Assembly: GCA_963827685.1 (NCBI GenBank)
Contig: CAWHBU010000002.1
Coordinates: 448,001-512,000 of the forward strand
Direction: 5' to 3'
DNA from: an uncultured delta proteobacterium
GTDB taxonomy: Bacteria > Desulfobacterota > BSN033 > UBA1163
Length of the DNA stretch: 64,000 bases
This document shows positions 1-64,000 of the stretch, piece by piece; positions within the stretch are counted from its first letter, which is position 1, and the number at the start of each line of letters is the position of its first letter. The position numbers were made by a program, and so were the translations under genes. The notes below the pieces were generated by a model. It was given only the letters and a program-made list of their open reading frames with translations. It ran no database searches and was not told where the DNA came from.

Positions 1-495
1 GTCATCCAATGACAAGTTATTGGGCTGGAGCTTAAGACGACAACACGCTTGAATATAGTTGTTCATTTGCCAACCATAGTATCCAATTGCCAGGTAAACC
101 GATGGGCTAACAGATTTTGGGAAATGGGCTGCGACGAGCGACGCTAGCATTATCTCGCCGAGCTTCCGGCGAAGGGTTAGTTCAAACCGGTTGGTGACGA
201 CGCGAACTATTTGTTGTTCGATGGTGCTCGCTCCCTCGCGACGCCCACTAGTGAAATGTCGGAAGATTGCACGACAAATAGCATAGATGTCAAAACCCGG
301 ATGACATCCATGGCGGTGATCCTCTGCGGAAACGAGTAGACGTTGTGCCACCAGAGGTGGAACCAACTCGGGGTGAGTCCGATGAAAGGCGATTAGCTCA
401 TCAACACGGGAGTGAACGAACACCCACTCACGTTGCAGTAAAACCCTTGCAAAGGTACGGACTATTGCGCCAAGAATCTGTTGAGAGTAAAGCAT
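1..495 (-). CDS. Transglycosylase (GT51)-domain protein, 3' end runs off the window
   Basis: Not in ORF track. Manual translation from ATG at 495: MLYSQQILGA...LLVSAEDHRHGCHPGFDIYAICRA...GASTIEQQIVR...TLRRKLGE, matching GT51 motifs EDxxFxxHxG, GxSTxxQQ and RKxxE. Confidence 0.8.
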   Translation of the reverse strand, partial: MLYSQQILGAIVRTFARVLLQREWVFVHSRVDELIAFHRTHPELVPPLVAQRLLVSAEDHRHGCHPGFDIYAICRAIFRHFTSGRREGASTIEQQIVRVVTNRFELTLRRKLGEIMLASLVAAHFPKSVSPSVYLAIGYYGWQMNNYIQACCRLKLQPNNLSLDD

Positions 496-593
496 ATTTC
501 AATTGTCACTTTGCAGTAGTAATATACATTTTTTTTGAAATCTTTGGAAGTGTGGACTTCAGAAACAAGGAAACAAAAAAAGGCAGAGCTTTT

Positions 594-1034
594 TTACCTG
601 CCCGCTGCGATCCGCTTCAGTGCTGGACTATTGCCGCATTTTCTAACCCCGCAGTCAGTCTCCGCATACGCACACCTGATTGGGTGGCCGAGCATAATGT
701 CAGGTCTTCGGCCATATACGCTTATTGAACTCCTTGGCTCCAGACGTCGCGGCCAGGGACCGCCATCCACCAAGATAGGGTTGATAAAAACTCCACGCTT
801 GTCAGTTCCGCGGTATAGGATCCCGACCTCCCTGATGGTAACGGGGAACGTACTGAGGTTGGTTACGGCGATGTAGAAATTGACGGAGGGATCGGCACCG
901 CCGACAGGGATCGCATGGCCGGGGGCGACCTTCAGCTTGACGCGGGAAGCGTCAATCGCTCGCCACGTGTTGATGACCCCGAGTACTGCACCCACCATGG
1001 CAATCGCAAACGTTATGGCCTCGACCACTGTCAA
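594..1034 (-). CDS. Hypothetical protein with N-terminal membrane anchor
   Basis: 146-aa ORF, hydrophobic N-terminus, AGGAGG RBS upstream. Confidence 0.7.
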   Translation of the reverse strand: MTVVEAITFAIAMVGAVLGVINTWRAIDASRVKLKVAPGHAIPVGGADPSVNFYIAVTNLSTFPVTIREVGILYRGTDKRGVFINPILVDGGPWPRRLEPRSSISVYGRRPDIMLGHPIRCAYAETDCGVRKCGNSPALKRIAAGR

Positions 1035-1051
1035 TGTTGATCCTCCTGTAG

Positions 1052-1109
1052 CTCTAACACAAAAATCAGCCGAGAGTGTAACGAGTCAGCTGGATTGATT
1101 TGATTAAGA
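1052..1109 (-). mobile_element. Integron attC-like recombination site
   Basis: Minus strand: degenerate R'' (CTCTTAATC, overlapping the stop codon), 5 nt, L'' AATCCAGC with an extra base, loop, L' GCTGATT, 5 nt, R' GTTAGAG. Confidence 0.6.
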
Positions 1110-1481
1110 GTCCTCGTTAATTGACTGCGGAAGCACAATAGGAACCTGAAATTTGATCCTGCTCACAACACTGTCTCTGTCCGAGACTCCACCCCCACCG
1201 CCAATTCCAATACCTGCGACTCTGAGAGATAAACCACCCTTTACTTCGGACGTTGAATCGGTAGTTACGGCCACGTCGAAATCCACGAAGTGGACAAGAT
1301 TTCTGCCGACCGTTGCAAAGTACTTGCCCTTAGGTGCCGAGTCTGCTCCGTACATAACAGCCGGATTAATGACATCGGGTTCAGACGATTGTTTTCCGGG
1401 GAGGCGTGTAGCCTTTTGCGCCTTCTTAACCCCGGCAATGATCTGTCGAAGAGACGTGTCTACGAAGTCCTCAAGGGTCAT
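1104..1481 (-). CDS. Trypco2-like small protein
   Basis: MTLEDFVDTSLRQIIAGV...VDFDVAVT...GGLSLRVAGIGIGGGG...SRIKFQVP pattern; AGGAGG RBS. Confidence 0.6.
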   Translation of the reverse strand: MTLEDFVDTSLRQIIAGVKKAQKATRLPGKQSSEPDVINPAVMYGADSAPKGKYFATVGRNLVHFVDFDVAVTTDSTSEVKGGLSLRVAGIGIGGGGGVSDRDSVVSRIKFQVPIVLPQSINEDS

Positions 1482-1535
1482 TTGTGGCCTCCTTTTTCTC
1501 AGAAAGCTCGTAACATTTATTTTTTAGTTGGTTAT

Positions 1536-2054
1536 TTACTGTCTTATCCGAACCAGTATGTTGATTACCCTTCTCTTCCCTTCCTCGATTAGGTCTTGAG
1601 CATCGAACCGAGCTTTCTCTTCTCCTTTCTGCTGTGCCGCTACCAGGATACCATATGGTGAATTGGCAGCCAAGCTATACATAGAGCTGTAGTAGCTCGA
1701 TTGATAGTATCTAAACATCTCAAGAGGATATTGGCATTGTGAAACCGCTGCCTCTGCAATCTCTGTGGCAGATGCCGAAGCCCGGGCGTTTTTTAGGCCA
1801 TAATCACTCATACAATTGAGAAAATCCTCCCTGCATTTAAGTGCTTTATCCCCGGCCTTTTTTGCAAGCTCAAGCGTTTCTCTTCGAGCTTCCATCATTT
1901 TGTCCTGTAACGTTGGTCCGCATCCGGGCAACCAGATTGCGATCAGAACAATAGCAGCCAAGACAAACAGTTTCTGGCGCACTATGTCTTCAACCCCCGT
2001 TATCAAAAATTCTTTTAGATCCATTTCTATCCTTCCACTCGGCATTATACACAA
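1536..2054 (-). CDS. Hypothetical lipoprotein (start uncertain)
   Basis: Hydrophobic stretch ending in the lipobox-like LPGC. Confidence 0.6.
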   Translation of the reverse strand: MCIMPSGRIEMDLKEFLITGVEDIVRQKLFVLAAIVLIAIWLPGCGPTLQDKMMEARRETLELAKKAGDKALKCREDFLNCMSDYGLKNARASASATEIAEAAVSQCQYPLEMFRYYQSSYYSSMYSLAANSPYGILVAAQQKGEEKARFDAQDLIEEGKRRVINILVRIRQ

Positions 2055-2221
2055 ATCTCAACAAGTAAGGAAAGTATTTCTTAATGATTTTCGTTTGAAA
2101 TATTGCATACGAAGGAGGACACCAAAAACAATATTTCAGGAAGAAATACTGACGTTCGCACTTCCTAAGAACCCAACTCTTGAAGGGCTCTCAGCGCTAA
2201 TCTTTCCTGTTTCCTTCCGCC

Positions 2222-2265
2222 TTGCAATTTTCAAGGTTCTTTTTTTTATTTTTTGCAATTTGCAA
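2222..2265. promoter_or_regulatory. Tandem TTGCA-N3-TGCAA palindromes (candidate enhancer/operator)
   Basis: TTGCAATTTTCAA at 2222 and TTGCAATTTGCAA at 2253, 31 bp apart; same motif at 7164. Confidence 0.4.
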
Positions 2266-2398
2266 AACTCATCGTCAAAAAACAGATTCGAATGGCACGA
2301 ATGACACCGAATGAAGCGAATAAGAAACCATCCGTTATCATTCGGGTAAAGCGTTCGGAAAGGTCTCAAATAGATGGAATTTTCTGTGAGAATCATTC

Positions 2399-2414
2399 AG
2401 GCATGGAGTTTGCT
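2399..2414 (+). promoter_or_regulatory. Sigma-54 (-24/-12) promoter candidate
   Basis: AGGCATGGAGTTTGCT fits GG-N10-GC / TGGCACG-N4-TTGCW, upstream of the kinase at 2599. Confidence 0.55.
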
Positions 2415-2430
2415 ATATAGATTAGTGATT

Positions 2431-2566
2431 CAGACAGTAAGACTATAGACCTTAGACATTTGACTGTAGAATGAAACGCAAGGCTGAGGTTGAAAAATTC
2501 TAAATCTGAACCTGAGCCTGCACGAAGTGCTTGTCAGGGGTCTGACGTCTGAAGTCCAGTGTCTGA
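2431..2566. repeat. Degenerate 6-7-mer repeat arrays arranged as an inverted pair
   Basis: cagacag-taagact-atagacc-ttagac on the left and gtctgac-gtctgaa-gtccagt-gtctg on the right. Confidence 0.5.
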
Positions 2567-2598
2567 ATTGCAGATAAAGATTAAAAGGAGGAAGTTGA

Positions 2599-4413
2599 AT
2601 GCTTGGGCTTCGGCAGAAGTTATCTCTTGGGTTCGGTGGTTTGTTGTTAATCATCTTAATTATAGGCATCCAAAGCATCATCCATCTTACCAAATTGGGA
2701 GAATCCATCGATGTCATCCTAAGGGAAAACTACCGGAGTGTCATCGCATGCCAACAAATGAAAGAGGCATTGGAGCGAATGGATAGCGGGATACTTTTTG
2801 AACTTCTCGGATATACCCAGAAAGGGGACGAACTTATCCGCAAGAATGAACTGGTTTTTGAGATGGCACTTCAAGTTGAGTTGAATAACATTACCGTTCC
2901 GGGAGAAGGAGAAAAGGCATCCCATCTCCAGGACCTTTTTGGCAAATACAAAACAGCGCTTAAGAGGATAGAGGATTCGAACGTGGCGATTACTGTCCGG
3001 CGCAATGCCTATTTTACCGATCTTTTCCCGTTATTCCTGCAGATTAAGGACACGGCCGGAGAGGTCCTCCGGATGAATCAACAGAATATGAGTGACGCGA
3101 ATGATCTGGCCCGAAATAGCGCAGCCGCAGCGCGAAGACAGATGTATATTCTTTTGGTTGCCGGTACGATTGTTGCCATCGGTTTTGTTTTCTTTACCGG
3201 CAGGTGGATTCTTCGCCCAATCAATCGCCTTATTCAATCAGCAGATGAGATCAGGCAGGGGAATCTTGATCTTGTCGTGGAGAGAGAATCCCGGGATGAA
3301 GTCGGGCACCTTTCCGAAGCCTTCAATGCAATGGCGGCAAGCCTTCGGGAATTTCGCCGGTCCGATCAGGCCAAGCTGGTTCGGATTCAACGCGCAACCC
3401 AGCAGGCATTCGACAGTCTCCCCGATGCAGTGGCGGTTGTTGACCTTCAAGGGAAAGTGGAAGTGGCAACGAAAGCAGCCGGAAACATTTTTGGGCTAAG
3501 ACCCAACACGCTCATATTTGACTTGCCATTGGGATGGATGGCTGATCTGTACAAGGACGCCCTGAAGGATGGCCGTGCTGTGCAGCAAAAAGTGGTTCAA
3601 CATTTTGTGGGGGGAGAGGAGCGATACTATCGTCCAGAGGCAATCCCAATTTTAGACAACGACAGGCAACTCACAGGGGTAATCCTTGTGCTTCAGGATG
3701 TGACACAACTCCGACAGCAGGAAGAGATAAAGAGGGGAGTCGTCTCAACGGTCTCCCATCAACTGAAGACACCGCTCACCTCCATTCGTATGGCGATCCA
3801 CCTGTTGTTAGAAGAGAAGGTAGGACCCCTTACAGAGAAGCAGGCTGAGCTTCTGGTGGCGGCCAACGAGGACAGTGATCGATTGCATAGCATCCTCAAT
3901 AACCTGCTGGATATCAGCCGAATCGAATCCGGGAGGGCTCAGATTGACTTTCGCGCGGTATCACCTCATTCGATGGTGTCAGAAGTTGTGGAGTCCTTTC
4001 GGAGAGCCGCCCAAGAACAAGGGGTATCTTTAAGCCTTGCTTTCCCGGATGATTTGCCCGAAGTTTGGGCTGACGTAACCCGAATCAACCATGTTTTTGG
4101 CAACCTGCTCTCGAATGCGCTCAAATACACGCCACCTGGAGGCAAGATTACCCTTTCTGCAAAGGCTGATGAAGAGCAGGTCCGGTTCTTCATCTCAGAT
4201 ACCGGTCAAGGTATTCCCGGTAAGTATCTCCCAAGAATTTTTGAGCAATTCTTTCGTGTGCCTGAACAAGGAACAGAGACAGGAGCAGGGCTTGGCCTTG
4301 CCATCGTGAAGGAGATCATTGAGGCTCACGGTGGGGCGATCGGGGTCGAAAGCCACGAAGGGAAGGGGACCACATTCACCTTTACCCTCCTACGCAGAAA
4401 GCCACGGGCTTAA
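2599..4413 (+). CDS. Membrane sensor histidine kinase (2 TM, HAMP, PAS-like, HisKA, HATPase_c)
   Basis: H-box VSHQLKTPL, N-box NLLSNALKY, G1 DTGQGI, G2 GAGLGLAI. Confidence 0.93.
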   Translation: MLGLRQKLSLGFGGLLLIILIIGIQSIIHLTKLGESIDVILRENYRSVIACQQMKEALERMDSGILFELLGYTQKGDELIRKNELVFEMALQVELNNITVPGEGEKASHLQDLFGKYKTALKRIEDSNVAITVRRNAYFTDLFPLFLQIKDTAGEVLRMNQQNMSDANDLARNSAAAARRQMYILLVAGTIVAIGFVFFTGRWILRPINRLIQSADEIRQGNLDLVVERESRDEVGHLSEAFNAMAASLREFRRSDQAKLVRIQRATQQAFDSLPDAVAVVDLQGKVEVATKAAGNIFGLRPNTLIFDLPLGWMADLYKDALKDGRAVQQKVVQHFVGGEERYYRPEAIPILDNDRQLTGVILVLQDVTQLRQQEEIKRGVVSTVSHQLKTPLTSIRMAIHLLLEEKVGPLTEKQAELLVAANEDSDRLHSILNNLLDISRIESGRAQIDFRAVSPHSMVSEVVESFRRAAQEQGVSLSLAFPDDLPEVWADVTRINHVFGNLLSNALKYTPPGGKITLSAKADEEQVRFFISDTGQGIPGKYLPRIFEQFFRVPEQGTETGAGLGLAIVKEIIEAHGGAIGVESHEGKGTTFTFTLLRRKPRA

Positions 4414-4540
4414 GACCGCGGATGAATGCGTGGAGGGTACCCCCTCGAAGCTCCGGAGGAGCGCAGTGGGGTGTGCTTCGGAGGGTTCCGCCATTCGAAG
4501 CATGTGGAGGGGCCATGGGCTTTAGTCCATGGGGCTCCAC
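4399..4540. repeat. REP/IS200-IS605-end-like palindrome cluster overlapping the kinase stop codon
   Basis: AAGCCACGGGCTTAAGACCGCGG and CCATGGGCTTTAGTCCATGG hairpins. Confidence 0.5.
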
Positions 4541-4614
4541 TCTCAGAAGGGCCGACCGAATTTCGAAAGAGGAGGATCATTCATGATGGATTTGCCTAGA
4601 AAACAACTTTCTTA

Positions 4615-4712
4615 AATCCCTCCCAACCTCCCTTTGCCAAAGGGAGGAATATTATCCCCCTTAGTAATCTTTTTCCTGTCAAAGACAGGCAAAAGGGGGG
4701 CGAGGGGGGATT
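4615..4712. repeat. C-rich/G-rich palindromic element
   Basis: AATCCCTCCCAACCTCCCTTTGCCAAAGGGAGG...GGGGGGATT; relatives at 31832, 45846 and 46092. Confidence 0.55.
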
Positions 4713-4737
4713 ACAGATTTGGATCATTGGGTCACCT

Positions 4738-6441
4738 ATGGTTGAAGACAGAGCCAATTCTTTTCTCAGGATGATCCGCCGCAGCCAGCGTGGAAGGTTG
4801 AAGGTTTACCTCGGTTACTGTGCAGGCGTGGGCAAAACTTATCAGATGCTTCAGGAAGGCCATCGAATTAAGGACGAAGGGATAGACGTAGTGATCGGGC
4901 TACTCGAAACGCATGGCCGTGCCGAGATCGCAAAACTTTCAGAGGGAATGGAAGTTATCCCAAGACGCCAGCAGGAGTATCACGGTGTGACTGTGGAAGA
5001 AATGGACATGGATGCAATCTTAGCCCGCAAACCGCAGGTCGCTCTCATCGACGAGCTCGCTCATACGAATGTTCCGGGGAGTCGAAACCCAAAAAGATAC
5101 CAGGACGTCCAGGACATTCTTGCAGCAGGGATACATGTCATCACTACGATGAACGTTCAACATCTGGAGAGCCTTTACAATACAGTCGAAAACGCTGTGG
5201 GGGTGAAGGTGCGCGAGCGTCTACCCGATTCCGTTCTTGCTGAGGCGGACCAGATCGTTGATGTGGACGTGAGCACGGAAGATTTACAGAAACGTCTGAG
5301 AGAAGGCAAAGTCTATCCAAAGGAGCGGATCGAGACGGCTTTAATCAATTTCTTTAAGACCTCGAATCTGGAGAAGCTTCGTGAGCTCACACTTCGTGAG
5401 CTGGCCTCGCAGATTGATTCAAGAAGACGTGAAGCTCCTGAGGAAGAAATTGGTACCACTCCGGACCAGGTGATGGTCTGTCTGAGCTCGCGAGGCCCAA
5501 ACAGTGAGAAACTGCTTCGCTATGCTTCGCGCCTGGCAGGGAGACTTAATCGGAACTGGTATGCTGTTTATGTTCAAACGCCTTCCGAGGAAGCCACTGC
5601 CATCGATGCCAAGACTCAGCGCTTCGTCTCCAATACGTTGACCTTGGCCAAACAATTGGGCGCAATGGTTTTCACTTACAAGGGCGAAGACATTGCAGAC
5701 ACCCTCCTTAGGTTTGCAAAGGAATACCGTGTGGGACATATCGTCATTGGAAGACCGATCCTGAAACCATTCTGGAAGAGGTTTGGAAAGAATAAGAATA
5801 TAGTTAAGAATCTGATCAAAAATGCCAGGGGAATCACCCTCATCGTCCTCGATACGCGGAAAGAGGAACCCCTCGTCACCCGGCCACCTTTGGAGGTTTC
5901 AGAAGAAAGGCCGTCAACTATCGGACCTTCTCAAACTGCGGCTCAACACCCGGATCGGCTGAGGCTGAGTCGGCTCCTTTCCTCCCGACGTATTGTCATC
6001 TGGGATCAGCCTGTCCGAAAAGAAACGGTCCTTCGAACATTGGCGGAGACAATCGGGAAAGATGACGGGATCGAAGATGTTGAGGCATTACTCATGGCCA
6101 TCATGAAAAGGGAGGAACAGGGCTCGACCTTTTTCAACGAAGGGGTGGCTTTCCCGCACGTGCGGTCCGATGGCCTGACCACTTCAGTAGTCAGCATTGG
6201 CCTGACAAAACTGGGTGTCTCCGATGTATCCACGGAAAAACCTATTGAACTTGTCTTTCTGATCCTTTCGCCGGCCCGAACTCCTGACAGTCAAGTTCAA
6301 ATTTTAGGTCTTGCGAGCCGGGCAGCTCAAAACAGGCGTCTTCTCCAGAGTCTTAGGTCCGTCCGGACTTCTCAAGAAGCGATGAAAGCAATCTTCGATT
6401 GGGAGGCGTACGATGAATCCAGCCCTTCGAAATTGTCCTGA
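4738..6441 (+). CDS. kdpD: KdpD N-terminal sensor domain + USP domain + PTS EIIA domain fusion (no TM, no kinase)
   Basis: GYCAGVGKTYQML, IDELAHTN, KRYQDV; USP region VMVCLSS...HIVIGR; C-terminal EIIA motif REEQGSTFFNEGVAFPH. Confidence 0.88.
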   Translation: MVEDRANSFLRMIRRSQRGRLKVYLGYCAGVGKTYQMLQEGHRIKDEGIDVVIGLLETHGRAEIAKLSEGMEVIPRRQQEYHGVTVEEMDMDAILARKPQVALIDELAHTNVPGSRNPKRYQDVQDILAAGIHVITTMNVQHLESLYNTVENAVGVKVRERLPDSVLAEADQIVDVDVSTEDLQKRLREGKVYPKERIETALINFFKTSNLEKLRELTLRELASQIDSRRREAPEEEIGTTPDQVMVCLSSRGPNSEKLLRYASRLAGRLNRNWYAVYVQTPSEEATAIDAKTQRFVSNTLTLAKQLGAMVFTYKGEDIADTLLRFAKEYRVGHIVIGRPILKPFWKRFGKNKNIVKNLIKNARGITLIVLDTRKEEPLVTRPPLEVSEERPSTIGPSQTAAQHPDRLRLSRLLSSRRIVIWDQPVRKETVLRTLAETIGKDDGIEDVEALLMAIMKREEQGSTFFNEGVAFPHVRSDGLTTSVVSIGLTKLGVSDVSTEKPIELVFLILSPARTPDSQVQILGLASRAAQNRRLLQSLRSVRTSQEAMKAIFDWEAYDESSPSKLS

Positions 6442-7159
6442 TGCGCTTAAGCTTAAGAAACCGCTGGCTAGTGCACTGCGTCAAAAGTCCCGTTACTTTA
6501 AATGTCATTCCGGGCTTGACCCGGAATCCAGTATTTTTGGGCTGGATCCCCGCTTTCTCGGGAATGACGACTTCGGAACTAATGTAAAGAAGCGCTGGAC
6601 CCGCTACACCGGCTTTCCGACCCGTGGGCGAGCTGTGGCCCTTCTTACTGCAGCCATAGCTCTAATATTGGCTATGAGCCTTGTATACGGATGTGCCAAA
6701 GAGAGTAAAGACCTTGATAAGCTTGAGGAAGAAAACAGGGTCTTGAAGGAAAAGATAACGTCGCTTGAGAGTCAAATGAAGCCCGGCGTAGCTTCAAAGC
6801 CTGAAATGAAGGAAGAACTTCTTGTCCTGGCGAGGAAGTTGAAGACATCGCCAAATGATTTTGTAGGGCAGCAAATAAAATTGCATTGCAGATTTGGAGG
6901 TTTTGAAAATAAATTCCTGAATGACACGAATGGTCCCAAATTCCTTTCCACCTATTACGTTGGACTCATCGCTCAGAGCGGAAAAGAAATAGATGAACCT
7001 CTGTTTGATCATTTATTCATAAGTAAAAAGGAAGCTAAGGAGCAAGGTACTTATCACTTAAGTGTAAATGATCTCATTACCGTTTATGGAATAGTAAACA
7101 GTGCATACAATAAAGAACCCTGGATTGAGGTATATGTGGTAAAAAGGGGATGGGAATAA
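6413..7159 (+). CDS. Hypothetical lipoprotein (coiled coil + possible OB fold); 5' end carries an inserted element
   Basis: Signal/lipobox AVALLTAAIALILAMSLVYGC; start uncertain. Confidence 0.6.
   Translation: MNPALRNCPDALKLKKPLASALRQKSRYFKCHSGLDPESSIFGLDPRFLGNDDFGTNVKKRWTRYTGFPTRGRAVALLTAAIALILAMSLVYGCAKESKDLDKLEEENRVLKEKITSLESQMKPGVASKPEMKEELLVLARKLKTSPNDFVGQQIKLHCRFGGFENKFLNDTNGPKFLSTYYVGLIAQSGKEIDEPLFDHLFISKKEAKEQGTYHLSVNDLITVYGIVNSAYNKEPWIEVYVVKRGWE
6468..6612. mobile_element. MITE-like element containing a GTCATTCC...GGAATGAC palindrome
   Basis: Ends CTAGTGCA / TACACCGG (imperfect IR); internal ATTCCGGGCTTGACCCGGAAT hairpin. Confidence 0.45.
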
Positions 7160-7240
7160 AATATTGCACCTTGCAATTTTTAATGGATTTTTCTGTTGGT
7201 CCTTGAGAGGTCTTATCAAAGGGTAAGGAGGTATCTTGAA

Positions 7241-7336
7241 ATGAACCTTGGAATCTGGCTACCGGCGATGTTTCTCTTGGGCATTGTAACGATGGGAATA
7301 GTGTACCTGTTCTTGATCGCTTGCGAGAAAATATAA
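7241..7336 (+). CDS. Small hydrophobic kdp-associated peptide (31 aa, KdpZ-like)
   Basis: MNLGIWLPAMFLLGIVTMGIVYLFLIACEKI with AAGGAGGT RBS; below ORF track cutoff. Confidence 0.7.
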   Translation: MNLGIWLPAMFLLGIVTMGIVYLFLIACEKI

Positions 7337-7353
7337 GAGATGAGGTGATACCA

Positions 7354-7437
7354 ATGATGATCTATCTGACAGCAGTTGTAGCAGTCTTCTTGTTCGTTTA
7401 CCTGGTTGTGGCCCTTGTGCGGCCGGAATGGTTCTGA
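7354..7437 (+). CDS. kdpF: K+-transporting ATPase subunit F
   Basis: MMIYLTAVVAVFLFVYLVVALVRPEWF fits YLxxALxxPExF; GAGGTG RBS; directly before kdpA. Confidence 0.9.
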   Translation: MMIYLTAVVAVFLFVYLVVALVRPEWF

Positions 7438-7479
7438 GCAAGGGCAGCGGATACCGAGATACTGAAAGGAGATAAAAGA

Positions 7480-9306
7480 ATGTTTATTCAAACCTGGTTT
7501 CTTCCTTTGTCGCTTCTTGCAGCAGCGACCCTGATCGCGTTTCCTTTAAGTCGCTACATGGCGTGGATCATGGACGGAAAGTACCGGCGTTTGCCGATTC
7601 TGGGTTGGTTCGAAAGACGCTTGAACAGCGGCCCCCAAGACTGGAAGCAGTATACCATCTCGTTGCTCCTTTTCAACACGCTGCTGTTCGTCTACGGCTA
7701 TGTGGTTCTGTCACTCCAGCCGTGGATGCCGCTGAATCCGGATGGTAAGGGGATGGTGTTTCCAACGACCATCTTTCAAGCGGTGACCTCGTTCATGACG
7801 AACACGGACCTCCAGCACTATTCCGGCGAACAGGTTTTGTCAAACTTTAGCCAGATCTTCTTTGGCGTCGCCATGCTATTTATGTCTGCGGGAGTCGGCC
7901 TGAGCGCACTGACTGCGGTCATCCGGCTCTTCCGTAGCGACTCCAAAATTGGTAACTTCTTCGTTGATATGTGGCGCGTGGTGGTTTACATGTTCGTGCC
8001 GATCTGCATTGTCATAAGCCTCATATTTATCTACCAAGGCAGCCCGATGACCTTCAAAAGCTCTCATCAAGTCTCGACCCTCGAACATGGAGCCATGGGA
8101 ACCACGGACAAAGGCGAGGTGAAGCAGCAGACCATTGTGGTAGGGCCGGTGGCGGCCTGGGAATCCATCAAGATGATCGGGACCAATGGGGGCGGGTTCC
8201 ACGGTATGAACGCCGCGCATCCATTTGAGAATCCCACCGGATTGTCGAACTTTCTGAACTGTCTGTCCATGATGATTTTTCCATTCGCTCTGGTGTTGAT
8301 GTACGGCCGGATGCTGGGTCGACTGCGGCATTCGCTCGTTATTTTTTCGGTCATGATGACGTTGATGATCGGCACCATCGTCTGGTCGGTCTACTTTGAC
8401 ACCGTCAAACCGAACCCGGCGTTCGCCAGCCATTCTGCCCGAACGTTCCATATCCCCAGTGCGACAGCACCGGGAGGAAAACGAGAGGTAGCCTTCTCCT
8501 CCGTCCCAAGCTTGCCCGTGGACCAGCACCTGGGCAATCTCGAAGGTAAGGAACTGCGCTTTGGAACTTCGGCTGGGGCTACGTATGCAGCGGTGACGGT
8601 AGACGTGACTTGTGGATCCGTGAACGCGGAGGCCGACAGCCTTAACCCGATTGCCGGCTTGTCGCCCATGATTGGAATGTGGCTGAACTGCATCTACGGC
8701 GGCAAAGGTGTGGGGATGATCAACATGTTGCTCTACTTAATCATCGGGATCTTCGTGGCCGGCATGATGGTGGGCCGGACGCCCGAGTATCTGGGTAAGA
8801 AAATCGGGGGGCGCGAGGTAAAGCTCGCGATCATCGCCCTGCTGGTCCATCCCTTCATGATTCTCTTCCCCACCGGGCTCTTTGCTGCCACGGACTGGGG
8901 ACTCAAAGCTATCAGCAATCCAGGTGCCCATGGTTTTTCACAAATGCTGTACAACTTCTCTTCAGCCTCCGCCAATAATGGATCGGCCTTCGATGGATTG
9001 GCGGTTGCCTACGGTTTGGCAAGCAATCCGAATCCGGCGCCGACCGCCATCCCATGGAATATCGCAGCCGGCCTCGTGATGCTCTTCAGCCGCTATCTGC
9101 CGATTGTGGCGCCGATTGCCATGGCGGCATTTCTCGGAGCGAAGAAATCGAGCCCGTTCGGTTTGGGAACCCTGCGCGATGACACCGTTACCTTTGGCAT
9201 CCTCTTGCTCGGGACGATTCTTATTGTCGGGGCTTTGCTCTTCCTGCCGGTTGCTACGCTGGGGCCACTGGCTGAGCACTTAGGTCCCATCCCTTTCGGA
9301 GGCTAA
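7480..9306 (+). CDS. kdpA: K+-transporting ATPase subunit A
   Basis: Filter motifs TNTDLQ, GTNGGG, TCGS, ANNGS; EGKELRFG; GRTPEYLGKK. Confidence 0.97.
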   Translation: MFIQTWFLPLSLLAAATLIAFPLSRYMAWIMDGKYRRLPILGWFERRLNSGPQDWKQYTISLLLFNTLLFVYGYVVLSLQPWMPLNPDGKGMVFPTTIFQAVTSFMTNTDLQHYSGEQVLSNFSQIFFGVAMLFMSAGVGLSALTAVIRLFRSDSKIGNFFVDMWRVVVYMFVPICIVISLIFIYQGSPMTFKSSHQVSTLEHGAMGTTDKGEVKQQTIVVGPVAAWESIKMIGTNGGGFHGMNAAHPFENPTGLSNFLNCLSMMIFPFALVLMYGRMLGRLRHSLVIFSVMMTLMIGTIVWSVYFDTVKPNPAFASHSARTFHIPSATAPGGKREVAFSSVPSLPVDQHLGNLEGKELRFGTSAGATYAAVTVDVTCGSVNAEADSLNPIAGLSPMIGMWLNCIYGGKGVGMINMLLYLIIGIFVAGMMVGRTPEYLGKKIGGREVKLAIIALLVHPFMILFPTGLFAATDWGLKAISNPGAHGFSQMLYNFSSASANNGSAFDGLAVAYGLASNPNPAPTAIPWNIAAGLVMLFSRYLPIVAPIAMAAFLGAKKSSPFGLGTLRDDTVTFGILLLGTILIVGALLFLPVATLGPLAEHLGPIPFGG

Positions 9307-9399
9307 CTGAGAAGCCTTTACAATCGCTTATGGAAACTTCATTGGAGCCCTAATTAATGATGAATTGCGAGATGAAAAAAATGCTCAAAGGAGTGCGAC

Positions 9400-11562
9400 A
9401 TGAATAAAGTACCCTATATTACAGAAACCGTGAAGACGGTTCCCTTGCCTTCGGAGCAGCAGCGGTCGCTGCGCCGGATGAAACGAAGAGCACTACTGGA
9501 GAAGAAGACAACGATAGCGGCATTGAAGCAGGCGTTCGTCATGCTGCGGCCCGACATCCAGTGGAAGAATCCTGTAATGTTTGTAGTAGAGGTGGGTGCC
9601 TTCCTGACTCTTTTGTTTATTGCTCAAGCGGCCTGGGGTAAGGAAGCGAGTCAAGTGCCGATTACGTATTTTATCGCGCTTGACGCATGGCTTTTCTTGA
9701 CTGTGTTGTTTGCGAACTTTGCCACTGCCCTTGCCGAGGCTCGCGGTAAAGCCCAGGCCGATTCCCTCAGGCGAGCCCGTCACGACACGGTGGCCTACCG
9801 TTTGAATGCTGCCGGAGCAATCGAGGAGGTTTCCTCGACGGTTTTGAAACCGGGCGATCGGGTAGTCGTACAGGCGGGACAAACGATTCCTGGAGATGGG
9901 GAGATCATGGAAGGGATCGCTTCCGTCGATGAGTCGGCGATTACCGGCGAGTCGGCGCCGGTCATTCGCGCCGCTGGCGGCGACCGATCCGGCGTGACCG
10001 GGGGCACCGTTGTACTTTCCGATCGGATCGTTGTTCAGATCACCAGCGGAGCAGGTGATTCGTTCCTCGACCGGATGATCGCGCTGGTGGAGGGGGCCAT
10101 CCGTCAGCGAAGTCCGAATGAGATTGCTCTGACGCTGTTATTGTCCGCCTTCACGCTGGTTTTCTTGATCGTGGTGATTCCGCTTTGGGCGATGGCCTGG
10201 AACGCCGAGCAATACATGATGGCTTACCTGGGCATTCAACAACCTTTGAGAAGCCTTGGCACCGATGTTCCGACCCTTATTGCGCTCTTAGTCTGCCTCA
10301 TTCCTACCACGATTGGCGCTTTGCTTGCCGCCATCGGAATTGCGGGCATGGATCGCGCTCTGCAGGCCAACATTATCGCCAAGAGCGGAAAGGCAGTGGA
10401 GTTGGCCGGCGACATAGACGTCGTGCTGCTCGATAAGACAGGGACGATCACGATAGGGAACCGGAACGCAACAACGTTCTTACCGATAGGAAATTATTCG
10501 GCTGCCGACGTTGGGCGGCTGGCTGCCCTGGCGTCCGCCGCCGATGAGACGCCCGAGGGAAAGAGCCTTGTTAGGTTGTTCGAGAAGCAAAGCCAAACCC
10601 CAGTCAGCGTGCCGCTTGACGCGCAGTTTGTGCCATTTACAGCCCAAACGCGAATGAGCGGCATCGATCTTCCTGACGGCCGGCGAATACGAAAAGGAGC
10701 ACCAGACGCCGTGATCAAATTCGTCGAGGACAACCATGGCAGCGTGCCGGGTGATCTCAGCGCGTTGGTTAATTCCGTCGCATCCAAAGGCGCAACCCCC
10801 CTGGTCGTCGCTGATGACGGCCACATTGCGGGCGTGGTCGTTCTTGAGGACATTTTGAAACCCCACATGCATGAGCGTTTCGAGCGGCTGAGGAGAATGG
10901 GGTTGCGGACCGTTATGATCACCGGAGATAATCCTCTAACGGCTGCAACCATCGCTGCACGGGCGGGGGTCGATGACTTTCTCGCTCAGGCCACGCCGGA
11001 GACCAAGCTCTCTTACATCCGCAAGGAGCAGGCTGGCGGGAAGCTTGTGGCCATGATGGGCGACGGCACGAACGACGCTCCGGCCCTGGCCCAGGCAGAC
11101 GTTGCTCTGGCCATGAACGCAGGCACCCAGGCAGCTAAAGAAGCGGCCAACATGGTCGATTTGGACAGTGACCCCACCAAGTTGATCGAAGTTGTGGAAG
11201 TCGGAAAGCAGCTCTTGATAACACGGGGCGCTCTGACGAGCTTCTCGATCGCCAATGATGTGGCCAAATACTTTGCGATCATCCCGGCGCTTTTTGCAGG
11301 GACTTTACCCTGGCTCAAGGCGATCGACATCATGCATCTCCATTCACCGACCTCGGCTATTTTGTCGGCTGTGATCTTCAACGCGCTCATTATTCCTGCG
11401 CTCATCCCGGTCGCGCTCAAGGGAGTCAAATACCGACCTCTCGGTGCCGATGCTCTATTGCGCAGGAACCTGCTCATCTGGGGACTGGGAGGCGTGATTC
11501 TACCCTTTATCGGCATCAAACTGATTGACCTCATCATGGTGGGTTTTCATTTGACTATTTGA
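9400..11562 (+). CDS. kdpB: K+-transporting P-type ATPase subunit B
   Basis: [27 protein letters not shown]. Confidence 0.98.
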
Positions 11563-11632
11563 TGTTTCAGTGGATCAAGCCTGCCTACTGGCCCCGGTCC
11601 TGACCGAGGGCGGGCAGGCAGGGAGGCATAAC

Positions 11633-12646
11633 ATGTGGCGATACTTTTCGAAGAGCATCTTTCTGTTGTTAGTGCTGGTGGTCATCTGCTGCGTCCTTTA
11701 CCCATTGGGTTTGTGGGTGGTCGGACAGGCCGTCTTTCCCTTTCAGGCCAACGGGAGCCTGCTGACAGGTCCTGACGGTAAACCGGTGGGATCACGACTC
11801 ATTGCGCAGCCGTTTACTAAGGACGAATACTTTCAGCCCCGCCCATCTGCTGCATCCTACGATGCGTCTGCTTCAGCCTCGTCATCTCTTGCGGCATCCA
11901 ATTACGCCCTGCGCGACCGGGTTGCCCGGACGCTAGGTCCGATTGTGAAATATCGAAGCGGTCCCAAAGCAGGACAACTCGTGGCACCGGACATCGAAAG
12001 TTGGTTCCAGAAGGATATGTTCCAGGGCAGCCCCCAGATCGTGGCTCAGTGGGCAGACCTGCACAACTCCCTGGCCCAGGCCTGGGTGAAGGCAGACCCC
12101 ACACACAGTGCGTTCGTCGATGATTGGGCGAAAAAACATCCCGCCTTAGTCGCTAAGTGGATTAAGGATAACCCGGACACCCCGCAGCCAAAAGCAGATG
12201 ATCTTGCCGTCATCTTCTTCGAGAACTTTTCCAAGGAGAACCCCGGGAAGTTTCCCTCCGCCGTTACTCGCAAAGGAGCTGATGGCAAGGACCGAACGGC
12301 GATTGAACCGGTCAAGGACGGCTCGGACATTCAATCGATCTTCTTTGATATGTGGCGACAGGATCATCCCGAGGCTGACCTCCAAGAGGTTCCCGGCGAT
12401 CTCGTCACTACTTCCGGCTCCGGACTCGATCCTCATATCACGCTTCAGAACGCCGAGTATCAACTCGATCGGGTTGCCTCCAAATGGGCTGCCAACTTGA
12501 AACGCGACCCGAATGTAGTCCGAAAAGAGATCGAGCAGATATTGCAGAAAAACGCCTCGGCGCCATGGTTCGGGCTGGCAGGTGAAAAGTTCATTAACGT
12601 GCTTGAAGTCAATCTCGAACTTCGCAAGCAGTACGGGACGCCATAG
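11633..12646 (+). CDS. kdpC: K+-transporting ATPase subunit C, long form
   Basis: FPFQANGS, YFQPRPSA, TTSGSGLDPHI; ATG at 11633 follows GGGAGG. Confidence 0.93.
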   Translation: MWRYFSKSIFLLLVLVVICCVLYPLGLWVVGQAVFPFQANGSLLTGPDGKPVGSRLIAQPFTKDEYFQPRPSAASYDASASASSSLAASNYALRDRVARTLGPIVKYRSGPKAGQLVAPDIESWFQKDMFQGSPQIVAQWADLHNSLAQAWVKADPTHSAFVDDWAKKHPALVAKWIKDNPDTPQPKADDLAVIFFENFSKENPGKFPSAVTRKGADGKDRTAIEPVKDGSDIQSIFFDMWRQDHPEADLQEVPGDLVTTSGSGLDPHITLQNAEYQLDRVASKWAANLKRDPNVVRKEIEQILQKNASAPWFGLAGEKFINVLEVNLELRKQYGTP

Positions 12647-12729
12647 CCATAGCTGGATTAGCGTTCTCTTTGCTCTGCTGTGGCGGTTCGCCGAGATATA
12701 GCCCTTAAGAAAGAGGAAGAAAAATCAAT

Positions 12730-14055
12730 ATGGACAGAAGGATAAAGAAGAGGTTATTAGGCTTGATTCTGGCGGTTCTGATGATGTTCCCATTTGTGAC
12801 GAACGCAAGCGGTGAAGAGGAATCAGCATCGACTTCAGACAAAGAAATCGAAGAGGTAAAGCCGATCGAAGAGGTAAAGCCGTCGGAGGCCCCGGCACCA
12901 TCGCCCGGGCTGTTGATGAGCACTTTGGGCAAGGCGGGACTGGCGCAACCTTTGGACAAGGCTGGGATCAACATCTACGGCTACATCGAAGGCGGTTACA
13001 TGCATGACTTCAGCGCGCCGAGTGCTCACAAGGTTCCAACCTTCATCGGATTTAACAGTTTCAAGAACACGGGTATCCTTGACAAGATCAGTTTGAACGT
13101 CGAGCGCACGGTCGATCCGACCAAGAAGAAGCTTGACTTTGGTTTCCACGTGGAAGGTATTTGGGGTACGGATGCCGCGTTCGTCCACTCGAATGGGATG
13201 GGTGATAGGCAGACGAGCCGATATCAAGGGGACCTTCTCCAAGCCTACGTGGACATGACCATCCCCGGCATGCCGGTGCGAATCCGCGCAGGCAAATGGA
13301 TTGAACTGGCGGGCTTCGAGCAATTCAGCGCCAACATCTACGGAGCCTTCGGCGATCCGTCCAGGGCACTCTATTCTTATAGCTACCAATTCCTCTATGC
13401 TGAGCCGAGCACGCAGACGGGCGTTCTGGTTACCTACGTGCTGAACCCCAAGTGGTCGGTTGACGCTGGCTTCACGCGTGGCTGGAACCAGTCCACCAGC
13501 GACGCCAACGGCGCCCTGGACTTTTTGGGCCGCATCACCTTTACGCCCAGTGACAAGACCTCCATCATTTTCGTTATGACGGAAGGCCCGGAGTTCCCGA
13601 CGGGCTTCGGACACAATCTGCCTAAGGGCGACGCCCACCACTGGTGGACCGCGTTGGACCTGGTTGCCACCCAGAAGATCACTGAAAAGTTGAGCCTCGG
13701 CTTGGGCATTGACTACGTCTATGCTCCGCAAATCCCCGGCTTACCAAGCGGTGCCAAGCAGTGGGGAGGCGTGGCAGGCTACGTCAGCTACGCGATCGAT
13801 CCGCACCTCACGCTCAACACCCGGCTGGAGTGGTATAGAGACTCCGCCAATGGCTTCTCCACCGGTGCGCCCGTCAGCGCCAATTATTACGAGGCCACGG
13901 TGGGCGTGGCCATCAAGCCTTTCCCGAACGACAAGATCCTCTCGAAGTGGTTGTTCAGACCGGAAGTTCGCTACGACCACTCTGACCACCCGCTCTTCAA
14001 CAGTGGCGACAAAAATCAGTTGACATTCAGCGTGGACACCCTCTTCACCTTTTAG
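12730..14055 (+). CDS. Outer-membrane beta-barrel (porin-like) protein
   Basis: Signal peptide, alternating beta-strand pattern, LQAYV and RPEVRYD motifs, C-terminal Phe. Confidence 0.8.
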   Translation: MDRRIKKRLLGLILAVLMMFPFVTNASGEEESASTSDKEIEEVKPIEEVKPSEAPAPSPGLLMSTLGKAGLAQPLDKAGINIYGYIEGGYMHDFSAPSAHKVPTFIGFNSFKNTGILDKISLNVERTVDPTKKKLDFGFHVEGIWGTDAAFVHSNGMGDRQTSRYQGDLLQAYVDMTIPGMPVRIRAGKWIELAGFEQFSANIYGAFGDPSRALYSYSYQFLYAEPSTQTGVLVTYVLNPKWSVDAGFTRGWNQSTSDANGALDFLGRITFTPSDKTSIIFVMTEGPEFPTGFGHNLPKGDAHHWWTALDLVATQKITEKLSLGLGIDYVYAPQIPGLPSGAKQWGGVAGYVSYAIDPHLTLNTRLEWYRDSANGFSTGAPVSANYYEATVGVAIKPFPNDKILSKWLFRPEVRYDHSDHPLFNSGDKNQLTFSVDTLFTF

Positions 14056-14135
14056 GATTGCCCTGGCGTTTCGCACCCGCCTGGGCGCGGCGGAGATGAG
14101 GGTATCAAAAACCTGTCTTGGGAGAGGTAGAAAAG

Positions 14136-14339
14136 ATGAAAAAGATTGAAGCCATTATTGACCCTTCTAAGATGCAAGAAGTAAAGAATGCTTTGACTAA
14201 GATCGGGATCCGGCGGATGACGATAAGCAAGGTCGATGAGTTTGGGAGCCAAGAAGCTCACAAAGAGTCTTTTTCAGATTCCGTACTTCTTGCGGTGACG
14301 CCAGAGAGTAGCCTTCGATACCAAGGATGCTGGCGGTGA
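14136..14339 (+). pseudogene. P-II (GlnB/GlnK-like) N-terminal fragment
   Basis: MKKIEAIIDPSKMQEVKNALTKIGIRRMTISKVDEFGSQ matches the P-II N-terminus; similarity is lost after about residue 46. Confidence 0.75.
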
Positions 14340-14679
14340 TTGTGAGACCGGAGTATAGGCACGACTGGTCTAACAAAGACGGCTTTGATTCACAACACAC
14401 GACATTCAGTAAGAAGAGTCAGGATAGCATTGCCATTGGCATAATGTATACATGGTAATTGGCCCGTATAAAACGATAGATCAGATTACGGATGCACAGC
14501 GACTTTACTGTCGCTGTGCAAAAAAAGGATTCCTCCGTTCTTTCCCTCGCATCAATCCCTACAACCAAATACTTCTCCGAATACCAAATCTCTCCCTTTA
14601 GTTGACGAAACTACTCAAGTCTTTTACGATTTAGCTCGTCAGGTGAAGTCATTGAGAACAGGGAGGGCGGTCCTAAAAG

Positions 14680-16731
14680 ATGGGGGTGAATGACAGTTTA
14701 AGCGATACTACAAGGCCAGATCCGGATGCCCTGTTAAAGGAAGTTCAACGTGAGGAAGCAAAAAGGGGAAGGCTAAAGATATTCCTGGGCTATGCGCCTG
14801 GCGTGGGAAAAACGTATACCATGCTCAATGAAGCGCATGTCTTGAAGAACCGGGGCGAAGATGTTGTGGTTGGCGTTGTGGAGACGCATGGCCGCTCTGA
14901 AACAGAGGCATTACTCAAAGATCTGGAAATGATTCCACGACGGCGTGTGGAATATCAAAATATTGTTCTCGAAGAATTGGATCTTGATGCCATCCTCACA
15001 CGACGTCCCGCGGTTGTTTTGGTAGATGAACTTGCCCACAGCAACGCTCCCGGTAGCCGACATCCGAAACGATACCAGGATGTCGAAGAATTGCTTGACA
15101 GCGGCATTGATGTTTACACAACGATGAACGTCCAGCACTTTGAAAGCCTCAACGATGTCGTCGAAAAAATCACGGGGATACGCATGCAAGAGACATTGCC
15201 CGATACTTTTCTGGATCGAGCAGACGAAGTTCAGGTCATCGATATCCCCCTGGAAGAACTCTTTGAGCGGCTGAAAGAAGGAAAAGTTTACATTCCCAAG
15301 CAGGCGGAACGGGCGATGCAGAACTTTTTCCAGCGAGGCAATCTCGTCGCCCTCCGGGAGCTGACGCTCACCCATGCCGCTCGCAAAATGGATACCGAAC
15401 TTTTGAACTATATGAGAGCGAAAGCGATTTCCGGCCCCTGGCCGGCGGGCGAAAGATTGATGGTCTGTATTGCCCCGAGTCCGTATGCAAAACAGCTTCT
15501 CCGCAAAGGGTATAGCATTGCCAAAGATGCCCATGCGGAATGGTATGCTGCATATGTCTCTACACCGGCCCTGAAAGAGATGTCGGATAAGGATAAGGCT
15601 TACATCGCTGAGGCATTGAATCTTGCAGAGGAATTGGGGGCAAAAATTGCAACCCTTTCTGGAACGGATGTGGCCAATGAAATCCTGCGCTTTGCCCGTG
15701 AATATAATATTAACCATATCGTGATCGGTAAGCCCCTTCACTCCATGTTATTGGGATTCTGGAAAGGCTCACCGGCATCCCGATTGCTGCACACTCCGAG
15801 TGAGTTTGAGCTGCATCTCATCACGCCAACGGTTGAAAAAAGAGAGATAGAGGTAAAACCAACACCTGAACGATTTGCACTCAATCCTAAAGACTACCTC
15901 CTCAGCATTCTTATGGTCGCCGGCGTTACCTTGTTGAACTTTTTTCTTCAGGAATTCATTAATCCCCTGTCACTCGTTTTCATCTACTTGATCGCAACGA
16001 TTGCCAGTGCTCTCCTTTTCGGTACAGGGCCTTCGCTTTTCTCATCGATCATCAGTTTACTCACCTTTGATTTCTTATTCATTGAACCAAAATACAGTTT
16101 CTCAATGTATCATCCTCACGATATTATTAATACTTTGGTTTTCTTTTTCACATCGATTATCGTTGGGCAACTTGTCAAAATAACGAAACGCCAAAATCTT
16201 CTTTTACAACTGCGCGTGAGGCGGGTCACCCTAATCGAAGAGATGAGCAAAGAGTTCTTAATGCTTCCTCCTGTTGAGCAATTTGTAGGGGGGCTTGTTC
16301 AGAATTCGAGCGAATGGGAAAATGTGTTGACACTATTTCGTACGACTGTTCTCGATCACATCAGTCATATTGCGATCAGGTATCTCTCAAAGATTATTGA
16401 TGCACCGTCCTTTGTGCTTTTCACCGGGAAAGATGGTAGGCTCCAGGTCTGGGCTCGAAGCGAAACCGACATTGACCTTACCTCCCATGAGATGGCCGTT
16501 GCAGAGTGGACCTACACACATGGTGAACCTGCAGGCGCGGGTACGCAAACACTTCCCAACATCAAAGCCTTTTTCATACCCATGAAATCGCTTGAAGAGA
16601 CCATCGGTGTCATCGGCATTCAGTACGATTTCAAAGATCTTCTGTTCGATCAACGGCGCCTTTTGGGAGTCATATCCAATCTCTCGGCTCTTGCCGCTGC
16701 GAGATGGGTTAAAACATGGAATGTTAAGTGA
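14680..16731 (+). CDS. kdpD: KdpD-like sensor (KdpD N-term, USP, 4-TM DUF4118-like, GAF) lacking the kinase domain
   Basis: GYAPGVGKTYTML, VDELAHSN, four TM helices, GAF motif AGAGTQTLP; no H-box or HATPase. Confidence 0.88.
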   Translation: MGVNDSLSDTTRPDPDALLKEVQREEAKRGRLKIFLGYAPGVGKTYTMLNEAHVLKNRGEDVVVGVVETHGRSETEALLKDLEMIPRRRVEYQNIVLEELDLDAILTRRPAVVLVDELAHSNAPGSRHPKRYQDVEELLDSGIDVYTTMNVQHFESLNDVVEKITGIRMQETLPDTFLDRADEVQVIDIPLEELFERLKEGKVYIPKQAERAMQNFFQRGNLVALRELTLTHAARKMDTELLNYMRAKAISGPWPAGERLMVCIAPSPYAKQLLRKGYSIAKDAHAEWYAAYVSTPALKEMSDKDKAYIAEALNLAEELGAKIATLSGTDVANEILRFAREYNINHIVIGKPLHSMLLGFWKGSPASRLLHTPSEFELHLITPTVEKREIEVKPTPERFALNPKDYLLSILMVAGVTLLNFFLQEFINPLSLVFIYLIATIASALLFGTGPSLFSSIISLLTFDFLFIEPKYSFSMYHPHDIINTLVFFFTSIIVGQLVKITKRQNLLLQLRVRRVTLIEEMSKEFLMLPPVEQFVGGLVQNSSEWENVLTLFRTTVLDHISHIAIRYLSKIIDAPSFVLFTGKDGRLQVWARSETDIDLTSHEMAVAEWTYTHGEPAGAGTQTLPNIKAFFIPMKSLEETIGVIGIQYDFKDLLFDQRRLLGVISNLSALAAARWVKTWNVK

Positions 16732-16893
16732 CTCATTACTTTCTTCTTTTCTAACCTCCTCAAGAACATTGCCCCTTGTCTATCTCTCCAAAAGATGAGA
16801 CTTTTTCGATTTTGAACAGAAGCGATCCATGACAGCAATAATATTTGATTTTTTAAAAAAATCCTGTAATATGATGAAATTAATCCGGCTTAA

Positions 16894-18201
16894 ATGGAGC
16901 AGATCATGACGACACAACAATGGATTGCTTTAGGAATTTTCGTTCTATCTTACGGGCTGATCATTTCGGAGAAGGTGAGCAGAACGATTGCCTCGATCTT
17001 CGGTGCCATTCTGGCTTTCCTGTTCATCTTAACACCTCAGGATCTGGTCCATTATGAAAACTGGGAAACCCTCCTCTTTGTCTTCGGTATGATGACGGTG
17101 ATTGAGACCATGAGCGAGTCGGGGTTCTTCCGATGGTTAGGTCTCCACAGCGCCCGATGGGTGAAGCTTGATCCCTTGAAGCTTTTCATCCTCTTCCCGT
17201 TTATCGCCGGGTTTCTCTCAGCCTTTGTGGACAGCATCACCGTGATGCTCTTCATGGCTACCTTAACGATCGAAGTGGGGAATATCATTGGGATCAATCC
17301 CCTTCCTCTTATCTTTTCAGAGATCTGCGCTTCGAATATTGGAGGGGCATCCACGATGGTGGGAGATCCTCCGAATGTGATCTTAGGGACCTACTTTGGG
17401 CTCTCCTTTATGGACTTTGTAAAGAATACCGGCCTCATTGCATGGATAGGTTTTGGAGTGAATACCCCCTTCTTCATCTGGTTTTATAAGAAGGAGATAT
17501 TTTCAGCACGAGAAAGGCTTCACGAAAACCCTCAATGGCTTCAACAGCAGGTTGATACCCTGAATCCGAAAGAGGCCATTAAAGACAGGTGGCTCTTTGC
17601 GGTGGGTTTAATTGCCTTTTTTTATGTTGTGATTGTCCTGGTCACTCATCATCTTACTCATTTTTCAGTCGCCACGTGTGCTCTGACCGGAGCATTGATT
17701 GCCATGCTTCTCGGGGGCCACAAAATGAGTAGGGTTCTACTGAATATTGATTACCCGACGATCATTTTCTTTGCAGGGCTATTTATCATCGTGGGTGCCA
17801 TGGAACATGTGGGTCTTCTTAAAATGGCAGCGGCAACGGTGAAAGAATTATCGGGAGGGAATTTCTTCATCGCCTTGTCGATCATCCTGTGGGTCAGCGC
17901 CTTTGGATCTTCAATTGTTGATAATGTCCCTTTTGCAGCTACGATGGCCCCTATCCTCAAGCATATGGGCGAGACCTTTGGTTTCTCCCTTCTCCCCTTG
18001 GTCTGGTCAACTTCTCTCGGGACCGATATTGGAGGAAATGGAACCCCCATCGGGGCTTCTGCCAATATAGTGGCCGTTGCAACCTACGAAAGAATGACCG
18101 ACAAGAAAATCGGTTGGGGGTATTATTGTAAGGCATGCTACCCTGCCATGATGGTGGTTGTGGCTGTCTGTAATCTTCTCCTCTATCTTTTCTATATTTG
18201 A
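16894..18201 (+). CDS. ArsB/NhaD (IT superfamily) ion transporter
   Basis: SAFVD, SNIGGASTMVGDPPN, SSIVDNVP, GGNGTPIGASAN. Confidence 0.88.
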   Translation: MEQIMTTQQWIALGIFVLSYGLIISEKVSRTIASIFGAILAFLFILTPQDLVHYENWETLLFVFGMMTVIETMSESGFFRWLGLHSARWVKLDPLKLFILFPFIAGFLSAFVDSITVMLFMATLTIEVGNIIGINPLPLIFSEICASNIGGASTMVGDPPNVILGTYFGLSFMDFVKNTGLIAWIGFGVNTPFFIWFYKKEIFSARERLHENPQWLQQQVDTLNPKEAIKDRWLFAVGLIAFFYVVIVLVTHHLTHFSVATCALTGALIAMLLGGHKMSRVLLNIDYPTIIFFAGLFIIVGAMEHVGLLKMAAATVKELSGGNFFIALSIILWVSAFGSSIVDNVPFAATMAPILKHMGETFGFSLLPLVWSTSLGTDIGGNGTPIGASANIVAVATYERMTDKKIGWGYYCKACYPAMMVVVAVCNLLLYLFYI

Positions 18202-18301
18202 TTTTTTGTTGTTGAGAGCGAAATCATCATTGGCTAAAATCAAATAGGGTGATGCGGGAGATAAAGTGAATCGTTGTTTTCGAAGTTTCCCCATCTCCTC
18301 A

Positions 18302-19012
18302 TCAGTTTTTTTTGCGGGTTTTCCCAGAAATGACCAAGGTGATTTCGCCCTTTAACTTCCGCTCACCAATCTGAGTTTGGATTTCACTTACTCTTCCCCT
18401 GAGAACCTCTTCGTAGATCTTTGTCAATTCACGGGTAAGAACCATTTCTCGATCCCCAAGGATCTCGAAGATGTCGTCCAACGTTTCTGAGAGGCGGTGC
18501 GGGGATTCGTAAAAGATAAGTGTTTCTCTGACACCTTCCAATTGCTTGAGCCAATCCCTTCTCTTTTTCGATTTGTGAGGAAGGAATCCCTTAAAAAGAA
18601 AGGCATCTGTTGGGAGTCCAGAGACGCTCAGAGCGGCAATCACTGCAGAGGCACCCGGGATGGACACAATAGGAATCTGGTTTTCAATGGCTATTTGAAT
18701 AAGTCGGAATCCCGGGTCAGAAATGCCGGGTGTACCAGCATCCGAGACCAGGGCAACTCGATGGTCCTGCTTCAATTTAGAGAGGATGAATTCCTTTTTT
18801 CTAAATTCATTTCCTTCAAAGTAGCTGGTGAGCGGGGTATGAATTCCAAAGTGCTTGAGGAGAAGGCTAGTATGTCGAGTGTCCTCGGCAGCGATCAGGT
18901 CCACCTCCTTTAAGATGCGGAGAGCCCTGAGGGTGATGTCCTCTCTGTTCCCGATGGGAGTGGAGACAATATAGAGCATGCCTTTCGTTGGGTTGAGAGA
19001 AGGAGACGTCAT
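18302..19012 (-). CDS. rsmI: 16S rRNA (cytidine1402-2'-O)-methyltransferase
   Basis: LYIVSTPIGNREDIT, AEDTR, SDAGTPGISDPG, YESPHR, RELTK. Confidence 0.96.
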   Translation of the reverse strand: MTSPSLNPTKGMLYIVSTPIGNREDITLRALRILKEVDLIAAEDTRHTSLLLKHFGIHTPLTSYFEGNEFRKKEFILSKLKQDHRVALVSDAGTPGISDPGFRLIQIAIENQIPIVSIPGASAVIAALSVSGLPTDAFLFKGFLPHKSKKRRDWLKQLEGVRETLIFYESPHRLSETLDDIFEILGDREMVLTRELTKIYEEVLRGRVSEIQTQIGERKLKGEITLVISGKTRKKN

Positions 19013-19359
19013 AATTCTCTAAAATCATTAACTATTTAAAAAAATATCATTTATTGATAAATTGATCAAGAGGGAAGAAACAAAAAAAGATTTCTGAAAA
19101 AATTCAGAAATGCTGCATTCAACAGTGAAGTGCAACACATGAGCCCAAAACTTCATTGGGCGTTCGATAATTGAGGCATTTTCGTGGCCTCGTATTAAGT
19201 AAAGTTTCGACGCGTTTGACTTGTTCTTTGGGAACCAGATTAAAATCCGCCTTCTTGGGGAAGAAGCGTCGGATCAGCCCGATGGCATTTTCGATAGAAG
19301 TCTTTTCCCAACTATGGAAGGGTTCACAGAAGTAGGATTGGGTTCCCAACACCTTGTTA

Positions 19360-20464
19360 TTGACTTTCGCATAAATAATGGAACGTTTTAACTTTTTCTG
19401 CTATAATATGGGGCATGAGACCCCATGGATCCCAAGAGGAACTGGAGAAGCGCCGTCGAGGCGCCATTTCGTTGTTGAAAGAAGGCAAGGCCAGTCTTTC
19501 GGCCATAGCGCGTTCGGTGGGGGCATCAAAAAGCTCAGTCTTCCGATGGTTTCAACAGTACCAAGAAGGCGGATCGGAGGCCCTTCGCTCGAAGGCCATT
19601 CCAGGACGTCCTCCGAAGCTGTCTCGAATCGAGAAAGAGAAGTTAGCGGAACTGCTTTTGGCGGGTCCTCTGGCCGCAGGATATCGGACCGATCTGTGGA
19701 CATTGAAGCGGATCGCTCAAACCATTCTGAAACACTTTCGTATCCGGTATCACCCCAATCATGTGTGGCGGTTGCTTCAGGGCATGGGATGGAGTTGTCA
19801 GAAACCAGAGCGTCGGGCGTTACAAAGGGACGACAAAGAGATCGTACATTGGAAGGTTCACCGGTGGCCGCATATAAAAAAACGCCAAAAGACTTGGGGC
19901 CCAGCTGGTCTTTCTTGATGAGTCTGGCTTCTTACTCATTCCAAACATTCGCCGCACCTGGGCTCCAAAAGGGAAAACCCCTGTCTTCTACCACCTGTAC
20001 AAACAGGATAGGATTTCCTCTATCAGTGCTTTGTCGGTCTCCCCGAAACGAAAGCGGTTGGCCCTTTATCTCCGATTTCGGGCATGGAACCTCACCGGTC
20101 TGGATGTTCGGTCTTTTCTTAAAGAACTGCTCCAACATATCAGGGGACCCATGTTCCTGTTGTGGGATCGAGCCACCATCCATCGGCGAAAGGAAGTTAA
20201 ACAGTTTCTTCTTCGGCACCCTAGAATTCATATGGAATACTTTCCGGCCTATGCTCCCGAGCTTAATCCGGCTGAGTATGTTTGGAACCAGACTGACCGT
20301 GCCTTGTCCAACAGTGTACCGGAAAGTCTAAATGATCTTAAGAAAATGCTTCGAAACTCGAGACGAAGACTCAGGCAATCACAGAAACTCCTCCGGTCAT
20401 GCATCTATGCTTCTGATCTCCCATGGACTAGAGAGTAGCGTTCCATTATTTATGCGAAACTCAA
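19360..20464 (+). mobile_element. IS630-family insertion sequence
   Basis: IRs TTGA(C/G)TTTCGCATAAATAATGGAACG at both ends; TA duplication at 19358-19359 and 20465-20466. Confidence 0.93.
19415..20438 (+). CDS. IS630 transposase in two frames joined at an A7 run (19876-19882)
   Basis: OrfA HTH (19415-19918); second frame LVFLDESGF, WDRATIH, PAYAPELNPAE. Confidence 0.88.
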
Positions 20465-21272
20465 TAATATACTCATGCTCCACGTTTTCGCAACCATTAT
20501 CATAGGTGATAGAGCGGAGAAGGGGTTGGGGGTAACGGCTGAGTCTGCGAGTGAGGGCACATCGCAAGTTCTGTGAGGTCTTGGCAGCCAATTTGGCCAA
20601 GTGCAGGTGTCTACTGGTTCTCTCAAGGGCTACCGCTAAAGCGGCCTTACTTGTTCGGGAGATTAACGTATCAGCTTCCCAATGGCCGGGTTGGATCCGG
20701 GTTTGGACCTCCAGGGGACGCTCTTTGATGGAGATCCGTCGTGGAATATGGAGTGTCTTATGCCGGTGCGAATGGGTACGGAGTCTACGGCGCTTGTGAG
20801 CCCGAGTCAGATAGGGCACCAGGTTCTGCTTCGTAGGGATCGATTTATCATAGATGAATTGATAAATGGCCTCATGGCTGATACGAAGGTCTGGATATTC
20901 TAAAGAAAGTCTTCCTGAAATCAGTTCGGGAGACCATTTGAGCTTGAGCTTTTTCATGATATACCTACGGATCAAAGGATTGCGTATTCGCTGTCGTTGG
21001 ACGGATTCATGTTTTCGTTTAACGGCTCTTTCATGGGCCCTATTGGCCAAGTAAACGTTGTAGATGGGCGATCGGTTACGCTTGAGTTCTCGTGAAATGG
21101 AACCTTTGTTTCGCCCGATACTCTCGGCTATCTCCGAGATGCTTTTACCTCGTGCGTGAAGATATGCAATTTTGTCTCTCTCTTCACTGGAGAGATGTTG
21201 ATAGTTTAGCTTTTCCATACACTTAGGATACTACGTCACCCTAAGTGTTGCACTTCATTATTGAACTGGCGA

Positions 21273-21369
21273 ATCTGATTACATGGATTATAGGAGAATT
21301 ACACAGATTAGAAATGCATTGAAAAAGGAAAAAATCCTTTTAATCATTCTTCGAAATCAGTGTAATCAG
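21273..21369. repeat. GATTACA-type inverted repeat element
   Basis: CTGATTACATGGATT / ATTACACAGATT on the left and AATCAGTGTAATCAG on the right. Confidence 0.5.
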
Positions 21370-21469
21370 GGGTCTCTGATAGAGATTTTGAGGGTTTTTC
21401 AGGGACCCCCAAAAAACTTATTGACAAATGGTGTCAAAACCCATAAAAATATAGTCATCTCAAAAAGTT

Positions 21470-21562
21470 GCCTTCCTACGCTAACATGCCTACCAAACTT
21501 GCCTCCGCCGAAGCGGGTACGCGCAGGCAGGCAAGTTCTTTGGCAGGGGGAGCTTCGAAGGG
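21470..21562. repeat. Nested miniature palindromes
   Basis: CCTTCCTACGCT...AGCTTCGAAGG enclosing TGCCTACCAAA...TTTGGCAGG, which encloses ACTTGCCT...AGGCAAGT. Confidence 0.5.
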
Positions 21563-21624
21563 TTCTGGCTTACGCAGCAATTAAGCCCATACTTTAGCCT
21601 CGGGGCTTTACCATAAAGGAACTT

Positions 21625-23391
21625 ATGCCTGAAGAGGTTTCAGCAGATAAAAAGGCTCTTGATGTCGGTCCAGAGATACCGTTGATCGAGGGAGTGGAAT
21701 CGGACGAGGAGTTCATCCTCGCCAGAGATTTAACGAGTGCCTTCGTCAAGGCGATCAAGGCCTTTCGTTTTTATCCACCCGACAACCCCGCCCTCAAGGG
21801 ATTCCGAGACCAGCTTCTTAAAAGATTCCAGTTTTTCTTGAATAAGTATCAGTCCTTCGTGATTCAGGTTGGAGAATACGACCTCTCCTTTAAGGGAAAG
21901 ATCATCTATCAAAATAAAGATGTGAAAACGAGTCTTGCTTTTCTCCTCTACAAAGATGGGTTAAGGGAAGTCCGTTTTATGAAGGGGGTCGAAGAATGGG
22001 AGGTTCAGGGGATCATTGATATCATCAAGCAGAGCGATAATATCAATCAATTAGAGGATGACATCGTCACCTTGATGTGGGAAAAAGATTTCGAACACAT
22101 CAGTCATTTGGCAACGGATGAATTCTTGGAGGAAACACCCGTCGTCATTCCGGATAATGTTGACGAGTTCAGGAAGAATCTGGTTTTCAAACCCCTTGCC
22201 CATCATGTGGAGGTAGAGCTTGCAGAAGAAGGTTCAGAGGAAGGAGCCGATTTGGACGAAATCCTCTCCAGCCTGATCGAAGAACCCGCTCCATTTGTTT
22301 CAGACCGGAGCGTCTATTTCCTCACGTCAGATGAGCTCGAAGGATTGAGAAAGGATGTCGAAGCCGAGATCGACCCCATTTTTGTATTCACGATCATGGA
22401 CATTCTCTTCGAGATATTGGCTTTGGAAAAAGAGCCTGATCCCTATCAAGATGCGGTGAATATCCTAATTAAAGTATTAGATGCTTTTTTGACTCTCGGC
22501 GAGTTCACCAAAGCGACCGATCTTTTGAAACGGGTGAATATCATTCTCAAGACTTATGACCTGCAGGATTGGCAGATCGAAAGCATCCGAAAAATCATCG
22601 TGGAAGCCGGTGGCGAGGTGCGGATCGAACGGATCGGGAAGGTTCTGGAGAGGGAGGAGGTCCGTTTGGAAGATGTCAACGCCTACCTCTCGCTCCTGCA
22701 AAAGAACTCCATCCCCCCCCTGATCAAGTTATTAGGGGAACTGAAGAACTCGAAGACGAGGAGGATGTTCTGTGATGCTCTCTCTGAAATCGGAAAGGAT
22801 TCGATTGAACTGATTACTCCTTTTATTGATGACCGACGATGGTATCTGGTTCGAAATATCACCTATATTTTGGGCCGAATCGGAAAGGAACAGTCCTTCC
22901 CTTACATCCAAAAGGTATTCAATCATGAAGAAAATCGGGTGAGGAGAGAAGCCATACAGGCACTGGGACTCATTGGTGGACCGAAGGCCATCGGACTATT
23001 GGTGAGGGCTCTCACAGACAATGACGTTCGAATTCGCTGTATGGCAGCCATTAATTTAGGAAAGGTGGGTAAAGAAACGGGCCTCATCTCCCTTTTAGAA
23101 GTGGTGCAAACCAAAGATTTTTACAAAAGAGAACCGGTGGAAATCAAGGCCTTCTTTAACGCGATCGGAATGGCGGGTTCCAATGAAGCGATCCCTGTGC
23201 TGCAACAACTCTTGGAACGAAAGAGTTGGTTCGTTCGAGGAAAAACAGATGAAATCCGCACTGGAGCTGCCAACGCGATAGCCATGATTGGAACTCCTGA
23301 GGCAAAGGCCATCCTGGAAGTGGGAGAAGATTCAAAGGACGAATCCATCCGGGATGCTTGCACACAAGCCTTGAAGAGCCAATTCCCCTAA
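21625..23391 (+). CDS. HEAT-repeat protein
   Basis: C-terminal repeats WYLVRN...LG, RVRREAIQALG, VRIRCMAAINLG. Confidence 0.85.
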   Translation: MPEEVSADKKALDVGPEIPLIEGVESDEEFILARDLTSAFVKAIKAFRFYPPDNPALKGFRDQLLKRFQFFLNKYQSFVIQVGEYDLSFKGKIIYQNKDVKTSLAFLLYKDGLREVRFMKGVEEWEVQGIIDIIKQSDNINQLEDDIVTLMWEKDFEHISHLATDEFLEETPVVIPDNVDEFRKNLVFKPLAHHVEVELAEEGSEEGADLDEILSSLIEEPAPFVSDRSVYFLTSDELEGLRKDVEAEIDPIFVFTIMDILFEILALEKEPDPYQDAVNILIKVLDAFLTLGEFTKATDLLKRVNIILKTYDLQDWQIESIRKIIVEAGGEVRIERIGKVLEREEVRLEDVNAYLSLLQKNSIPPLIKLLGELKNSKTRRMFCDALSEIGKDSIELITPFIDDRRWYLVRNITYILGRIGKEQSFPYIQKVFNHEENRVRREAIQALGLIGGPKAIGLLVRALTDNDVRIRCMAAINLGKVGKETGLISLLEVVQTKDFYKREPVEIKAFFNAIGMAGSNEAIPVLQQLLERKSWFVRGKTDEIRTGAANAIAMIGTPEAKAILEVGEDSKDESIRDACTQALKSQFP

Positions 23392-23403
23392 GGAGTCTAT
23401 GGT

Positions 23404-24855
23404 TTGATGCCAAAAGAAAAACCCAACCTTGATCATGAACATCGACCGACAAAATTAGGGACAGAATTTATCACAAAATTCTACCGACTGCTAAAAGGAA
23501 CCACGATCTATGATCAGAAGAATGTCATCATCGATCGCCTCACCCAGGAATGTGTTCAGGTGATCAATGGCATCGTCCGATCAGAAGGAAATCTTTTCCT
23601 AAAAATCGTTCGGGATAATTTCTTTTTTAATAATACCCGGATCATCGTAAGAGCTGACAAATATCCCATTTTCAAAGCTTTTTGGCAGGACATGAGAAAG
23701 AGGTGGATCGGGGAGGTGGAGTTCTCAGAAGAGGTGAACGCGGAACATCTCAAAGATTTTATTTATCTCCTTTCAGGGCTGGAGGAAAATAACGAGAGCA
23801 ATTACCTTTATGTCAAGAAGCAATTGGAATACCGAAACATCGAATCCATCGAAGTCGGGAAATTGGAGTTTTATAAAGACGAGGAAATCTATGTCGATTC
23901 CGAGGATCAGAAGAAATATTCGAAGGAGGTTTATTTCAAATCCATTAGTTTAGTCAAAGAAGTCGTGGAAGGCATTAATCAACAAAAAGCGCTCAACATC
24001 CGAAAAGCCAAACGTCTCATGCAGAACGCCGTCAACGCGATCATGCAGGATGATTCCACTCTGTTGGGATTGGCGAATATTAAGAATTATGATGAATACA
24101 CCTTCAATCATTCTGTAAATGTAGCCATCTATGCCATCGCTTTGGGCCAGAGGATCGGGATTCCCAAAAAGCACCTTTCCCATCTGGGCATGGCAGGTTT
24201 GTTCCATGACATGGGAAAGACGAAGATTCCGAAAGAGATCCTTAACAAAACAGGGAAATTGTCACCGGAGGAGTGGTCGATCATGCGATCCCATCCTGTC
24301 ATCGGGACGGAGCTCATCATGCGGATGAAGGAATGGGGAGAACTCTCCACCCGGATGATTGAAGGCGCTTTTGAACACCACCTTCGATATGATTTGACGG
24401 GATATCCGAAGCTTACCCGAAAGAGGAAGATCAGCCTGTTCGGCAGGATCATCACCATTGCTGATTTCTACGATGCTTTGGTGAGGCCGAGGGTCTATAA
24501 TCGATTCCCTTATGTCTCGGAAAAAATCCTGGGAATCATGCTGGAACGAAGTGGAAAAGACTTCGACCCTGCTGTCGTCAAAGTCTTCATTAACATGATC
24601 GGGATCTTTCCGCTCGGAACCCTGGTTTTATTAAACACCAATGAGATGGGGATTGTCACCCAGATCCAGGAGGAGACAGAACTGATCGATCGGCCCAAGG
24701 TCTGCCTCCTTTATTATGGCGATGGAGAATATCGGAAAGGAAAAGTGGTGGATCTGAGGGAGATGGATGAAGCAACCAGGAATTTCAAGAGGAGCATCGT
24801 CAAGACCGTCGATCCGAATGAATATAATATCAACGTCGCGGAATATCTCATGTAA
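23404..24855 (+). CDS. HD-GYP domain phosphodiesterase
   Basis: TFNHSVNV, FHDMGK, HHLRYDLTGYP, IADFYDAL, FDP. Confidence 0.92.
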   Translation: MMPKEKPNLDHEHRPTKLGTEFITKFYRLLKGTTIYDQKNVIIDRLTQECVQVINGIVRSEGNLFLKIVRDNFFFNNTRIIVRADKYPIFKAFWQDMRKRWIGEVEFSEEVNAEHLKDFIYLLSGLEENNESNYLYVKKQLEYRNIESIEVGKLEFYKDEEIYVDSEDQKKYSKEVYFKSISLVKEVVEGINQQKALNIRKAKRLMQNAVNAIMQDDSTLLGLANIKNYDEYTFNHSVNVAIYAIALGQRIGIPKKHLSHLGMAGLFHDMGKTKIPKEILNKTGKLSPEEWSIMRSHPVIGTELIMRMKEWGELSTRMIEGAFEHHLRYDLTGYPKLTRKRKISLFGRIITIADFYDALVRPRVYNRFPYVSEKILGIMLERSGKDFDPAVVKVFINMIGIFPLGTLVLLNTNEMGIVTQIQEETELIDRPKVCLLYYGDGEYRKGKVVDLREMDEATRNFKRSIVKTVDPNEYNINVAEYLM

Positions 24856-24857
24856 TA

Positions 24858-24953
24858 AATTGAGGAATTTAGGAATTGCGAATTTTCTTTGATTCAATAT
24901 TCTAGTCTTTCAAACTCCAATCCCTCAATCCCTGAATCCCTGAATTCCTCAAT
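24858..24953. repeat. Octamer repeat inverted pair between convergent genes
   Basis: AATTGAGG/AATTTAGG/AATTGCG versus AATCCCTC/AATCCCTG/AATCCCTG/AATTCCTC. Confidence 0.6.
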
Positions 24954-24954
24954 C

Positions 24955-25425
24955 TCATTTGATTTTCTTCTTTTTCGATTCTTCCCATAAATGATCCATT
25001 TCGATGAGGTTAGACTGACGAAAAGATCTTCCTTCCCTGTAGAGGGAATTCTCAATATAATGAAATCGAGATACGAATTTGTCTACTGTTTTTCTCAATG
25101 CCTCCTCCGGGTGGATGTGGAGAAACCGCGAAACGTTTGCCAGAACAAAAAGGAGGTCTCCGATTTCTTCGCGAATCCTTCTTCTGTCTCGAAGGGAAAG
25201 GGCTTCTCTAAACTCCCTCATTTCTTCATCCAATTTATTCAATACCCCTTCGATATTTGGCCAATCAAATCCCACCCGGGAGACCCTTCGGGTCAATTGA
25301 TAGGCCTGAGAGAGAGAGGAGGAATTTTTGGATACCCCTTCGAGAATGGATCTCCATCCCTTTATTGAGTCTCTCTTCTTCAACCGACAAGGGATATCTC
25401 TCCCTCTCTTTTTCCTCATCTTCAT
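24955..25425 (-). CDS. Short MazG-like nucleotide pyrophosphohydrolase (C-terminal domain only)
   Basis: VGFDW, KLDEEMREF, EEIGDLLF, KFVSRFHYIE, MDHLWEE; GGGAGG RBS before ATG at 25425. Confidence 0.8.
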   Translation of the reverse strand: MKMRKKRGRDIPCRLKKRDSIKGWRSILEGVSKNSSSLSQAYQLTRRVSRVGFDWPNIEGVLNKLDEEMREFREALSLRDRRRIREEIGDLLFVLANVSRFLHIHPEEALRKTVDKFVSRFHYIENSLYREGRSFRQSNLIEMDHLWEESKKKKIK

Positions 25426-25441
25426 CAGTACCTCCCGATTC

Positions 25442-25684
25442 CCCAATTCCGATTTAGAGAACGAAACCTATTTTCCATTCCGTCATTGCGAGCACCTGAA
25501 AGGTGCGTGCCTGCACGCCGAAGTGCTTGCCTTTGTTGAAGCAGATACTTGCAGCCAAACGTTCCGGCACGCAGGCGTGCCTGCGCGCTGAAGCGCTCCG
25601 GCGCGCAAGCGTGGCAATCTAACGGAAAAAGGTGAGATTGCTTCGGTTCCGTCGTAATGACAATTTTCTAAATCGGAATTTGGG
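25442..25684. mobile_element. MITE-like element enclosing a GTCATTGCGAG...GTAATGAC palindrome with nested inserts
   Basis: Terminal IR AATTCCGATTTAGA / TCTAAATCGGAATT; inner element 25482-25661 is homologous to 37344-37506. Confidence 0.65.
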
Positions 25685-25814
25685 CAATTTTATAAGATTG
25701 CTAAGTTCCTGTTTTTATGTTATTTAAATACCTCTAAAAATAAAGGATTTTAAGCTTTTGTTCAACGAAAAGAAATATTTCATAAAAGATGATCGTGATT
25801 AGGAAGGAAGGGCA

Positions 25815-28616
25815 ATGGATTATCGTCATACATTGAATCTCCCAAAAACCGACTTCCCTATGAAGGCCAATTTAGCGAAGAGGGAACCGGATATCCTGAA
25901 GGCCTGGGAGGCAAATGGAACTTACCGCCAATTAAGCCAGCAGGCGAAAGGGAAACCGAAATATATCCTCCACGATGGTCCTCCCTACGCCAATGGAAAC
26001 ATTCACATCGGGACCGCCTTGAATAAAATCCTCAAGGACTTCATTGTTAAATCGAAGTTCATGACAGGGTTTGATAGCCATTATGTTCCAGGATGGGACT
26101 GCCATGGATTGCCCGTTGAACACGAGGTGGAAAAGAGCCTCGGTTCGAAGAAAGGAAAACTCTCCATCGTTGAAATCCGGAGAAGATGCCGCGATTACGC
26201 AGCCAAATTTGTGGGAATTCAGAGAGAGGAATTCAAACGCCTTGGGGTTTTTGGGGAGTGGGAGAATCCCTATCTGACCATGAATTTTGAATATCAGGCA
26301 ACGATTGTGCGAGAGTTCGGAAAGTTTCTTATGGATGGTTCGGTTTACAAAGGAAAGAAACCCGTCTACTGGTGCCCCACTTGCAAAACGGCATTGGCTG
26401 AGGCAGAGGTGAAATACGAAGATCTCCGTTCCTCCTCCATCTATGTGAAATTTAAAATGGTCTCCACCCCCTCCCACCTCGAAGGGGAGGGTAAGGGTGG
26501 GGGGGATATCGGGGATGTCTTTCCCAGTCTTAAAGGGAAACCTGTCTCTGTCATTATCTGGACAACCACTCCCTGGACGATCCCAGCCAATTTAGCGATT
26601 GCACTCCATCCAGATTTCACCTATGTGGCAGTGGACGTAGGTGGTGAGATCTATATCCTGGCAGAGGGCCTCTTGGAAGAGGTGATGAAGAAATTCGGGA
26701 TCAAGAAATATAAGGTATTGGAAAAATTTGCAGGGAAGAGATTAGAAGGACTCAAAGCGCGCCATCCCTTCCTCGACCGGGACTCCTTCATCATTCTCGC
26801 CTCCTACGTAACCTTAGATGCCGGAACAGGATGTGTTCATACAGCACCAGGGCACGGTCAGGAGGACTATGAAAGTGGAGTTCAATATGGTCTGGAGGTC
26901 TACAGCCCGGTCGATGATGATGGCCGCTTTACCAAGGATGTTCTTTTCTTTGCAGGACAGTTCGTTTTTGATGCGAATGATGCTGTGAATAAGAAGCTTG
27001 CCGAGGTTGGAGCGCTCCTCAAGGAAGAGATGATGGTGCATTCCTATCCCCATTGCTGGCGGACCAATGACCCGATCATCTTTCGAGCCACAGAGCAATG
27101 GTTCATTTCGATGGATAAGAAGGGATTGAGACAGAATGCCCTGAAAGCCATCGGTGAAGTAACCTGGATTCCTCCCTGGGGAAGGGATCGGATCTACGGG
27201 ATGATTGAGAACCGACCTGATTGGTGTGTCTCCAGACAGAGGGCCTGGGGGATTCCCATTACCGTCTTTTACTGTTCCGCCTGCAAACAACCCCTGGTCA
27301 GTCAGGAAACCATTGATCATATCGTCCGCCTTTTTGAGGTGAAGGGAGCGGACATCTGGTTTGAAGAAGGAACGAATCACCTTTTGCCTAAAGGAACCCA
27401 ATGTGCGCAATGCGGGGGAAAAGATTTTACAAAGGAGATGGACATACTGGATGTCTGGTTTGACTCAGGAGTTTCCTATGCAGCCGTCCTTGAGAAAAGG
27501 AAGGACCTTGTCTTTCCAGCCAGTCTCTATCTGGAAGGAAGTGATCAACACCGGGGATGGTTCCATAGTTCTCTTCTAACTTCGGTCGGGACGAGGGGTC
27601 GTGCCCCTTATCTTTCCGTCCTCACCCATGGGTTTGTCGTGGACGGAGAGGGGAAAAAGATGTCCAAGTCAGCGGGGAATGTGATTGCACCCGAAGAAGT
27701 CATCAATCAATTGGGAGCCGATGTCCTGAGACTCTGGGTAGCGGCAGAGGATTACAAGGATGACATTAAGATCTCCAACGAGATCCTGAAACGGCTGGCC
27801 GATAGCTACTTTCGTATCCGAAACACCTTCCGCTTTCTATTAGGAAATCTCTACGACTTCGATCCCGAGAAAGATCGAATCCCCTATCACGAACTCCATG
27901 AGATGGACCGATGGGCTCTCCATCAGCTTCAAAAACTTATCGCCAGAATTTGCGAGGCTTATGAGCGTTTCGAGTTCCACACGGTCTACCATAGTGTTCA
28001 GAATTTTTGTGCCGTGGAGATGAGTGCTCTCTATTTTGATATCTTGAAGGATCGACTTTATACATTTTCATCCCGGTCTCGTGGTCGTAAATCGGCTCAG
28101 ACCGCCCTTTATGAGATTTTGGAAGCCCTGACCCGCCTCATGGCTCCTATTCTTTCTTTCACTGCGGAAGAAGTTTGGAAATACCTTCCTCAAGAGCCGG
28201 GGAAAGCGGGAAGTGTTCATCTCACATCGTTTCCTGAAGTGAAAAGTGAATATTTGGACGATGCCTTGAACGAGCGATGGGAGAAGATCTGGGAAATCCG
28301 GGCGATCGTGACGAAAGTCTTGGAAGAGGCCCGGAAGGAGAAGGTGATCGGACTTTCGTTAGATGCACAGGTCCACCTCCATCTTCCTGAAGAGGTCTTT
28401 TCATTTCTTGAACGCTATGAGAAGGATCTGAAGTCAATCTTTATTGTCTCCTCGGTCACCCTTCATCAAATCAAGGATAAAAAAGAGGTGAGGGCGGAAG
28501 TACTCCGGGCAGATGGTAAAAAGTGTGAAAGATGCTGGAACTATGATGTGAGTGTGGGGCACTATCCAGAGCATCAAGCCATCTGCGATAGGTGTGTGGA
28601 GGTAATCCAGAAATAA
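25815..28616 (+). CDS. ileS: Isoleucine--tRNA ligase
   Basis: HDGPPYANGNIHIGT, GWDCHGLP, WTTTPWT, KMSKS, C-terminal CERCW...CDRC. Confidence 0.99.
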   Translation: MDYRHTLNLPKTDFPMKANLAKREPDILKAWEANGTYRQLSQQAKGKPKYILHDGPPYANGNIHIGTALNKILKDFIVKSKFMTGFDSHYVPGWDCHGLPVEHEVEKSLGSKKGKLSIVEIRRRCRDYAAKFVGIQREEFKRLGVFGEWENPYLTMNFEYQATIVREFGKFLMDGSVYKGKKPVYWCPTCKTALAEAEVKYEDLRSSSIYVKFKMVSTPSHLEGEGKGGGDIGDVFPSLKGKPVSVIIWTTTPWTIPANLAIALHPDFTYVAVDVGGEIYILAEGLLEEVMKKFGIKKYKVLEKFAGKRLEGLKARHPFLDRDSFIILASYVTLDAGTGCVHTAPGHGQEDYESGVQYGLEVYSPVDDDGRFTKDVLFFAGQFVFDANDAVNKKLAEVGALLKEEMMVHSYPHCWRTNDPIIFRATEQWFISMDKKGLRQNALKAIGEVTWIPPWGRDRIYGMIENRPDWCVSRQRAWGIPITVFYCSACKQPLVSQETIDHIVRLFEVKGADIWFEEGTNHLLPKGTQCAQCGGKDFTKEMDILDVWFDSGVSYAAVLEKRKDLVFPASLYLEGSDQHRGWFHSSLLTSVGTRGRAPYLSVLTHGFVVDGEGKKMSKSAGNVIAPEEVINQLGADVLRLWVAAEDYKDDIKISNEILKRLADSYFRIRNTFRFLLGNLYDFDPEKDRIPYHELHEMDRWALHQLQKLIARICEAYERFEFHTVYHSVQNFCAVEMSALYFDILKDRLYTFSSRSRGRKSAQTALYEILEALTRLMAPILSFTAEEVWKYLPQEPGKAGSVHLTSFPEVKSEYLDDALNERWEKIWEIRAIVTKVLEEARKEKVIGLSLDAQVHLHLPEEVFSFLERYEKDLKSIFIVSSVTLHQIKDKKEVRAEVLRADGKKCERCWNYDVSVGHYPEHQAICDRCVEVIQK

Positions 28617-28751
28617 CCACGAAATCCCAAGCACCAAATAACAAACAAATTCCAATGTTCAAAATTCAAAATCTCAAACAAAGTCTTTTTGATTTTTTGT
28701 AAATTGGTGATTGAAATTTATTTGGGACTTGGGATTTGGAATTTGGGACTT
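28617..28751. repeat. Heptamer repeat inverted pair
   Basis: AAATCCC/AAGCACC/AAATAAC...AAATTCC versus TTGGGAC/TTGGGAT/TTGGAAT. Confidence 0.65.
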
Positions 28752-28809
28752 AAGATGGGAAATTACGAAACAAATTTTAATTCCGAATGGGTTCGTCGTT
28801 AGCGTGGAC

Positions 28810-29322
28810 ATGAAACGAAAATATTGGATTCTTTTGATTTTCTTTTTTGGGATTCTTTTGTTAGATCAATGGACTAAATATATGGTTGTACAGAAGTTAC
28901 CTCTCTATCAAAGGGTGGAGGTGATCCAAGGATTTTTCAATCTCACCCATGTCAGGAATACGGGCGGTGCCTTTGGAATATTTGGAGGAGAGAAGGGTGG
29001 ACTCAGTTCCGCGCTCTTTGTGGTCGTCTCCCTGATCGCCGTTGGCGCCATTATCTTTTTCTTCGCTAAAGTCAAGGAGAGTGAGAAAATCCTTGCTCTC
29101 TCATTTTCTCTCATTCTGAGCGGTGCGATTGGAAATCTCATTGACCGTCTCCGATACGGGGAGGTTGTAGATTTCCTCGACTTTCATCTATCTACCTACC
29201 ATTGGCCTGCCTTCAATATTGCAGATTCTGCCATCTGTATCGGTATCGGTTTGATGGCCTTAGAGGTATTGATCAGGGATCGTAAGAAAAGCACCAAGTC
29301 CCAAGCACCAAATCCCAAATAA
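28810..29322 (+). CDS. lspA: Lipoprotein signal peptidase II
   Basis: DQWTK, NTGGAFG, GAIGNLIDR, VVDF, FNIAD; ATG at 28810 preferred because the upstream extension is repeat-derived. Confidence 0.96.
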   Translation: MKRKYWILLIFFFGILLLDQWTKYMVVQKLPLYQRVEVIQGFFNLTHVRNTGGAFGIFGGEKGGLSSALFVVVSLIAVGAIIFFFAKVKESEKILALSFSLILSGAIGNLIDRLRYGEVVDFLDFHLSTYHWPAFNIADSAICIGIGLMALEVLIRDRKKSTKSQAPNPK

Positions 29323-29460
29323 ATTCCAATGAACCAAATCCCAAATACGAAAAAATATTTTGGTCATTGTAAATTGGACCTTGGGAGTTATTTGTAATTT
29401 GAGATTTGGAATTTGGGATTTATACTCATAACTCATAACTCTAAACTCATAACTCCAAAA
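29288..29460. repeat. Heptamer repeat inverted pair plus AACTCAT array
   Basis: Same family as 28617; supplies the lspA C-terminus (STKSQAPNPK). Confidence 0.65.
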
Positions 29461-29461
29461 G

Positions 29462-30232
29462 ATGTACCCCATCCTGTTTCAGTTCGGCAGTCTCCATATT
29501 TACGCATACGGGTTCTTTATCGTTGTGGGCTTTGCCACAGCAGTGGTTCTTGCGGCCCTGAAAATTCGAAAATCAAATAGTGGGGTTTCTTTTGGAAATA
29601 TCGTGGACCTCTTCTTCTACACGGTCCTGTCAAGTTTTATTGGATCGAGATTACTGTTTGTATTAATCAATTTCGATGTTTATCGTCAACATCCCGCGCA
29701 GATATTCAAAATATGGGAAGGAGGATTGGTCTTTTATGGAGGACTTGCCCTGGCCGTCATGGTTGCCTTCTGGTATATGAAGTGGCACCGATTGCCCATC
29801 TGGAAATTGGCTGATCTTATTTCGCCTCTGATTGCTCTGGGCCTCTCTTTTGGCAGGATAGGCTGCTTTTTCGCGGGGTGTTGCTATGGAAAAGAGACCT
29901 CCCTTCCATGGGCGGTGGTCTTTAAGAATTCGGACTCGTTGGCCAGGTTGAATATTCCCCTTCATCCCACCCAGCTCTACGATGCGGTCAATGGCTTAGC
30001 CATCTTCTTCTTTCTAAGCTGGATGGAAAAGAGGAAGACTTTCGACGGCCAAATCTTCTGGCTCTTCCTCTTCCTCTATGCCACCACACGTTTTTTCATT
30101 GAAATATTTAGAGGCGACCCGAGGGGATTTCTATTCGGAGATCTGCTTTCTACCTCCCAGGCGATAGGTATCCTGTTGACCATTTTCTCTCTTTTTATGT
30201 TATTCTATATAAAGAAACGGTATCGGAGATAG
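29462..30232 (+). CDS. lgt: Prolipoprotein diacylglyceryl transferase
   Basis: IWEGGLVFYGG, GRIGCF, HPTQLY, RFFIEIFR. Confidence 0.96.
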   Translation: MYPILFQFGSLHIYAYGFFIVVGFATAVVLAALKIRKSNSGVSFGNIVDLFFYTVLSSFIGSRLLFVLINFDVYRQHPAQIFKIWEGGLVFYGGLALAVMVAFWYMKWHRLPIWKLADLISPLIALGLSFGRIGCFFAGCCYGKETSLPWAVVFKNSDSLARLNIPLHPTQLYDAVNGLAIFFFLSWMEKRKTFDGQIFWLFLFLYATTRFFIEIFRGDPRGFLFGDLLSTSQAIGILLTIFSLFMLFYIKKRYRR

Positions 30233-30236
30233 AAAG

Positions 30237-30752
30237 ATGGCTGTTCTTGAAATTCTCAAATATCCTCATCCCGTTTTGAAGAAACGCTCTCAGGCAGTGA
30301 GCCAGATTGATGAGGAAGTGCAAAAGTTGATTCAGGACATGAGGGAGACCATGTACGGGGCGGGTGGAATCGGATTGGCCGCCTGTCAGGTCGGAGTTCC
30401 CCGAAGAGTGATCGTTCTCGATGTCAGTCCAATGGATCCCCAGCACAGTTTCTTCGCGCTTGTCAACCCCGAAATCATCTCTGAAGAAGGTGAAATCGAC
30501 CATGAGGAAGGATGTTTGAGTGTCCCCGATTGCCTGGAAAAAGTGAAAAGGAAAGAAAAGGTCTGTGTGAAAGGGTTGTCTCCACAAGGAATGGAAATAG
30601 AGATCAAGGGAGATGGCATATTGGCGATTGCGCTTCAGCATGAGATTGATCACGTCAATGGCATTCTTATATTGGATAGGGTGAGTCGGCTGAAGAGAGA
30701 AATTTATCGGAATAAATTGAAAAAAGGAAAGCGTAAGGAAGAAAAAAGTTGA
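30237..30752 (+). CDS. def: Peptide deformylase
   Basis: GIGLAA.Q, EGCLS, QHEIDH. Confidence 0.97.
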   Translation: MAVLEILKYPHPVLKKRSQAVSQIDEEVQKLIQDMRETMYGAGGIGLAACQVGVPRRVIVLDVSPMDPQHSFFALVNPEIISEEGEIDHEEGCLSVPDCLEKVKRKEKVCVKGLSPQGMEIEIKGDGILAIALQHEIDHVNGILILDRVSRLKREIYRNKLKKGKRKEEKS

Positions 30753-31693
30753 GCGCATCCCCCTGGCGGATCGTTTTCTTTGGGACACCCTCCTTTGCAC
30801 TCCCGACCTTGCAATTCCTTTTGGAGGGACCTGATACAGTGGTCGGTGCCGTCACTCAGCCAGACAGGGAAAAGGGAAGGGGAAGAAAAATTGTTATTTC
30901 TCCTGTGAAGGAACTTGCTCTTGAGCATGGTCTCACCCCTCTTCAGCCTGAGAAAGCGAAGGAGGAAGCCTTTCAGAGAGCCTTGAGAGATCTTCAACCG
31001 GATGTCATTGTTGTGGTGGCCTATGGTCAGATTTTGCCAAAGTCCGTCTTAAACATTCCCAAATATGGAGCAGTAAATGTCCATGCCTCTTTGCTTCCCA
31101 AATATCGGGGGGCCGCTCCCATTGCCTGGGCGATTTTGAAGGGGGAGAAAGTGACAGGAGTGACAACAATGCTCTTGGACGAAGGCATGGATACAGGAGA
31201 CATCCTTTTACACACGGAGGTTCCCATTGGTGATGAGGAGACGTGTGAAAGGCTCCATGATCGGTTGGCCTCCTCAGGAGCTCAATTGCTGTTAAAGACT
31301 TTAGAGAAAATGAAGGCGGAAAATATTCGGCCCATTTCACAGGATCATTCAAAAGCGACCTATGCCCCTCCTCTTAAAAAAGAAGATGGACACATTGATT
31401 GGAAGAAGGAAGCCAAGGAGATTGATCGTCAGGTCCGTGCCTTCAATCCATGGCCTGGTGCCTTTACGAAATGGGGTGACCAGTTACTCAAAATTTATAG
31501 AGGTGCAATAAGGGAAAGGGCGTCCGCAGGAAAGGCAGGAGCTGTGGTCTGGATGGGATCGGATTTCATAGAAGTGGAAGCAGGGAAGGATTCTTACCTC
31601 ATCAAAGAAGTCCAATTGGAGGGGAGAAGGAGAATGACCATCCGGGAATTTCTTTCTGGACATCCCATATCTGTGGGGACAGTCTTTCATTGA
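30749..31693 (+). CDS. fmt: Methionyl-tRNA formyltransferase
   Basis: FFGTP, TQPDR, NVHASLLPKYRGAAP, MDTGD. Confidence 0.97.
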   Translation: MSASPWRIVFFGTPSFALPTLQFLLEGPDTVVGAVTQPDREKGRGRKIVISPVKELALEHGLTPLQPEKAKEEAFQRALRDLQPDVIVVVAYGQILPKSVLNIPKYGAVNVHASLLPKYRGAAPIAWAILKGEKVTGVTTMLLDEGMDTGDILLHTEVPIGDEETCERLHDRLASSGAQLLLKTLEKMKAENIRPISQDHSKATYAPPLKKEDGHIDWKKEAKEIDRQVRAFNPWPGAFTKWGDQLLKIYRGAIRERASAGKAGAVVWMGSDFIEVEAGKDSYLIKEVQLEGRRRMTIREFLSGHPISVGTVFH

Positions 31694-31831
31694 ATGGCAG
31701 GTTTTGAGTTAGAAGTTCACAGTTGAGAGTATTAAACCCTTAATCAAACATTCCTAACGCCTGCCTGCGCATAGCCGCTTCGGCGAAGGCAGATGGAATT
31801 CATACAAACGCATTTTATAAATTGACATTCG

Positions 31832-31881
31832 CCCCTCACCCTTCCCCTCTCCCCCATCGGAGGAGAGGGCGGGGTGAGGGG
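31832..31881. repeat. CCCCTCACC...GGTGAGGGG palindrome
   Basis: Intergenic hairpin of the same family as the insert inside ileS. Confidence 0.6.
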
Positions 31882-31971
31882 GAAAGCTGTTATTTCACAA
31901 TCAGATTAGTGATTTGACAAAAAATCGTTTAATGATTATATTTTTAAGCCAAAAAGGAGGGTGAACTATTA

Positions 31972-32826
31972 ATGAATCAATTTAAGACATTCTTTTTGAT
32001 GTTGGTCTTAACGGGGCTTTTTATCCTGGTGGGAACTGCCATCGGGGGAAGGAGCGGGGCGGTCTATGCTTTTATCTTTGCCGCCCTGATGAATTTTATC
32101 ATGTACTGGTTTAGTGACAAAATCGTTCTTCGGATGTATGCTGCAAAACAGGTCTCACAAGGCGAGGCTCCTGAGCTTTATCAGATCGTTGGAGAGCTGG
32201 TGAACAAAGCCAGCCTTCCTATGCCAAAAGTTTATATCATTGAAAATGACACCCCGAATGCTTTTGCAACAGGGAGGAATCCAGAGCATGCAGCCGTTGC
32301 CGTGACATCAGGCATTCTTGGGATTCTGTCGAAAGAAGAGCTGATGGGAGTGATCGGCCATGAACTCTCCCATATTCAACACCGGGATATACTCATCAGC
32401 ACGATTGCCGCCACGATTGCCGGCGCCATCAGCATGCTTGCCTCGATGGCCCGCTGGGGAGCGATCTTCGGTGTTGGACGGTCTGATGATGATGAAGGCG
32501 GCGGTAATATCCTTTTCGTTCTCCTTTTTACGATGGTCGCCTCTATTGCAGCCATGCTGATTCAAATGGCGATTTCTCGCTCCAGGGAATACATGGCGGA
32601 TGAGGGTGGAGCGCATCTTAGCCATCCCCTTTCCTTGGCAAAGGCTCTGGGAAAGTTAGAAGTAGCTGCGCAGAGGATTCCCATGGATGCCAATCCCTCC
32701 ACTGCCCATATGTTTATCGTCAATCCGTTAAGAGGGGGAGGTGTTCTTTCCCTCTTCAGTACCCATCCACCGATTGAGGAACGTATCGCCAAACTTGAGG
32801 AGATGGCGAGGACAGGAAGGTTTTGA
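31972..32826 (+). CDS. htpX: Zinc metalloprotease HtpX
   Basis: [26 protein letters not shown]. Confidence 0.96.
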
Positions 32827-34178
32827 GAAAAAAGACCCCAAGGGCGATCTGCCTCGATATCCTGAATCGGGTTGAAGAGGCCGATCTTCACCCCGACCGT
32901 CTTCTCACCGATTCATTCAAACGCTACCGATATTTTACCTCCCTTGATCGAGGTTTCCTTACAGAATTGACCTATGGTGTCATCCGCTGGAGAGGAAGAC
33001 TCGATTGGGTGATTCGATGTTTTTCTAAAATCCCTTTTGAAAGGATCGAATTAGAAACCCTCAATATCCTCCGCCTTGGACTCTATCAAATCTTTTTTTT
33101 GTCAAGAACTCCCTCTTCGGCAGCCGTGAACGAATCTGTCGAATTGGCGAAGCGAGTACGAGGAAAAGGAGGAGCAGGTTTTGTTAATGCGGTGCTTCGC
33201 TCTTCTATCCGCCAGAAAGATGAAATCCGGTATCCGGACATCGCTGAACATCCAGCGCTGCATATCTCTGTCGTCCAATCCCATCCTCTCTGGTTAGTTC
33301 AGAGATGGGTGAAGGAAATGGGTGTCGAAGAAGCCTTGAAGATCTGTAAGTTCGACAATCAGATCTCCTCGCTGACGCTCCGAACCAACACTTTGAAGAT
33401 AAGTCGGAGAGACCTTGTGAAAAAGTTGGAAGAAAAGGAGTTAAAGCCACTTCCGACCGCTTTTTCGGGAGAGGGGATTCTCCTTCAAGACCCTCCACCC
33501 ACTTCAGAGCTTCCGTTCATTAAAGAAGGTTTTTTTATCATTCAGGATGAAGCCTCGCAACTGGTCACCTCCGTTTTGGACCCGAAGCCGGGAGAGAAAA
33601 TTCTTGATGCCTGTGCTGCCCCGGGTGGAAAAACCACTCATATGGCCCAAATAATGGAGAACCGAGGAGAGATTTATGCCTTGGATCTCAGCAAAGGAAG
33701 ATTGGATTTAATTGAGGAGATGTGTCAAAGATTAGGGATAAAGATTGTTAAAACCACGAAGGGGGATGCCGTCAAATCTCTTCCTATTCCGCAGGGAGTG
33801 AAGTTCGACCGAATCCTGGCAGATGTCCCCTGTTCAGGATTTGGCACGCTTCGCAAGAACCCAGATTTGAAGTGGAGAGGAAGGGAGAAGGACATCAAGA
33901 GATTGAGTGAACTTCAGTTTTCAATATTGAGTAATCTTTCGATCTATGTTAAAGAGGGAGGCGTTCTAATCTATGGCACCTGTACGGTCTTCCATGAGGA
34001 GAATGAGGATGTGGTGGAGACATTTTTAGGAGGGCATCCGGAATTTGAAATCGATCGAATCGATAAAGTGCTTCCAGAAAAATGGCGCTCATTGATCCAA
34101 AACGGATATTTCAAAACCTTTCCCCCTAAAAATGAAATGGATGGTTTTTTTGTGGCGCGGTTAAGGAAAGAATCTTAA
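32823..34178 (+). CDS. rsmB: 16S rRNA (cytosine967-C5)-methyltransferase
   Basis: NusB-like N-terminus, [24 protein letters not shown]. Confidence 0.95.
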
Positions 34179-34198
34179 GCAAGAAATGAAGTGAATCA

Positions 34199-34816
34199 AT
34201 GGAAGAGATTCACCAATTGATTAAGGGATTGATCATCGGGTTATCCATTGCCGTACCGGTGGGGCCCATTGGGGTTTTGTGTATCCGACGTACATTGACC
34301 CAGGGTCGAATGGTGGGTTTTCTTTCAGGTCTGGGAGCGGCCACCGCGGATGGCTTGTACGGAGCCATTGCCGGGTTCGGACTAACCTTTCTGGTTAATT
34401 TTATAATCGGTAAGCAGATATGGCTTCGTCTGATCGGGGGCGGATTGCTTTGTATCTTGGGTGCCAAGACATTTATCTCCAAACCTGCCGAACAAGGAGC
34501 CTCCGTGGAAGGGAATAGCCTCTGGAATGCGTACCTCTCCACATTTTTTCTAACCCTTACCAATCCCATGACCATTCTCTTCTTTACAGCCGTCTTCGCG
34601 GGATTGGGAATCGGAAACACTGAAGGGGACTATGTCTCAGCAGGAATTTTGGTCTTGGGTGTTTTCATCGGTTCCGCTATGTGGTGGCTTGTTCTGAGCG
34701 GCTTTACCGGCATATTGGAGGGGTTGTTGAATTTTAAGAGAATGCAGTGGCTAAACAGAATTTCGGGTTTGATCATCATGGGTTTTGGCTTGTTTGCGTT
34801 CCTGGGTCTGCTCTGA
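34199..34816 (+). CDS. LysE/RhtB family exporter
   Basis: PVGPIGVLCIRRTL, GLGAATADG, LTLTNP. Confidence 0.9.
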   Translation: MEEIHQLIKGLIIGLSIAVPVGPIGVLCIRRTLTQGRMVGFLSGLGAATADGLYGAIAGFGLTFLVNFIIGKQIWLRLIGGGLLCILGAKTFISKPAEQGASVEGNSLWNAYLSTFFLTLTNPMTILFFTAVFAGLGIGNTEGDYVSAGILVLGVFIGSAMWWLVLSGFTGILEGLLNFKRMQWLNRISGLIIMGFGLFAFLGLL

Positions 34817-34944
34817 TGTGAAAGTGAGTTTAATTTCATTGAATAAGCATTGAGATTTTAATAATATTGTATGATAGATGTAGGATTGTAGGATGCGTTC
34901 CCAGAATGCAGCGTCATGGCTCGCAGGATGAACGGCAGGTTCGA

Positions 34945-35598
34945 TTGAAAAAGATAGCGCCGTCGATTTTATCGGCTGATTTTAGCCGCCTCGGTGATGA
35001 GGTAAGGGCGGTTGAAAAGGCTGGGGCGGATGTGATCCATGTCGATGTGATGGATGGGCATTTCGTTCCCAACATCACCATTGGTCCTTTAGTCGTGCAA
35101 GGATTGAAGAAGTTGACCTCTTTGCCTCTCGATGTCCATTTAATGATTGAGAACCCTGAGCGATATATCGAAGCTTTTGCCCAGGCGGGAAGCGATTGGA
35201 TTACGGTTCATGCTGAAGTTTGTCCCCATCTCAAGCGAATGATCAAGAAGATTCGTCAGTTGAAGGTGAGGCCGGGCATTGTGCTCAAACCAGCGACTTC
35301 GCTAAAAATCCTTTATCCCGTTCTTGATGAGATTGACTTAGTCCTTATCATGTCGGTCAATCCCGGGTTTGGTGGACAATCCTTTATTCCTTCCACCCTA
35401 AAAAAGATTGAACGATTGAGGAGAATCATTGATCAAAACCAGTATCCATTTGAAATTGAGGTGGATGGAGGAGTCAAAATTGAGAACATTGGAGGGGTTT
35501 CCAAAGCCGGTGGTGATATCTTCGTCGTCGGGACAGGAATCTTCAAGACCAAAGACTACGAAGAGACCATCCATACGCTAAGACAAGAAATAGCGTAA
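34945..35598 (+). CDS. rpe: Ribulose-phosphate 3-epimerase
   Basis: IAPSILSADF, HVDVMDGHFVPN, MSVNPGFGGQ, EVDGG; TTG start inferred. Confidence 0.97.
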   Translation: MKKIAPSILSADFSRLGDEVRAVEKAGADVIHVDVMDGHFVPNITIGPLVVQGLKKLTSLPLDVHLMIENPERYIEAFAQAGSDWITVHAEVCPHLKRMIKKIRQLKVRPGIVLKPATSLKILYPVLDEIDLVLIMSVNPGFGGQSFIPSTLKKIERLRRIIDQNQYPFEIEVDGGVKIENIGGVSKAGGDIFVVGTGIFKTKDYEETIHTLRQEIA

Positions 35599-35696
35599 TG
35601 ATTGCGGATTGCGGAATGCGGATTTCGGAATTTCTTATTAAGTGCTCTTAAGCGCTATGCGCTTTGCCCTATGCGCTCTGCGTTTTTCAGGATAGG

Positions 35697-36323
35697 ATGG
35701 AACTCTCCAAACAGAAAAATTACCAACAATCCTTTGATTTGGCCTGTGCCTCTATCAAGGGGATGAATCTGGCAGAGAGGGCAAAGAAGGCTGGAGCAGA
35801 TTATCAAAAAGGAGAAGAGGGAGAAAACATCACCATCCTTTTTTTCTCAGAGCCCTATCATATTCGGTTTCCTCCAATAGAATTCTATTCTCCATCTAAA
35901 AAGGTGGTTTCTCTGGTTACTCGCATCCTCCTCCTCCATTATCTTATCCGTGCCGATGGGAATCCTCTCACCGGCAAATGGGTGGCGTACAAAGATATTC
36001 CGGGTGGACTTCTTTATGCGGGTGTTTTTGCGAGAAGGGTAACGGAACCTTTACAGAGGAAATTTGGGAAATCCGCCGAATCCTTTAAGAAGGCTGGTAT
36101 CCAATCGGGAGGAAGACCAGTTGAGGTTGGGGATGCTTCTTTCATCCTTTATGCTTTCCCCTATGTCCCTCTTCAATATGTCCTTTGGGAGGGGGACGAA
36201 GAGTTTCCGCCGTCGGTCCAGCTTCTCTTCGACGCGTCTGTGGACCATTATCTTACTTTAGAAGATATTGTCGTCCTCGGGCAGGTAACGGCTGGCAGAT
36301 TGATCAACCGTTCTGGACTCTAA
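35697..36323 (+). CDS. DUF3786-family protein
   Basis: ILLLHYL, WVAYKDIPGG, WEGDEEFP, LFD. Confidence 0.8.
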   Translation: MELSKQKNYQQSFDLACASIKGMNLAERAKKAGADYQKGEEGENITILFFSEPYHIRFPPIEFYSPSKKVVSLVTRILLLHYLIRADGNPLTGKWVAYKDIPGGLLYAGVFARRVTEPLQRKFGKSAESFKKAGIQSGGRPVEVGDASFILYAFPYVPLQYVLWEGDEEFPPSVQLLFDASVDHYLTLEDIVVLGQVTAGRLINRSGL

Positions 36324-36381
36324 ATCTTAGGATTTTTCGCTAATCGAGAAGGAAGGCCTGAATTAGTCCAGAGCCATATTT

Positions 36382-37284
36382 ATGGAGAAAAAAATGGAAG
36401 AAGTCATTTATCTCGAGAGACCAAATCTTAGTAGACCGTATTTGATTATCGGGTTTGAGGGATGGCCCAATGCAGGAGAAGTCTCCTCTTTTGCCCTTCG
36501 GCATCTGGTCGACAGTTTAGGGGCAAAACAATTCGCCTCCATTCCGACAGAGAATTTTTACCAAATCTCTTCCTTGCGACCGATGGCAGTTATCAAGGAG
36601 GGGAAGTTGATGGAATTGAAGTCCCCGGGGAATCATTTTTACTATGTAAAAGGCTCTCTTTTTAATGACCTCATCCTCTTTTACGGGGTGGAACCTCATC
36701 TTCGATGGGATGTCTTTGCTGACCTTATTCTCGATTTGGCTGAGAGATTTGATGTCATGCGACTCTTTACCATCGGCGGTACGTATGATTACATCCCTCA
36801 CACCTATCCTCCGATGGTCAGTGCTCTGTTCAATCACGAAGAACTGAGAGAAAAGGTGATCCAGGCTGGGCTGGGGTTGACGGAATACTCCGGGCCCATC
36901 AGCATCCACACGTTCATGCTCGAGGCTGCTAGAAAGAGGGGTTTAAAGGCGATCAGCCTCTGGGGCCATGCCCCACAATATCTTCAGACCAGGAATGTAA
37001 AAGTGGTCTGCGCCGTTCTGAAAAAGCTGATTGATTTGACCAAGATAGAGGTTGATCTCTCCGAGATTGAAAAGGCCAGCGAATATTTTGATCAGCAGGT
37101 CAACCATTTGCTGGAGGAGGATCCGAAGCTCCAAGAGGTGATTAGCAAATTAGAAGAACTCTATAAACGATCCGAAAAGATTCCTCAGCCGACAGGAAGG
37201 GAAGAGGGCGTGAAAGAAGATAAGGTGGTTTACATTCAGGCCTTCCTTAAGAAATTGGAGGATGAAGAGAAAAAAGAAGGGTGA
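36382..37284 (+). CDS. PAC2 (proteasome assembly chaperone) family protein
   Basis: GFEGWPNAG, GVEP, PHT, YSGP, WGHAPQY. Confidence 0.85.
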   Translation: MEKKMEEVIYLERPNLSRPYLIIGFEGWPNAGEVSSFALRHLVDSLGAKQFASIPTENFYQISSLRPMAVIKEGKLMELKSPGNHFYYVKGSLFNDLILFYGVEPHLRWDVFADLILDLAERFDVMRLFTIGGTYDYIPHTYPPMVSALFNHEELREKVIQAGLGLTEYSGPISIHTFMLEAARKRGLKAISLWGHAPQYLQTRNVKVVCAVLKKLIDLTKIEVDLSEIEKASEYFDQQVNHLLEEDPKLQEVISKLEELYKRSEKIPQPTGREEGVKEDKVVYIQAFLKKLEDEEKKEG

Positions 37285-37343
37285 CTCTTCGTCACTCCTG
37301 CCCCTCTGTCCCTGTTGAGACTGTGCCCGCGATCCTCCTTTTT

Positions 37344-37506
37344 GTCATTGCGAGCGATCCCGCCTTAGCGGGGGAGCGTGCCTGCACGCCGAAGTGCCTG
37401 TCGAAACGCTTTCGTGTAGGTAGGGTTACGGCACGCAGGCGTGGCAATCTCTTCGTTTTCAACTCGTCCTGAGATTGCTTCGGTCGTTTTACTCCCTCGC
37501 AATGAC
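37344..37506. repeat. GTCATTGCGAG...CTCGCAATGAC palindrome with nested inserts
   Basis: Perfect 11-bp terminal IR; inner GCAATCT/AGATTGC; homologous to 25482-25661. Confidence 0.75.
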
Positions 37507-37527
37507 AGGGTGAGGTAATATCAATTT

Positions 37528-37926
37528 CTATTTTGCCTTTCTTGCTGGCGGGGCGGCAAATTCCACGACGGTATAGGCCAATGCCCAGCACTCCTGTTCA
37601 GAATACTGAGTCCATGCGATCATCGAAGAATTGGGAATTCCCTTCGAGATCACTTCAAAGACCTTTTCAATGTTTCCTTTTGCAGTAGGCCATTCTTTCA
37701 AAGGTTTTTGGAAATCGGTTGGCGGAGGCTTGAGGACAGCTCCGGCTGGGCCCTTTCCGTCTCCTTTACTGCCATGACAGGGGAGGCAGGTCTGCTCAAA
37801 AAGTTTCTTACCTTGCTTTAGCAGTTCAGGGGTCTTCTTTGGAGGCCCCGGGTCTTTTGCGAGAGCCGTACCCAGAATGAAAAAAAGAAAAGATCCAGCA
37901 ATCATTAGCCATAATATCTTTCTCAT
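37528..37926 (-). CDS. Periplasmic monoheme cytochrome c
   Basis: Signal peptide, CLPCH, G.G.G, distal Met in GIPNSSM. Confidence 0.9.
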   Translation of the reverse strand: MRKILWLMIAGSFLFFILGTALAKDPGPPKKTPELLKQGKKLFEQTCLPCHGSKGDGKGPAGAVLKPPPTDFQKPLKEWPTAKGNIEKVFEVISKGIPNSSMIAWTQYSEQECWALAYTVVEFAAPPARKAK

Positions 37927-37986
37927 TTTTGCCTCCTTGGTGATTAGACTTTTCTTAATATGCTTTTTGGGGTAGTGGTGACCCGG

Positions 37987-38070
37987 TCAAACGCGGCGCT
38001 TTATGTCAGCAGGGAGGATACGAAACTCTTTAGCCGCTGAGTCAACGAACTCAACGCTGTACTCAGCCAC
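37987..38070 (-). pseudogene. Truncated RelE/ParE-like toxin
   Basis: VAEYSVEFVDSAAKEFRILPADIKRRV-stop, starting 1 nt after the antitoxin stop. Confidence 0.65.
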
Positions 38071-38071
38071 T

Positions 38072-38254
38072 TCAGCGCTCCCCTTGCTCCATCTCTGCCT
38101 TCAGCTTACTCCAGGGCACCGTGGCTTCGTTCTTTCGGGACTCAGAGACCAAGACATCGTAGAAGTCCTCCCACAGCTTTCCCCACTCCTCAAGATCAAT
38201 CAGGACCGCTTTCTTTTTGCCAGAATCATCAACCACGAACTGAACTCCTTTCAT
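38072..38254 (-). CDS. Putative type II antitoxin
   Basis: MKGVQFVVDDSGKKKAVLIDL...TVPWSKLKAE; AAGGAGG RBS. Confidence 0.7.
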   Translation of the reverse strand: MKGVQFVVDDSGKKKAVLIDLEEWGKLWEDFYDVLVSESRKNEATVPWSKLKAEMEQGER

Positions 38255-38455
38255 TGAACCCTCCTTCTCGCATGTTGACCTACTGTCGTCTATTATACAA
38301 AGAAGCAGCACAGTGTCTCAAATAAATTATCCACAAGTGAGGAGGATAAAGGACCGGCTAAAGAGGAGAAAATAAAAATTTCCCTGTTTGCATAGAAGGC
38401 GGCAGGGAATTAGCCAAAAGACACGTTATTCTGGAGCATCTTGTTGGGTCATCCC

Positions 38456-39205
38456 CTATTCGATCAAATCTCTGTCATCACGTGAGAACTCGACGGGGAC
38501 CGCCTTGAGCCCCAGTCTATCAAGGGCCTCCCTCGTCCCCCTGACGCATGTGTCCGGAGTATGGGGAGCGAGCACCACGGACACAATCAGGTCCGCAAGG
38601 GACACCGGGAGTGAAACATGGTCTGGTATCGGCAGCATCATGTTAGGCCAGTATACGATTCTGAGCTCGTTGTCGAGTCGGAAGTGAAGATCCTTATAGA
38701 AAAAGATTCCCGGCGTTCTGGAGTAGTTGATGGGCTGTCCCCCAGCGTGGTCAAAGTATCTTACGAGCGATATGTCCAGGGGCCAGAACATAGGCGCTTT
38801 GTCACACAGATGCTGCAAACGCCTCACTGTGCTTCTTATTGCTACTCCTGGCGGATTCCTTATATAGGCCTTCCACATTAGATCCAGGTCGCAATCGCTG
38901 ACACACCAGCAACTTATGTATGTCCGGTTTCTATCTCGAATCCGTTTCTGTCGTTCTGTTTCAATCACTTTCGGGGCCCCTACAGATTCAAGCCAGGCAC
39001 CCATGTCAAGCAGTTGCACTCTAGAGTAAGTTCCTTCAAATCTGTCTTGCAAACGGTCTGCCCTGCAAAGATAGAGGGTACTCTTCTTAAGAAGCGATTC
39101 AAATTTCCAGTAGTCCATGTATCTCCAGACGGAAGCATCAAGGTTGTGCGGTAGCTTACATGCAGGATTAACTTCCCTCGGTATTTTCAGGTATTCATCG
39201 CCCAT
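38456..39205 (-). CDS. DUF2971-like protein
   Basis: VWRYMD...D.FEG...YISCW...MWKAY...GVAI...YK...E.R...VLAP. Confidence 0.7.
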   Translation of the reverse strand: MGDEYLKIPREVNPACKLPHNLDASVWRYMDYWKFESLLKKSTLYLCRADRLQDRFEGTYSRVQLLDMGAWLESVGAPKVIETERQKRIRDRNRTYISCWCVSDCDLDLMWKAYIRNPPGVAIRSTVRRLQHLCDKAPMFWPLDISLVRYFDHAGGQPINYSRTPGIFFYKDLHFRLDNELRIVYWPNMMLPIPDHVSLPVSLADLIVSVVLAPHTPDTCVRGTREALDRLGLKAVPVEFSRDDRDLIE

Positions 39206-39246
39206 TTAAGTCCAACCCGTCATTGCATTTTTTTATTTCCGCAACA

Positions 39247-39276
39247 ATTTTATGTCTGGTCACAGGAAGTTGTCAA
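39247..39276 (-). promoter_or_regulatory. Sigma-70 promoter candidate
   Basis: TTGACA-18 nt-TAAAAT upstream of the DUF2971-like gene; homologous sequence at 40592-40620. Confidence 0.55.
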
Positions 39277-39339
39277 TTGCGAGGGTGAATAAGAATATCG
39301 TCTTTTTACGCAGAAGGCGACAGCATTGGCAAAGCTAGA

Positions 39340-40542
39340 TTATTGGTTGAAGGGGAACAGCCATTCGCCCTCTTCGGAGTAGTTGAAGCTTTTATCATAC
39401 CCAAATTCCCTCCAGATGTAGTCAAACATCGGACGAACAGCTTTTGCCACATCGTGCTTAGTTTCTAAATGCGTATCCTTCGGAACATGGTGCAGTAGAG
39501 GGCGGATGTCTTCGCTTTGGGATACTCGTCCAGATATTCGCTCTGTGCGCATGGAGTATCCCCGTATGTTGAGAAGGGCAGTATGGATGAAGAAGGGGCC
39601 TGAAACACCGGATTCCTTAAGAGAGGTCAAATAACGGTGAAAGGTAGTAATGATCTTACATTCGTACGCAATGTTGGGAATGTCGTAGCGGTTCTCCTGC
39701 ATATCGTAGTGGCTCTGCAGCATGGATGAATTGTACGCTTTGACCTGCCCTAGACCTGTAACCTCAGTCACCGCATATGGCACACGGTAATTGGTTTCGC
39801 ATGCAAACGTAAAGTTTGAACGGCCACTGATCTCCGAACTCAAGCTGCCAGAAGAGTAGTATATCGGTTCGAATAGGGTGTTGAAATTTCCGGACAAACT
39901 GCTTAGGTCCAGTTTAATCGAGGGAACTTCGGGAACAATAACAAGAGCACAGATGCCCTTGTCCTCGATTCCCTTGAAGTACTTCTTGCTCTTTAAGGCG
40001 GCATAGTATCCGTCAATTATCTCCTGCACTTCTTCTTTTCTGGTTGACGGGCCACTGCTACGGAAGAATGTTTCAACGTCGGAGCTCTCCATTGCAATCG
40101 TGATTGTGCGAGTGCGCCTGTAGTATCGATTATCATCGTATTTCACTTGGTGAAGGTAGCGATCTGGCTCGATCTTCAAGATGAGAACCTTTAGGCCATT
40201 GCAAAGAGGGACCTCTCTATCGAAAAGATTCTGGACTCGTGGCGAAATGCCGCTGGTTAGGATCTGGAAGATCTGCTGTTTTACGGCGTCGTCAAATTGG
40301 ATGCCAGATATGCTCGTAGGTATGCCGTTGGTTTCAGCGATGCCGAAAAACAAATAACCTCCCTGCGAATTAGCGAGTGCACTGATGTCTTTGCAGAGCT
40401 CCCGCTTTTCTTTCTCCGTATTCATCTTGAGTTCAATTTTGTATTCGATGTGTGCACTTTCTGGTACATGAAGCAAGACAAGCGACTGGAGATGATTTTC
40501 AGCGATCTCGTGAAGGGGAATACCGTCAAGTACTTGTACCAT
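39340..40542 (-). CDS. AlbA_2 (Schlafen-like) domain protein
   Basis: ESAHIEYK...KDISALANSQGGYLFFGI...YYRR. Confidence 0.85.
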   Translation of the reverse strand: MVQVLDGIPLHEIAENHLQSLVLLHVPESAHIEYKIELKMNTEKEKRELCKDISALANSQGGYLFFGIAETNGIPTSISGIQFDDAVKQQIFQILTSGISPRVQNLFDREVPLCNGLKVLILKIEPDRYLHQVKYDDNRYYRRTRTITIAMESSDVETFFRSSGPSTRKEEVQEIIDGYYAALKSKKYFKGIEDKGICALVIVPEVPSIKLDLSSLSGNFNTLFEPIYYSSGSLSSEISGRSNFTFACETNYRVPYAVTEVTGLGQVKAYNSSMLQSHYDMQENRYDIPNIAYECKIITTFHRYLTSLKESGVSGPFFIHTALLNIRGYSMRTERISGRVSQSEDIRPLLHHVPKDTHLETKHDVAKAVRPMFDYIWREFGYDKSFNYSEEGEWLFPFNQ

Positions 40543-40692
40543 CTCAGACTTCCTTTCTCATTGAAAGCCTAACAGTGTATTTTCTTTTCTATTATGCCTA
40601 GTCAGAGGAAATAATCAATTCCTTTATAAATGTCGCCTTTTACACAGAAGGCAAAGGACTTTGAGGCTTTCACCTGCAAGGGTCAGTTTTCA

Positions 40693-40767
40693 GTGTAACA
40701 GGACGCACGAGGCGTTTGATAGGCTGCACCGCGGGACGCCAAATCGCTCTCCATGCGCTTGCGGGGC
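40693..40767 (-). mobile_element. Degenerate attC-like site
   Basis: After the stop codon: GCCCCGC, 5 nt, CATGGAG ... CTCGTG, 6 nt, GTTACAC. Confidence 0.45.
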
Positions 40768-41604
40768 TCACTTTTGTTCTTCGATCTCGACAATACCTGG
40801 GAAACGTTCGCAGAGGAACTCCAAGTAGGCGGCTGTGTTCTTGGCTTTCTGGATTTCTCGATCAGATATAGATTTCCGATGCTTTCGAAAACTGTCGAGG
40901 ACAATCTGGTACAGGACACCACGCCATCTTCGTGACGATGTTCCTTTGACTGCAAGAAAGTTCAGAGTCCTCAATGGTTCATTCACTTTCTCACGGGGCA
41001 CCTGGTACCGCAGTAAGGAGACATCCAAGAGGAGCCGCACCGTCTGATCACTGGCAGAGTGCTCCGTGATTCTCTGCAATTCTTGAAAGGCCTGTTCAGT
41101 CATTACGGAACCTGCAAACTCCAATTCGTTCGCCAGCTTGTAGGCATCCAATATTGCTCTTCCTGCGAAACAGGTTTTCCTCGAAACATAGTTTCCATAC
41201 GTGATGGCGCCCCGTAGTGGTAAGCCCTGCTCAAACATGTATTTGCAGAGGATTTGCGCCGAAAGGATCAAAGCATGCCAACTTCGGATATTGTCGGTTA
41301 GATCCCCTCCTGGCTCGATTGGATTCATCAGTATTATCGTATCTGAAAACGCGGCCCAAGCCACTCTTTCGATATAACGAACAAAGAGAATGGCTTCTTG
41401 GTCATCGGAACCAGCGGTCTCACGAACATACTTGATGACGGTTTCTTCAGCATCGACAATTCTGTCGACAACCAAAGCCGCCGCTTTGACCGAATCATTG
41501 TTCTCAAGAAAGCTTTGGTAACCAAGTATGTCAAACAGTCCTAGTATGCCTGTCTGCACCGTTGACGACGCAGTTTTCATTGTCTGCATTTTCTGGCGAC
41601 CCAA
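40768..41604 (-). CDS. Class III nucleotide cyclase-like protein
   Basis: FDILGY, FSDTI, LRGAITYG, GRAILDAY, resembling the two-Asp cyclase core. Confidence 0.6.
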   Translation of the reverse strand: MGRQKMQTMKTASSTVQTGILGLFDILGYQSFLENNDSVKAAALVVDRIVDAEETVIKYVRETAGSDDQEAILFVRYIERVAWAAFSDTIILMNPIEPGGDLTDNIRSWHALILSAQILCKYMFEQGLPLRGAITYGNYVSRKTCFAGRAILDAYKLANELEFAGSVMTEQAFQELQRITEHSASDQTVRLLLDVSLLRYQVPREKVNEPLRTLNFLAVKGTSSRRWRGVLYQIVLDSFRKHRKSISDREIQKAKNTAAYLEFLCERFPGIVEIEEQK

Positions 41605-41632
41605 ACATTGTATTTTATAGACACTTTATTTC

Positions 41633-42820
41633 CTATAAATGAACTCCTTCCACCATCTTCAGTACGAAAAACTGTAGCTGGTTGCACAGGAAAGTTCCGA
41701 AGGCCTCAGAATCCTCCACCATATTACTCTTAACAAAATAAATCTTCAGGGTTTGAGGGTTGGTGGTATCGATAATCGCACCCTGATTTTTGTCGGCGAT
41801 GGCACCTATCTTTGACAATAAATCAAGGGCATACCGCCGTTGCTCGCTCGTTGGATTCTCTTGTTTGCGAAGCAGGTTGTTAACCATCATTACCAAAAGG
41901 CATACAAACTCGGAAAATGATTCCGTGTTTTTGGATTCCACACGTTGTTCAAGCAACCAGAGCAAGTTGTCCATACATACGAGCGTTCGCACGGCATCCG
42001 GCCAACGAACACGAGCACCACATTTCTCGCACAGCACATCATCAGATGTGCTCCAGACTTTTCTGTCCCCACATTCGGGGCATTTACGAACCATTGCCAT
42101 GTTTCGGATCTGCTTCTGTTCATCCTTGCGCAGTAGCTGATAGAGATAGTCCATATGCTCACGGTTTTTTGGAATACTCATAAACTTTTGAGCCATGGTT
42201 TCCAAATTCGCGACTACCTCCCGGGGCGAACGTCCTTTTGACACCTCGCGGGCGAGGGTGAGTAGGAGGGGCACGTCCAAATTGGTATTCTTGAGGAAGA
42301 ACGATCGGGCCATTTCATCCAGAGTACTTGGGGACCACTGGCAATGCGGACAAGGCATACTCACATAATTGATCAGCCTTCCGCAATTCTGGCAGCTATA
42401 GATTTGCGTGTATGCCGACGGCGCTGTCCCGTCTTCAAATTTCTTTTCGCTGCTAGGGCGCTCACGCTTTAGTTTTTGAAGTTCCCCTTGTAGAAGATGG
42501 CGTTGCTGTTCATCAATTTGAAATTCGCCACTGTTCAACAGCCGTTCCAGAATAACAATAGCGCGGTTTGTAATTACTGCCTTCTTGTAGAAATAGGCCA
42601 ACAGTAAATGTGCTTGAAGTGAGTTGGGATTCCGGTTGACATTAGCCTCTACTGCCCCCTCTGTTTCGACTAGCACCTGACGTGCCTCGTCCAGCCTCCC
42701 CAATTTCTGGAGGGATGATGCCTTTTCGAGCCGCTCGCTAACCTGTTTGAAAAGCATTTCTTCGTACAATAAGTCGGATAGGTTTTGCTGTTTCTTCTTT
42801 CCAAATAGACTAAAGACCAT
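41633..42820 (-). CDS. TPR-like + double zinc-ribbon protein
   Basis: Helical TPR-like N-terminus; CQNC/CPHC and CPEC/CEKC pairs. Confidence 0.7.
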   Translation of the reverse strand: MVFSLFGKKKQQNLSDLLYEEMLFKQVSERLEKASSLQKLGRLDEARQVLVETEGAVEANVNRNPNSLQAHLLLAYFYKKAVITNRAIVILERLLNSGEFQIDEQQRHLLQGELQKLKRERPSSEKKFEDGTAPSAYTQIYSCQNCGRLINYVSMPCPHCQWSPSTLDEMARSFFLKNTNLDVPLLLTLAREVSKGRSPREVVANLETMAQKFMSIPKNREHMDYLYQLLRKDEQKQIRNMAMVRKCPECGDRKVWSTSDDVLCEKCGARVRWPDAVRTLVCMDNLLWLLEQRVESKNTESFSEFVCLLVMMVNNLLRKQENPTSEQRRYALDLLSKIGAIADKNQGAIIDTTNPQTLKIYFVKSNMVEDSEAFGTFLCNQLQFFVLKMVEGVHL

Positions 42821-42844
42821 GATTCCTCCTTGGCTGGTTGATAT

Positions 42845-43720
42845 TTATCGAATATGTCTCAACAGTTCCTCATAGTTCTTGAGGCGATATTCAGTCAGTG
42901 GGTGAATACACTCTAGACAGAAACGCCCGAATGATAACGATCGATCCCTTAGAATGGTCTTTGCATTCTCGAAATACGAGCCAGTCACGATTTCTTCGAC
43001 TGGATCGATTAGGCCAAACCGAAAAGGGAGGACGCCTGTGTTCAACATAATTGCGATCATCCCCAATGAGTAAATATCGGCTTGCGGTGAAAGCGACCAC
43101 GATCCAGAAAATCGTTCAGGAGCCATGAAGATCAGGGTTCCAGCAGCGTAGGACGTGATCATCTCTTCCCGATTCACAAGCCCTTTACGGGCCTTGGTGT
43201 TTGCAAGCATTTGGTCGCCAGCCAATCGCGAAATGCCCCAGTCCGCGATCTGAACCTTCAAAGGTTTTTTAGATAGAATCAGCACATTTGATGGTTTCAA
43301 GTCTAGATGGAGAAGCGTCCAATGGCGATAAGCATAATCCAATCCGCTGATCAATTGGCGAAGAGTGGACAGTACCTCTTTTTCGCTCAAAGACCCGTGT
43401 TCCTTCAATAGGTCATGTAGACTTCCTTCAAGCATGGGCATGATCGCTGCAAGATGGAAGTCAAGTCGCCCAATCTTGAGCAGAGGCAGAATAGCGGGAT
43501 GGTCGAGGGTTACCCAGTGGTTCAGCTCCTGTTCGACAATTCGTTCGTCGTTTGCGAGGTCGAATGTTTTCACTGCAAGACCGGAGCGATAAATCCAGTC
43601 AAATCCCTCTACAGGATCCTTTTTGAGTAGCCAGACTCGACCCATACCGCCGTCTTTAGCGGAAATTACCTGGTAATAGTGACCATCAAGTAGCACTCGC
43701 TTCGTATGTGTGGTTTCCAA
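42845..43720 (-). CDS. Hanks-type Ser/Thr protein kinase (kinase domain only)
   Basis: GGMGRV, AVK, HLDLKPSN, DWG, GT..FMAPE, DIYSLG. Confidence 0.92.
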   Translation of the reverse strand: METTHTKRVLLDGHYYQVISAKDGGMGRVWLLKKDPVEGFDWIYRSGLAVKTFDLANDERIVEQELNHWVTLDHPAILPLLKIGRLDFHLAAIMPMLEGSLHDLLKEHGSLSEKEVLSTLRQLISGLDYAYRHWTLLHLDLKPSNVLILSKKPLKVQIADWGISRLAGDQMLANTKARKGLVNREEMITSYAAGTLIFMAPERFSGSWSLSPQADIYSLGMIAIMLNTGVLPFRFGLIDPVEEIVTGSYFENAKTILRDRSLSFGRFCLECIHPLTEYRLKNYEELLRHIR

Positions 43721-43757
43721 TTGGGACCTCTCAAGGGAAGCAACAAGGGATTTCTAT

Positions 43758-44252
43758 TTAACGACTGAAAAATTTCTTCCCGAACATCATCCCTTTCGGA
43801 TTAACATCAGCAACAATGGTTATATTAAGAACCATTCTAAAATCTGATGCATTAATATCCCCAAAGTATGTTCGAGTATAAATTACAGCCTCCCTATTCC
43901 TTTCCCAAATTGAATAAATAGATCTAGATTTCTCATCTTTCAACTCTTTCGTAGACATCCCATAATCTTCTATTAAATTACGATATACCTTATTCCAAAG
44001 ACCGCTCTCGTCACGAGATTTGGCAAAAGTAGTAATGCAATCCGTTGCAAGACTGATTTTATAGATTTTATTCTCTGTCACACAAACCATCGTTTTCCAA
44101 TTTGCACCCAAATGTTCAACATCTTTTCCACGATATATTTTCTCATCCTCAAAAGCCTGTTCAAAAGTTCTATAATCGGGAACTGAAATTTCTGTTAGTT
44201 CATTCTCAACTTCCAAAACATTTTGCCCAATCTGATAATTTCCGAATTTCAT
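43758..44252 (-). CDS. Hypothetical protein
   Basis: 164-aa AT-rich ORF, co-oriented with short gaps. Confidence 0.65.
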   Translation of the reverse strand: MKFGNYQIGQNVLEVENELTEISVPDYRTFEQAFEDEKIYRGKDVEHLGANWKTMVCVTENKIYKISLATDCITTFAKSRDESGLWNKVYRNLIEDYGMSTKELKDEKSRSIYSIWERNREAVIYTRTYFGDINASDFRMVLNITIVADVNPKGMMFGKKFFSR

Positions 44253-44283
44253 TTTTTGCCTTCCACCCCCATGAGGTTCTCAT

Positions 44284-44805
44284 TTATGCCGATTTTAACC
44301 GTGATGGATACACCGTCGTCTTTACCCTTTGAACGATCTTTGCTAACTCCAAGAGCCCCATACTCTTTAAGGCATCTGTGTCGTCTAGAGACATCCCTAA
44401 TAGATTTTCAACCATCCTGCTTCGGCTAAGATTTAAAGCTTGAGCTAGGATATCCACCTTCTCAAGAATATCCCGATCAATTGTTATAGCTACTTTAATT
44501 CTGGCTTCCTTTCCGAAGCTCACCGAAAAAACCTCGTCCTCAGTAAACGTAACACTATCATCGCTCTTTAAATCTCCGACTCCCATCGCAGCAGGCTCAA
44601 ACCCCAGGACAGTACCGCTAAATGTACCATCAGCCTTCTTTAAAATATTCTTCACAAGAACAGATCGATCATTGTAGTGCAGGATCACTATATTCCCCTC
44701 CTCTACAGGAAGACCAATTTCTAACCGTTTCCCAGGTACGTAGCCGCTATGACCATAAATAATCCCCATCCCCTTTGGGCGCTTTATAAATTTCCACATT
44801 GTCAT
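44284..44805 (-). CDS. Protein with C-terminal ribbon-helix-helix (CopG-like) domain
   Basis: IKVAITIDRDILEKVDILAQALNLSRSRMVENLL; GGAGGT RBS. Confidence 0.7.
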   Translation of the reverse strand: MTMWKFIKRPKGMGIIYGHSGYVPGKRLEIGLPVEEGNIVILHYNDRSVLVKNILKKADGTFSGTVLGFEPAAMGVGDLKSDDSVTFTEDEVFSVSFGKEARIKVAITIDRDILEKVDILAQALNLSRSRMVENLLGMSLDDTDALKSMGLLELAKIVQRVKTTVYPSRLKSA

Positions 44806-45055
44806 ACCTCCATAAACATACTTTAGATTACATACCTTATTCTACTATGTTCAAATTGAATTGTCAATGAAACCATTTGACTAAGCAAAGAAAATGCAAT
44901 TTGACAAACCCCCGGGCATTTGCCGCCTTGAAATTAAACCCTCCTGTCTTGTAACTAACTGTAAACACAGAGCTTTCTGATCTCTAAGGAGTTTTTAAAT
45001 CTAATGCACCTTGAGGGATTCATCCATAGCAGGTGGTGTCGCATGATCGCTTGAT

Positions 45056-45805
45056 TTATTTCCCTTCGTGGCTAATTTCTTCAAGGTATTTTGAGATTTC
45101 CTCGTGGGTGGGTTTTTTAACATTGGTAACGTAATAATCATGGAATAAAAGGTCACCCATCTTATTACATTCGGTTATACCTTCTTCTACAACCTCTCCG
45201 ACAGCTACGTCCATTGGAACTAATATTCCAATCATTGCATAAGTGGCTTCAAAGCTAATCTCTTCAATCTCAGACCTATATTTATGACTGATTGTTTCAA
45301 ATCCTCTTTTTAGGGTATTCCGATGAGTTTCTGAAAATGGGAGACTATTTTTCGAACTGACAATAAAGTAATATCTGAGCTTGTTGTCCTTCCCTCCCAG
45401 TCCTGTTGATATAAACCCACTTTCCTCCTGCAAAAGAACGCTTTCAAGGAAGGTTCTGCATTCCTTCAGAGATAATAAAGCCCAATCTCTCAAATTCCCT
45501 TCTGAAATCTTTAGATATTTTTCAAGTATTCTACACGACTCTGCAGTTCCAAGATGAGCCAAAAGGATTAATATCCTTTTCTTTAGTTCAATAGGGGTAT
45601 GCTTATCAAATAGTTTATCACTCTCCGTTAAGACTTCTTCATAATCGACATTGTCGAAGTCCATTGTTTCTGAGAAACTAAAATATTCCTGCTGTATGGA
45701 CAAATCGATCGGTTCGTCAATTAGGGCAAAGCTGTCCAAAACATCTTTAGAATTTTTGTGATTATCTTTATTTCTTTTCACGTCATTCATAAGGGAGACC
45801 CACAA
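45056..45805 (-). CDS. Hypothetical protein
   Basis: 249-aa ORF with no competing long ORF. Confidence 0.7.
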   Translation of the reverse strand: MWVSLMNDVKRNKDNHKNSKDVLDSFALIDEPIDLSIQQEYFSFSETMDFDNVDYEEVLTESDKLFDKHTPIELKKRILILLAHLGTAESCRILEKYLKISEGNLRDWALLSLKECRTFLESVLLQEESGFISTGLGGKDNKLRYYFIVSSKNSLPFSETHRNTLKRGFETISHKYRSEIEEISFEATYAMIGILVPMDVAVGEVVEEGITECNKMGDLLFHDYYVTNVKKPTHEEISKYLEEISHEGK

Positions 45806-46198
45806 TTATTAGTCAGTCCATAATCGTATGGACACAGAAGACTAAATCCCTCCTCCCCTCCCTTTACAAAACGGATTCCCCTCTTTGGAAAAGAGGGGTT
45901 AGGGGAGATTTTCTGAAGAATATGTCTGCTCAATTATAGACCTCTTAGTTACTCGTTCATTGCTGAACTGGTTTCGGAAGCCCTGTACTACGAGTAAAAA
46001 TGTACGCCTTTTGGTAAAAACTGTCAAACATCAAAGAAAGTATATGATTTATCGGATAGGTTAAAGGAGGAGGAAAGTATCGGCATCAGAAAATCCCTCC
46101 TGACCCCCCTTTGCCTACCTGCGGCAGGTAGCTGCCAAAGGAGGGAAGGGGATCAGAAAATCCGCCTCTTGGGGTTTAGAAAGGAGGAGTAGGGTGTC

Positions 46199-46519
46199 CT
46201 ATCCGAGTCTCACCGGTTCTTTTGACAGTTTTTCTTCCCGCTCCTTTGCCTCCTTCTCCGTTTCCCATATGGAGATGACCGGGAAGAGTTTTGAGAAGAG
46301 GACGAAAGCCAGAGTGAACCCTGCACAAAGACCCGCCGTCATAGACTACTCCACCCAAGAAGGAGTGTAAGCACCCCGTGCGTATGGAAGACGGGGCTCG
46401 CTGAAGGAGGGGATGATAATGAGGAACCGCTCGAGCCACATCCCGATAATGATGCAAATGGAGGAAACCGTCAGTCCAGAGATGGTGCGCTTGAAAACCA
46501 ATATGGGAAAGGTCAAAAT
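46199..46519 (-). pseudogene. NrfD/PsrC/ActC-family membrane subunit, C-terminal fragment
   Basis: Manual translation: IIIGMWLERFLIIIP...YTPSWVE*...FSKLFPVISIWE; internal TAG at 46346-46348; no 5' part. Confidence 0.75.
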
Positions 46520-46622
46520 TTATTTGACATTAACAAGAGATTGGATATTTAATAGTCTCATGTGGCAAGCAGTCTGTTGGCATTTGGATGGGGTTTGGTG
46601 GGAGTCCAAAACTCTAAGAAGA

Positions 46623-46685
46623 AAAGCCCTTGTAGTATTAGGCCTGCCTTCGGTAGGCGGAGAGATTCAGACTACAAGGGCTTTC
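46623..46685. terminator. Long hairpin, possible bidirectional terminator, with a palindrome inserted in the loop
   Basis: AAAGCCCTTGTAGT ... ACTACAAGGGCTTT 14-bp stem. Confidence 0.4.
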
Positions 46686-46964
46686 TTATTCTTTACTTAA
46701 AGTTAAAGTATATTATTAGTATTAATATCACATTCATTTGATATTATTTGCTAATAAATATTTCGACATCAAACCAAAATTGAGGACAAAGAGGAAGAAG
46801 AAAGAGAGGGCCGCGCCGCTTAATTCTCAGGCAGAGGTAAGTGGTATGGTATTTACATTTGGTGAGATCATTATCAAGGACTTCCTGTAGGGAGCACTTC
46901 CAAAGATTCCTAAAATTGAAATGTTATTAGGAGACTTATCAGAATCATTCACTAATGCTCTCCG

Positions 46965-47333
46965 TTAGTCCACTCCCCCCCTCTTTGGTGAATGGATAGG
47001 CTCCCTTTTGCTTCCGACCTTGTACCAATAACGACCTGTATTCTGTTCTCGAATTTTGTACTTACCTTTAATCGAAACAAACTCCCAGGGATGCTGAAGA
47101 TCATCATAGTATCCAACTGGCTTGGCATCAAAACCCGGCCTCTTTGACCTTTCTTGAAACCATACCAACCCGCAGTAAGTACATCTATATACGGTTTCTC
47201 CTTCTTTTTTGGGGGTCCGAACTCCCGGCGGGAGCCAGTTAGGTTTTTTTCTAATATGATATAATTTGCTTTTGCTCCCCCCAGTGCAGGTAGGTGAAGG
47301 ACAATGTGGTTCATACCGTTTCATGCAAAGCAT
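46965..47333 (-). CDS. Small zinc-finger hypothetical protein
   Basis: CPSPTC ... CTYC. Confidence 0.55.
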   Translation of the reverse strand: MLCMKRYEPHCPSPTCTGGSKSKLYHIRKKPNWLPPGVRTPKKEGETVYRCTYCGLVWFQERSKRPGFDAKPVGYYDDLQHPWEFVSIKGKYKIREQNTGRYWYKVGSKREPIHSPKRGGVD

Positions 47334-47711
47334 TGTTATTTTCTGACAAGAGGCAAATCACACAATAGAGATTTCAATGACTTAGGGAAGCTAATCATTC
47401 CTGCAATTCCTACCACACCCGGAAGAGTAATGGGTATAGATTTTCAAGATGCTTTTCACTCTTTCCCGCCTTATCTTCTCAGAGGCAATAACTGCTATTA
47501 AAGCAGGAATTAGAGAAATACGGTGTCTATATTAATCTCCAGACCATATACCCACTCACTGTGGGTTAGAGACTAATAGAGGATGGTTTTAGTCTCAATC
47601 AGGAGTGTATTAGATTTTGAACAGGGTGTCAATGGTGAAGGGAGGTGATTTCCTATCTGTCAAAGATTGGGTCATTGGTAATACAATATTTTTTAAAGGT
47701 TAATACCTTAT

Positions 47712-48284
47712 CTAAGTTACCTTTGGGATGAGTTTTTTACCCATCTCCCACGCCTGACCCACTTCCGCACCCAATGCGAGATATTTGCGCTCCGGTACGG
47801 AGAGTATGAGCGGAGCAATTTTCCGCAGATCGGGAAGCCCACCCGTAAGGTAGCGCTCGTCGCTGTACGATGCAATGATCTCCCCTATAAAGACTTCATC
47901 GGCCGGAAGGTCTATTGTTTGAACCACCTTACACTCGACATTAAAAGGACATTCCTTGATCATAGGTGCTGTTTTCAGCTTGCCATAGAATGTTTCGAAC
48001 ATCTTGGCCTTGTCGTATTTGTTTCCTGACACGATGCCGCAGTAATCAGTGACGTCGGCCATCGCCGCCGATGGAATGTTAACGCTGAAAGTGCCGTTCT
48101 CTTTGATACCGGGGTTTGTGTAATGTGCCTTGCCGAGCGCAATCATGATGTACGGCGGTTTGACGTTAACCGTGCTGAACCAGGCAACCGTAAGGTAATT
48201 GGGTTTGCCTCCTACGTTGACGCCGACCAACGAACAAGGCATCGGGTAACAGATGGTCTTAGCACTCAATTCAATCTTCTCCAT
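47712..48284 (-). CDS. Flavin reductase / flavoredoxin family protein
   Basis: YPMP, FSVNIPS, DYCGIVSG, APMIKECP, FIGEI. Confidence 0.9.
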   Translation of the reverse strand: MEKIELSAKTICYPMPCSLVGVNVGGKPNYLTVAWFSTVNVKPPYIMIALGKAHYTNPGIKENGTFSVNIPSAAMADVTDYCGIVSGNKYDKAKMFETFYGKLKTAPMIKECPFNVECKVVQTIDLPADEVFIGEIIASYSDERYLTGGLPDLRKIAPLILSVPERKYLALGAEVGQAWEMGKKLIPKVT

Positions 48285-48384
48285 GTTGGGGTCCTCCTTA
48301 AAAGTTATTATAGCACCATTTAGCCATCCCCCGAACCTCTTTTTTATTCAATTCCTGCTGCCATTGTGCTAACATAAATAGCTG

Positions 48385-48538
48385 AGGATCCAGAATCGAG
48401 GAGTCAGAATTCAGAAGAAGAAGATGACTTACAACGGATTTTCAAGATTTATTTGTCTGGCAAGAGGCACATCAATTTCTGTCTTGACAGTTTATCGATG
48501 TTTCTATTCTGGATTCCGGCTCCTGACTCCTGAATTCT
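48385..48538. repeat. Heptamer repeat inverted pair
   Basis: CCAGAAT/CGAGGAG/TCAGAAT/TCAGAA versus TTCTGGA/TTCCGGC/TCCTGAC/TCCTGAA. Confidence 0.55.
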
Positions 48539-48540
48539 AA

Positions 48541-49350
48541 GTGGAGAAGATTTCATTGAATCTGCAAAGAGCACTGATTCAGATATGGGCCTTTGTGTTT
48601 AAGAATTGGATCATCGCGAAGCGGAATGTCTTCACCGTCTTCGAAATCCTCTTCTGGCCCGTTGTTGGATTTTTTTCCGTTGGGCTTTTGACAAGCTTTC
48701 TGGAGCTGGATTCCAACAAAACCGGATTCATTCTCATCGGTATCATTTCCATGAGTGTGATTCAGGTCTGTCAGATCGATGTGGCCTATGTCCTTCTCTA
48801 CGATCTCTGGTCAAAATCCCTCAAACATACTTTCATCGCCCCCGTCCAGTCTTTTCAATTAATTTTGGGCTCCTGGCTGATTGGTGTCATCCGATCCTTC
48901 TTCGTCTTTCTACTGCTTTCGGTTTTCAGCAGTCTTGCCTTCGGGTTCGACTTTTTAAGACCGGGCATCGGTCCTCTCGTCGTCTTTCTCTTGGGCCTTT
49001 TCCTCACCGCAGCGTCAGTCGGTATGAGCGTCTGTATTTTGGTCCTCCTTTTTGGATATATGGCGGATGTCGCAGCCTGGTCCTTGAGCAGCTTGATGGC
49101 CCTGGTCTGCGGAATATACTATCCTGTATTCATTCTTCCCTTTCCCCTGCCTGAAATAGCCCAGGCCATTCCGCTGACCTACTTTCTAGCATACTTTCGT
49201 TCCTTTTATGGATTTAACGAAGGGTTCAAAAACGTTTTAGGCTGGGGATTTGGTTTAGCGAGCCTTTACGTTGTCGTTGAAGCATTCCTTTTCAAAGCCG
49301 TACTTCAACGTGCCAGAAGGACAGGTGTGCTTATTAAGCTGTCAGAGTAA
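48541..49350 (+). CDS. ABC-2 type transporter permease
   Basis: Six TM helices, GIYYPVFILP...AQAIPLTY. Confidence 0.85.
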   Translation: MEKISLNLQRALIQIWAFVFKNWIIAKRNVFTVFEILFWPVVGFFSVGLLTSFLELDSNKTGFILIGIISMSVIQVCQIDVAYVLLYDLWSKSLKHTFIAPVQSFQLILGSWLIGVIRSFFVFLLLSVFSSLAFGFDFLRPGIGPLVVFLLGLFLTAASVGMSVCILVLLFGYMADVAAWSLSSLMALVCGIYYPVFILPFPLPEIAQAIPLTYFLAYFRSFYGFNEGFKNVLGWGFGLASLYVVVEAFLFKAVLQRARRTGVLIKLSE

Positions 49351-49454
49351 CCCTTGTGATTTTGGATTGCGGATTGCGGATTTCGGATTGTTGCCCCGTA
49401 GTTTCGTGTATTCGATAAATTCGCTATGCGCCATGCGCTATGCACTTTGCGTTT

Positions 49455-50249
49455 TCACAGGGCTTCCCACATTCGTTTCAGCTTCTCTTTGCTGATCTTG
49501 AGGTAGTCCCTGTCCTTGGAGAAGACTTCGAGGGTAATGGTTTCATCGTATTTGGCCTCATTGAGTTCTCTCATAATCTTTTCGAAATCAATAATCCCAG
49601 CACCAATTGGCAAATGACTATCATCCTTTCCGAAGTTGTCATTGGCGTGGACGTGGCCGATTCGGTAACCATAAAGGCGGATAAACTCCGAAGATCTATT
49701 CTTCCCACCGCCAAGATTGGCATGGCCAATATCCAAAGTGAGCCGGATTTCCGGAAAGGTTTCGAAAACGGGCTGGAATTCATGAGGTTGGGAGAGAAAG
49801 TGGGCTTGAGGAAACATATTTTCAATGCAGAGGGTGATATTGAGGTTGACGGCCTTCTTCAAGATGGCTTCGAGAGATTCCATGGCGTATCCCTTGGCTT
49901 TATCCAGAAGGAATTTTCCTAAACCGGTGATGAACCCAGGGTGGAGCACGACTTTTTCAATTCCCAATTCTGCCGAAGCCTCCAGAGCTACAAAATTTTC
50001 TTGAAGGGAAGCCCTCCTTAGGCTTTCGTAGAGGTCTGAGGTCCAGACAAAGGTAGGGAGATGTGCGGTAATGCCCAGTCCATATTGATGAAGGACCTCC
50101 AGGATCGCCCGTTTTTGTGCCAATATTTTTTGAGGGATAGCTTCGGGAGGATCCATCGTCAGTTCCACATAATCGAAACCCATCTCCCCGATCTCTCCTA
50201 TCTCCCTTAAGAGAGGCTTTATCGGAAAATTCATCGCTCCGAATTTCAT
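49455..50249 (-). CDS. Sugar phosphate isomerase/epimerase (AP endonuclease 2 TIM barrel)
   Basis: GFDYVEL, IEN, LDIGHA, HANDN...D.H...G.G, TLEV. Confidence 0.88.
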   Translation of the reverse strand: MKFGAMNFPIKPLLREIGEIGEMGFDYVELTMDPPEAIPQKILAQKRAILEVLHQYGLGITAHLPTFVWTSDLYESLRRASLQENFVALEASAELGIEKVVLHPGFITGLGKFLLDKAKGYAMESLEAILKKAVNLNITLCIENMFPQAHFLSQPHEFQPVFETFPEIRLTLDIGHANLGGGKNRSSEFIRLYGYRIGHVHANDNFGKDDSHLPIGAGIIDFEKIMRELNEAKYDETITLEVFSKDRDYLKISKEKLKRMWEAL

Positions 50250-50281
50250 TGCACACCTCGTGACTGGTCAGTCCTAAGATC

Positions 50282-50339
50282 GTAGCACCCCCATTTACTG
50301 GGCGCGAGCTGTCTCGCCGGCAATAAATGCCGACGCTAC
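50282..50339. repeat. GTAG-type REP doublet
   Basis: GTAGCACCCCCATTTACTGGGCG ... CGCCGGCAATAAATGCCGACGCTAC. Confidence 0.5.
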
Positions 50340-50359
50340 CTCTTTAAACTCCTAACCCC

Positions 50360-51703
50360 TCACATATCACCCCTGACGGTTTTTCGGGCTTCTCTCACCC
50401 AGATTCCTATCATTGCTTTTCGGGTAGGGGCCCTTCCTTTGAAAGCTTCTCCGATCTGCTCAAAAAGTTTTTCAGGATCTTCCTTTGCGAGAGCCGAAAC
50501 CGAATCAATGCCCACTCCTTCCAATAACCGAAGGTTTTCAATCCCCAATCCTTTTAGTTGAACCAATTGAGCTTTTTCCACCCATTGGATAAGCAAATCC
50601 CTTGGGACGAGGAGACGAAGTGCCAGTTCATCCCTTTCTCTTTTCTCGCTGGTTTTTAAGAGAAGCTCATCAAGGGTCGTGATCCCTACTTTCGGGAGTT
50701 CCCTTCGATATTGAGGTTCGATCCAGTAGGCATCTTCGAGCCGAGGGTAATAAGAATCAACGGTCTTAGAGTCGATTTCCCCGAAGATGAGAACAGAGAA
50801 ACTTCCAATCAGAATGGCTGTTAAGATCATAGTAAGAGGTCTTGTCCTTCTCTCCCGATTTAGGCGGTAAGTGGATTCCTCCCATCCCCTTCCTGACCGA
50901 AACAGAGAGATGGAGTTATACATCACATAAGCTTGAACAGCGAAGGGAGGGAATCCTAAAAAGCCCAAAAAGGGCATTTCAAACCCTTTGCCCCGATCGA
51001 AAAAGGGGACCATGTAGATCCATTTGGAACGGGCCCAGAAATTCCAGAACTCCCAGAGAAAGCCGCATATCAGTCCTGCTATGAGTAAAAGAAAAATCTT
51101 TTTAGGGCTGCCTTCTTCCACATCTCTCAGAAGAGATTTCCCTCCGAACCTGTAATTGAACGGTTCGAGAAGAAAGCTGAATCCCATCCAGATGAGGGGG
51201 AAAAAGTATTCAGGGATAAGGAGTGCGGAAGCCAGGCATAGGGCTCCGAGCAGGATGAGAACGGAATGTCCACCCTTTGAGATGGCAGTTTTTTTAATCC
51301 GCGAATTTTTCAGAGGTCCTAATGTCTCCAGCAACTCGGTTGTCTCGAACATCCCGGGGAGAACTGTCCCGTAAGCAATAGCATACCCCAACCATCTCTC
51401 CACTGGGGAGTGGGGGAGGTTGATATAATACCAGTTTTTTAGGGAGAGATTTGCCGCTTCAAAGATCAACCAGATGAAGAGCGACCAGGGAATCATCAAA
51501 AAGAATTCTTTGGTTCGACTGAGGATCAGAGAGTTTCCTTTTAAACGATAGATAACTGCATCAATGGTGAGGATATAAGACCACCAAGCAAAGGAATAAA
51601 ACCAACTGTAGAATGGATCGACCTTTTTGAAGAGGAAGATTTCAGAGAGAATGAGAAGAATGATTCCAAAAATCCCATGAATGGGAAAAGTCTTTTTCAT
51701 CAA
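50360..51703 (-). CDS. Membrane protein with C-terminal DUF4332-like HhH domain
   Basis: Multi-TM, WEFWNFW..KW.Y, FEMP.LG.LGF; C-terminal LKGLG...LLEGVGI. Confidence 0.75.
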   Translation of the reverse strand: MMKKTFPIHGIFGIILLILSEIFLFKKVDPFYSWFYSFAWWSYILTIDAVIYRLKGNSLILSRTKEFFLMIPWSLFIWLIFEAANLSLKNWYYINLPHSPVERWLGYAIAYGTVLPGMFETTELLETLGPLKNSRIKKTAISKGGHSVLILLGALCLASALLIPEYFFPLIWMGFSFLLEPFNYRFGGKSLLRDVEEGSPKKIFLLLIAGLICGFLWEFWNFWARSKWIYMVPFFDRGKGFEMPFLGFLGFPPFAVQAYVMYNSISLFRSGRGWEESTYRLNRERRTRPLTMILTAILIGSFSVLIFGEIDSKTVDSYYPRLEDAYWIEPQYRRELPKVGITTLDELLLKTSEKRERDELALRLLVPRDLLIQWVEKAQLVQLKGLGIENLRLLEGVGIDSVSALAKEDPEKLFEQIGEAFKGRAPTRKAMIGIWVREARKTVRGDM

Positions 51704-51784
51704 AGCCTAATTTAGCACATTCATGGTCTTCAAACAATTGGCAAAAATTCGTTGGTGTTCCATTTCTTTTCGGCACAAGAGTTA

Positions 51785-51890
51785 GTGAAGCCCCCCGGCC
51801 ATCCCGTTAGGACGGGACAGGCACGCCGGGGCTTCCCGGGCACGCAGTGGCGAGAGGGATACGAGCATAGGAAATATCGTTTTAATTGTG
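51785..51890 (+). mobile_element. MITE/IS200-IS605-end-like element, copy 1
   Basis: Near-identical in reverse complement to 54619-54703. Confidence 0.65.
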
Positions 51891-51925
51891 TCCATAGAAT
51901 TCCTCTCTTTCACGAGGAATTTTCC

Positions 51926-52426
51926 TTAATCAAGCAACACAAAACCATAACGGTTTTGAATATCCCCTTTCGCCTTAAGAACTTCACATGGTAGTCCTAA
52001 ATTCCGTGCTGTCTTATATACATCAATACCAAAGATCGAATCGCAAGGTCTTACTTTATCCGGGGTAGGGCAAGGATTTCCTTGTTTAACGGAACAAGTC
52101 TCGCACAAATTACATGTACGGATGGCAAAAGCGAAGTAGTAACCATTCAGGAAAGCGGTTCTTTCAATCTCAAGAACTGCCTTACTCAATTCCCTGGGAT
52201 CGTGCGAGTGAAGTATTAGAATGTAATTATATCTCTTAACCATTTCAACTCTTTCTTGATAAGTCGTCCCTCTATGGTCGCATCTTATATTTCCGGGACG
52301 GAAATCTTCACATCCCCATCGACATTTCAGAATCGCCCGAATATCGAAGGAGATTTGCTTTGGTGAAATAATTGCTGCGTCAACCATATGGAGTTCTTTT
52401 GCCAATTGAATGTATTTTTCCATCAT
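51926..52426 (-). CDS. DUF2284-family metal-binding protein
   Basis: LKC.WGC, CNLCETC...CP, RP...GIDVY.TA. Confidence 0.85.
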   Translation of the reverse strand: MMEKYIQLAKELHMVDAAIISPKQISFDIRAILKCRWGCEDFRPGNIRCDHRGTTYQERVEMVKRYNYILILHSHDPRELSKAVLEIERTAFLNGYYFAFAIRTCNLCETCSVKQGNPCPTPDKVRPCDSIFGIDVYKTARNLGLPCEVLKAKGDIQNRYGFVLLD

Positions 52427-52726
52427 TTTTTCCTTCTTATGCTTTTATATGCTTAAGTTATGGACAAACATTCCAAAAATTGAAATAATTTTATTGCCAA
52501 AGCAGACTGAAGTCAATTGAATATATCAGGGGACGGGAATTCCGTAAATCGACGAGATGTCGTTCGTCAAACCGTCGAAACAGGGAATGGGGAGGGCCAA
52601 ATGGGTAGGTGACGGCTGTATTTGAAATTCCCATAGATGCCGCCTATAATAATAAATTAGGCATTGGCAACGATCTTTTGCCTGAAATGAATATTTTAAA
52701 CTTGAATGGGTCATCTTTTTTATGGG

Positions 52727-52855
52727 TGGCCGGAACGTGCCCCGCATGCCCCGTCTTGTAGGCGGGGTCCCTGCCTACCGGCAGGCAGGAAGGGGCACAA
52801 TATAAAATGAAATTACCCTGCCGGGAAGCCCCGTCCTGTGGGCGAGGAGCTTCAC
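52727..52855 (-). mobile_element. MITE/IS200-IS605-end-like element, copy 2
   Basis: Shares GTGCCCCGC, AAGGGGCACAAT and GGGAAGCCCCG...GGAGCTTCA with 54571-54703. Confidence 0.6.
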
Positions 52856-52889
52856 TCCACCGGATTATATTCAAAAACAGGAGGAAGGA

Positions 52890-54467
52890 ATGACTCACGG
52901 GGAAACCAAGGAATTTTTTAATGCGGCTGATTATTTCGTAGATCGAAATATACGTCAGGGATATGGTCACAAAGTTGCGGTCTATACCGAGCATCGGAAC
53001 TATACCTATAATGACATTCAAAAGATGGTCAACAAAACGGCTAACGCGATGCGCGACTTAGGCGTCCGCATCGAAGACCGGGTCATGATTCTCATGCTGG
53101 ATGTGCCCCAATTCTATGCCATCTTTTGGGGATCCATTAAAATGGGTGCAGTACCTGTTCCCGTGAATACCATGCTGACTCCTGAGGATTATGAGTATTA
53201 CCTCAATGACAGCCGAGCGCGGGTGCTTGCCGTGTCCACAGAACTCCTCCCCGTGATCAACCAGATCAAGGGTGACCTTCATTATCTCCGTGATCTCATT
53301 GTAATCTCGGAAGTGGAAGGGGGACTTATACCATTCCGACAGAAATACAAGCGCGCTTTATCAACGGTCAAAATAGCCTCCACGACGCGCGATGACGTGG
53401 GTTTCTGGCTCTACAGCTCAGGATCTACCGGTTCACCCAAGGGGGCTATCCATTCACAATATGACATGGTCGTTGTTTCCCAGGCCTATGGGCAGAAAGT
53501 GCTGGGACTCAAGGAGGATGACATCTGTTTCTCAGCGGGACGACTATTTTTCGCTTATGGTCTTGGAAACGGGATGTATTTACCGATGTCAGTGGGAGCC
53601 TCTGCCGTGCTTTGTCCCCGTCGCCCCACTCCAGAGGTCATGTTCAGGTATCTCAAACGCTTTCGACCAACAATATTCTTTGGAATTCCTACGCTTTACG
53701 GTCAGATGCTCGAGTACAAAGCACATATGGATCGAGAACAGGGAATAAAACCACGACCCGATTCAGACCACGAACTTTCATCGGTCCGAATCTGTGTGTC
53801 AGGCGGGGAGGCATTGCCTCCGGACATCTATTACCGTTGGAAACAACGGTTTGGAGTAGACATCCTGGACGGGATCGGCTCAACCGAAATGCTTCATATA
53901 TTCCTTTCCAACCAATTGGGGGCCATCAAACCAGAATCCACCGGGAAACCTGTGCCAGGATATGAGCTAAGAATTGTGGATGACGAAGGGAAAGAATTGC
54001 CTCGGGGAGAAATCGGTACGCTGATGGTCAAGGGAGACAGCGCCGCCCAATTCTATTGGCGCAAGCGGGAGAAAACGCGACAGACCATGCAAGGAGAGTG
54101 GATCAATACGGGCGACAAGTACTACGTGGACAAGGAAGGTTACTACTGGTGCGCTGGAAGAGCTGACGACATGTTGAAGGTAGGGGGGATATGGGTTTCA
54201 CCCGTAGAAGTAGAAAACTGTCTGGGTACCCACCCAGCGGTCCTCGAGACCGCCGTGGTGGGTTCCAAAGACGATCAAGGGCTGATCAAACCCAAGGCAT
54301 TCGTCGTGCTCCGTGAGGGGTTCAACCCTTCAGATGATTTATCAGAAGAACTCAAGAAATGGGTTCAGGACAGAATGGCCAAGTATAAGTATCCACGCTG
54401 GATAGAATTTGCTAAAGAGCTGCCGAAGAGTACCACAGGCAAGATCCTACGTTTTAAACTTCGTTAG
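52890..54467 (+). CDS. Benzoate-CoA ligase family protein
   Basis: WLYSSGSTGSPKG, LFFAYGLGN, DGIGSTEMLHIFLS, TGDKY, KVGGIWVSP. Confidence 0.92.
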   Translation: MTHGETKEFFNAADYFVDRNIRQGYGHKVAVYTEHRNYTYNDIQKMVNKTANAMRDLGVRIEDRVMILMLDVPQFYAIFWGSIKMGAVPVPVNTMLTPEDYEYYLNDSRARVLAVSTELLPVINQIKGDLHYLRDLIVISEVEGGLIPFRQKYKRALSTVKIASTTRDDVGFWLYSSGSTGSPKGAIHSQYDMVVVSQAYGQKVLGLKEDDICFSAGRLFFAYGLGNGMYLPMSVGASAVLCPRRPTPEVMFRYLKRFRPTIFFGIPTLYGQMLEYKAHMDREQGIKPRPDSDHELSSVRICVSGGEALPPDIYYRWKQRFGVDILDGIGSTEMLHIFLSNQLGAIKPESTGKPVPGYELRIVDDEGKELPRGEIGTLMVKGDSAAQFYWRKREKTRQTMQGEWINTGDKYYVDKEGYYWCAGRADDMLKVGGIWVSPVEVENCLGTHPAVLETAVVGSKDDQGLIKPKAFVVLREGFNPSDDLSEELKKWVQDRMAKYKYPRWIEFAKELPKSTTGKILRFKLR

Positions 54468-54570
54468 AATATAAGCCTCTCTTACCGAGGGCATCCCTAT
54501 TGTAGGTGGGTGGTTAGGGAGGCTGGAATTGGAAAGTTTCCGGGTGAATATTATGTTACCTTAGACTTTC

Positions 54571-54703
54571 TGACCGGCAAGTGCCCCGCCAAAGCGGATA
54601 GGCGGGGGAGGCAAGGGGCACAATTAAGACCATATTTCCTTTGCTCGCTCTCCGCTCGCCACTACGTGCCCGGGAAGCCCCGGCCTGTGGCCGGGGAGCT
54701 TCA
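54571..54703 (-). mobile_element. MITE/IS200-IS605-end-like element, copy 3
   Basis: GAAGCCCCGGCCTGTGGCCGGGGAGCTTCA hairpin; overlaps the 3' end of the PHP gene. Confidence 0.65.
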
Positions 54704-55436
54704 ATTGAGGATATTGCTTCGGTCGGCGTTTACCTATTTTTGCCCGAAGCTTCATTCTAAGGAATCTATTTGCAATCGATCCCATTTCTAAGGGCTTCAG
54801 TGGACGGGTGACAACCTCAACTCTATTCCCACGGATAGCGGCAAAAATAGATTCAAGATTTCTCTCTGCATAGATCAATGAATAGGTGGTTCCCAGCTGA
54901 CAGAGGAAATGAGCATCTGAGTTTCCGATCAACGGAAATCCGAAGGATTGACATACTTCTAAAGCCCTCTGGTTAAAGTTGATCATCGAGGAATAGAAAT
55001 GACAATATTCGAGTGCATCGAAAAGATTCAGGTGCTTCAAAAGGTATCCATTTAATGAATAGGTTCCCGGGAAATAGGGGTGGGGAGCCACGATCAAGGT
55101 TTCCGGGCGACGCAGTTTTGAAAGGGAGAGAAAATCTGAACATGTTTTATGCGGGGGAGGGTTCAAAACGAGGACATGACGTCTCTGAATCGTCATCTCT
55201 ATGCCGGGGATAAGGAGGACACCCCTTTTCTGTGCGTAGGATAAAAGGTCCTGATCGAAGGTCATCTGGTGATGATTGGTGATGGAAATCACGTCATAAC
55301 TTTCATCAGCAGCTTTCGAGATAAGTTCTTTAGCCGTATATCGTACGCGGTCAAGAGGATCTTCAGCGGTGTGAAGGTGTAGATCAGCCTTAAGGGGTTT
55401 CAGCCTTTTCATTCTAACGATAGATTCTTTCACCAT
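54624..55436 (-). CDS. PHP-domain phosphoesterase
   Basis: DLHLHT, ITNH, GIE, H, APHPY, NSDAH. Confidence 0.9.
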   Translation of the reverse strand: MVKESIVRMKRLKPLKADLHLHTAEDPLDRVRYTAKELISKAADESYDVISITNHHQMTFDQDLLSYAQKRGVLLIPGIEMTIQRRHVLVLNPPPHKTCSDFLSLSKLRRPETLIVAPHPYFPGTYSLNGYLLKHLNLFDALEYCHFYSSMINFNQRALEVCQSFGFPLIGNSDAHFLCQLGTTYSLIYAERNLESIFAAIRGNRVEVVTRPLKPLEMGSIANRFLRMKLRAKIGKRRPKQYPQLKLPGHRPGLPGHVVASGERAKEIWS

Positions 55437-55946
55437 CTCTTAATCCCAACACGAATATTTCAATACATGGAGCCCTACGGGTAAGCCCATAAGCATGTTT
55501 GGCGAGCAGGTCGGAAAGTTTTTCTTCTCGCATTCATCCATGGATAAGGTTTAGGTCTACAGCGTAGGCAGATATATATCTTATAAGACTTCACAGGCAT
55601 GATGTCAAATTTCAGAAGGATGATTGAGGATATTGGGCTCATGGAATTAGTTACAACTTTTCCAAACATATTCTTTTACATTTTAGGACAAAATTTGTCA
55701 TGCCTGGTACAGAATGTATTACGGAATCTTCATTTTGGAAAATTTTTTTTATTGTTCAAAACTTGGAAAAGCTTGTAATATTAGTCTATTAAGAGATTCT
55801 GGCTGCCTTCTCAATACACCTTCAAATTTGGCACCAAATATGCGAATAACAACAAAAGCTAAATATCGGGTGCAAGCACGAAGACGCTTGCCTAAGGGCT
55901 TTGAACAAACACTTAATCGATATAACTCGGTTATAACGTTGAAAAA

Positions 55947-56309
55947 ATGACGATTCCTGGTTTAGATCTCATTTCAAATCTTCGGAAATCCCGTCCCAAA
56001 CAAGTACCCGAACGCCCCCATTTGTTTATGGCTGGTCTCAATCAGAAGGTCTTTCTTAATCAGTGGGGTGAACCAGAAACGCAGGTGACTCTTGAGCAAC
56101 TTGGAAAATTGAATAAACTGGGAACAATGTTCCTAATTACCGATCCTACCGAAGCAGCCAACCTCTCCGTCTGGATTTATGAAAAGAAGAATAGCGTTCT
56201 CCTTTTTACAAAAGAAAAACTGGTCTCTCATTTCAGTTGTAAGAAATTCAGACAGAGTTTGGAAGAAAGAGGGGATACCAATCTTTCATCGGTCTCCAGA
56301 ATCTTGTAA
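55947..56309 (+). CDS. Hypothetical protein
   Basis: 120-aa ORF with WGEP and WIY motifs; start uncertain. Confidence 0.5.
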   Translation: MTIPGLDLISNLRKSRPKQVPERPHLFMAGLNQKVFLNQWGEPETQVTLEQLGKLNKLGTMFLITDPTEAANLSVWIYEKKNSVLLFTKEKLVSHFSCKKFRQSLEERGDTNLSSVSRIL

Positions 56310-56412
56310 TATGGTTCAAGACTTACGTTTGAAATAATTCAAGATCCCTTCTTCACTCCTTCTTTGCCTTCCTATTTCTTTGGATACCCCACTGATTACA
56401 CGAGAAGAGAGT

Positions 56413-59190
56413 TCATGAAGATGCCAATCCGCCGTATTTCTCCGCGCGCCATCGAAAAGCCTCCTCTCCTCCTTGCATGGTGGTCTTTATGAGGTCCCGT
56501 ATCAGACGGTCGTCGATAGATGCCCGGCCGATGATATGGGCGTGATCATCTCGTACCTCCAAAGGCATGACGAGTTCGGCATCGCCGATCACGGGAATGG
56601 TGGCGTCATTTGTCGTCAAAATGACCTGGTGTTGGGGACTTTGGTCTTTTAACCCTTTTTGCTCCCTCAGCATCTGAAGAACCTCTTCGCGCAGGGATCG
56701 GTTGTCGAGGTAATCATCCGGTTGATCGATGACAAGAATCCGGTTTTCCAGTCCAAACAAGAAAAGCAGAACGGCTATAGCACCCTGACCCACCGACAGA
56801 TGGTCGAGGGACCGATATTGACCATCAATCCTCAGTTCCAATCGAAGGGAATCTTGAGGAATAAGTGTTTCCAACGCAAGGAGTCGTGATTCCTCAGCGG
56901 TTAGCCAATTGATCAAGGAATCTGCCATCTCAGGCTTGAGGCCGAAACGCATTTGGACTTCCTTGCTTCCTGCACGTACCGCTTCGGCGAGCGCGATGCC
57001 ATCTGTCGCTTCGGGAACGATGAGCCGATCGATCGCATCCTGAGATATGTTAGATCCCTTTAAGAGTAATGAGAGCTGGTCTTTGTAACTTCCTTTTTGA
57101 CCCTTCAGCTCCACTTTGAGATGGAGTCGGCCATTGAGAGATTCCGCAATGGCATCCGCTCTTTCCGTGCGCAATCTGTTCTGAGTGTCTCTGCAATCTC
57201 TGATTTGCTGAAGAAGTCCCTGCCGTTTCTGTCTGAGAGTCTTCAGGCGATCTTCGATCCCGTTAAGTTCTCCGATAAGGGATGCCAAGGAAGTTCTTTC
57301 TTCTTTTAATCTTGAGAGTGGGTCTTGACCTGCTGGTTTCTTTTGTGCGTCCTGTTTCATTCGCTTGCTTTCTTCCTCCAGATGACGAAGCTTCTCTTGG
57401 CAACGCATATCCAGGCGCGTTAGACTCTGTACCGCCTGCTCAAAAAGAGTTGTCTCGTCATCGAGGACTACCTTCAGGCTTTCCTGAAGGACAGCGGAGA
57501 CTTTTACACCCTCTTGCACGATAGCTGTTTCCCTGCTTTGGGCGTCAAGTAGGTTCCGGTGAGCCGTTTCCAGAGAAGCCAGTAGATTAAGACGCCTTTT
57601 ATCAGAATCCGCCAACCCACTCCTGAAGGTATGTATCGCACTCTGTAAGCATTCCCCTACACTGCGAAGATCAGTCACCTCTTTTGGCTTTTCTGTAGCT
57701 TGACTTTTGTGGTTTTCAATCTCCTGATCGATTTTCTTGAGCCGTTGACAATATTCTTCTCGTTTCGTCAGCTTTGCCTGCAGATCCAGTATTGCCGCTG
57801 CGTTGGTGTTGAGTGATTCCGTAGCCTTGCCAACAGCGTCTGCGTCTTTGCGAGCCTCTTCGCCAATCAGCTCATCCAGGAGCGCAAGTCGATGCGCCTC
57901 ACTTGCAGAAACGGTGGTGATCTCTCGTTGGCCAAAAAATGTGAGTCCACCGCCAGGACTGAGAAGCTCAGAGGGGCTCACTGAAAGGGATTTTTCAGGG
58001 CTGACTTGAAATGTACGGGGTTCTTCGCCCCACACTCGGGAGATGCGATACTGACGAATTTTTCCCTCCCGAACGGGCCTGTCCAGGATGACCTCCACCT
58101 TGCCACCAGCACCTAAAGCATGACGAACAAGCCCCTCGCGGGAGGATTGATCCGAGGAGGGCGTGATGGCAAAGGCATACCGGAGACTTTCGAGGATGGC
58201 GGATTTGCCCACACCCTTCCCCCCGATCATTACGTTGAGGTCTTGGTTCCAAGAAATGCTCAGATTTCCCAGGAAGCCCGATCCTGAGATGACCATGCTT
58301 CGGATTCTCGGATGAATCGCCGAAGGAATCCCACCAATGGACAGACGGGTCTGCGGATCATGGAGTGCCATTCGCAGGGCGTCTAAATTCGTTGCGCTGA
58401 GTTTTAGGTAGGTTGCCCGGAGGAGTCCATCGGTTCGATATTGCGTTCCGATCTCTTCGATTCGTTTCGAGTTGGAGAATTCGACAAAAGCCATTTGATC
58501 CCAAAAGTTTTCCGACAGAACGCCGGTAGACTGGACCTTCTTTTTTTCTTTTTCCGGGCAATATTCGATAGCATCAGGTTTTATCTCCAGGAGGAGTTTG
58601 GCGGCCTCCTCGGCCGTGAGACCCCTGCAGAAACCATTGGCCTGATCGGGGTGCGGAAGGACCAACAAACAGTTGAACCGGCTTCGCAAGTCCTTCAGGG
58701 CATCTGCCAAGTTGGTTTTCAACTCAATATCCCGATGAGAGCCATGGTTGTCAAACAAAGGGGCGCCTGGGTTTTTATCAAGGGATCGAAGAAAGGTGTT
58801 CAAATCCTTCAGGTCGGTATCTCCGGAGAAGATGGCCAATATATGAAGGCCATATTTGCCCTGTTTGAACGTCATCTCAATCCCGGGCAAGAGCGTCACA
58901 CCACGGTTCGTGGCCTTTGCAGCAGTTATCTCAAACCATTCTATGTTTACTCCATTGTAGTCTGTGATGGCGGCGACGGAAATCCCTTGAGATGCAAGTT
59001 GTTCGACGTAGGCGTCAATAAGGCCTTTCCCGTCTTCACGCTTCGCCCCCTTCGGGGGCACAAAAGCCGGCACATTAGGACTATGTAGATGAAGGTCGAG
59101 CCGGTGCCAAGTAGCTCCCCTATTAGAGTTTTGCAATGGTTCGGTCGGCCTTCCTTCTAAGGGCAGGCGGCCGTGTTTCAATGAGTTCAT
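56413..59190 (-). CDS. PHP + SMC/ABC-type ATPase (TrlF/Ppl-like architecture), degenerate motifs
   Basis: DLHLHSP; Walker A GGKGVGKS; coiled coil; LSVGQ; IDQPDD. Confidence 0.85.
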   Translation of the reverse strand: MNSLKHGRLPLEGRPTEPLQNSNRGATWHRLDLHLHSPNVPAFVPPKGAKREDGKGLIDAYVEQLASQGISVAAITDYNGVNIEWFEITAAKATNRGVTLLPGIEMTFKQGKYGLHILAIFSGDTDLKDLNTFLRSLDKNPGAPLFDNHGSHRDIELKTNLADALKDLRSRFNCLLVLPHPDQANGFCRGLTAEEAAKLLLEIKPDAIEYCPEKEKKKVQSTGVLSENFWDQMAFVEFSNSKRIEEIGTQYRTDGLLRATYLKLSATNLDALRMALHDPQTRLSIGGIPSAIHPRIRSMVISGSGFLGNLSISWNQDLNVMIGGKGVGKSAILESLRYAFAITPSSDQSSREGLVRHALGAGGKVEVILDRPVREGKIRQYRISRVWGEEPRTFQVSPEKSLSVSPSELLSPGGGLTFFGQREITTVSASEAHRLALLDELIGEEARKDADAVGKATESLNTNAAAILDLQAKLTKREEYCQRLKKIDQEIENHKSQATEKPKEVTDLRSVGECLQSAIHTFRSGLADSDKRRLNLLASLETAHRNLLDAQSRETAIVQEGVKVSAVLQESLKVVLDDETTLFEQAVQSLTRLDMRCQEKLRHLEEESKRMKQDAQKKPAGQDPLSRLKEERTSLASLIGELNGIEDRLKTLRQKRQGLLQQIRDCRDTQNRLRTERADAIAESLNGRLHLKVELKGQKGSYKDQLSLLLKGSNISQDAIDRLIVPEATDGIALAEAVRAGSKEVQMRFGLKPEMADSLINWLTAEESRLLALETLIPQDSLRLELRIDGQYRSLDHLSVGQGAIAVLLFLFGLENRILVIDQPDDYLDNRSLREEVLQMLREQKGLKDQSPQHQVILTTNDATIPVIGDAELVMPLEVRDDHAHIIGRASIDDRLIRDLIKTTMQGGEEAFRWRAEKYGGLASS

Positions 59191-59266
59191 GTCCCATTTT
59201 ACCTTTCTAAGACATCTTCTTCATCCGCATGTTGCCAAGGCCTCTGTGCGTTTCCTGAACGCCCGT

Positions 59267-60025
59267 TCAATTCTTTTGTAAAGCCACTCTAATGTGTCCT
59301 AATAGATCGATGTAATTAAATGGCTTCAAGCAATAACTGCTAAATCCTCCGAGCTTTTTTTGAAACTCCTCCAAATCCCCTTTAGTGACAGATATGATCA
59401 TGGGTGTCTCGCTTGAGCCAAATTCCAGTTTCAGTTGATAGAAGCCGTCATAGTTGTTCGCCTTGACGAGCGACCCATCGAGAAAAATGATATCCGGCTT
59501 TTCCTTCTTGACCTCTTCTGATCCTTCTTTGATGCTTGATACGATACTCACTTCGTAGCCCATTTCAACTATTTTCACGAATTCGGCAATCTCTGGTTCT
59601 TTCCCGATGACCAGTATTCGCTTTTGCAATCCTCTGGGCTGTTGCGAATGCTCGGATGATTCTAAAACCTTTTTGACCGTCCCCAGCAACATCTCTGGCT
59701 TATAAGGCTTCTTGACAAAGTATTGCGCCCCTAAATTATATGCCCTTGCCACGTCTTCCGGTCTATCTTTAGCGGTAAGAAAGATCACCGGTACAGACCG
59801 GGTCTTGGGCGACATCTTCAACCTCGTATAGACGGAATAACCTCCGCCAGCAGGCATGACGATATCCAATATGATCAGATCAGGCTTCTCCGAATAAGCA
59901 TAGGTCAAGCCTTGCTGTCCATCCAGGGCAGCAATCACCTCGTATCCGCTTGCCTCCAGACGAGCCTTTACCATGGTCACGATATTTGGCATATCGTCGA
60001 TTACCAGGATTTTTTTCTTAGCCAT
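59267..60025 (-). CDS. Response regulator with two receiver domains (second atypical)
   Basis: ILVIDD...LDIVMP...LTA...KP; the second repeat lacks the acidic pair. Confidence 0.88.
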   Translation of the reverse strand: MAKKKILVIDDMPNIVTMVKARLEASGYEVIAALDGQQGLTYAYSEKPDLIILDIVMPAGGGYSVYTRLKMSPKTRSVPVIFLTAKDRPEDVARAYNLGAQYFVKKPYKPEMLLGTVKKVLESSEHSQQPRGLQKRILVIGKEPEIAEFVKIVEMGYEVSIVSSIKEGSEEVKKEKPDIIFLDGSLVKANNYDGFYQLKLEFGSSETPMIISVTKGDLEEFQKKLGGFSSYCLKPFNYIDLLGHIRVALQKN

Positions 60026-60113
60026 CTTTTATGCCGTGATTTACCCCGGTTAGAAATAATGCCCCGATGCTCTCCAGCGGGGTAACATTGCCCACTGGAA
60101 TTTCTAACGGGGT

Positions 60114-61088
60114 TTACTTCCCCTTCTTTTCTAAAAGCTCCTTGATTTTTGAGAGCAGCGCTTCCGCCTCGAATGGCTTAGATACGTACGCATCAGCACC
60201 CACCTCTCGACCCACCTTCCTAATTTCCTGTGGTGTCCTTCCAGAGGATATAATGATAGGAATAGTATTATATTTTGGATCAGCCTTAAGAAGCTGGCAG
60301 ACTTTATATCCATTCATTTTAGGAAGCATGATGTCGAGGATAATCAAGCTCGGGTTTTCTTTATGGGCTTTCTCCAAACCTTCCTGGCCGTCGCCTGCGG
60401 TAATCACTTCGTAATTGTTTGCTTCTAATCTCATCCTGAGCATGTTAATAATCGCTGCTTGGTCTTCTACGATCAGTATTCTTTTTTTCGTCGTTACCGT
60501 TTTCTTCTCGGTGACGGGTTCTGCGATAAAATCGCCTCTTCTGGGGTGTACGATTTCATTCCATGACTTCTCAGATATCTCCTCAACAGATTGAATCAAA
60601 CCATCCACGTTCTGTTTTCCGGTTGAAAGCAATTCTTTTTGTTTGGGGTTTAGTTTTCCTGGTATTTCATCCAGCACCAAGGACAGGCTCTCTTTGACCA
60701 CGGCCAGTGGGGTACGAATGACATGGGAGATCATCCCCATCACTTCGTCTTTCATGATTTCCAGTTCATGTCTCAGTTCATCTTTCATGATTTCCAGCTC
60801 ATCTTCCGGTGGGTCGTTCTTTGCCCTTTTCGGTTTTTCTTCTTTTGCGGAGGCGGCCGATGCAAAGATCGCATTAAACCGAGAGATACTGAGAAGCTCC
60901 CCGATCAGTTTATTCAATTCATCCGTGCATTCTAGGGCGGGCCTTAAGAGAGTGAAGCAGTTATCGCAGTTTGAGCCTCCGAGACCGTCCAGAATCATGC
61001 TCGCCCCTTCTCGAACGACCATGAGTTGGCTGCGCAAGTCGTGTCTGACAGACGAAAGATAGGCTTCTATTTTTTCTTCTTCACTCAT
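60114..61088 (-). CDS. Two HisKA-like domains + receiver domain, no HATPase
   Basis: RHDLRSQL and SHVIRTPL H-boxes; C-terminal ILIVED...LDIMLP...KPF. Confidence 0.8.
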   Translation of the reverse strand: MSEEEKIEAYLSSVRHDLRSQLMVVREGASMILDGLGGSNCDNCFTLLRPALECTDELNKLIGELLSISRFNAIFASAASAKEEKPKRAKNDPPEDELEIMKDELRHELEIMKDEVMGMISHVIRTPLAVVKESLSLVLDEIPGKLNPKQKELLSTGKQNVDGLIQSVEEISEKSWNEIVHPRRGDFIAEPVTEKKTVTTKKRILIVEDQAAIINMLRMRLEANNYEVITAGDGQEGLEKAHKENPSLIILDIMLPKMNGYKVCQLLKADPKYNTIPIIISSGRTPQEIRKVGREVGADAYVSKPFEAEALLSKIKELLEKKGK

Positions 61089-61089
61089 A

Positions 61090-62745
61090 TCATTCACCTC
61101 TCTTGGAGATCTGGACAAGAGTATTCCTGCACGCCCTTAAAAGAAATTCTACTGTGAAATCCTCACAAAACCTTACTTGCTCATCTTTCGGTCTTTTTTC
61201 CAACAGCCGGATGGCGTTCTTGAATTCTCTGGCCGCTGCACTAAACTTTCTCTGGTACAAATACATATTTCCGAGGTTAAAATAGGCGAGAACCGATTCG
61301 GGGGTCACATAGATTACCTTCCTGAATTGTGCCTCCGCCTCTTTAAGATCACCGCTTTTGTATGATAGGACACCCAAGAGATAATACGCCTCAACACTTA
61401 GATTGTCCACCTCGATGATCTTTCCGAGGATATCCGCCGCTTCTTTATATTTTGCCTCGTTCGCCAAGATCATCGCTTTCGTAAGACAGGTGAGGAAATC
61501 GTTTTTGTCTTGAGCGATCATGTGATCGGGTGAAAAGGGGGAGGCGACGTCAGACGGTTTCTCAACTCGTAGAGCCGGGGCTTCAACCTGCTCAAGTGGT
61601 CCGGGTATCTCCTGGTGCCCGGACCTTAATTCGTAAGGGAAAGAGCGTTTTTCTGTGCTCGTCTCTTGGGCGGAGGGCAACCCCTTGACTCCCCAGCCTT
61701 TAGGTTTTGACTCGAAACGAGAAGAAGGGGGCTCACTCAGGATTGACCCTGAATGGCCCTTCTTACCTCCGGCTGCAAATGCGGGCCCTGTACCGTTCTG
61801 GTACAGGGCGGGGGTTGGCGTTGCGGAAAGGGTCAAGTTCTCGATGGCGACCTCCGGTACAGCCATAAATGGCTTCATCGGGTCTTCCCGAGCAGGACTT
61901 AACGTCTTCTTATAGATGAATGTCTGAGGAAACTCCACTCTCTCAAACTTGTCAGTGATCTGCCATAGGGTCTCTGTGTGTCCGAGAAAAAGATAACCAT
62001 CCTGAGCAAGGTAGTCATAAAAATTCTCAATGACTCGCTCGGTGGTCTGGGCATCGAAATAGATAATAACATTTCTGCAGAAGATCATATCTACATTTTG
62101 GATCGTTTCATGCATAAACGGGTCTTTAGCTAAGTTATGATATTCAAACCGGACCAACGCTTTCACATCATCTTTCAGATGATAGGTTGAACCCCGGATG
62201 TCGAAATACTTCTCCAGATATTCCTTTTCCAAATGGCCTATGTCCTTTTCAACATAGATGGCTTGTTCCGAGCAAGCCAGTCCATTTCTATTTATGTCTG
62301 TGCCCAGAATGGAGATATCCCACTCGCTATAAGAAGGGAGAGCCTCCATCATCGCGATAGCGATGGAATAAGCCTCATCTCCCCTGGAACACCCCGCTGA
62401 CCATGCGCGTATACACTTATCCCCTGCATCCACCTTCCTCTGAATGATTTCAGGCAAGACAAATCTCATGAGCACGTTAAACTGAGCCTTATTTCTGAAG
62501 AAATAGGTCTCGCTGATCGTGATCAGATCGAGGAGTTCCCGTATCTCGAGCCGTCCCTCCGGATGGAATTTTAGAAGGTTATAATATTCCCGGTAGGAAT
62601 CGTAACCCCGGTGTTGCAGACGCTGCCAAAGAGCAAGATGTAAGGACTGGTTCCTGCTTTCTTCAAAGCGGAGGCCACTCGCTTCGATGAGCAGTTCCTG
62701 AAAAAGACTGGAATCTTCCGAGGATAGGGGCAAGATATTTTTCAT
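61090..62745 (-). CDS. cheR: CheR-type methyltransferase with C-terminal TPR
   Basis: ETYFFR, WSAGCSRGDEAYS, GTDIN, IFCRNVIIYF, LFLGH.E; TPRs at the C-terminus. Confidence 0.92.
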   Translation of the reverse strand: MKNILPLSSEDSSLFQELLIEASGLRFEESRNQSLHLALWQRLQHRGYDSYREYYNLLKFHPEGRLEIRELLDLITISETYFFRNKAQFNVLMRFVLPEIIQRKVDAGDKCIRAWSAGCSRGDEAYSIAIAMMEALPSYSEWDISILGTDINRNGLACSEQAIYVEKDIGHLEKEYLEKYFDIRGSTYHLKDDVKALVRFEYHNLAKDPFMHETIQNVDMIFCRNVIIYFDAQTTERVIENFYDYLAQDGYLFLGHTETLWQITDKFERVEFPQTFIYKKTLSPAREDPMKPFMAVPEVAIENLTLSATPTPALYQNGTGPAFAAGGKKGHSGSILSEPPSSRFESKPKGWGVKGLPSAQETSTEKRSFPYELRSGHQEIPGPLEQVEAPALRVEKPSDVASPFSPDHMIAQDKNDFLTCLTKAMILANEAKYKEAADILGKIIEVDNLSVEAYYLLGVLSYKSGDLKEAEAQFRKVIYVTPESVLAYFNLGNMYLYQRKFSAAAREFKNAIRLLEKRPKDEQVRFCEDFTVEFLLRACRNTLVQISKRGE

Positions 62746-63224
62746 CGTTCAAGCGTCGATAATTCGTTAACTTCTTTCTTCGTTAGAATGTGTTCCAAAT
62801 TCAAGATGGGGATGATTCTTTTACCCACCCTTGCGATCCCCGATATCATCTCTGCTTCCATCTGCATGGATACCACTTCTGGTAGCGGTTCAATATCTTC
62901 CTTGGATAAACCGATGATTTCTTTTAAGCTATTGACCGTGAGTCCGACGATGAACCGATTGACCCTGCAGACGATGATTCTTTTGCTGGTTTCATCTACC
63001 ATGTCTTTTGCAGTGAGTCTCTTTCTCAGATCGATTAGAGCAACGATATGTCCTCTCAAATTGATGACCCCCTCAATAAAGGGCGGGGCCTTGGGAAGAG
63101 GAGTAATCTCTTGTGGTCGTAATACCTCCCGTACCCAAGAGATATCCAACCCCAATTCCTCATTCGCCACACGAAAGACCAGTATCTGTCTGTCCTCTTT
63201 TTTCTCGATCCTTTCCTTTTGCAT
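62742..63224 (-). CDS. cheW: CheW coupling protein
   Basis: VREV...PLPKAPPFIEGVINLRG. Confidence 0.93.
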   Translation of the reverse strand: MQKERIEKKEDRQILVFRVANEELGLDISWVREVLRPQEITPLPKAPPFIEGVINLRGHIVALIDLRKRLTAKDMVDETSKRIIVCRVNRFIVGLTVNSLKEIIGLSKEDIEPLPEVVSMQMEAEMISGIARVGKRIIPILNLEHILTKKEVNELSTLER

Positions 63225-63268
63225 CTCCCGCCCAACCGTCACTTCCCTTGGAAGGCATAGCCTGGCAC

Positions 63269-64000
63269 CTATCTCACCATCGAGACGATTTCTTCTGCGA
63301 TGCTTTCCAAGGGGAGTACTTTATCGATCACATTCATTTCTACGGCTGCCTTGGGCATACCAAAAACGACACAACTCTTTTCATTTTGGGCAATGGTTTT
63401 GCCATAGCATTGTTTGATGGCCTTCACTCCCATTGCCCCATCTCTGCCCATACCGGTCAGGATGGCTGCCACACTTCCTTTTCCGTAGGTCCTGGCCACA
63501 GACTCCAACAACACATCTCCTGAGGGCCTGTGGCCTCCCTGAGCCGGCTCATTTGAAAGGCTTATCTTTCCGCTTTCCTCTACCCTCATTTGAAGGTTGT
63601 CCGGAGCCATATAGGCCACTCCAGGTCGTATGTCTTCCGAATCTTCTCCAATCTTAACTTTGATTTTGCATTCTTTAGCAAGCCAGTCCACCAGGCCTGG
63701 CAGAAAACCACTGGTGATGTGTTGAACAATCACGATGCCGCAAGGGAAATCTTCAGGAAGTTTTTTGAGTATCTCGAGAAGTGCCTGGGGCCCCCGGTTG
63801 AGGCTACAACGGCCACGATCTTATCCGAGACTTCTTTTCCGGGAGCCTTAAGGTTAACGACGGACCTCTCATTCCGCAATCTGGCCAATGGCCGTTCCAT
63901 GACTCTGACACCGGTCAAGAATTTTATCTTCGCGATCAGAGCCTCTCCAGACTTTTTATGTCCCACTAACTCTAATTCTCTTTTGTCAATAACGTCTAAC
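63269..64000 (-). pseudogene. cheB: CheB methylesterase, frameshifted at about 63787-63790; 5' end outside the window
   Basis: ASTGGP in one frame; VQH, RPS.D and LTGMGRDGA in another; one extra C restores GGPQALLEILKKLP. Confidence 0.88.

Follow-up and report, generated by a model that had tools for sequence, protein, structure and literature searches.

Five co-oriented open reading frames were found on the minus strand at 40768..44805 of the window, the whole stretch of 64,000 nucleotides that was analysed. In order, they were RHH173, unk164, STK291, TPRZn395, and palm278 (173, 164, 291, 395, and 278 aa, respectively), separated by gaps of 31, 37, 24, and 28 bp. Each of the five has homologues and is a genuine gene, not a chance ORF. 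The original prediction had described five co-oriented genes with gaps under about 40 bp, inserted among housekeeping genes; this layout was confirmed, and the insertion could be narrowed to a strain-specific island at ~37.9-46.2 kb. In the same-genus genome G006, a cytochrome c block (window 37523-37905) was followed within ~90 bp by a block matching window 46238-46517, and this junction showed that the DNA in between was strain-specific. The features of the island were as follows:

37906..46237, no strand assigned: strain-specific island of ~8.3 kb that holds all five genes and their neighbours and is missing in G006
45056..45805, minus strand: unk249, an uncharacterised low-GC ORF at the far island end (GC3 36%)
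44839..44867, minus strand: sigma-70-like promoter match 5' of RHH173 (consensus match 11/12)
44284..44805, minus strand: RHH173, a domain of unknown function of ~95 aa fused to a probable C-terminal ribbon-helix-helix domain, a putative regulator (sub-threshold RHH_1/DUF6364)
43758..44252, minus strand: unk164, a near-orphan of unknown function (just 3 clusters among 5.8 billion sequences)
42845..43720, minus strand: STK291, a bare Hanks-type Ser/Thr kinase domain, first gene of a two-gene cassette (Pfam Pkinase, 8.9e-28)
41633..42820, minus strand: TPRZn395, second gene of the cassette, with a TPR-like helical N-terminus, two Zn ribbons, and a C-terminal helical/beta domain
40768..41604, minus strand: palm278, a solo protein of class III cyclase fold whose conserved C-terminal extension is helical (fold matches)
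39340..40542, minus strand: Schlafen/AlbA_2-domain protein of 400 aa (Pfam SLFN_AlbA_2, 6.4e-18)
38456..39205, minus strand: PDC-S31-like protein, a PADLOC single-gene defence candidate (PADLOC PDC-S31, 8.8e-14; phrog_34615, 2.4e-20)
38072..38311, minus strand: small RelB/Phd-like antitoxin-type ORF, weak (sub-threshold RelB-like match, 0.0019)

The promoter-like site at 44839..44867 was a consensus match only, and the number of sites in the promoter scan was not above that of shuffled sequence. No terminator was predicted between the five genes, including the gap between TPRZn395 and palm278, and this, together with the 28-bp spacing, makes co-transcription of these two genes possible in this genome. 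Base composition was mixed within the island, with GC3 values of 43% for RHH173, 29% for unk164 (GC 34%), and 50-53% for the other three genes. The score of RHH173 against the ribbon-helix-helix profile (PF01402) was 18.3 bits, below the cut-off of 20.5, whereas its relatives P0217 (22.2) and P0221 (28.8) scored above it. The two halves of RHH173 also existed as separate small proteins, and RHH173 was found in 0/40 relatives. Neither unk164 nor unk249 had a family match in Pfam, PADLOC, NCBIfam, or phrog. The summed contig depth of unk249 was high in three other metagenome runs. The Schlafen/AlbA_2 gene was located 225 bp downstream of palm278 on the same strand, and the gap contained a weak promoter-like match of its own. 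The island is likely a mosaic of anti-virus (defence-type) genes, a role that we infer from patchy distribution and from the neighbouring genes.

STK291 matched Pfam Pkinase (PF00069) with 97.8 bits, well above the gathering cut-off of 31.7. The catalytic motifs of a stand-alone kinase, which had been read from the sequence before, were intact and invariant in 14 aligned homologues, namely the GGMG loop, K51, E63/E65, H138-L-D140-x-K142-x-x-N145, D160-W-G, and P201-E202 of the APE motif. The best PADLOC match of STK291 was mad6 (1.6e-34), and the PD-T4-6 models matched it at up to 2.4e-30 and also matched all 14 cassette kinases. The PD-T4-6 matches spanned the kinase core only (profile positions 8-212 of 311 in one case), with 104 bits compared with 98 bits for Pfam Pkinase. 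Both the mad6 and the PD-T4-6 matches probably reflect the generic kinase core. Against the NCBIfam equivalog cut-offs, STK291 scored 48.5 vs 460 bits for MAD6 and 44.9 vs 990 bits for PglW, and no other MADS or BREX genes were detected in the island with Pfam and PADLOC.

The homologues of TPRZn395 formed at least 105 clusters of ~390 aa. The four predicted CxxC pairs (C143/C146, C157/C160, C247/C250, and C264/C267) were invariant or at least 90% conserved in 29 sequences. They formed a double Zn ribbon, C143/146 with C157/160 and C247/250 with C264/267, and Zn_ribbon_15 matched 25/29 members at E<=0.1. As for the predicted TPR character, TPR_19 matched 21/29 members at E<=0.1 (best 2.2e-6), and the window copy itself reached 14.2 bits, under the cut-off of 25. 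In the AF2 model (pLDDT 87.2), the TPR-like helical domain occupied about residues 19-121 and matched generic TPR structures only, with Z 8-9.5, a range common to helical repeats. No structural match was found for the C-terminal helical/beta domain (Foldseek best E 0.18).

Of 29 distinct related loci, 22 had a kinase gene directly upstream of the TPRZn gene, and six of the remaining seven had less than 150 nt of upstream sequence. Where the flanking DNA was visible, the two genes were strict neighbours. The loci of the nearest TPRZn homologues (90%, 80%, and 76% identity) lie outside these counts, which came from pattern-based scans that miss divergent relatives. The two genes overlapped by 4 bp in several loci (L018, L020, L023, and L037). 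The kinase and the TPRZn protein had diverged to matching degrees within loci, with 81%/73% identity in L016 and about 50%/50% elsewhere. The flanks differed at almost every locus; they included defence-type neighbours, namely type I R-M (L031), Mrr with DUF2971 (L019), a resolvase (L038), a group II intron (L030), and, in L037, a homologue of the PDC-S31-like gene that lay 36 bp downstream of the TPRZn gene. Several cassettes adjoined ordinary genes, such as those for ribonucleotide reductase, GST, and glycosyl hydrolase. TPRZn occurred in one of 400 other phylum genomes and in 0/40 close relatives. It is well supported that the kinase and TPRZn genes form a conserved two-gene cassette that travels together in other microbes, and this cassette was previously undescribed.

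STK291 itself lacks a sensory domain, and TPRZn395, encoded 24 bp downstream, is therefore likely its regulatory subunit. The two proteins would act as a sensor-effector pair in which TPRZn395 restrains the kinase and frees or activates it upon binding a phage-derived protein through the TPR or a nucleic acid through the Zn ribbons. Once active, the kinase would halt phage growth by phosphorylating proteins of the host or the phage, in the manner of an abortive response of the Stk2 type. Alternatively, the pair might be a selfish addiction module of the toxin-antitoxin type, with the kinase as toxin and the TPR/Zn protein as antitoxin, that persists through post-segregational killing and plays no part in defence against phage. 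The tight or translational coupling of the two genes, their patchy distribution, and the resolvase, intron, and TA genes adjoining the cassette fit such a module, and kinase toxins have precedent in HipA and in DS-6 (PMC13092281). However, a multi-domain partner of 395 aa is far larger than typical antitoxins, its TPR and two Zn ribbons resemble a ligand-binding module, and the gene order puts the kinase first. An addiction module is thus unlikely, and a TA role and an abortive-infection role are not mutually exclusive.

The pair could also serve ordinary cellular signalling; the TPR/Zn protein would be the scaffold or substrate of the kinase, and the two would regulate some accessory physiology that has nothing to do with conflict. 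Regulators that combine a Hanks kinase with a TPR partner are common, and some of the cassettes were located among metabolic genes. The location of the cassette in a strain-specific island, its absence from the 40 relatives and from 399 of the 400 phylum genomes, and the changing flanks are a poor fit to a conserved pathway and make this explanation quite improbable.

The last gene of the array encodes the predicted cyclase-like protein, for which the likely true start was the ATG at 41589, as in an identical database protein. Its family comprised at least 103 clusters, none with a Pfam domain, and palm278 itself had no match in Pfam, NCBIfam, or PADLOC. PF00211 matched 0/39 family members at E<=0.1; a profile search of the PDB gave no match, nor did hhalign with the PF00211 domain of the genome's own class III cyclase. 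The AlphaFold2 model (pLDDT 90.7) had a clear cyclase fold, so that this part of the original prediction held. The model matched 3et6_B (VIA; Z 14.0, rmsd 3.6, 170 of 183 residues aligned), and 25 cyclase entries matched at Z>=9.5 (VIA). Foldseek returned 141 matches at E<=0.001, with CyaC at 1e-6. The Pycsar cCMP/cUMP synthases 8jsf, 7r65, and 8jsz matched at Z 10.4-10.6 (VIA). Class III cyclases were closer in fold to palm278 than GGDEF-type palms were (Z 14 vs 9.2). Both anticipated Asp motifs, D25 (FDILGYQ) and D88 (FSDT), were invariant in 39 sequences and sat at the canonical strand-1 end and hairpin positions of the model. R131, H242, K244, K253, and T257 were also invariant, and the helix-4 Asn/Arg equivalents looked unconserved when read from the motif rather than from a residue-level structural alignment. 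Neither the kinase nor TPRZn was found beside palm278 homologues at 10 genome loci and 11 phylum loci, a count made apart from the context of the 80%-identical homologue. The contexts of these 21 loci were unrelated, with no recurrent neighbour gene, SLFN/AlbA_2 included. Thus, palm278 belongs to an independent, stand-alone gene family with a class III cyclase fold, and this solo family was previously undescribed.

A sensor-kinase-cyclase relay had been proposed for the array, with the TPR/Zn protein as sensor, the kinase as relay, and the cyclase-like protein as the source of a nucleotide second messenger. The co-orientation with gaps of 24-37 bp, the one promoter-like site 5' of the first gene with no terminator-like site between the genes, the real cyclase fold of palm278, and a possible nucleic-acid effector (SLFN/AlbA_2) downstream are all in favour of a single signalling/defence operon. 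Synteny argued against it, because palm278, RHH173, and unk164 were absent from 29/29 distinct TPRZn loci, including L016, the closest relative among the loci examined; downstream sequence of at least 990 bp was available in 20 of 30 TPRZn locus entries. The palm278 family occurred in 11 of the 400 phylum genomes, none of which had both it and TPRZn, and the GC3 of the first two genes was unlike that of the other three. Of the proposed signalling/defence unit, the kinase and the TPR/Zn protein stood as an adjacent pair in a defence-like setting, and the cyclase, which co-occurred with neither of them, did not; a five-gene relay was left unsupported and is very unlikely.

We consider it probable that the five genes, arranged head-to-tail in the island of a Syntrophaceae-like sediment bacterium, are instead a mosaic made up of three or more units inherited independently of one another, namely the kinase-TPRZn pair as a proposed sensor and effector, the solo cyclase-fold enzyme, and the RHH gene with the orphan gene. 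The modularity of the array is well supported, and the functions of the units are put forward from domain content and context. With both metal-binding Asp residues and a phosphate-binding Arg, palm278 probably makes or consumes a nucleotide alone and would not be wired to the kinase. The third unit would consist of a low-GC RHH regulator and the orphan gene. A functional link between palm278 and the kinase-TPRZn pair may have been acquired locally. A Pycsar- or Panoptes-like system of palm278 and the downstream Schlafen/AlbA_2 protein as nucleotide-activated effector is highly improbable in spite of the class III fold with its similarity to Pycsar cyclases, the same strand at 225 bp, and the nucleic-acid-directed nature of AlbA_2/Schlafen domains, since no such gene or any other recurred at the 21 palm278 loci, no PADLOC Pycsar match was obtained, and the gap had its own promoter-like match.

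Within the mosaic, we advance a more tentative proposal in two parts: that the kinase with the TPR/double-Zn-ribbon protein is a new two-gene anti-phage system, in which a sensor with an unmatched C-terminal fold would gate a minimal kinase in abortive infection, and that palm278 is the founding member of a new clade of class III-like cyclases that occur solo and would be single-gene immune or signal enzymes with no dedicated linked effector. Tight gene spacing inside a defence island is no evidence for a single system.

Compared with known systems, palm278 shares its fold and two Asp at canonical positions with Pycsar PycC and the class III cyclases, but it has no sequence-level match to them, carries an extra conserved C-terminal helical hairpin, and has no linked effector gene. 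It had no PADLOC match to Pycsar, and no recurrent neighbour such as a TM/TIR-type effector at the 21 loci. Like mCpol, the minimal palm-domain cyclase of Panoptes, it is a small palm-type nucleotide cyclase that stands alone in a defence setting; the Panoptes cyclase is reportedly partnered by a membrane or CARF effector, whereas a conserved partner is lacking for palm278. No mCpol structure was among the listed fold matches of palm278. The solo family, with at least 103 clusters that no model of Pfam, NCBIfam, or PADLOC covers, adds to the known class III-like enzymes and, if palm278 is active, raises the question of the role of a cyclase with no linked receptor. Among kinases embedded in defence systems, MAD6 of MADS and PglW of BREX/Pgl resemble STK291, for which mad6 was the top PADLOC match, but STK291 falls far below the NCBIfam cut-offs and its island holds no other genes of these systems. 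PD-T4-6, whose models matched all cassette kinases, is a one-gene system with no TPR/Zn partner, and the matches were limited to the kinase core. Stk2 is reportedly a staphylococcal Hanks-kinase abortive-infection defence, described as a single gene. Like Stk2, STK291 is a eukaryote-like Ser/Thr kinase that stands alone, has its catalytic motifs intact, and is encoded in an accessory locus, and phage-triggered phosphorylation that arrests the cell is the mode proposed for it; by description, the two differ in that a minimal kinase of 291 aa is paired here with a TPR/double-Zn-ribbon protein of 395 aa. Very few examples of kinase-based phage defence are known, mostly single-gene, and little has been established about the way in which these kinases sense infection. 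The widespread cassette, with at least 105 clusters, combines a minimal kinase with a TPR/Zn-ribbon protein dedicated to it and would provide a separable sensor-effector pair that is directly testable.

The five ORFs RHH173, unk164, STK291, TPRZn395, and palm278 were all located on the minus strand, with intergenic gaps of 31, 37, 24, and 28 bp, as expected from the original prediction, in which they were joined into one sensor-kinase-cyclase relay operon with gaps below about 40 bp. Downstream on this strand lay three further ORFs, more widely spaced at 225, 134, and 144 bp. The scan of the locus for promoters and terminators gave a number of sites not above that in shuffled sequence. The features of the island, including the inverted repeats at its edges, are as follows.

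44805..44284, minus strand, RHH173, RHH-type protein
44252..43758, minus strand, unk164, near-orphan protein
43720..42845, minus strand, STK291, Hanks-type Ser/Thr kinase
42820..41633, minus strand, TPRZn395, TPR/double-Zn-ribbon protein
41604..40768, minus strand, palm278, protein with a predicted class III cyclase fold
After palm278, minus strand, Schlafen/AlbA_2 protein (Pfam, 6.4e-18)
38456-39205, minus strand, PDC-S31-like protein (PADLOC, 8.8e-14)
After the PDC-S31-like gene, minus strand, RelB-like ORF (weak match)
37343-57/37493-507, inverted repeat I4, island edge
45887-916/46086-115, inverted repeat I1, island edge

Scans with TPRZn395 detected relatives in two species-representative genomes and 27 metagenome contigs, which gave 30 locus entries and 29 distinct loci (L012 and L015 coincide), with near-duplicates among them (L017/18/19, L020/21, L033/34, and L041/42). 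Immediately upstream, 22 of the 29 distinct loci had a kinase with 41-81% identity to STK291, and in several of them the two genes overlapped by 4 bp. Six of the seven loci lacking an upstream kinase offered less than 150 nt before the TPRZn start, and the seventh was L036, which has a different architecture. The kinase-TPR/Zn part of the predicted synteny was conserved, whereas the cyclase part was not: palm278, RHH173, and unk164 were detected in none of the 29 loci by tblastn at E<=1e-3, with at least 990 bp of downstream flank available in 20 of the 30 entries. All three were also not found by the same search in L016, the closest cassette among the loci examined (kinase 81% and TPRZn 73% identity). 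The reverse analysis gave the same picture. In ten genome loci of palm278 homologues, flanks of up to 8 kb were free of kinase, TPRZn, and SLFN genes and of every other gene of the window, and the neighbours of these homologues were mutually unrelated, including two GDP-mannose dehydratases, murI and purU, an IS30-type transposase, PIN and Phd toxin-antitoxin genes, and a UvrD-PDDEXK, DpnII, and KAP-NTPase cluster. When 400 further genomes of the phylum were surveyed, one had TPRZn (G243, on the contig that also gave L012) and 11 had a member of the palm278 family (E<=1e-8); no genome carried both, and no kinase or TPRZn was found within 1.5 kb of palm278 in the 11. A search of 40 closer relatives found neither TPRZn nor RHH173, and its single match to unk164 was weak and spanned 63 residues. 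What is conserved is the pair of kinase and TPRZn; the five genes together make up no single relay of the kind proposed, but lie side by side in a mosaic island.

The remaining genes of the five differed in character. RHH173 was a fusion of two modules, each known also as a separate small protein, and unk164 had only three clusters in a large sequence database. The base composition of the island genes was mixed, with GC3 values of 29% for unk164, 36% for unk249 (a further island ORF), 43% for RHH173, and 50-53% for STK291, TPRZn395, and palm278. Co-transcription of palm278 with the cassette in this genome is possible, because the gap is 28 bp and the scan showed no terminator-like site between TPRZn395 and palm278. 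A locally evolved link between them is conceivable, but nothing supports it.

Comparison with G006, a genome of the same genus, delimited the island. There, the cytochrome c block (window 37523-37905) was followed within about 90 bp by a block matching window 46238-46517, and the segment of about 37.9-46.2 kb is therefore a strain-specific insertion of about 8.3 kb. The arrangement of the locus differed again in G010, another genome. The second block, about 280 bp long, matched the 3' end of a 431-aa ORF of G006 (L044:1586-2881), which adjoined the cytochrome c gene and headed a larger gene cluster; this remnant therefore indicates that the island arrived with loss or replacement of the G006-type cluster. 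The short window ORFs in 46176-46516 had no Pfam match, and neither a tRNA nor convincing flanking direct or att-like repeats were found at the island ends. Both edges (37343-37507 and 45780-46115) carried short elements with inverted-repeat arms. When contigs from four metagenome DNA runs were mapped to 37300-46700, they piled up on these elements to summed depths of about 140-1190 in runs X3, X5, and X7, with most neighbouring bins in single digits, and many loose contig ends lay at 37470/37507 and 45875/45878. The edge elements resemble MITE- or REP-like repeats of high copy number that occur in many members of the community, and a recombination hotspot may lie there. The ORF unk249 (45056-45805, minus strand) was of low GC and had no family match. 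In three other metagenome runs its summed contig depth was about 20-195 and variant positions were numerous, which suggests that the gene is widespread or multi-copy, perhaps through a link to the repeat next to it. Contig pieces from X5 and X7 covered TPRZn and the kinase and none covered palm278, although contigs of this kind cannot show absence.

STK291 matched Pfam Pkinase with 97.8 bits (cut-off 31.7), and the catalytic motifs read from the sequence proved to be intact: the GGMG Gly-rich loop, K51, E63/E65, H138-L-D140-L-K142-P-x-N145, D160-W-G, and P201-E202 were invariant in an alignment of 14 homologues. With 291 aa, the protein consists of little more than a kinase domain. The PADLOC models mad6 (1.6e-34) and PD-T4-6 (2.4e-30) matched it, over the kinase core only and with scores at about the level of generic Pkinase, and STK291 fell far short of the cut-offs of the NCBIfam MAD6, PglW, and PknB-type equivalogs; little weight was therefore given to the PADLOC matches.

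The family of TPRZn395 contained at least 105 clusters, nearly all with a length of 386-395 aa. The four-CxxC composition was confirmed in 29 aligned sequences, in which the pairs C143/146, C157/160, C247/250, and C264/267, the C-terminal CMDNLLWLxEQR and NNLLRKQExP block, and the N-terminal FGLFG-KK tail were invariant or nearly so; at E<=0.1, TPR_19 was matched by 21 of the 29 members and Zn_ribbon_15 by 25. The AlphaFold2 model (pLDDT 87.2) had a helical-repeat N-domain whose structural matches were generic TPR only (residues 19-121, best Z 9.5 over residues 20-121). Beyond the N-domain, Foldseek gave no match (best E 0.18), and the ESM Atlas gave for the C-terminal part only Zn-ribbon leads, all below 0.9. 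Weak PADLOC matches to Cas10, DrmB, and HEC-08 (E 6.5e-4 to 1.4e-2) were located on the Zn ribbon and helical stretch. A complex prediction for the kinase and TPRZn scored 0.00 in two runs without controls, which bears neither for nor against binding. In L036 (209-3245), the C-terminal two-thirds of TPRZn (residues ~136-394, with both Zn ribbons) formed part of a 578-aa fusion whose other part resembled DnaJ (J-domain) weakly and below the threshold (25.8 vs 27.8 bits), and a 428-aa LRR protein stood upstream in place of the kinase. Such an arrangement hints at a portable Zn-ribbon/C-terminal module that combines with varying partners.

The kinase-TPRZn pair fits a defence or conflict cassette, because it was rare in genomes, spread across MAGs (including those titled Bacteriovoracaceae and Burkholderiales besides the window lineage), variably flanked, and frequently accompanied by type I R-M, Mrr, DUF2971/PDC-S31-like, resolvase, and group II intron genes. 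No relative of TPRZn or palm278 was found in viral contigs. Stk2-type kinases act by abortive infection. By analogy, the kinase of the cassette would be the effector and TPRZn the sensor and regulatory subunit, since the kinase has no sensor domain. Genes of the PDC-S31-like or DUF2971 type recurred near the cassette: the window has one at a distance of two genes, L037 has one 36 bp downstream (2593-3029; 31% identity to the window copy), and L019 encodes a DUF2971 protein about 2.2 kb downstream (9376-10221). This recurrence may reflect defence-island co-location or a loose association. The cassette of L016 was flanked by a Clp_N-AAA ATPase and ClpP on one side and an ADP-ribosylglycohydrolase and a PNP_UDP_1 phosphorylase on the other (1523-4794 and 7505-8979), a set that resembles nucleotide- or ADP-ribose-based conflict systems.

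The family of palm278 contained at least 103 clusters. Neither palm278 nor 38 relatives had a match in Pfam, NCBIfam, or PADLOC; its profile gave no match among PDB sequences at E<=10, and hhalign against the only PF00211 domain of the genome (its own class III cyclase) found nothing. The model (pLDDT 90.7) resembled the catalytic domains of class III cyclases: VIA gave Z 14.0 and rmsd 3.6 with 170 residues aligned to 3et6_B, and Foldseek returned CyaC at 1e-6 among 141 matches at E<=0.001. Three Pycsar-type cCMP/cUMP synthases shared the modelled fold at Z 10.4-10.6, below 3et6_B, and GGDEF domains were lower (Z <=9.2). Residues D25 (FDILGYQ), F86-S-D88-T-I, R131, G137, and G148, together with F239, H242, K244, K253, and T257 toward the C-terminus, were invariant in 39 sequences. 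In the model and alignment, D25 lay at the end of strand 1 and D88 in a β-hairpin, which we take to be the sites of the two metal-binding Asp residues of class III cyclases, while the helix-4 Asn/Arg pair looked unconserved. The cyclase-like assignment with both Asp motifs therefore stands as a predicted fold. The 30 nearest ESM Atlas clusters were all unnamed, and the nearest named ones (Guanylate_cyc 0.87 and DUF2652 0.86) serve as leads only. The best reading of palm278 is that of a putative nucleotidyl cyclase or transferase, class III-like and encoded by a solo gene independent of the cassette. Weaker relatives (E 1e-9 to 1e-15) in phylum genomes (L080-L085) were also solo genes of about 240-300 aa with a varying strand-1 motif (DILGM, DILGF, DIMGF, or DVLGY), which suggests that stand-alone proteins with the cyclase fold form a wider superfamily. 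Three of the ten genome loci held disrupted-looking copies with frame changes or truncation (L008:8001-8449, L009:8001-8716, and L010:8001-8252), one of them in the isolate genome of Nitrosomonas ureae Nm13, which suggests frequent decay of the gene.

The cassette and the palm278 family were absent as such from Pfam, NCBIfam, PHROGs, and PADLOC, and the parts of the literature reached by our searches described neither a kinase and TPR/Zn-ribbon defence pair nor the palm278 family. The island offers two undescribed, testable families, the kinase-TPR/Zn cassette and palm278, whose kinds are already known as kinase-based defence candidates and class III-like cyclases, respectively.
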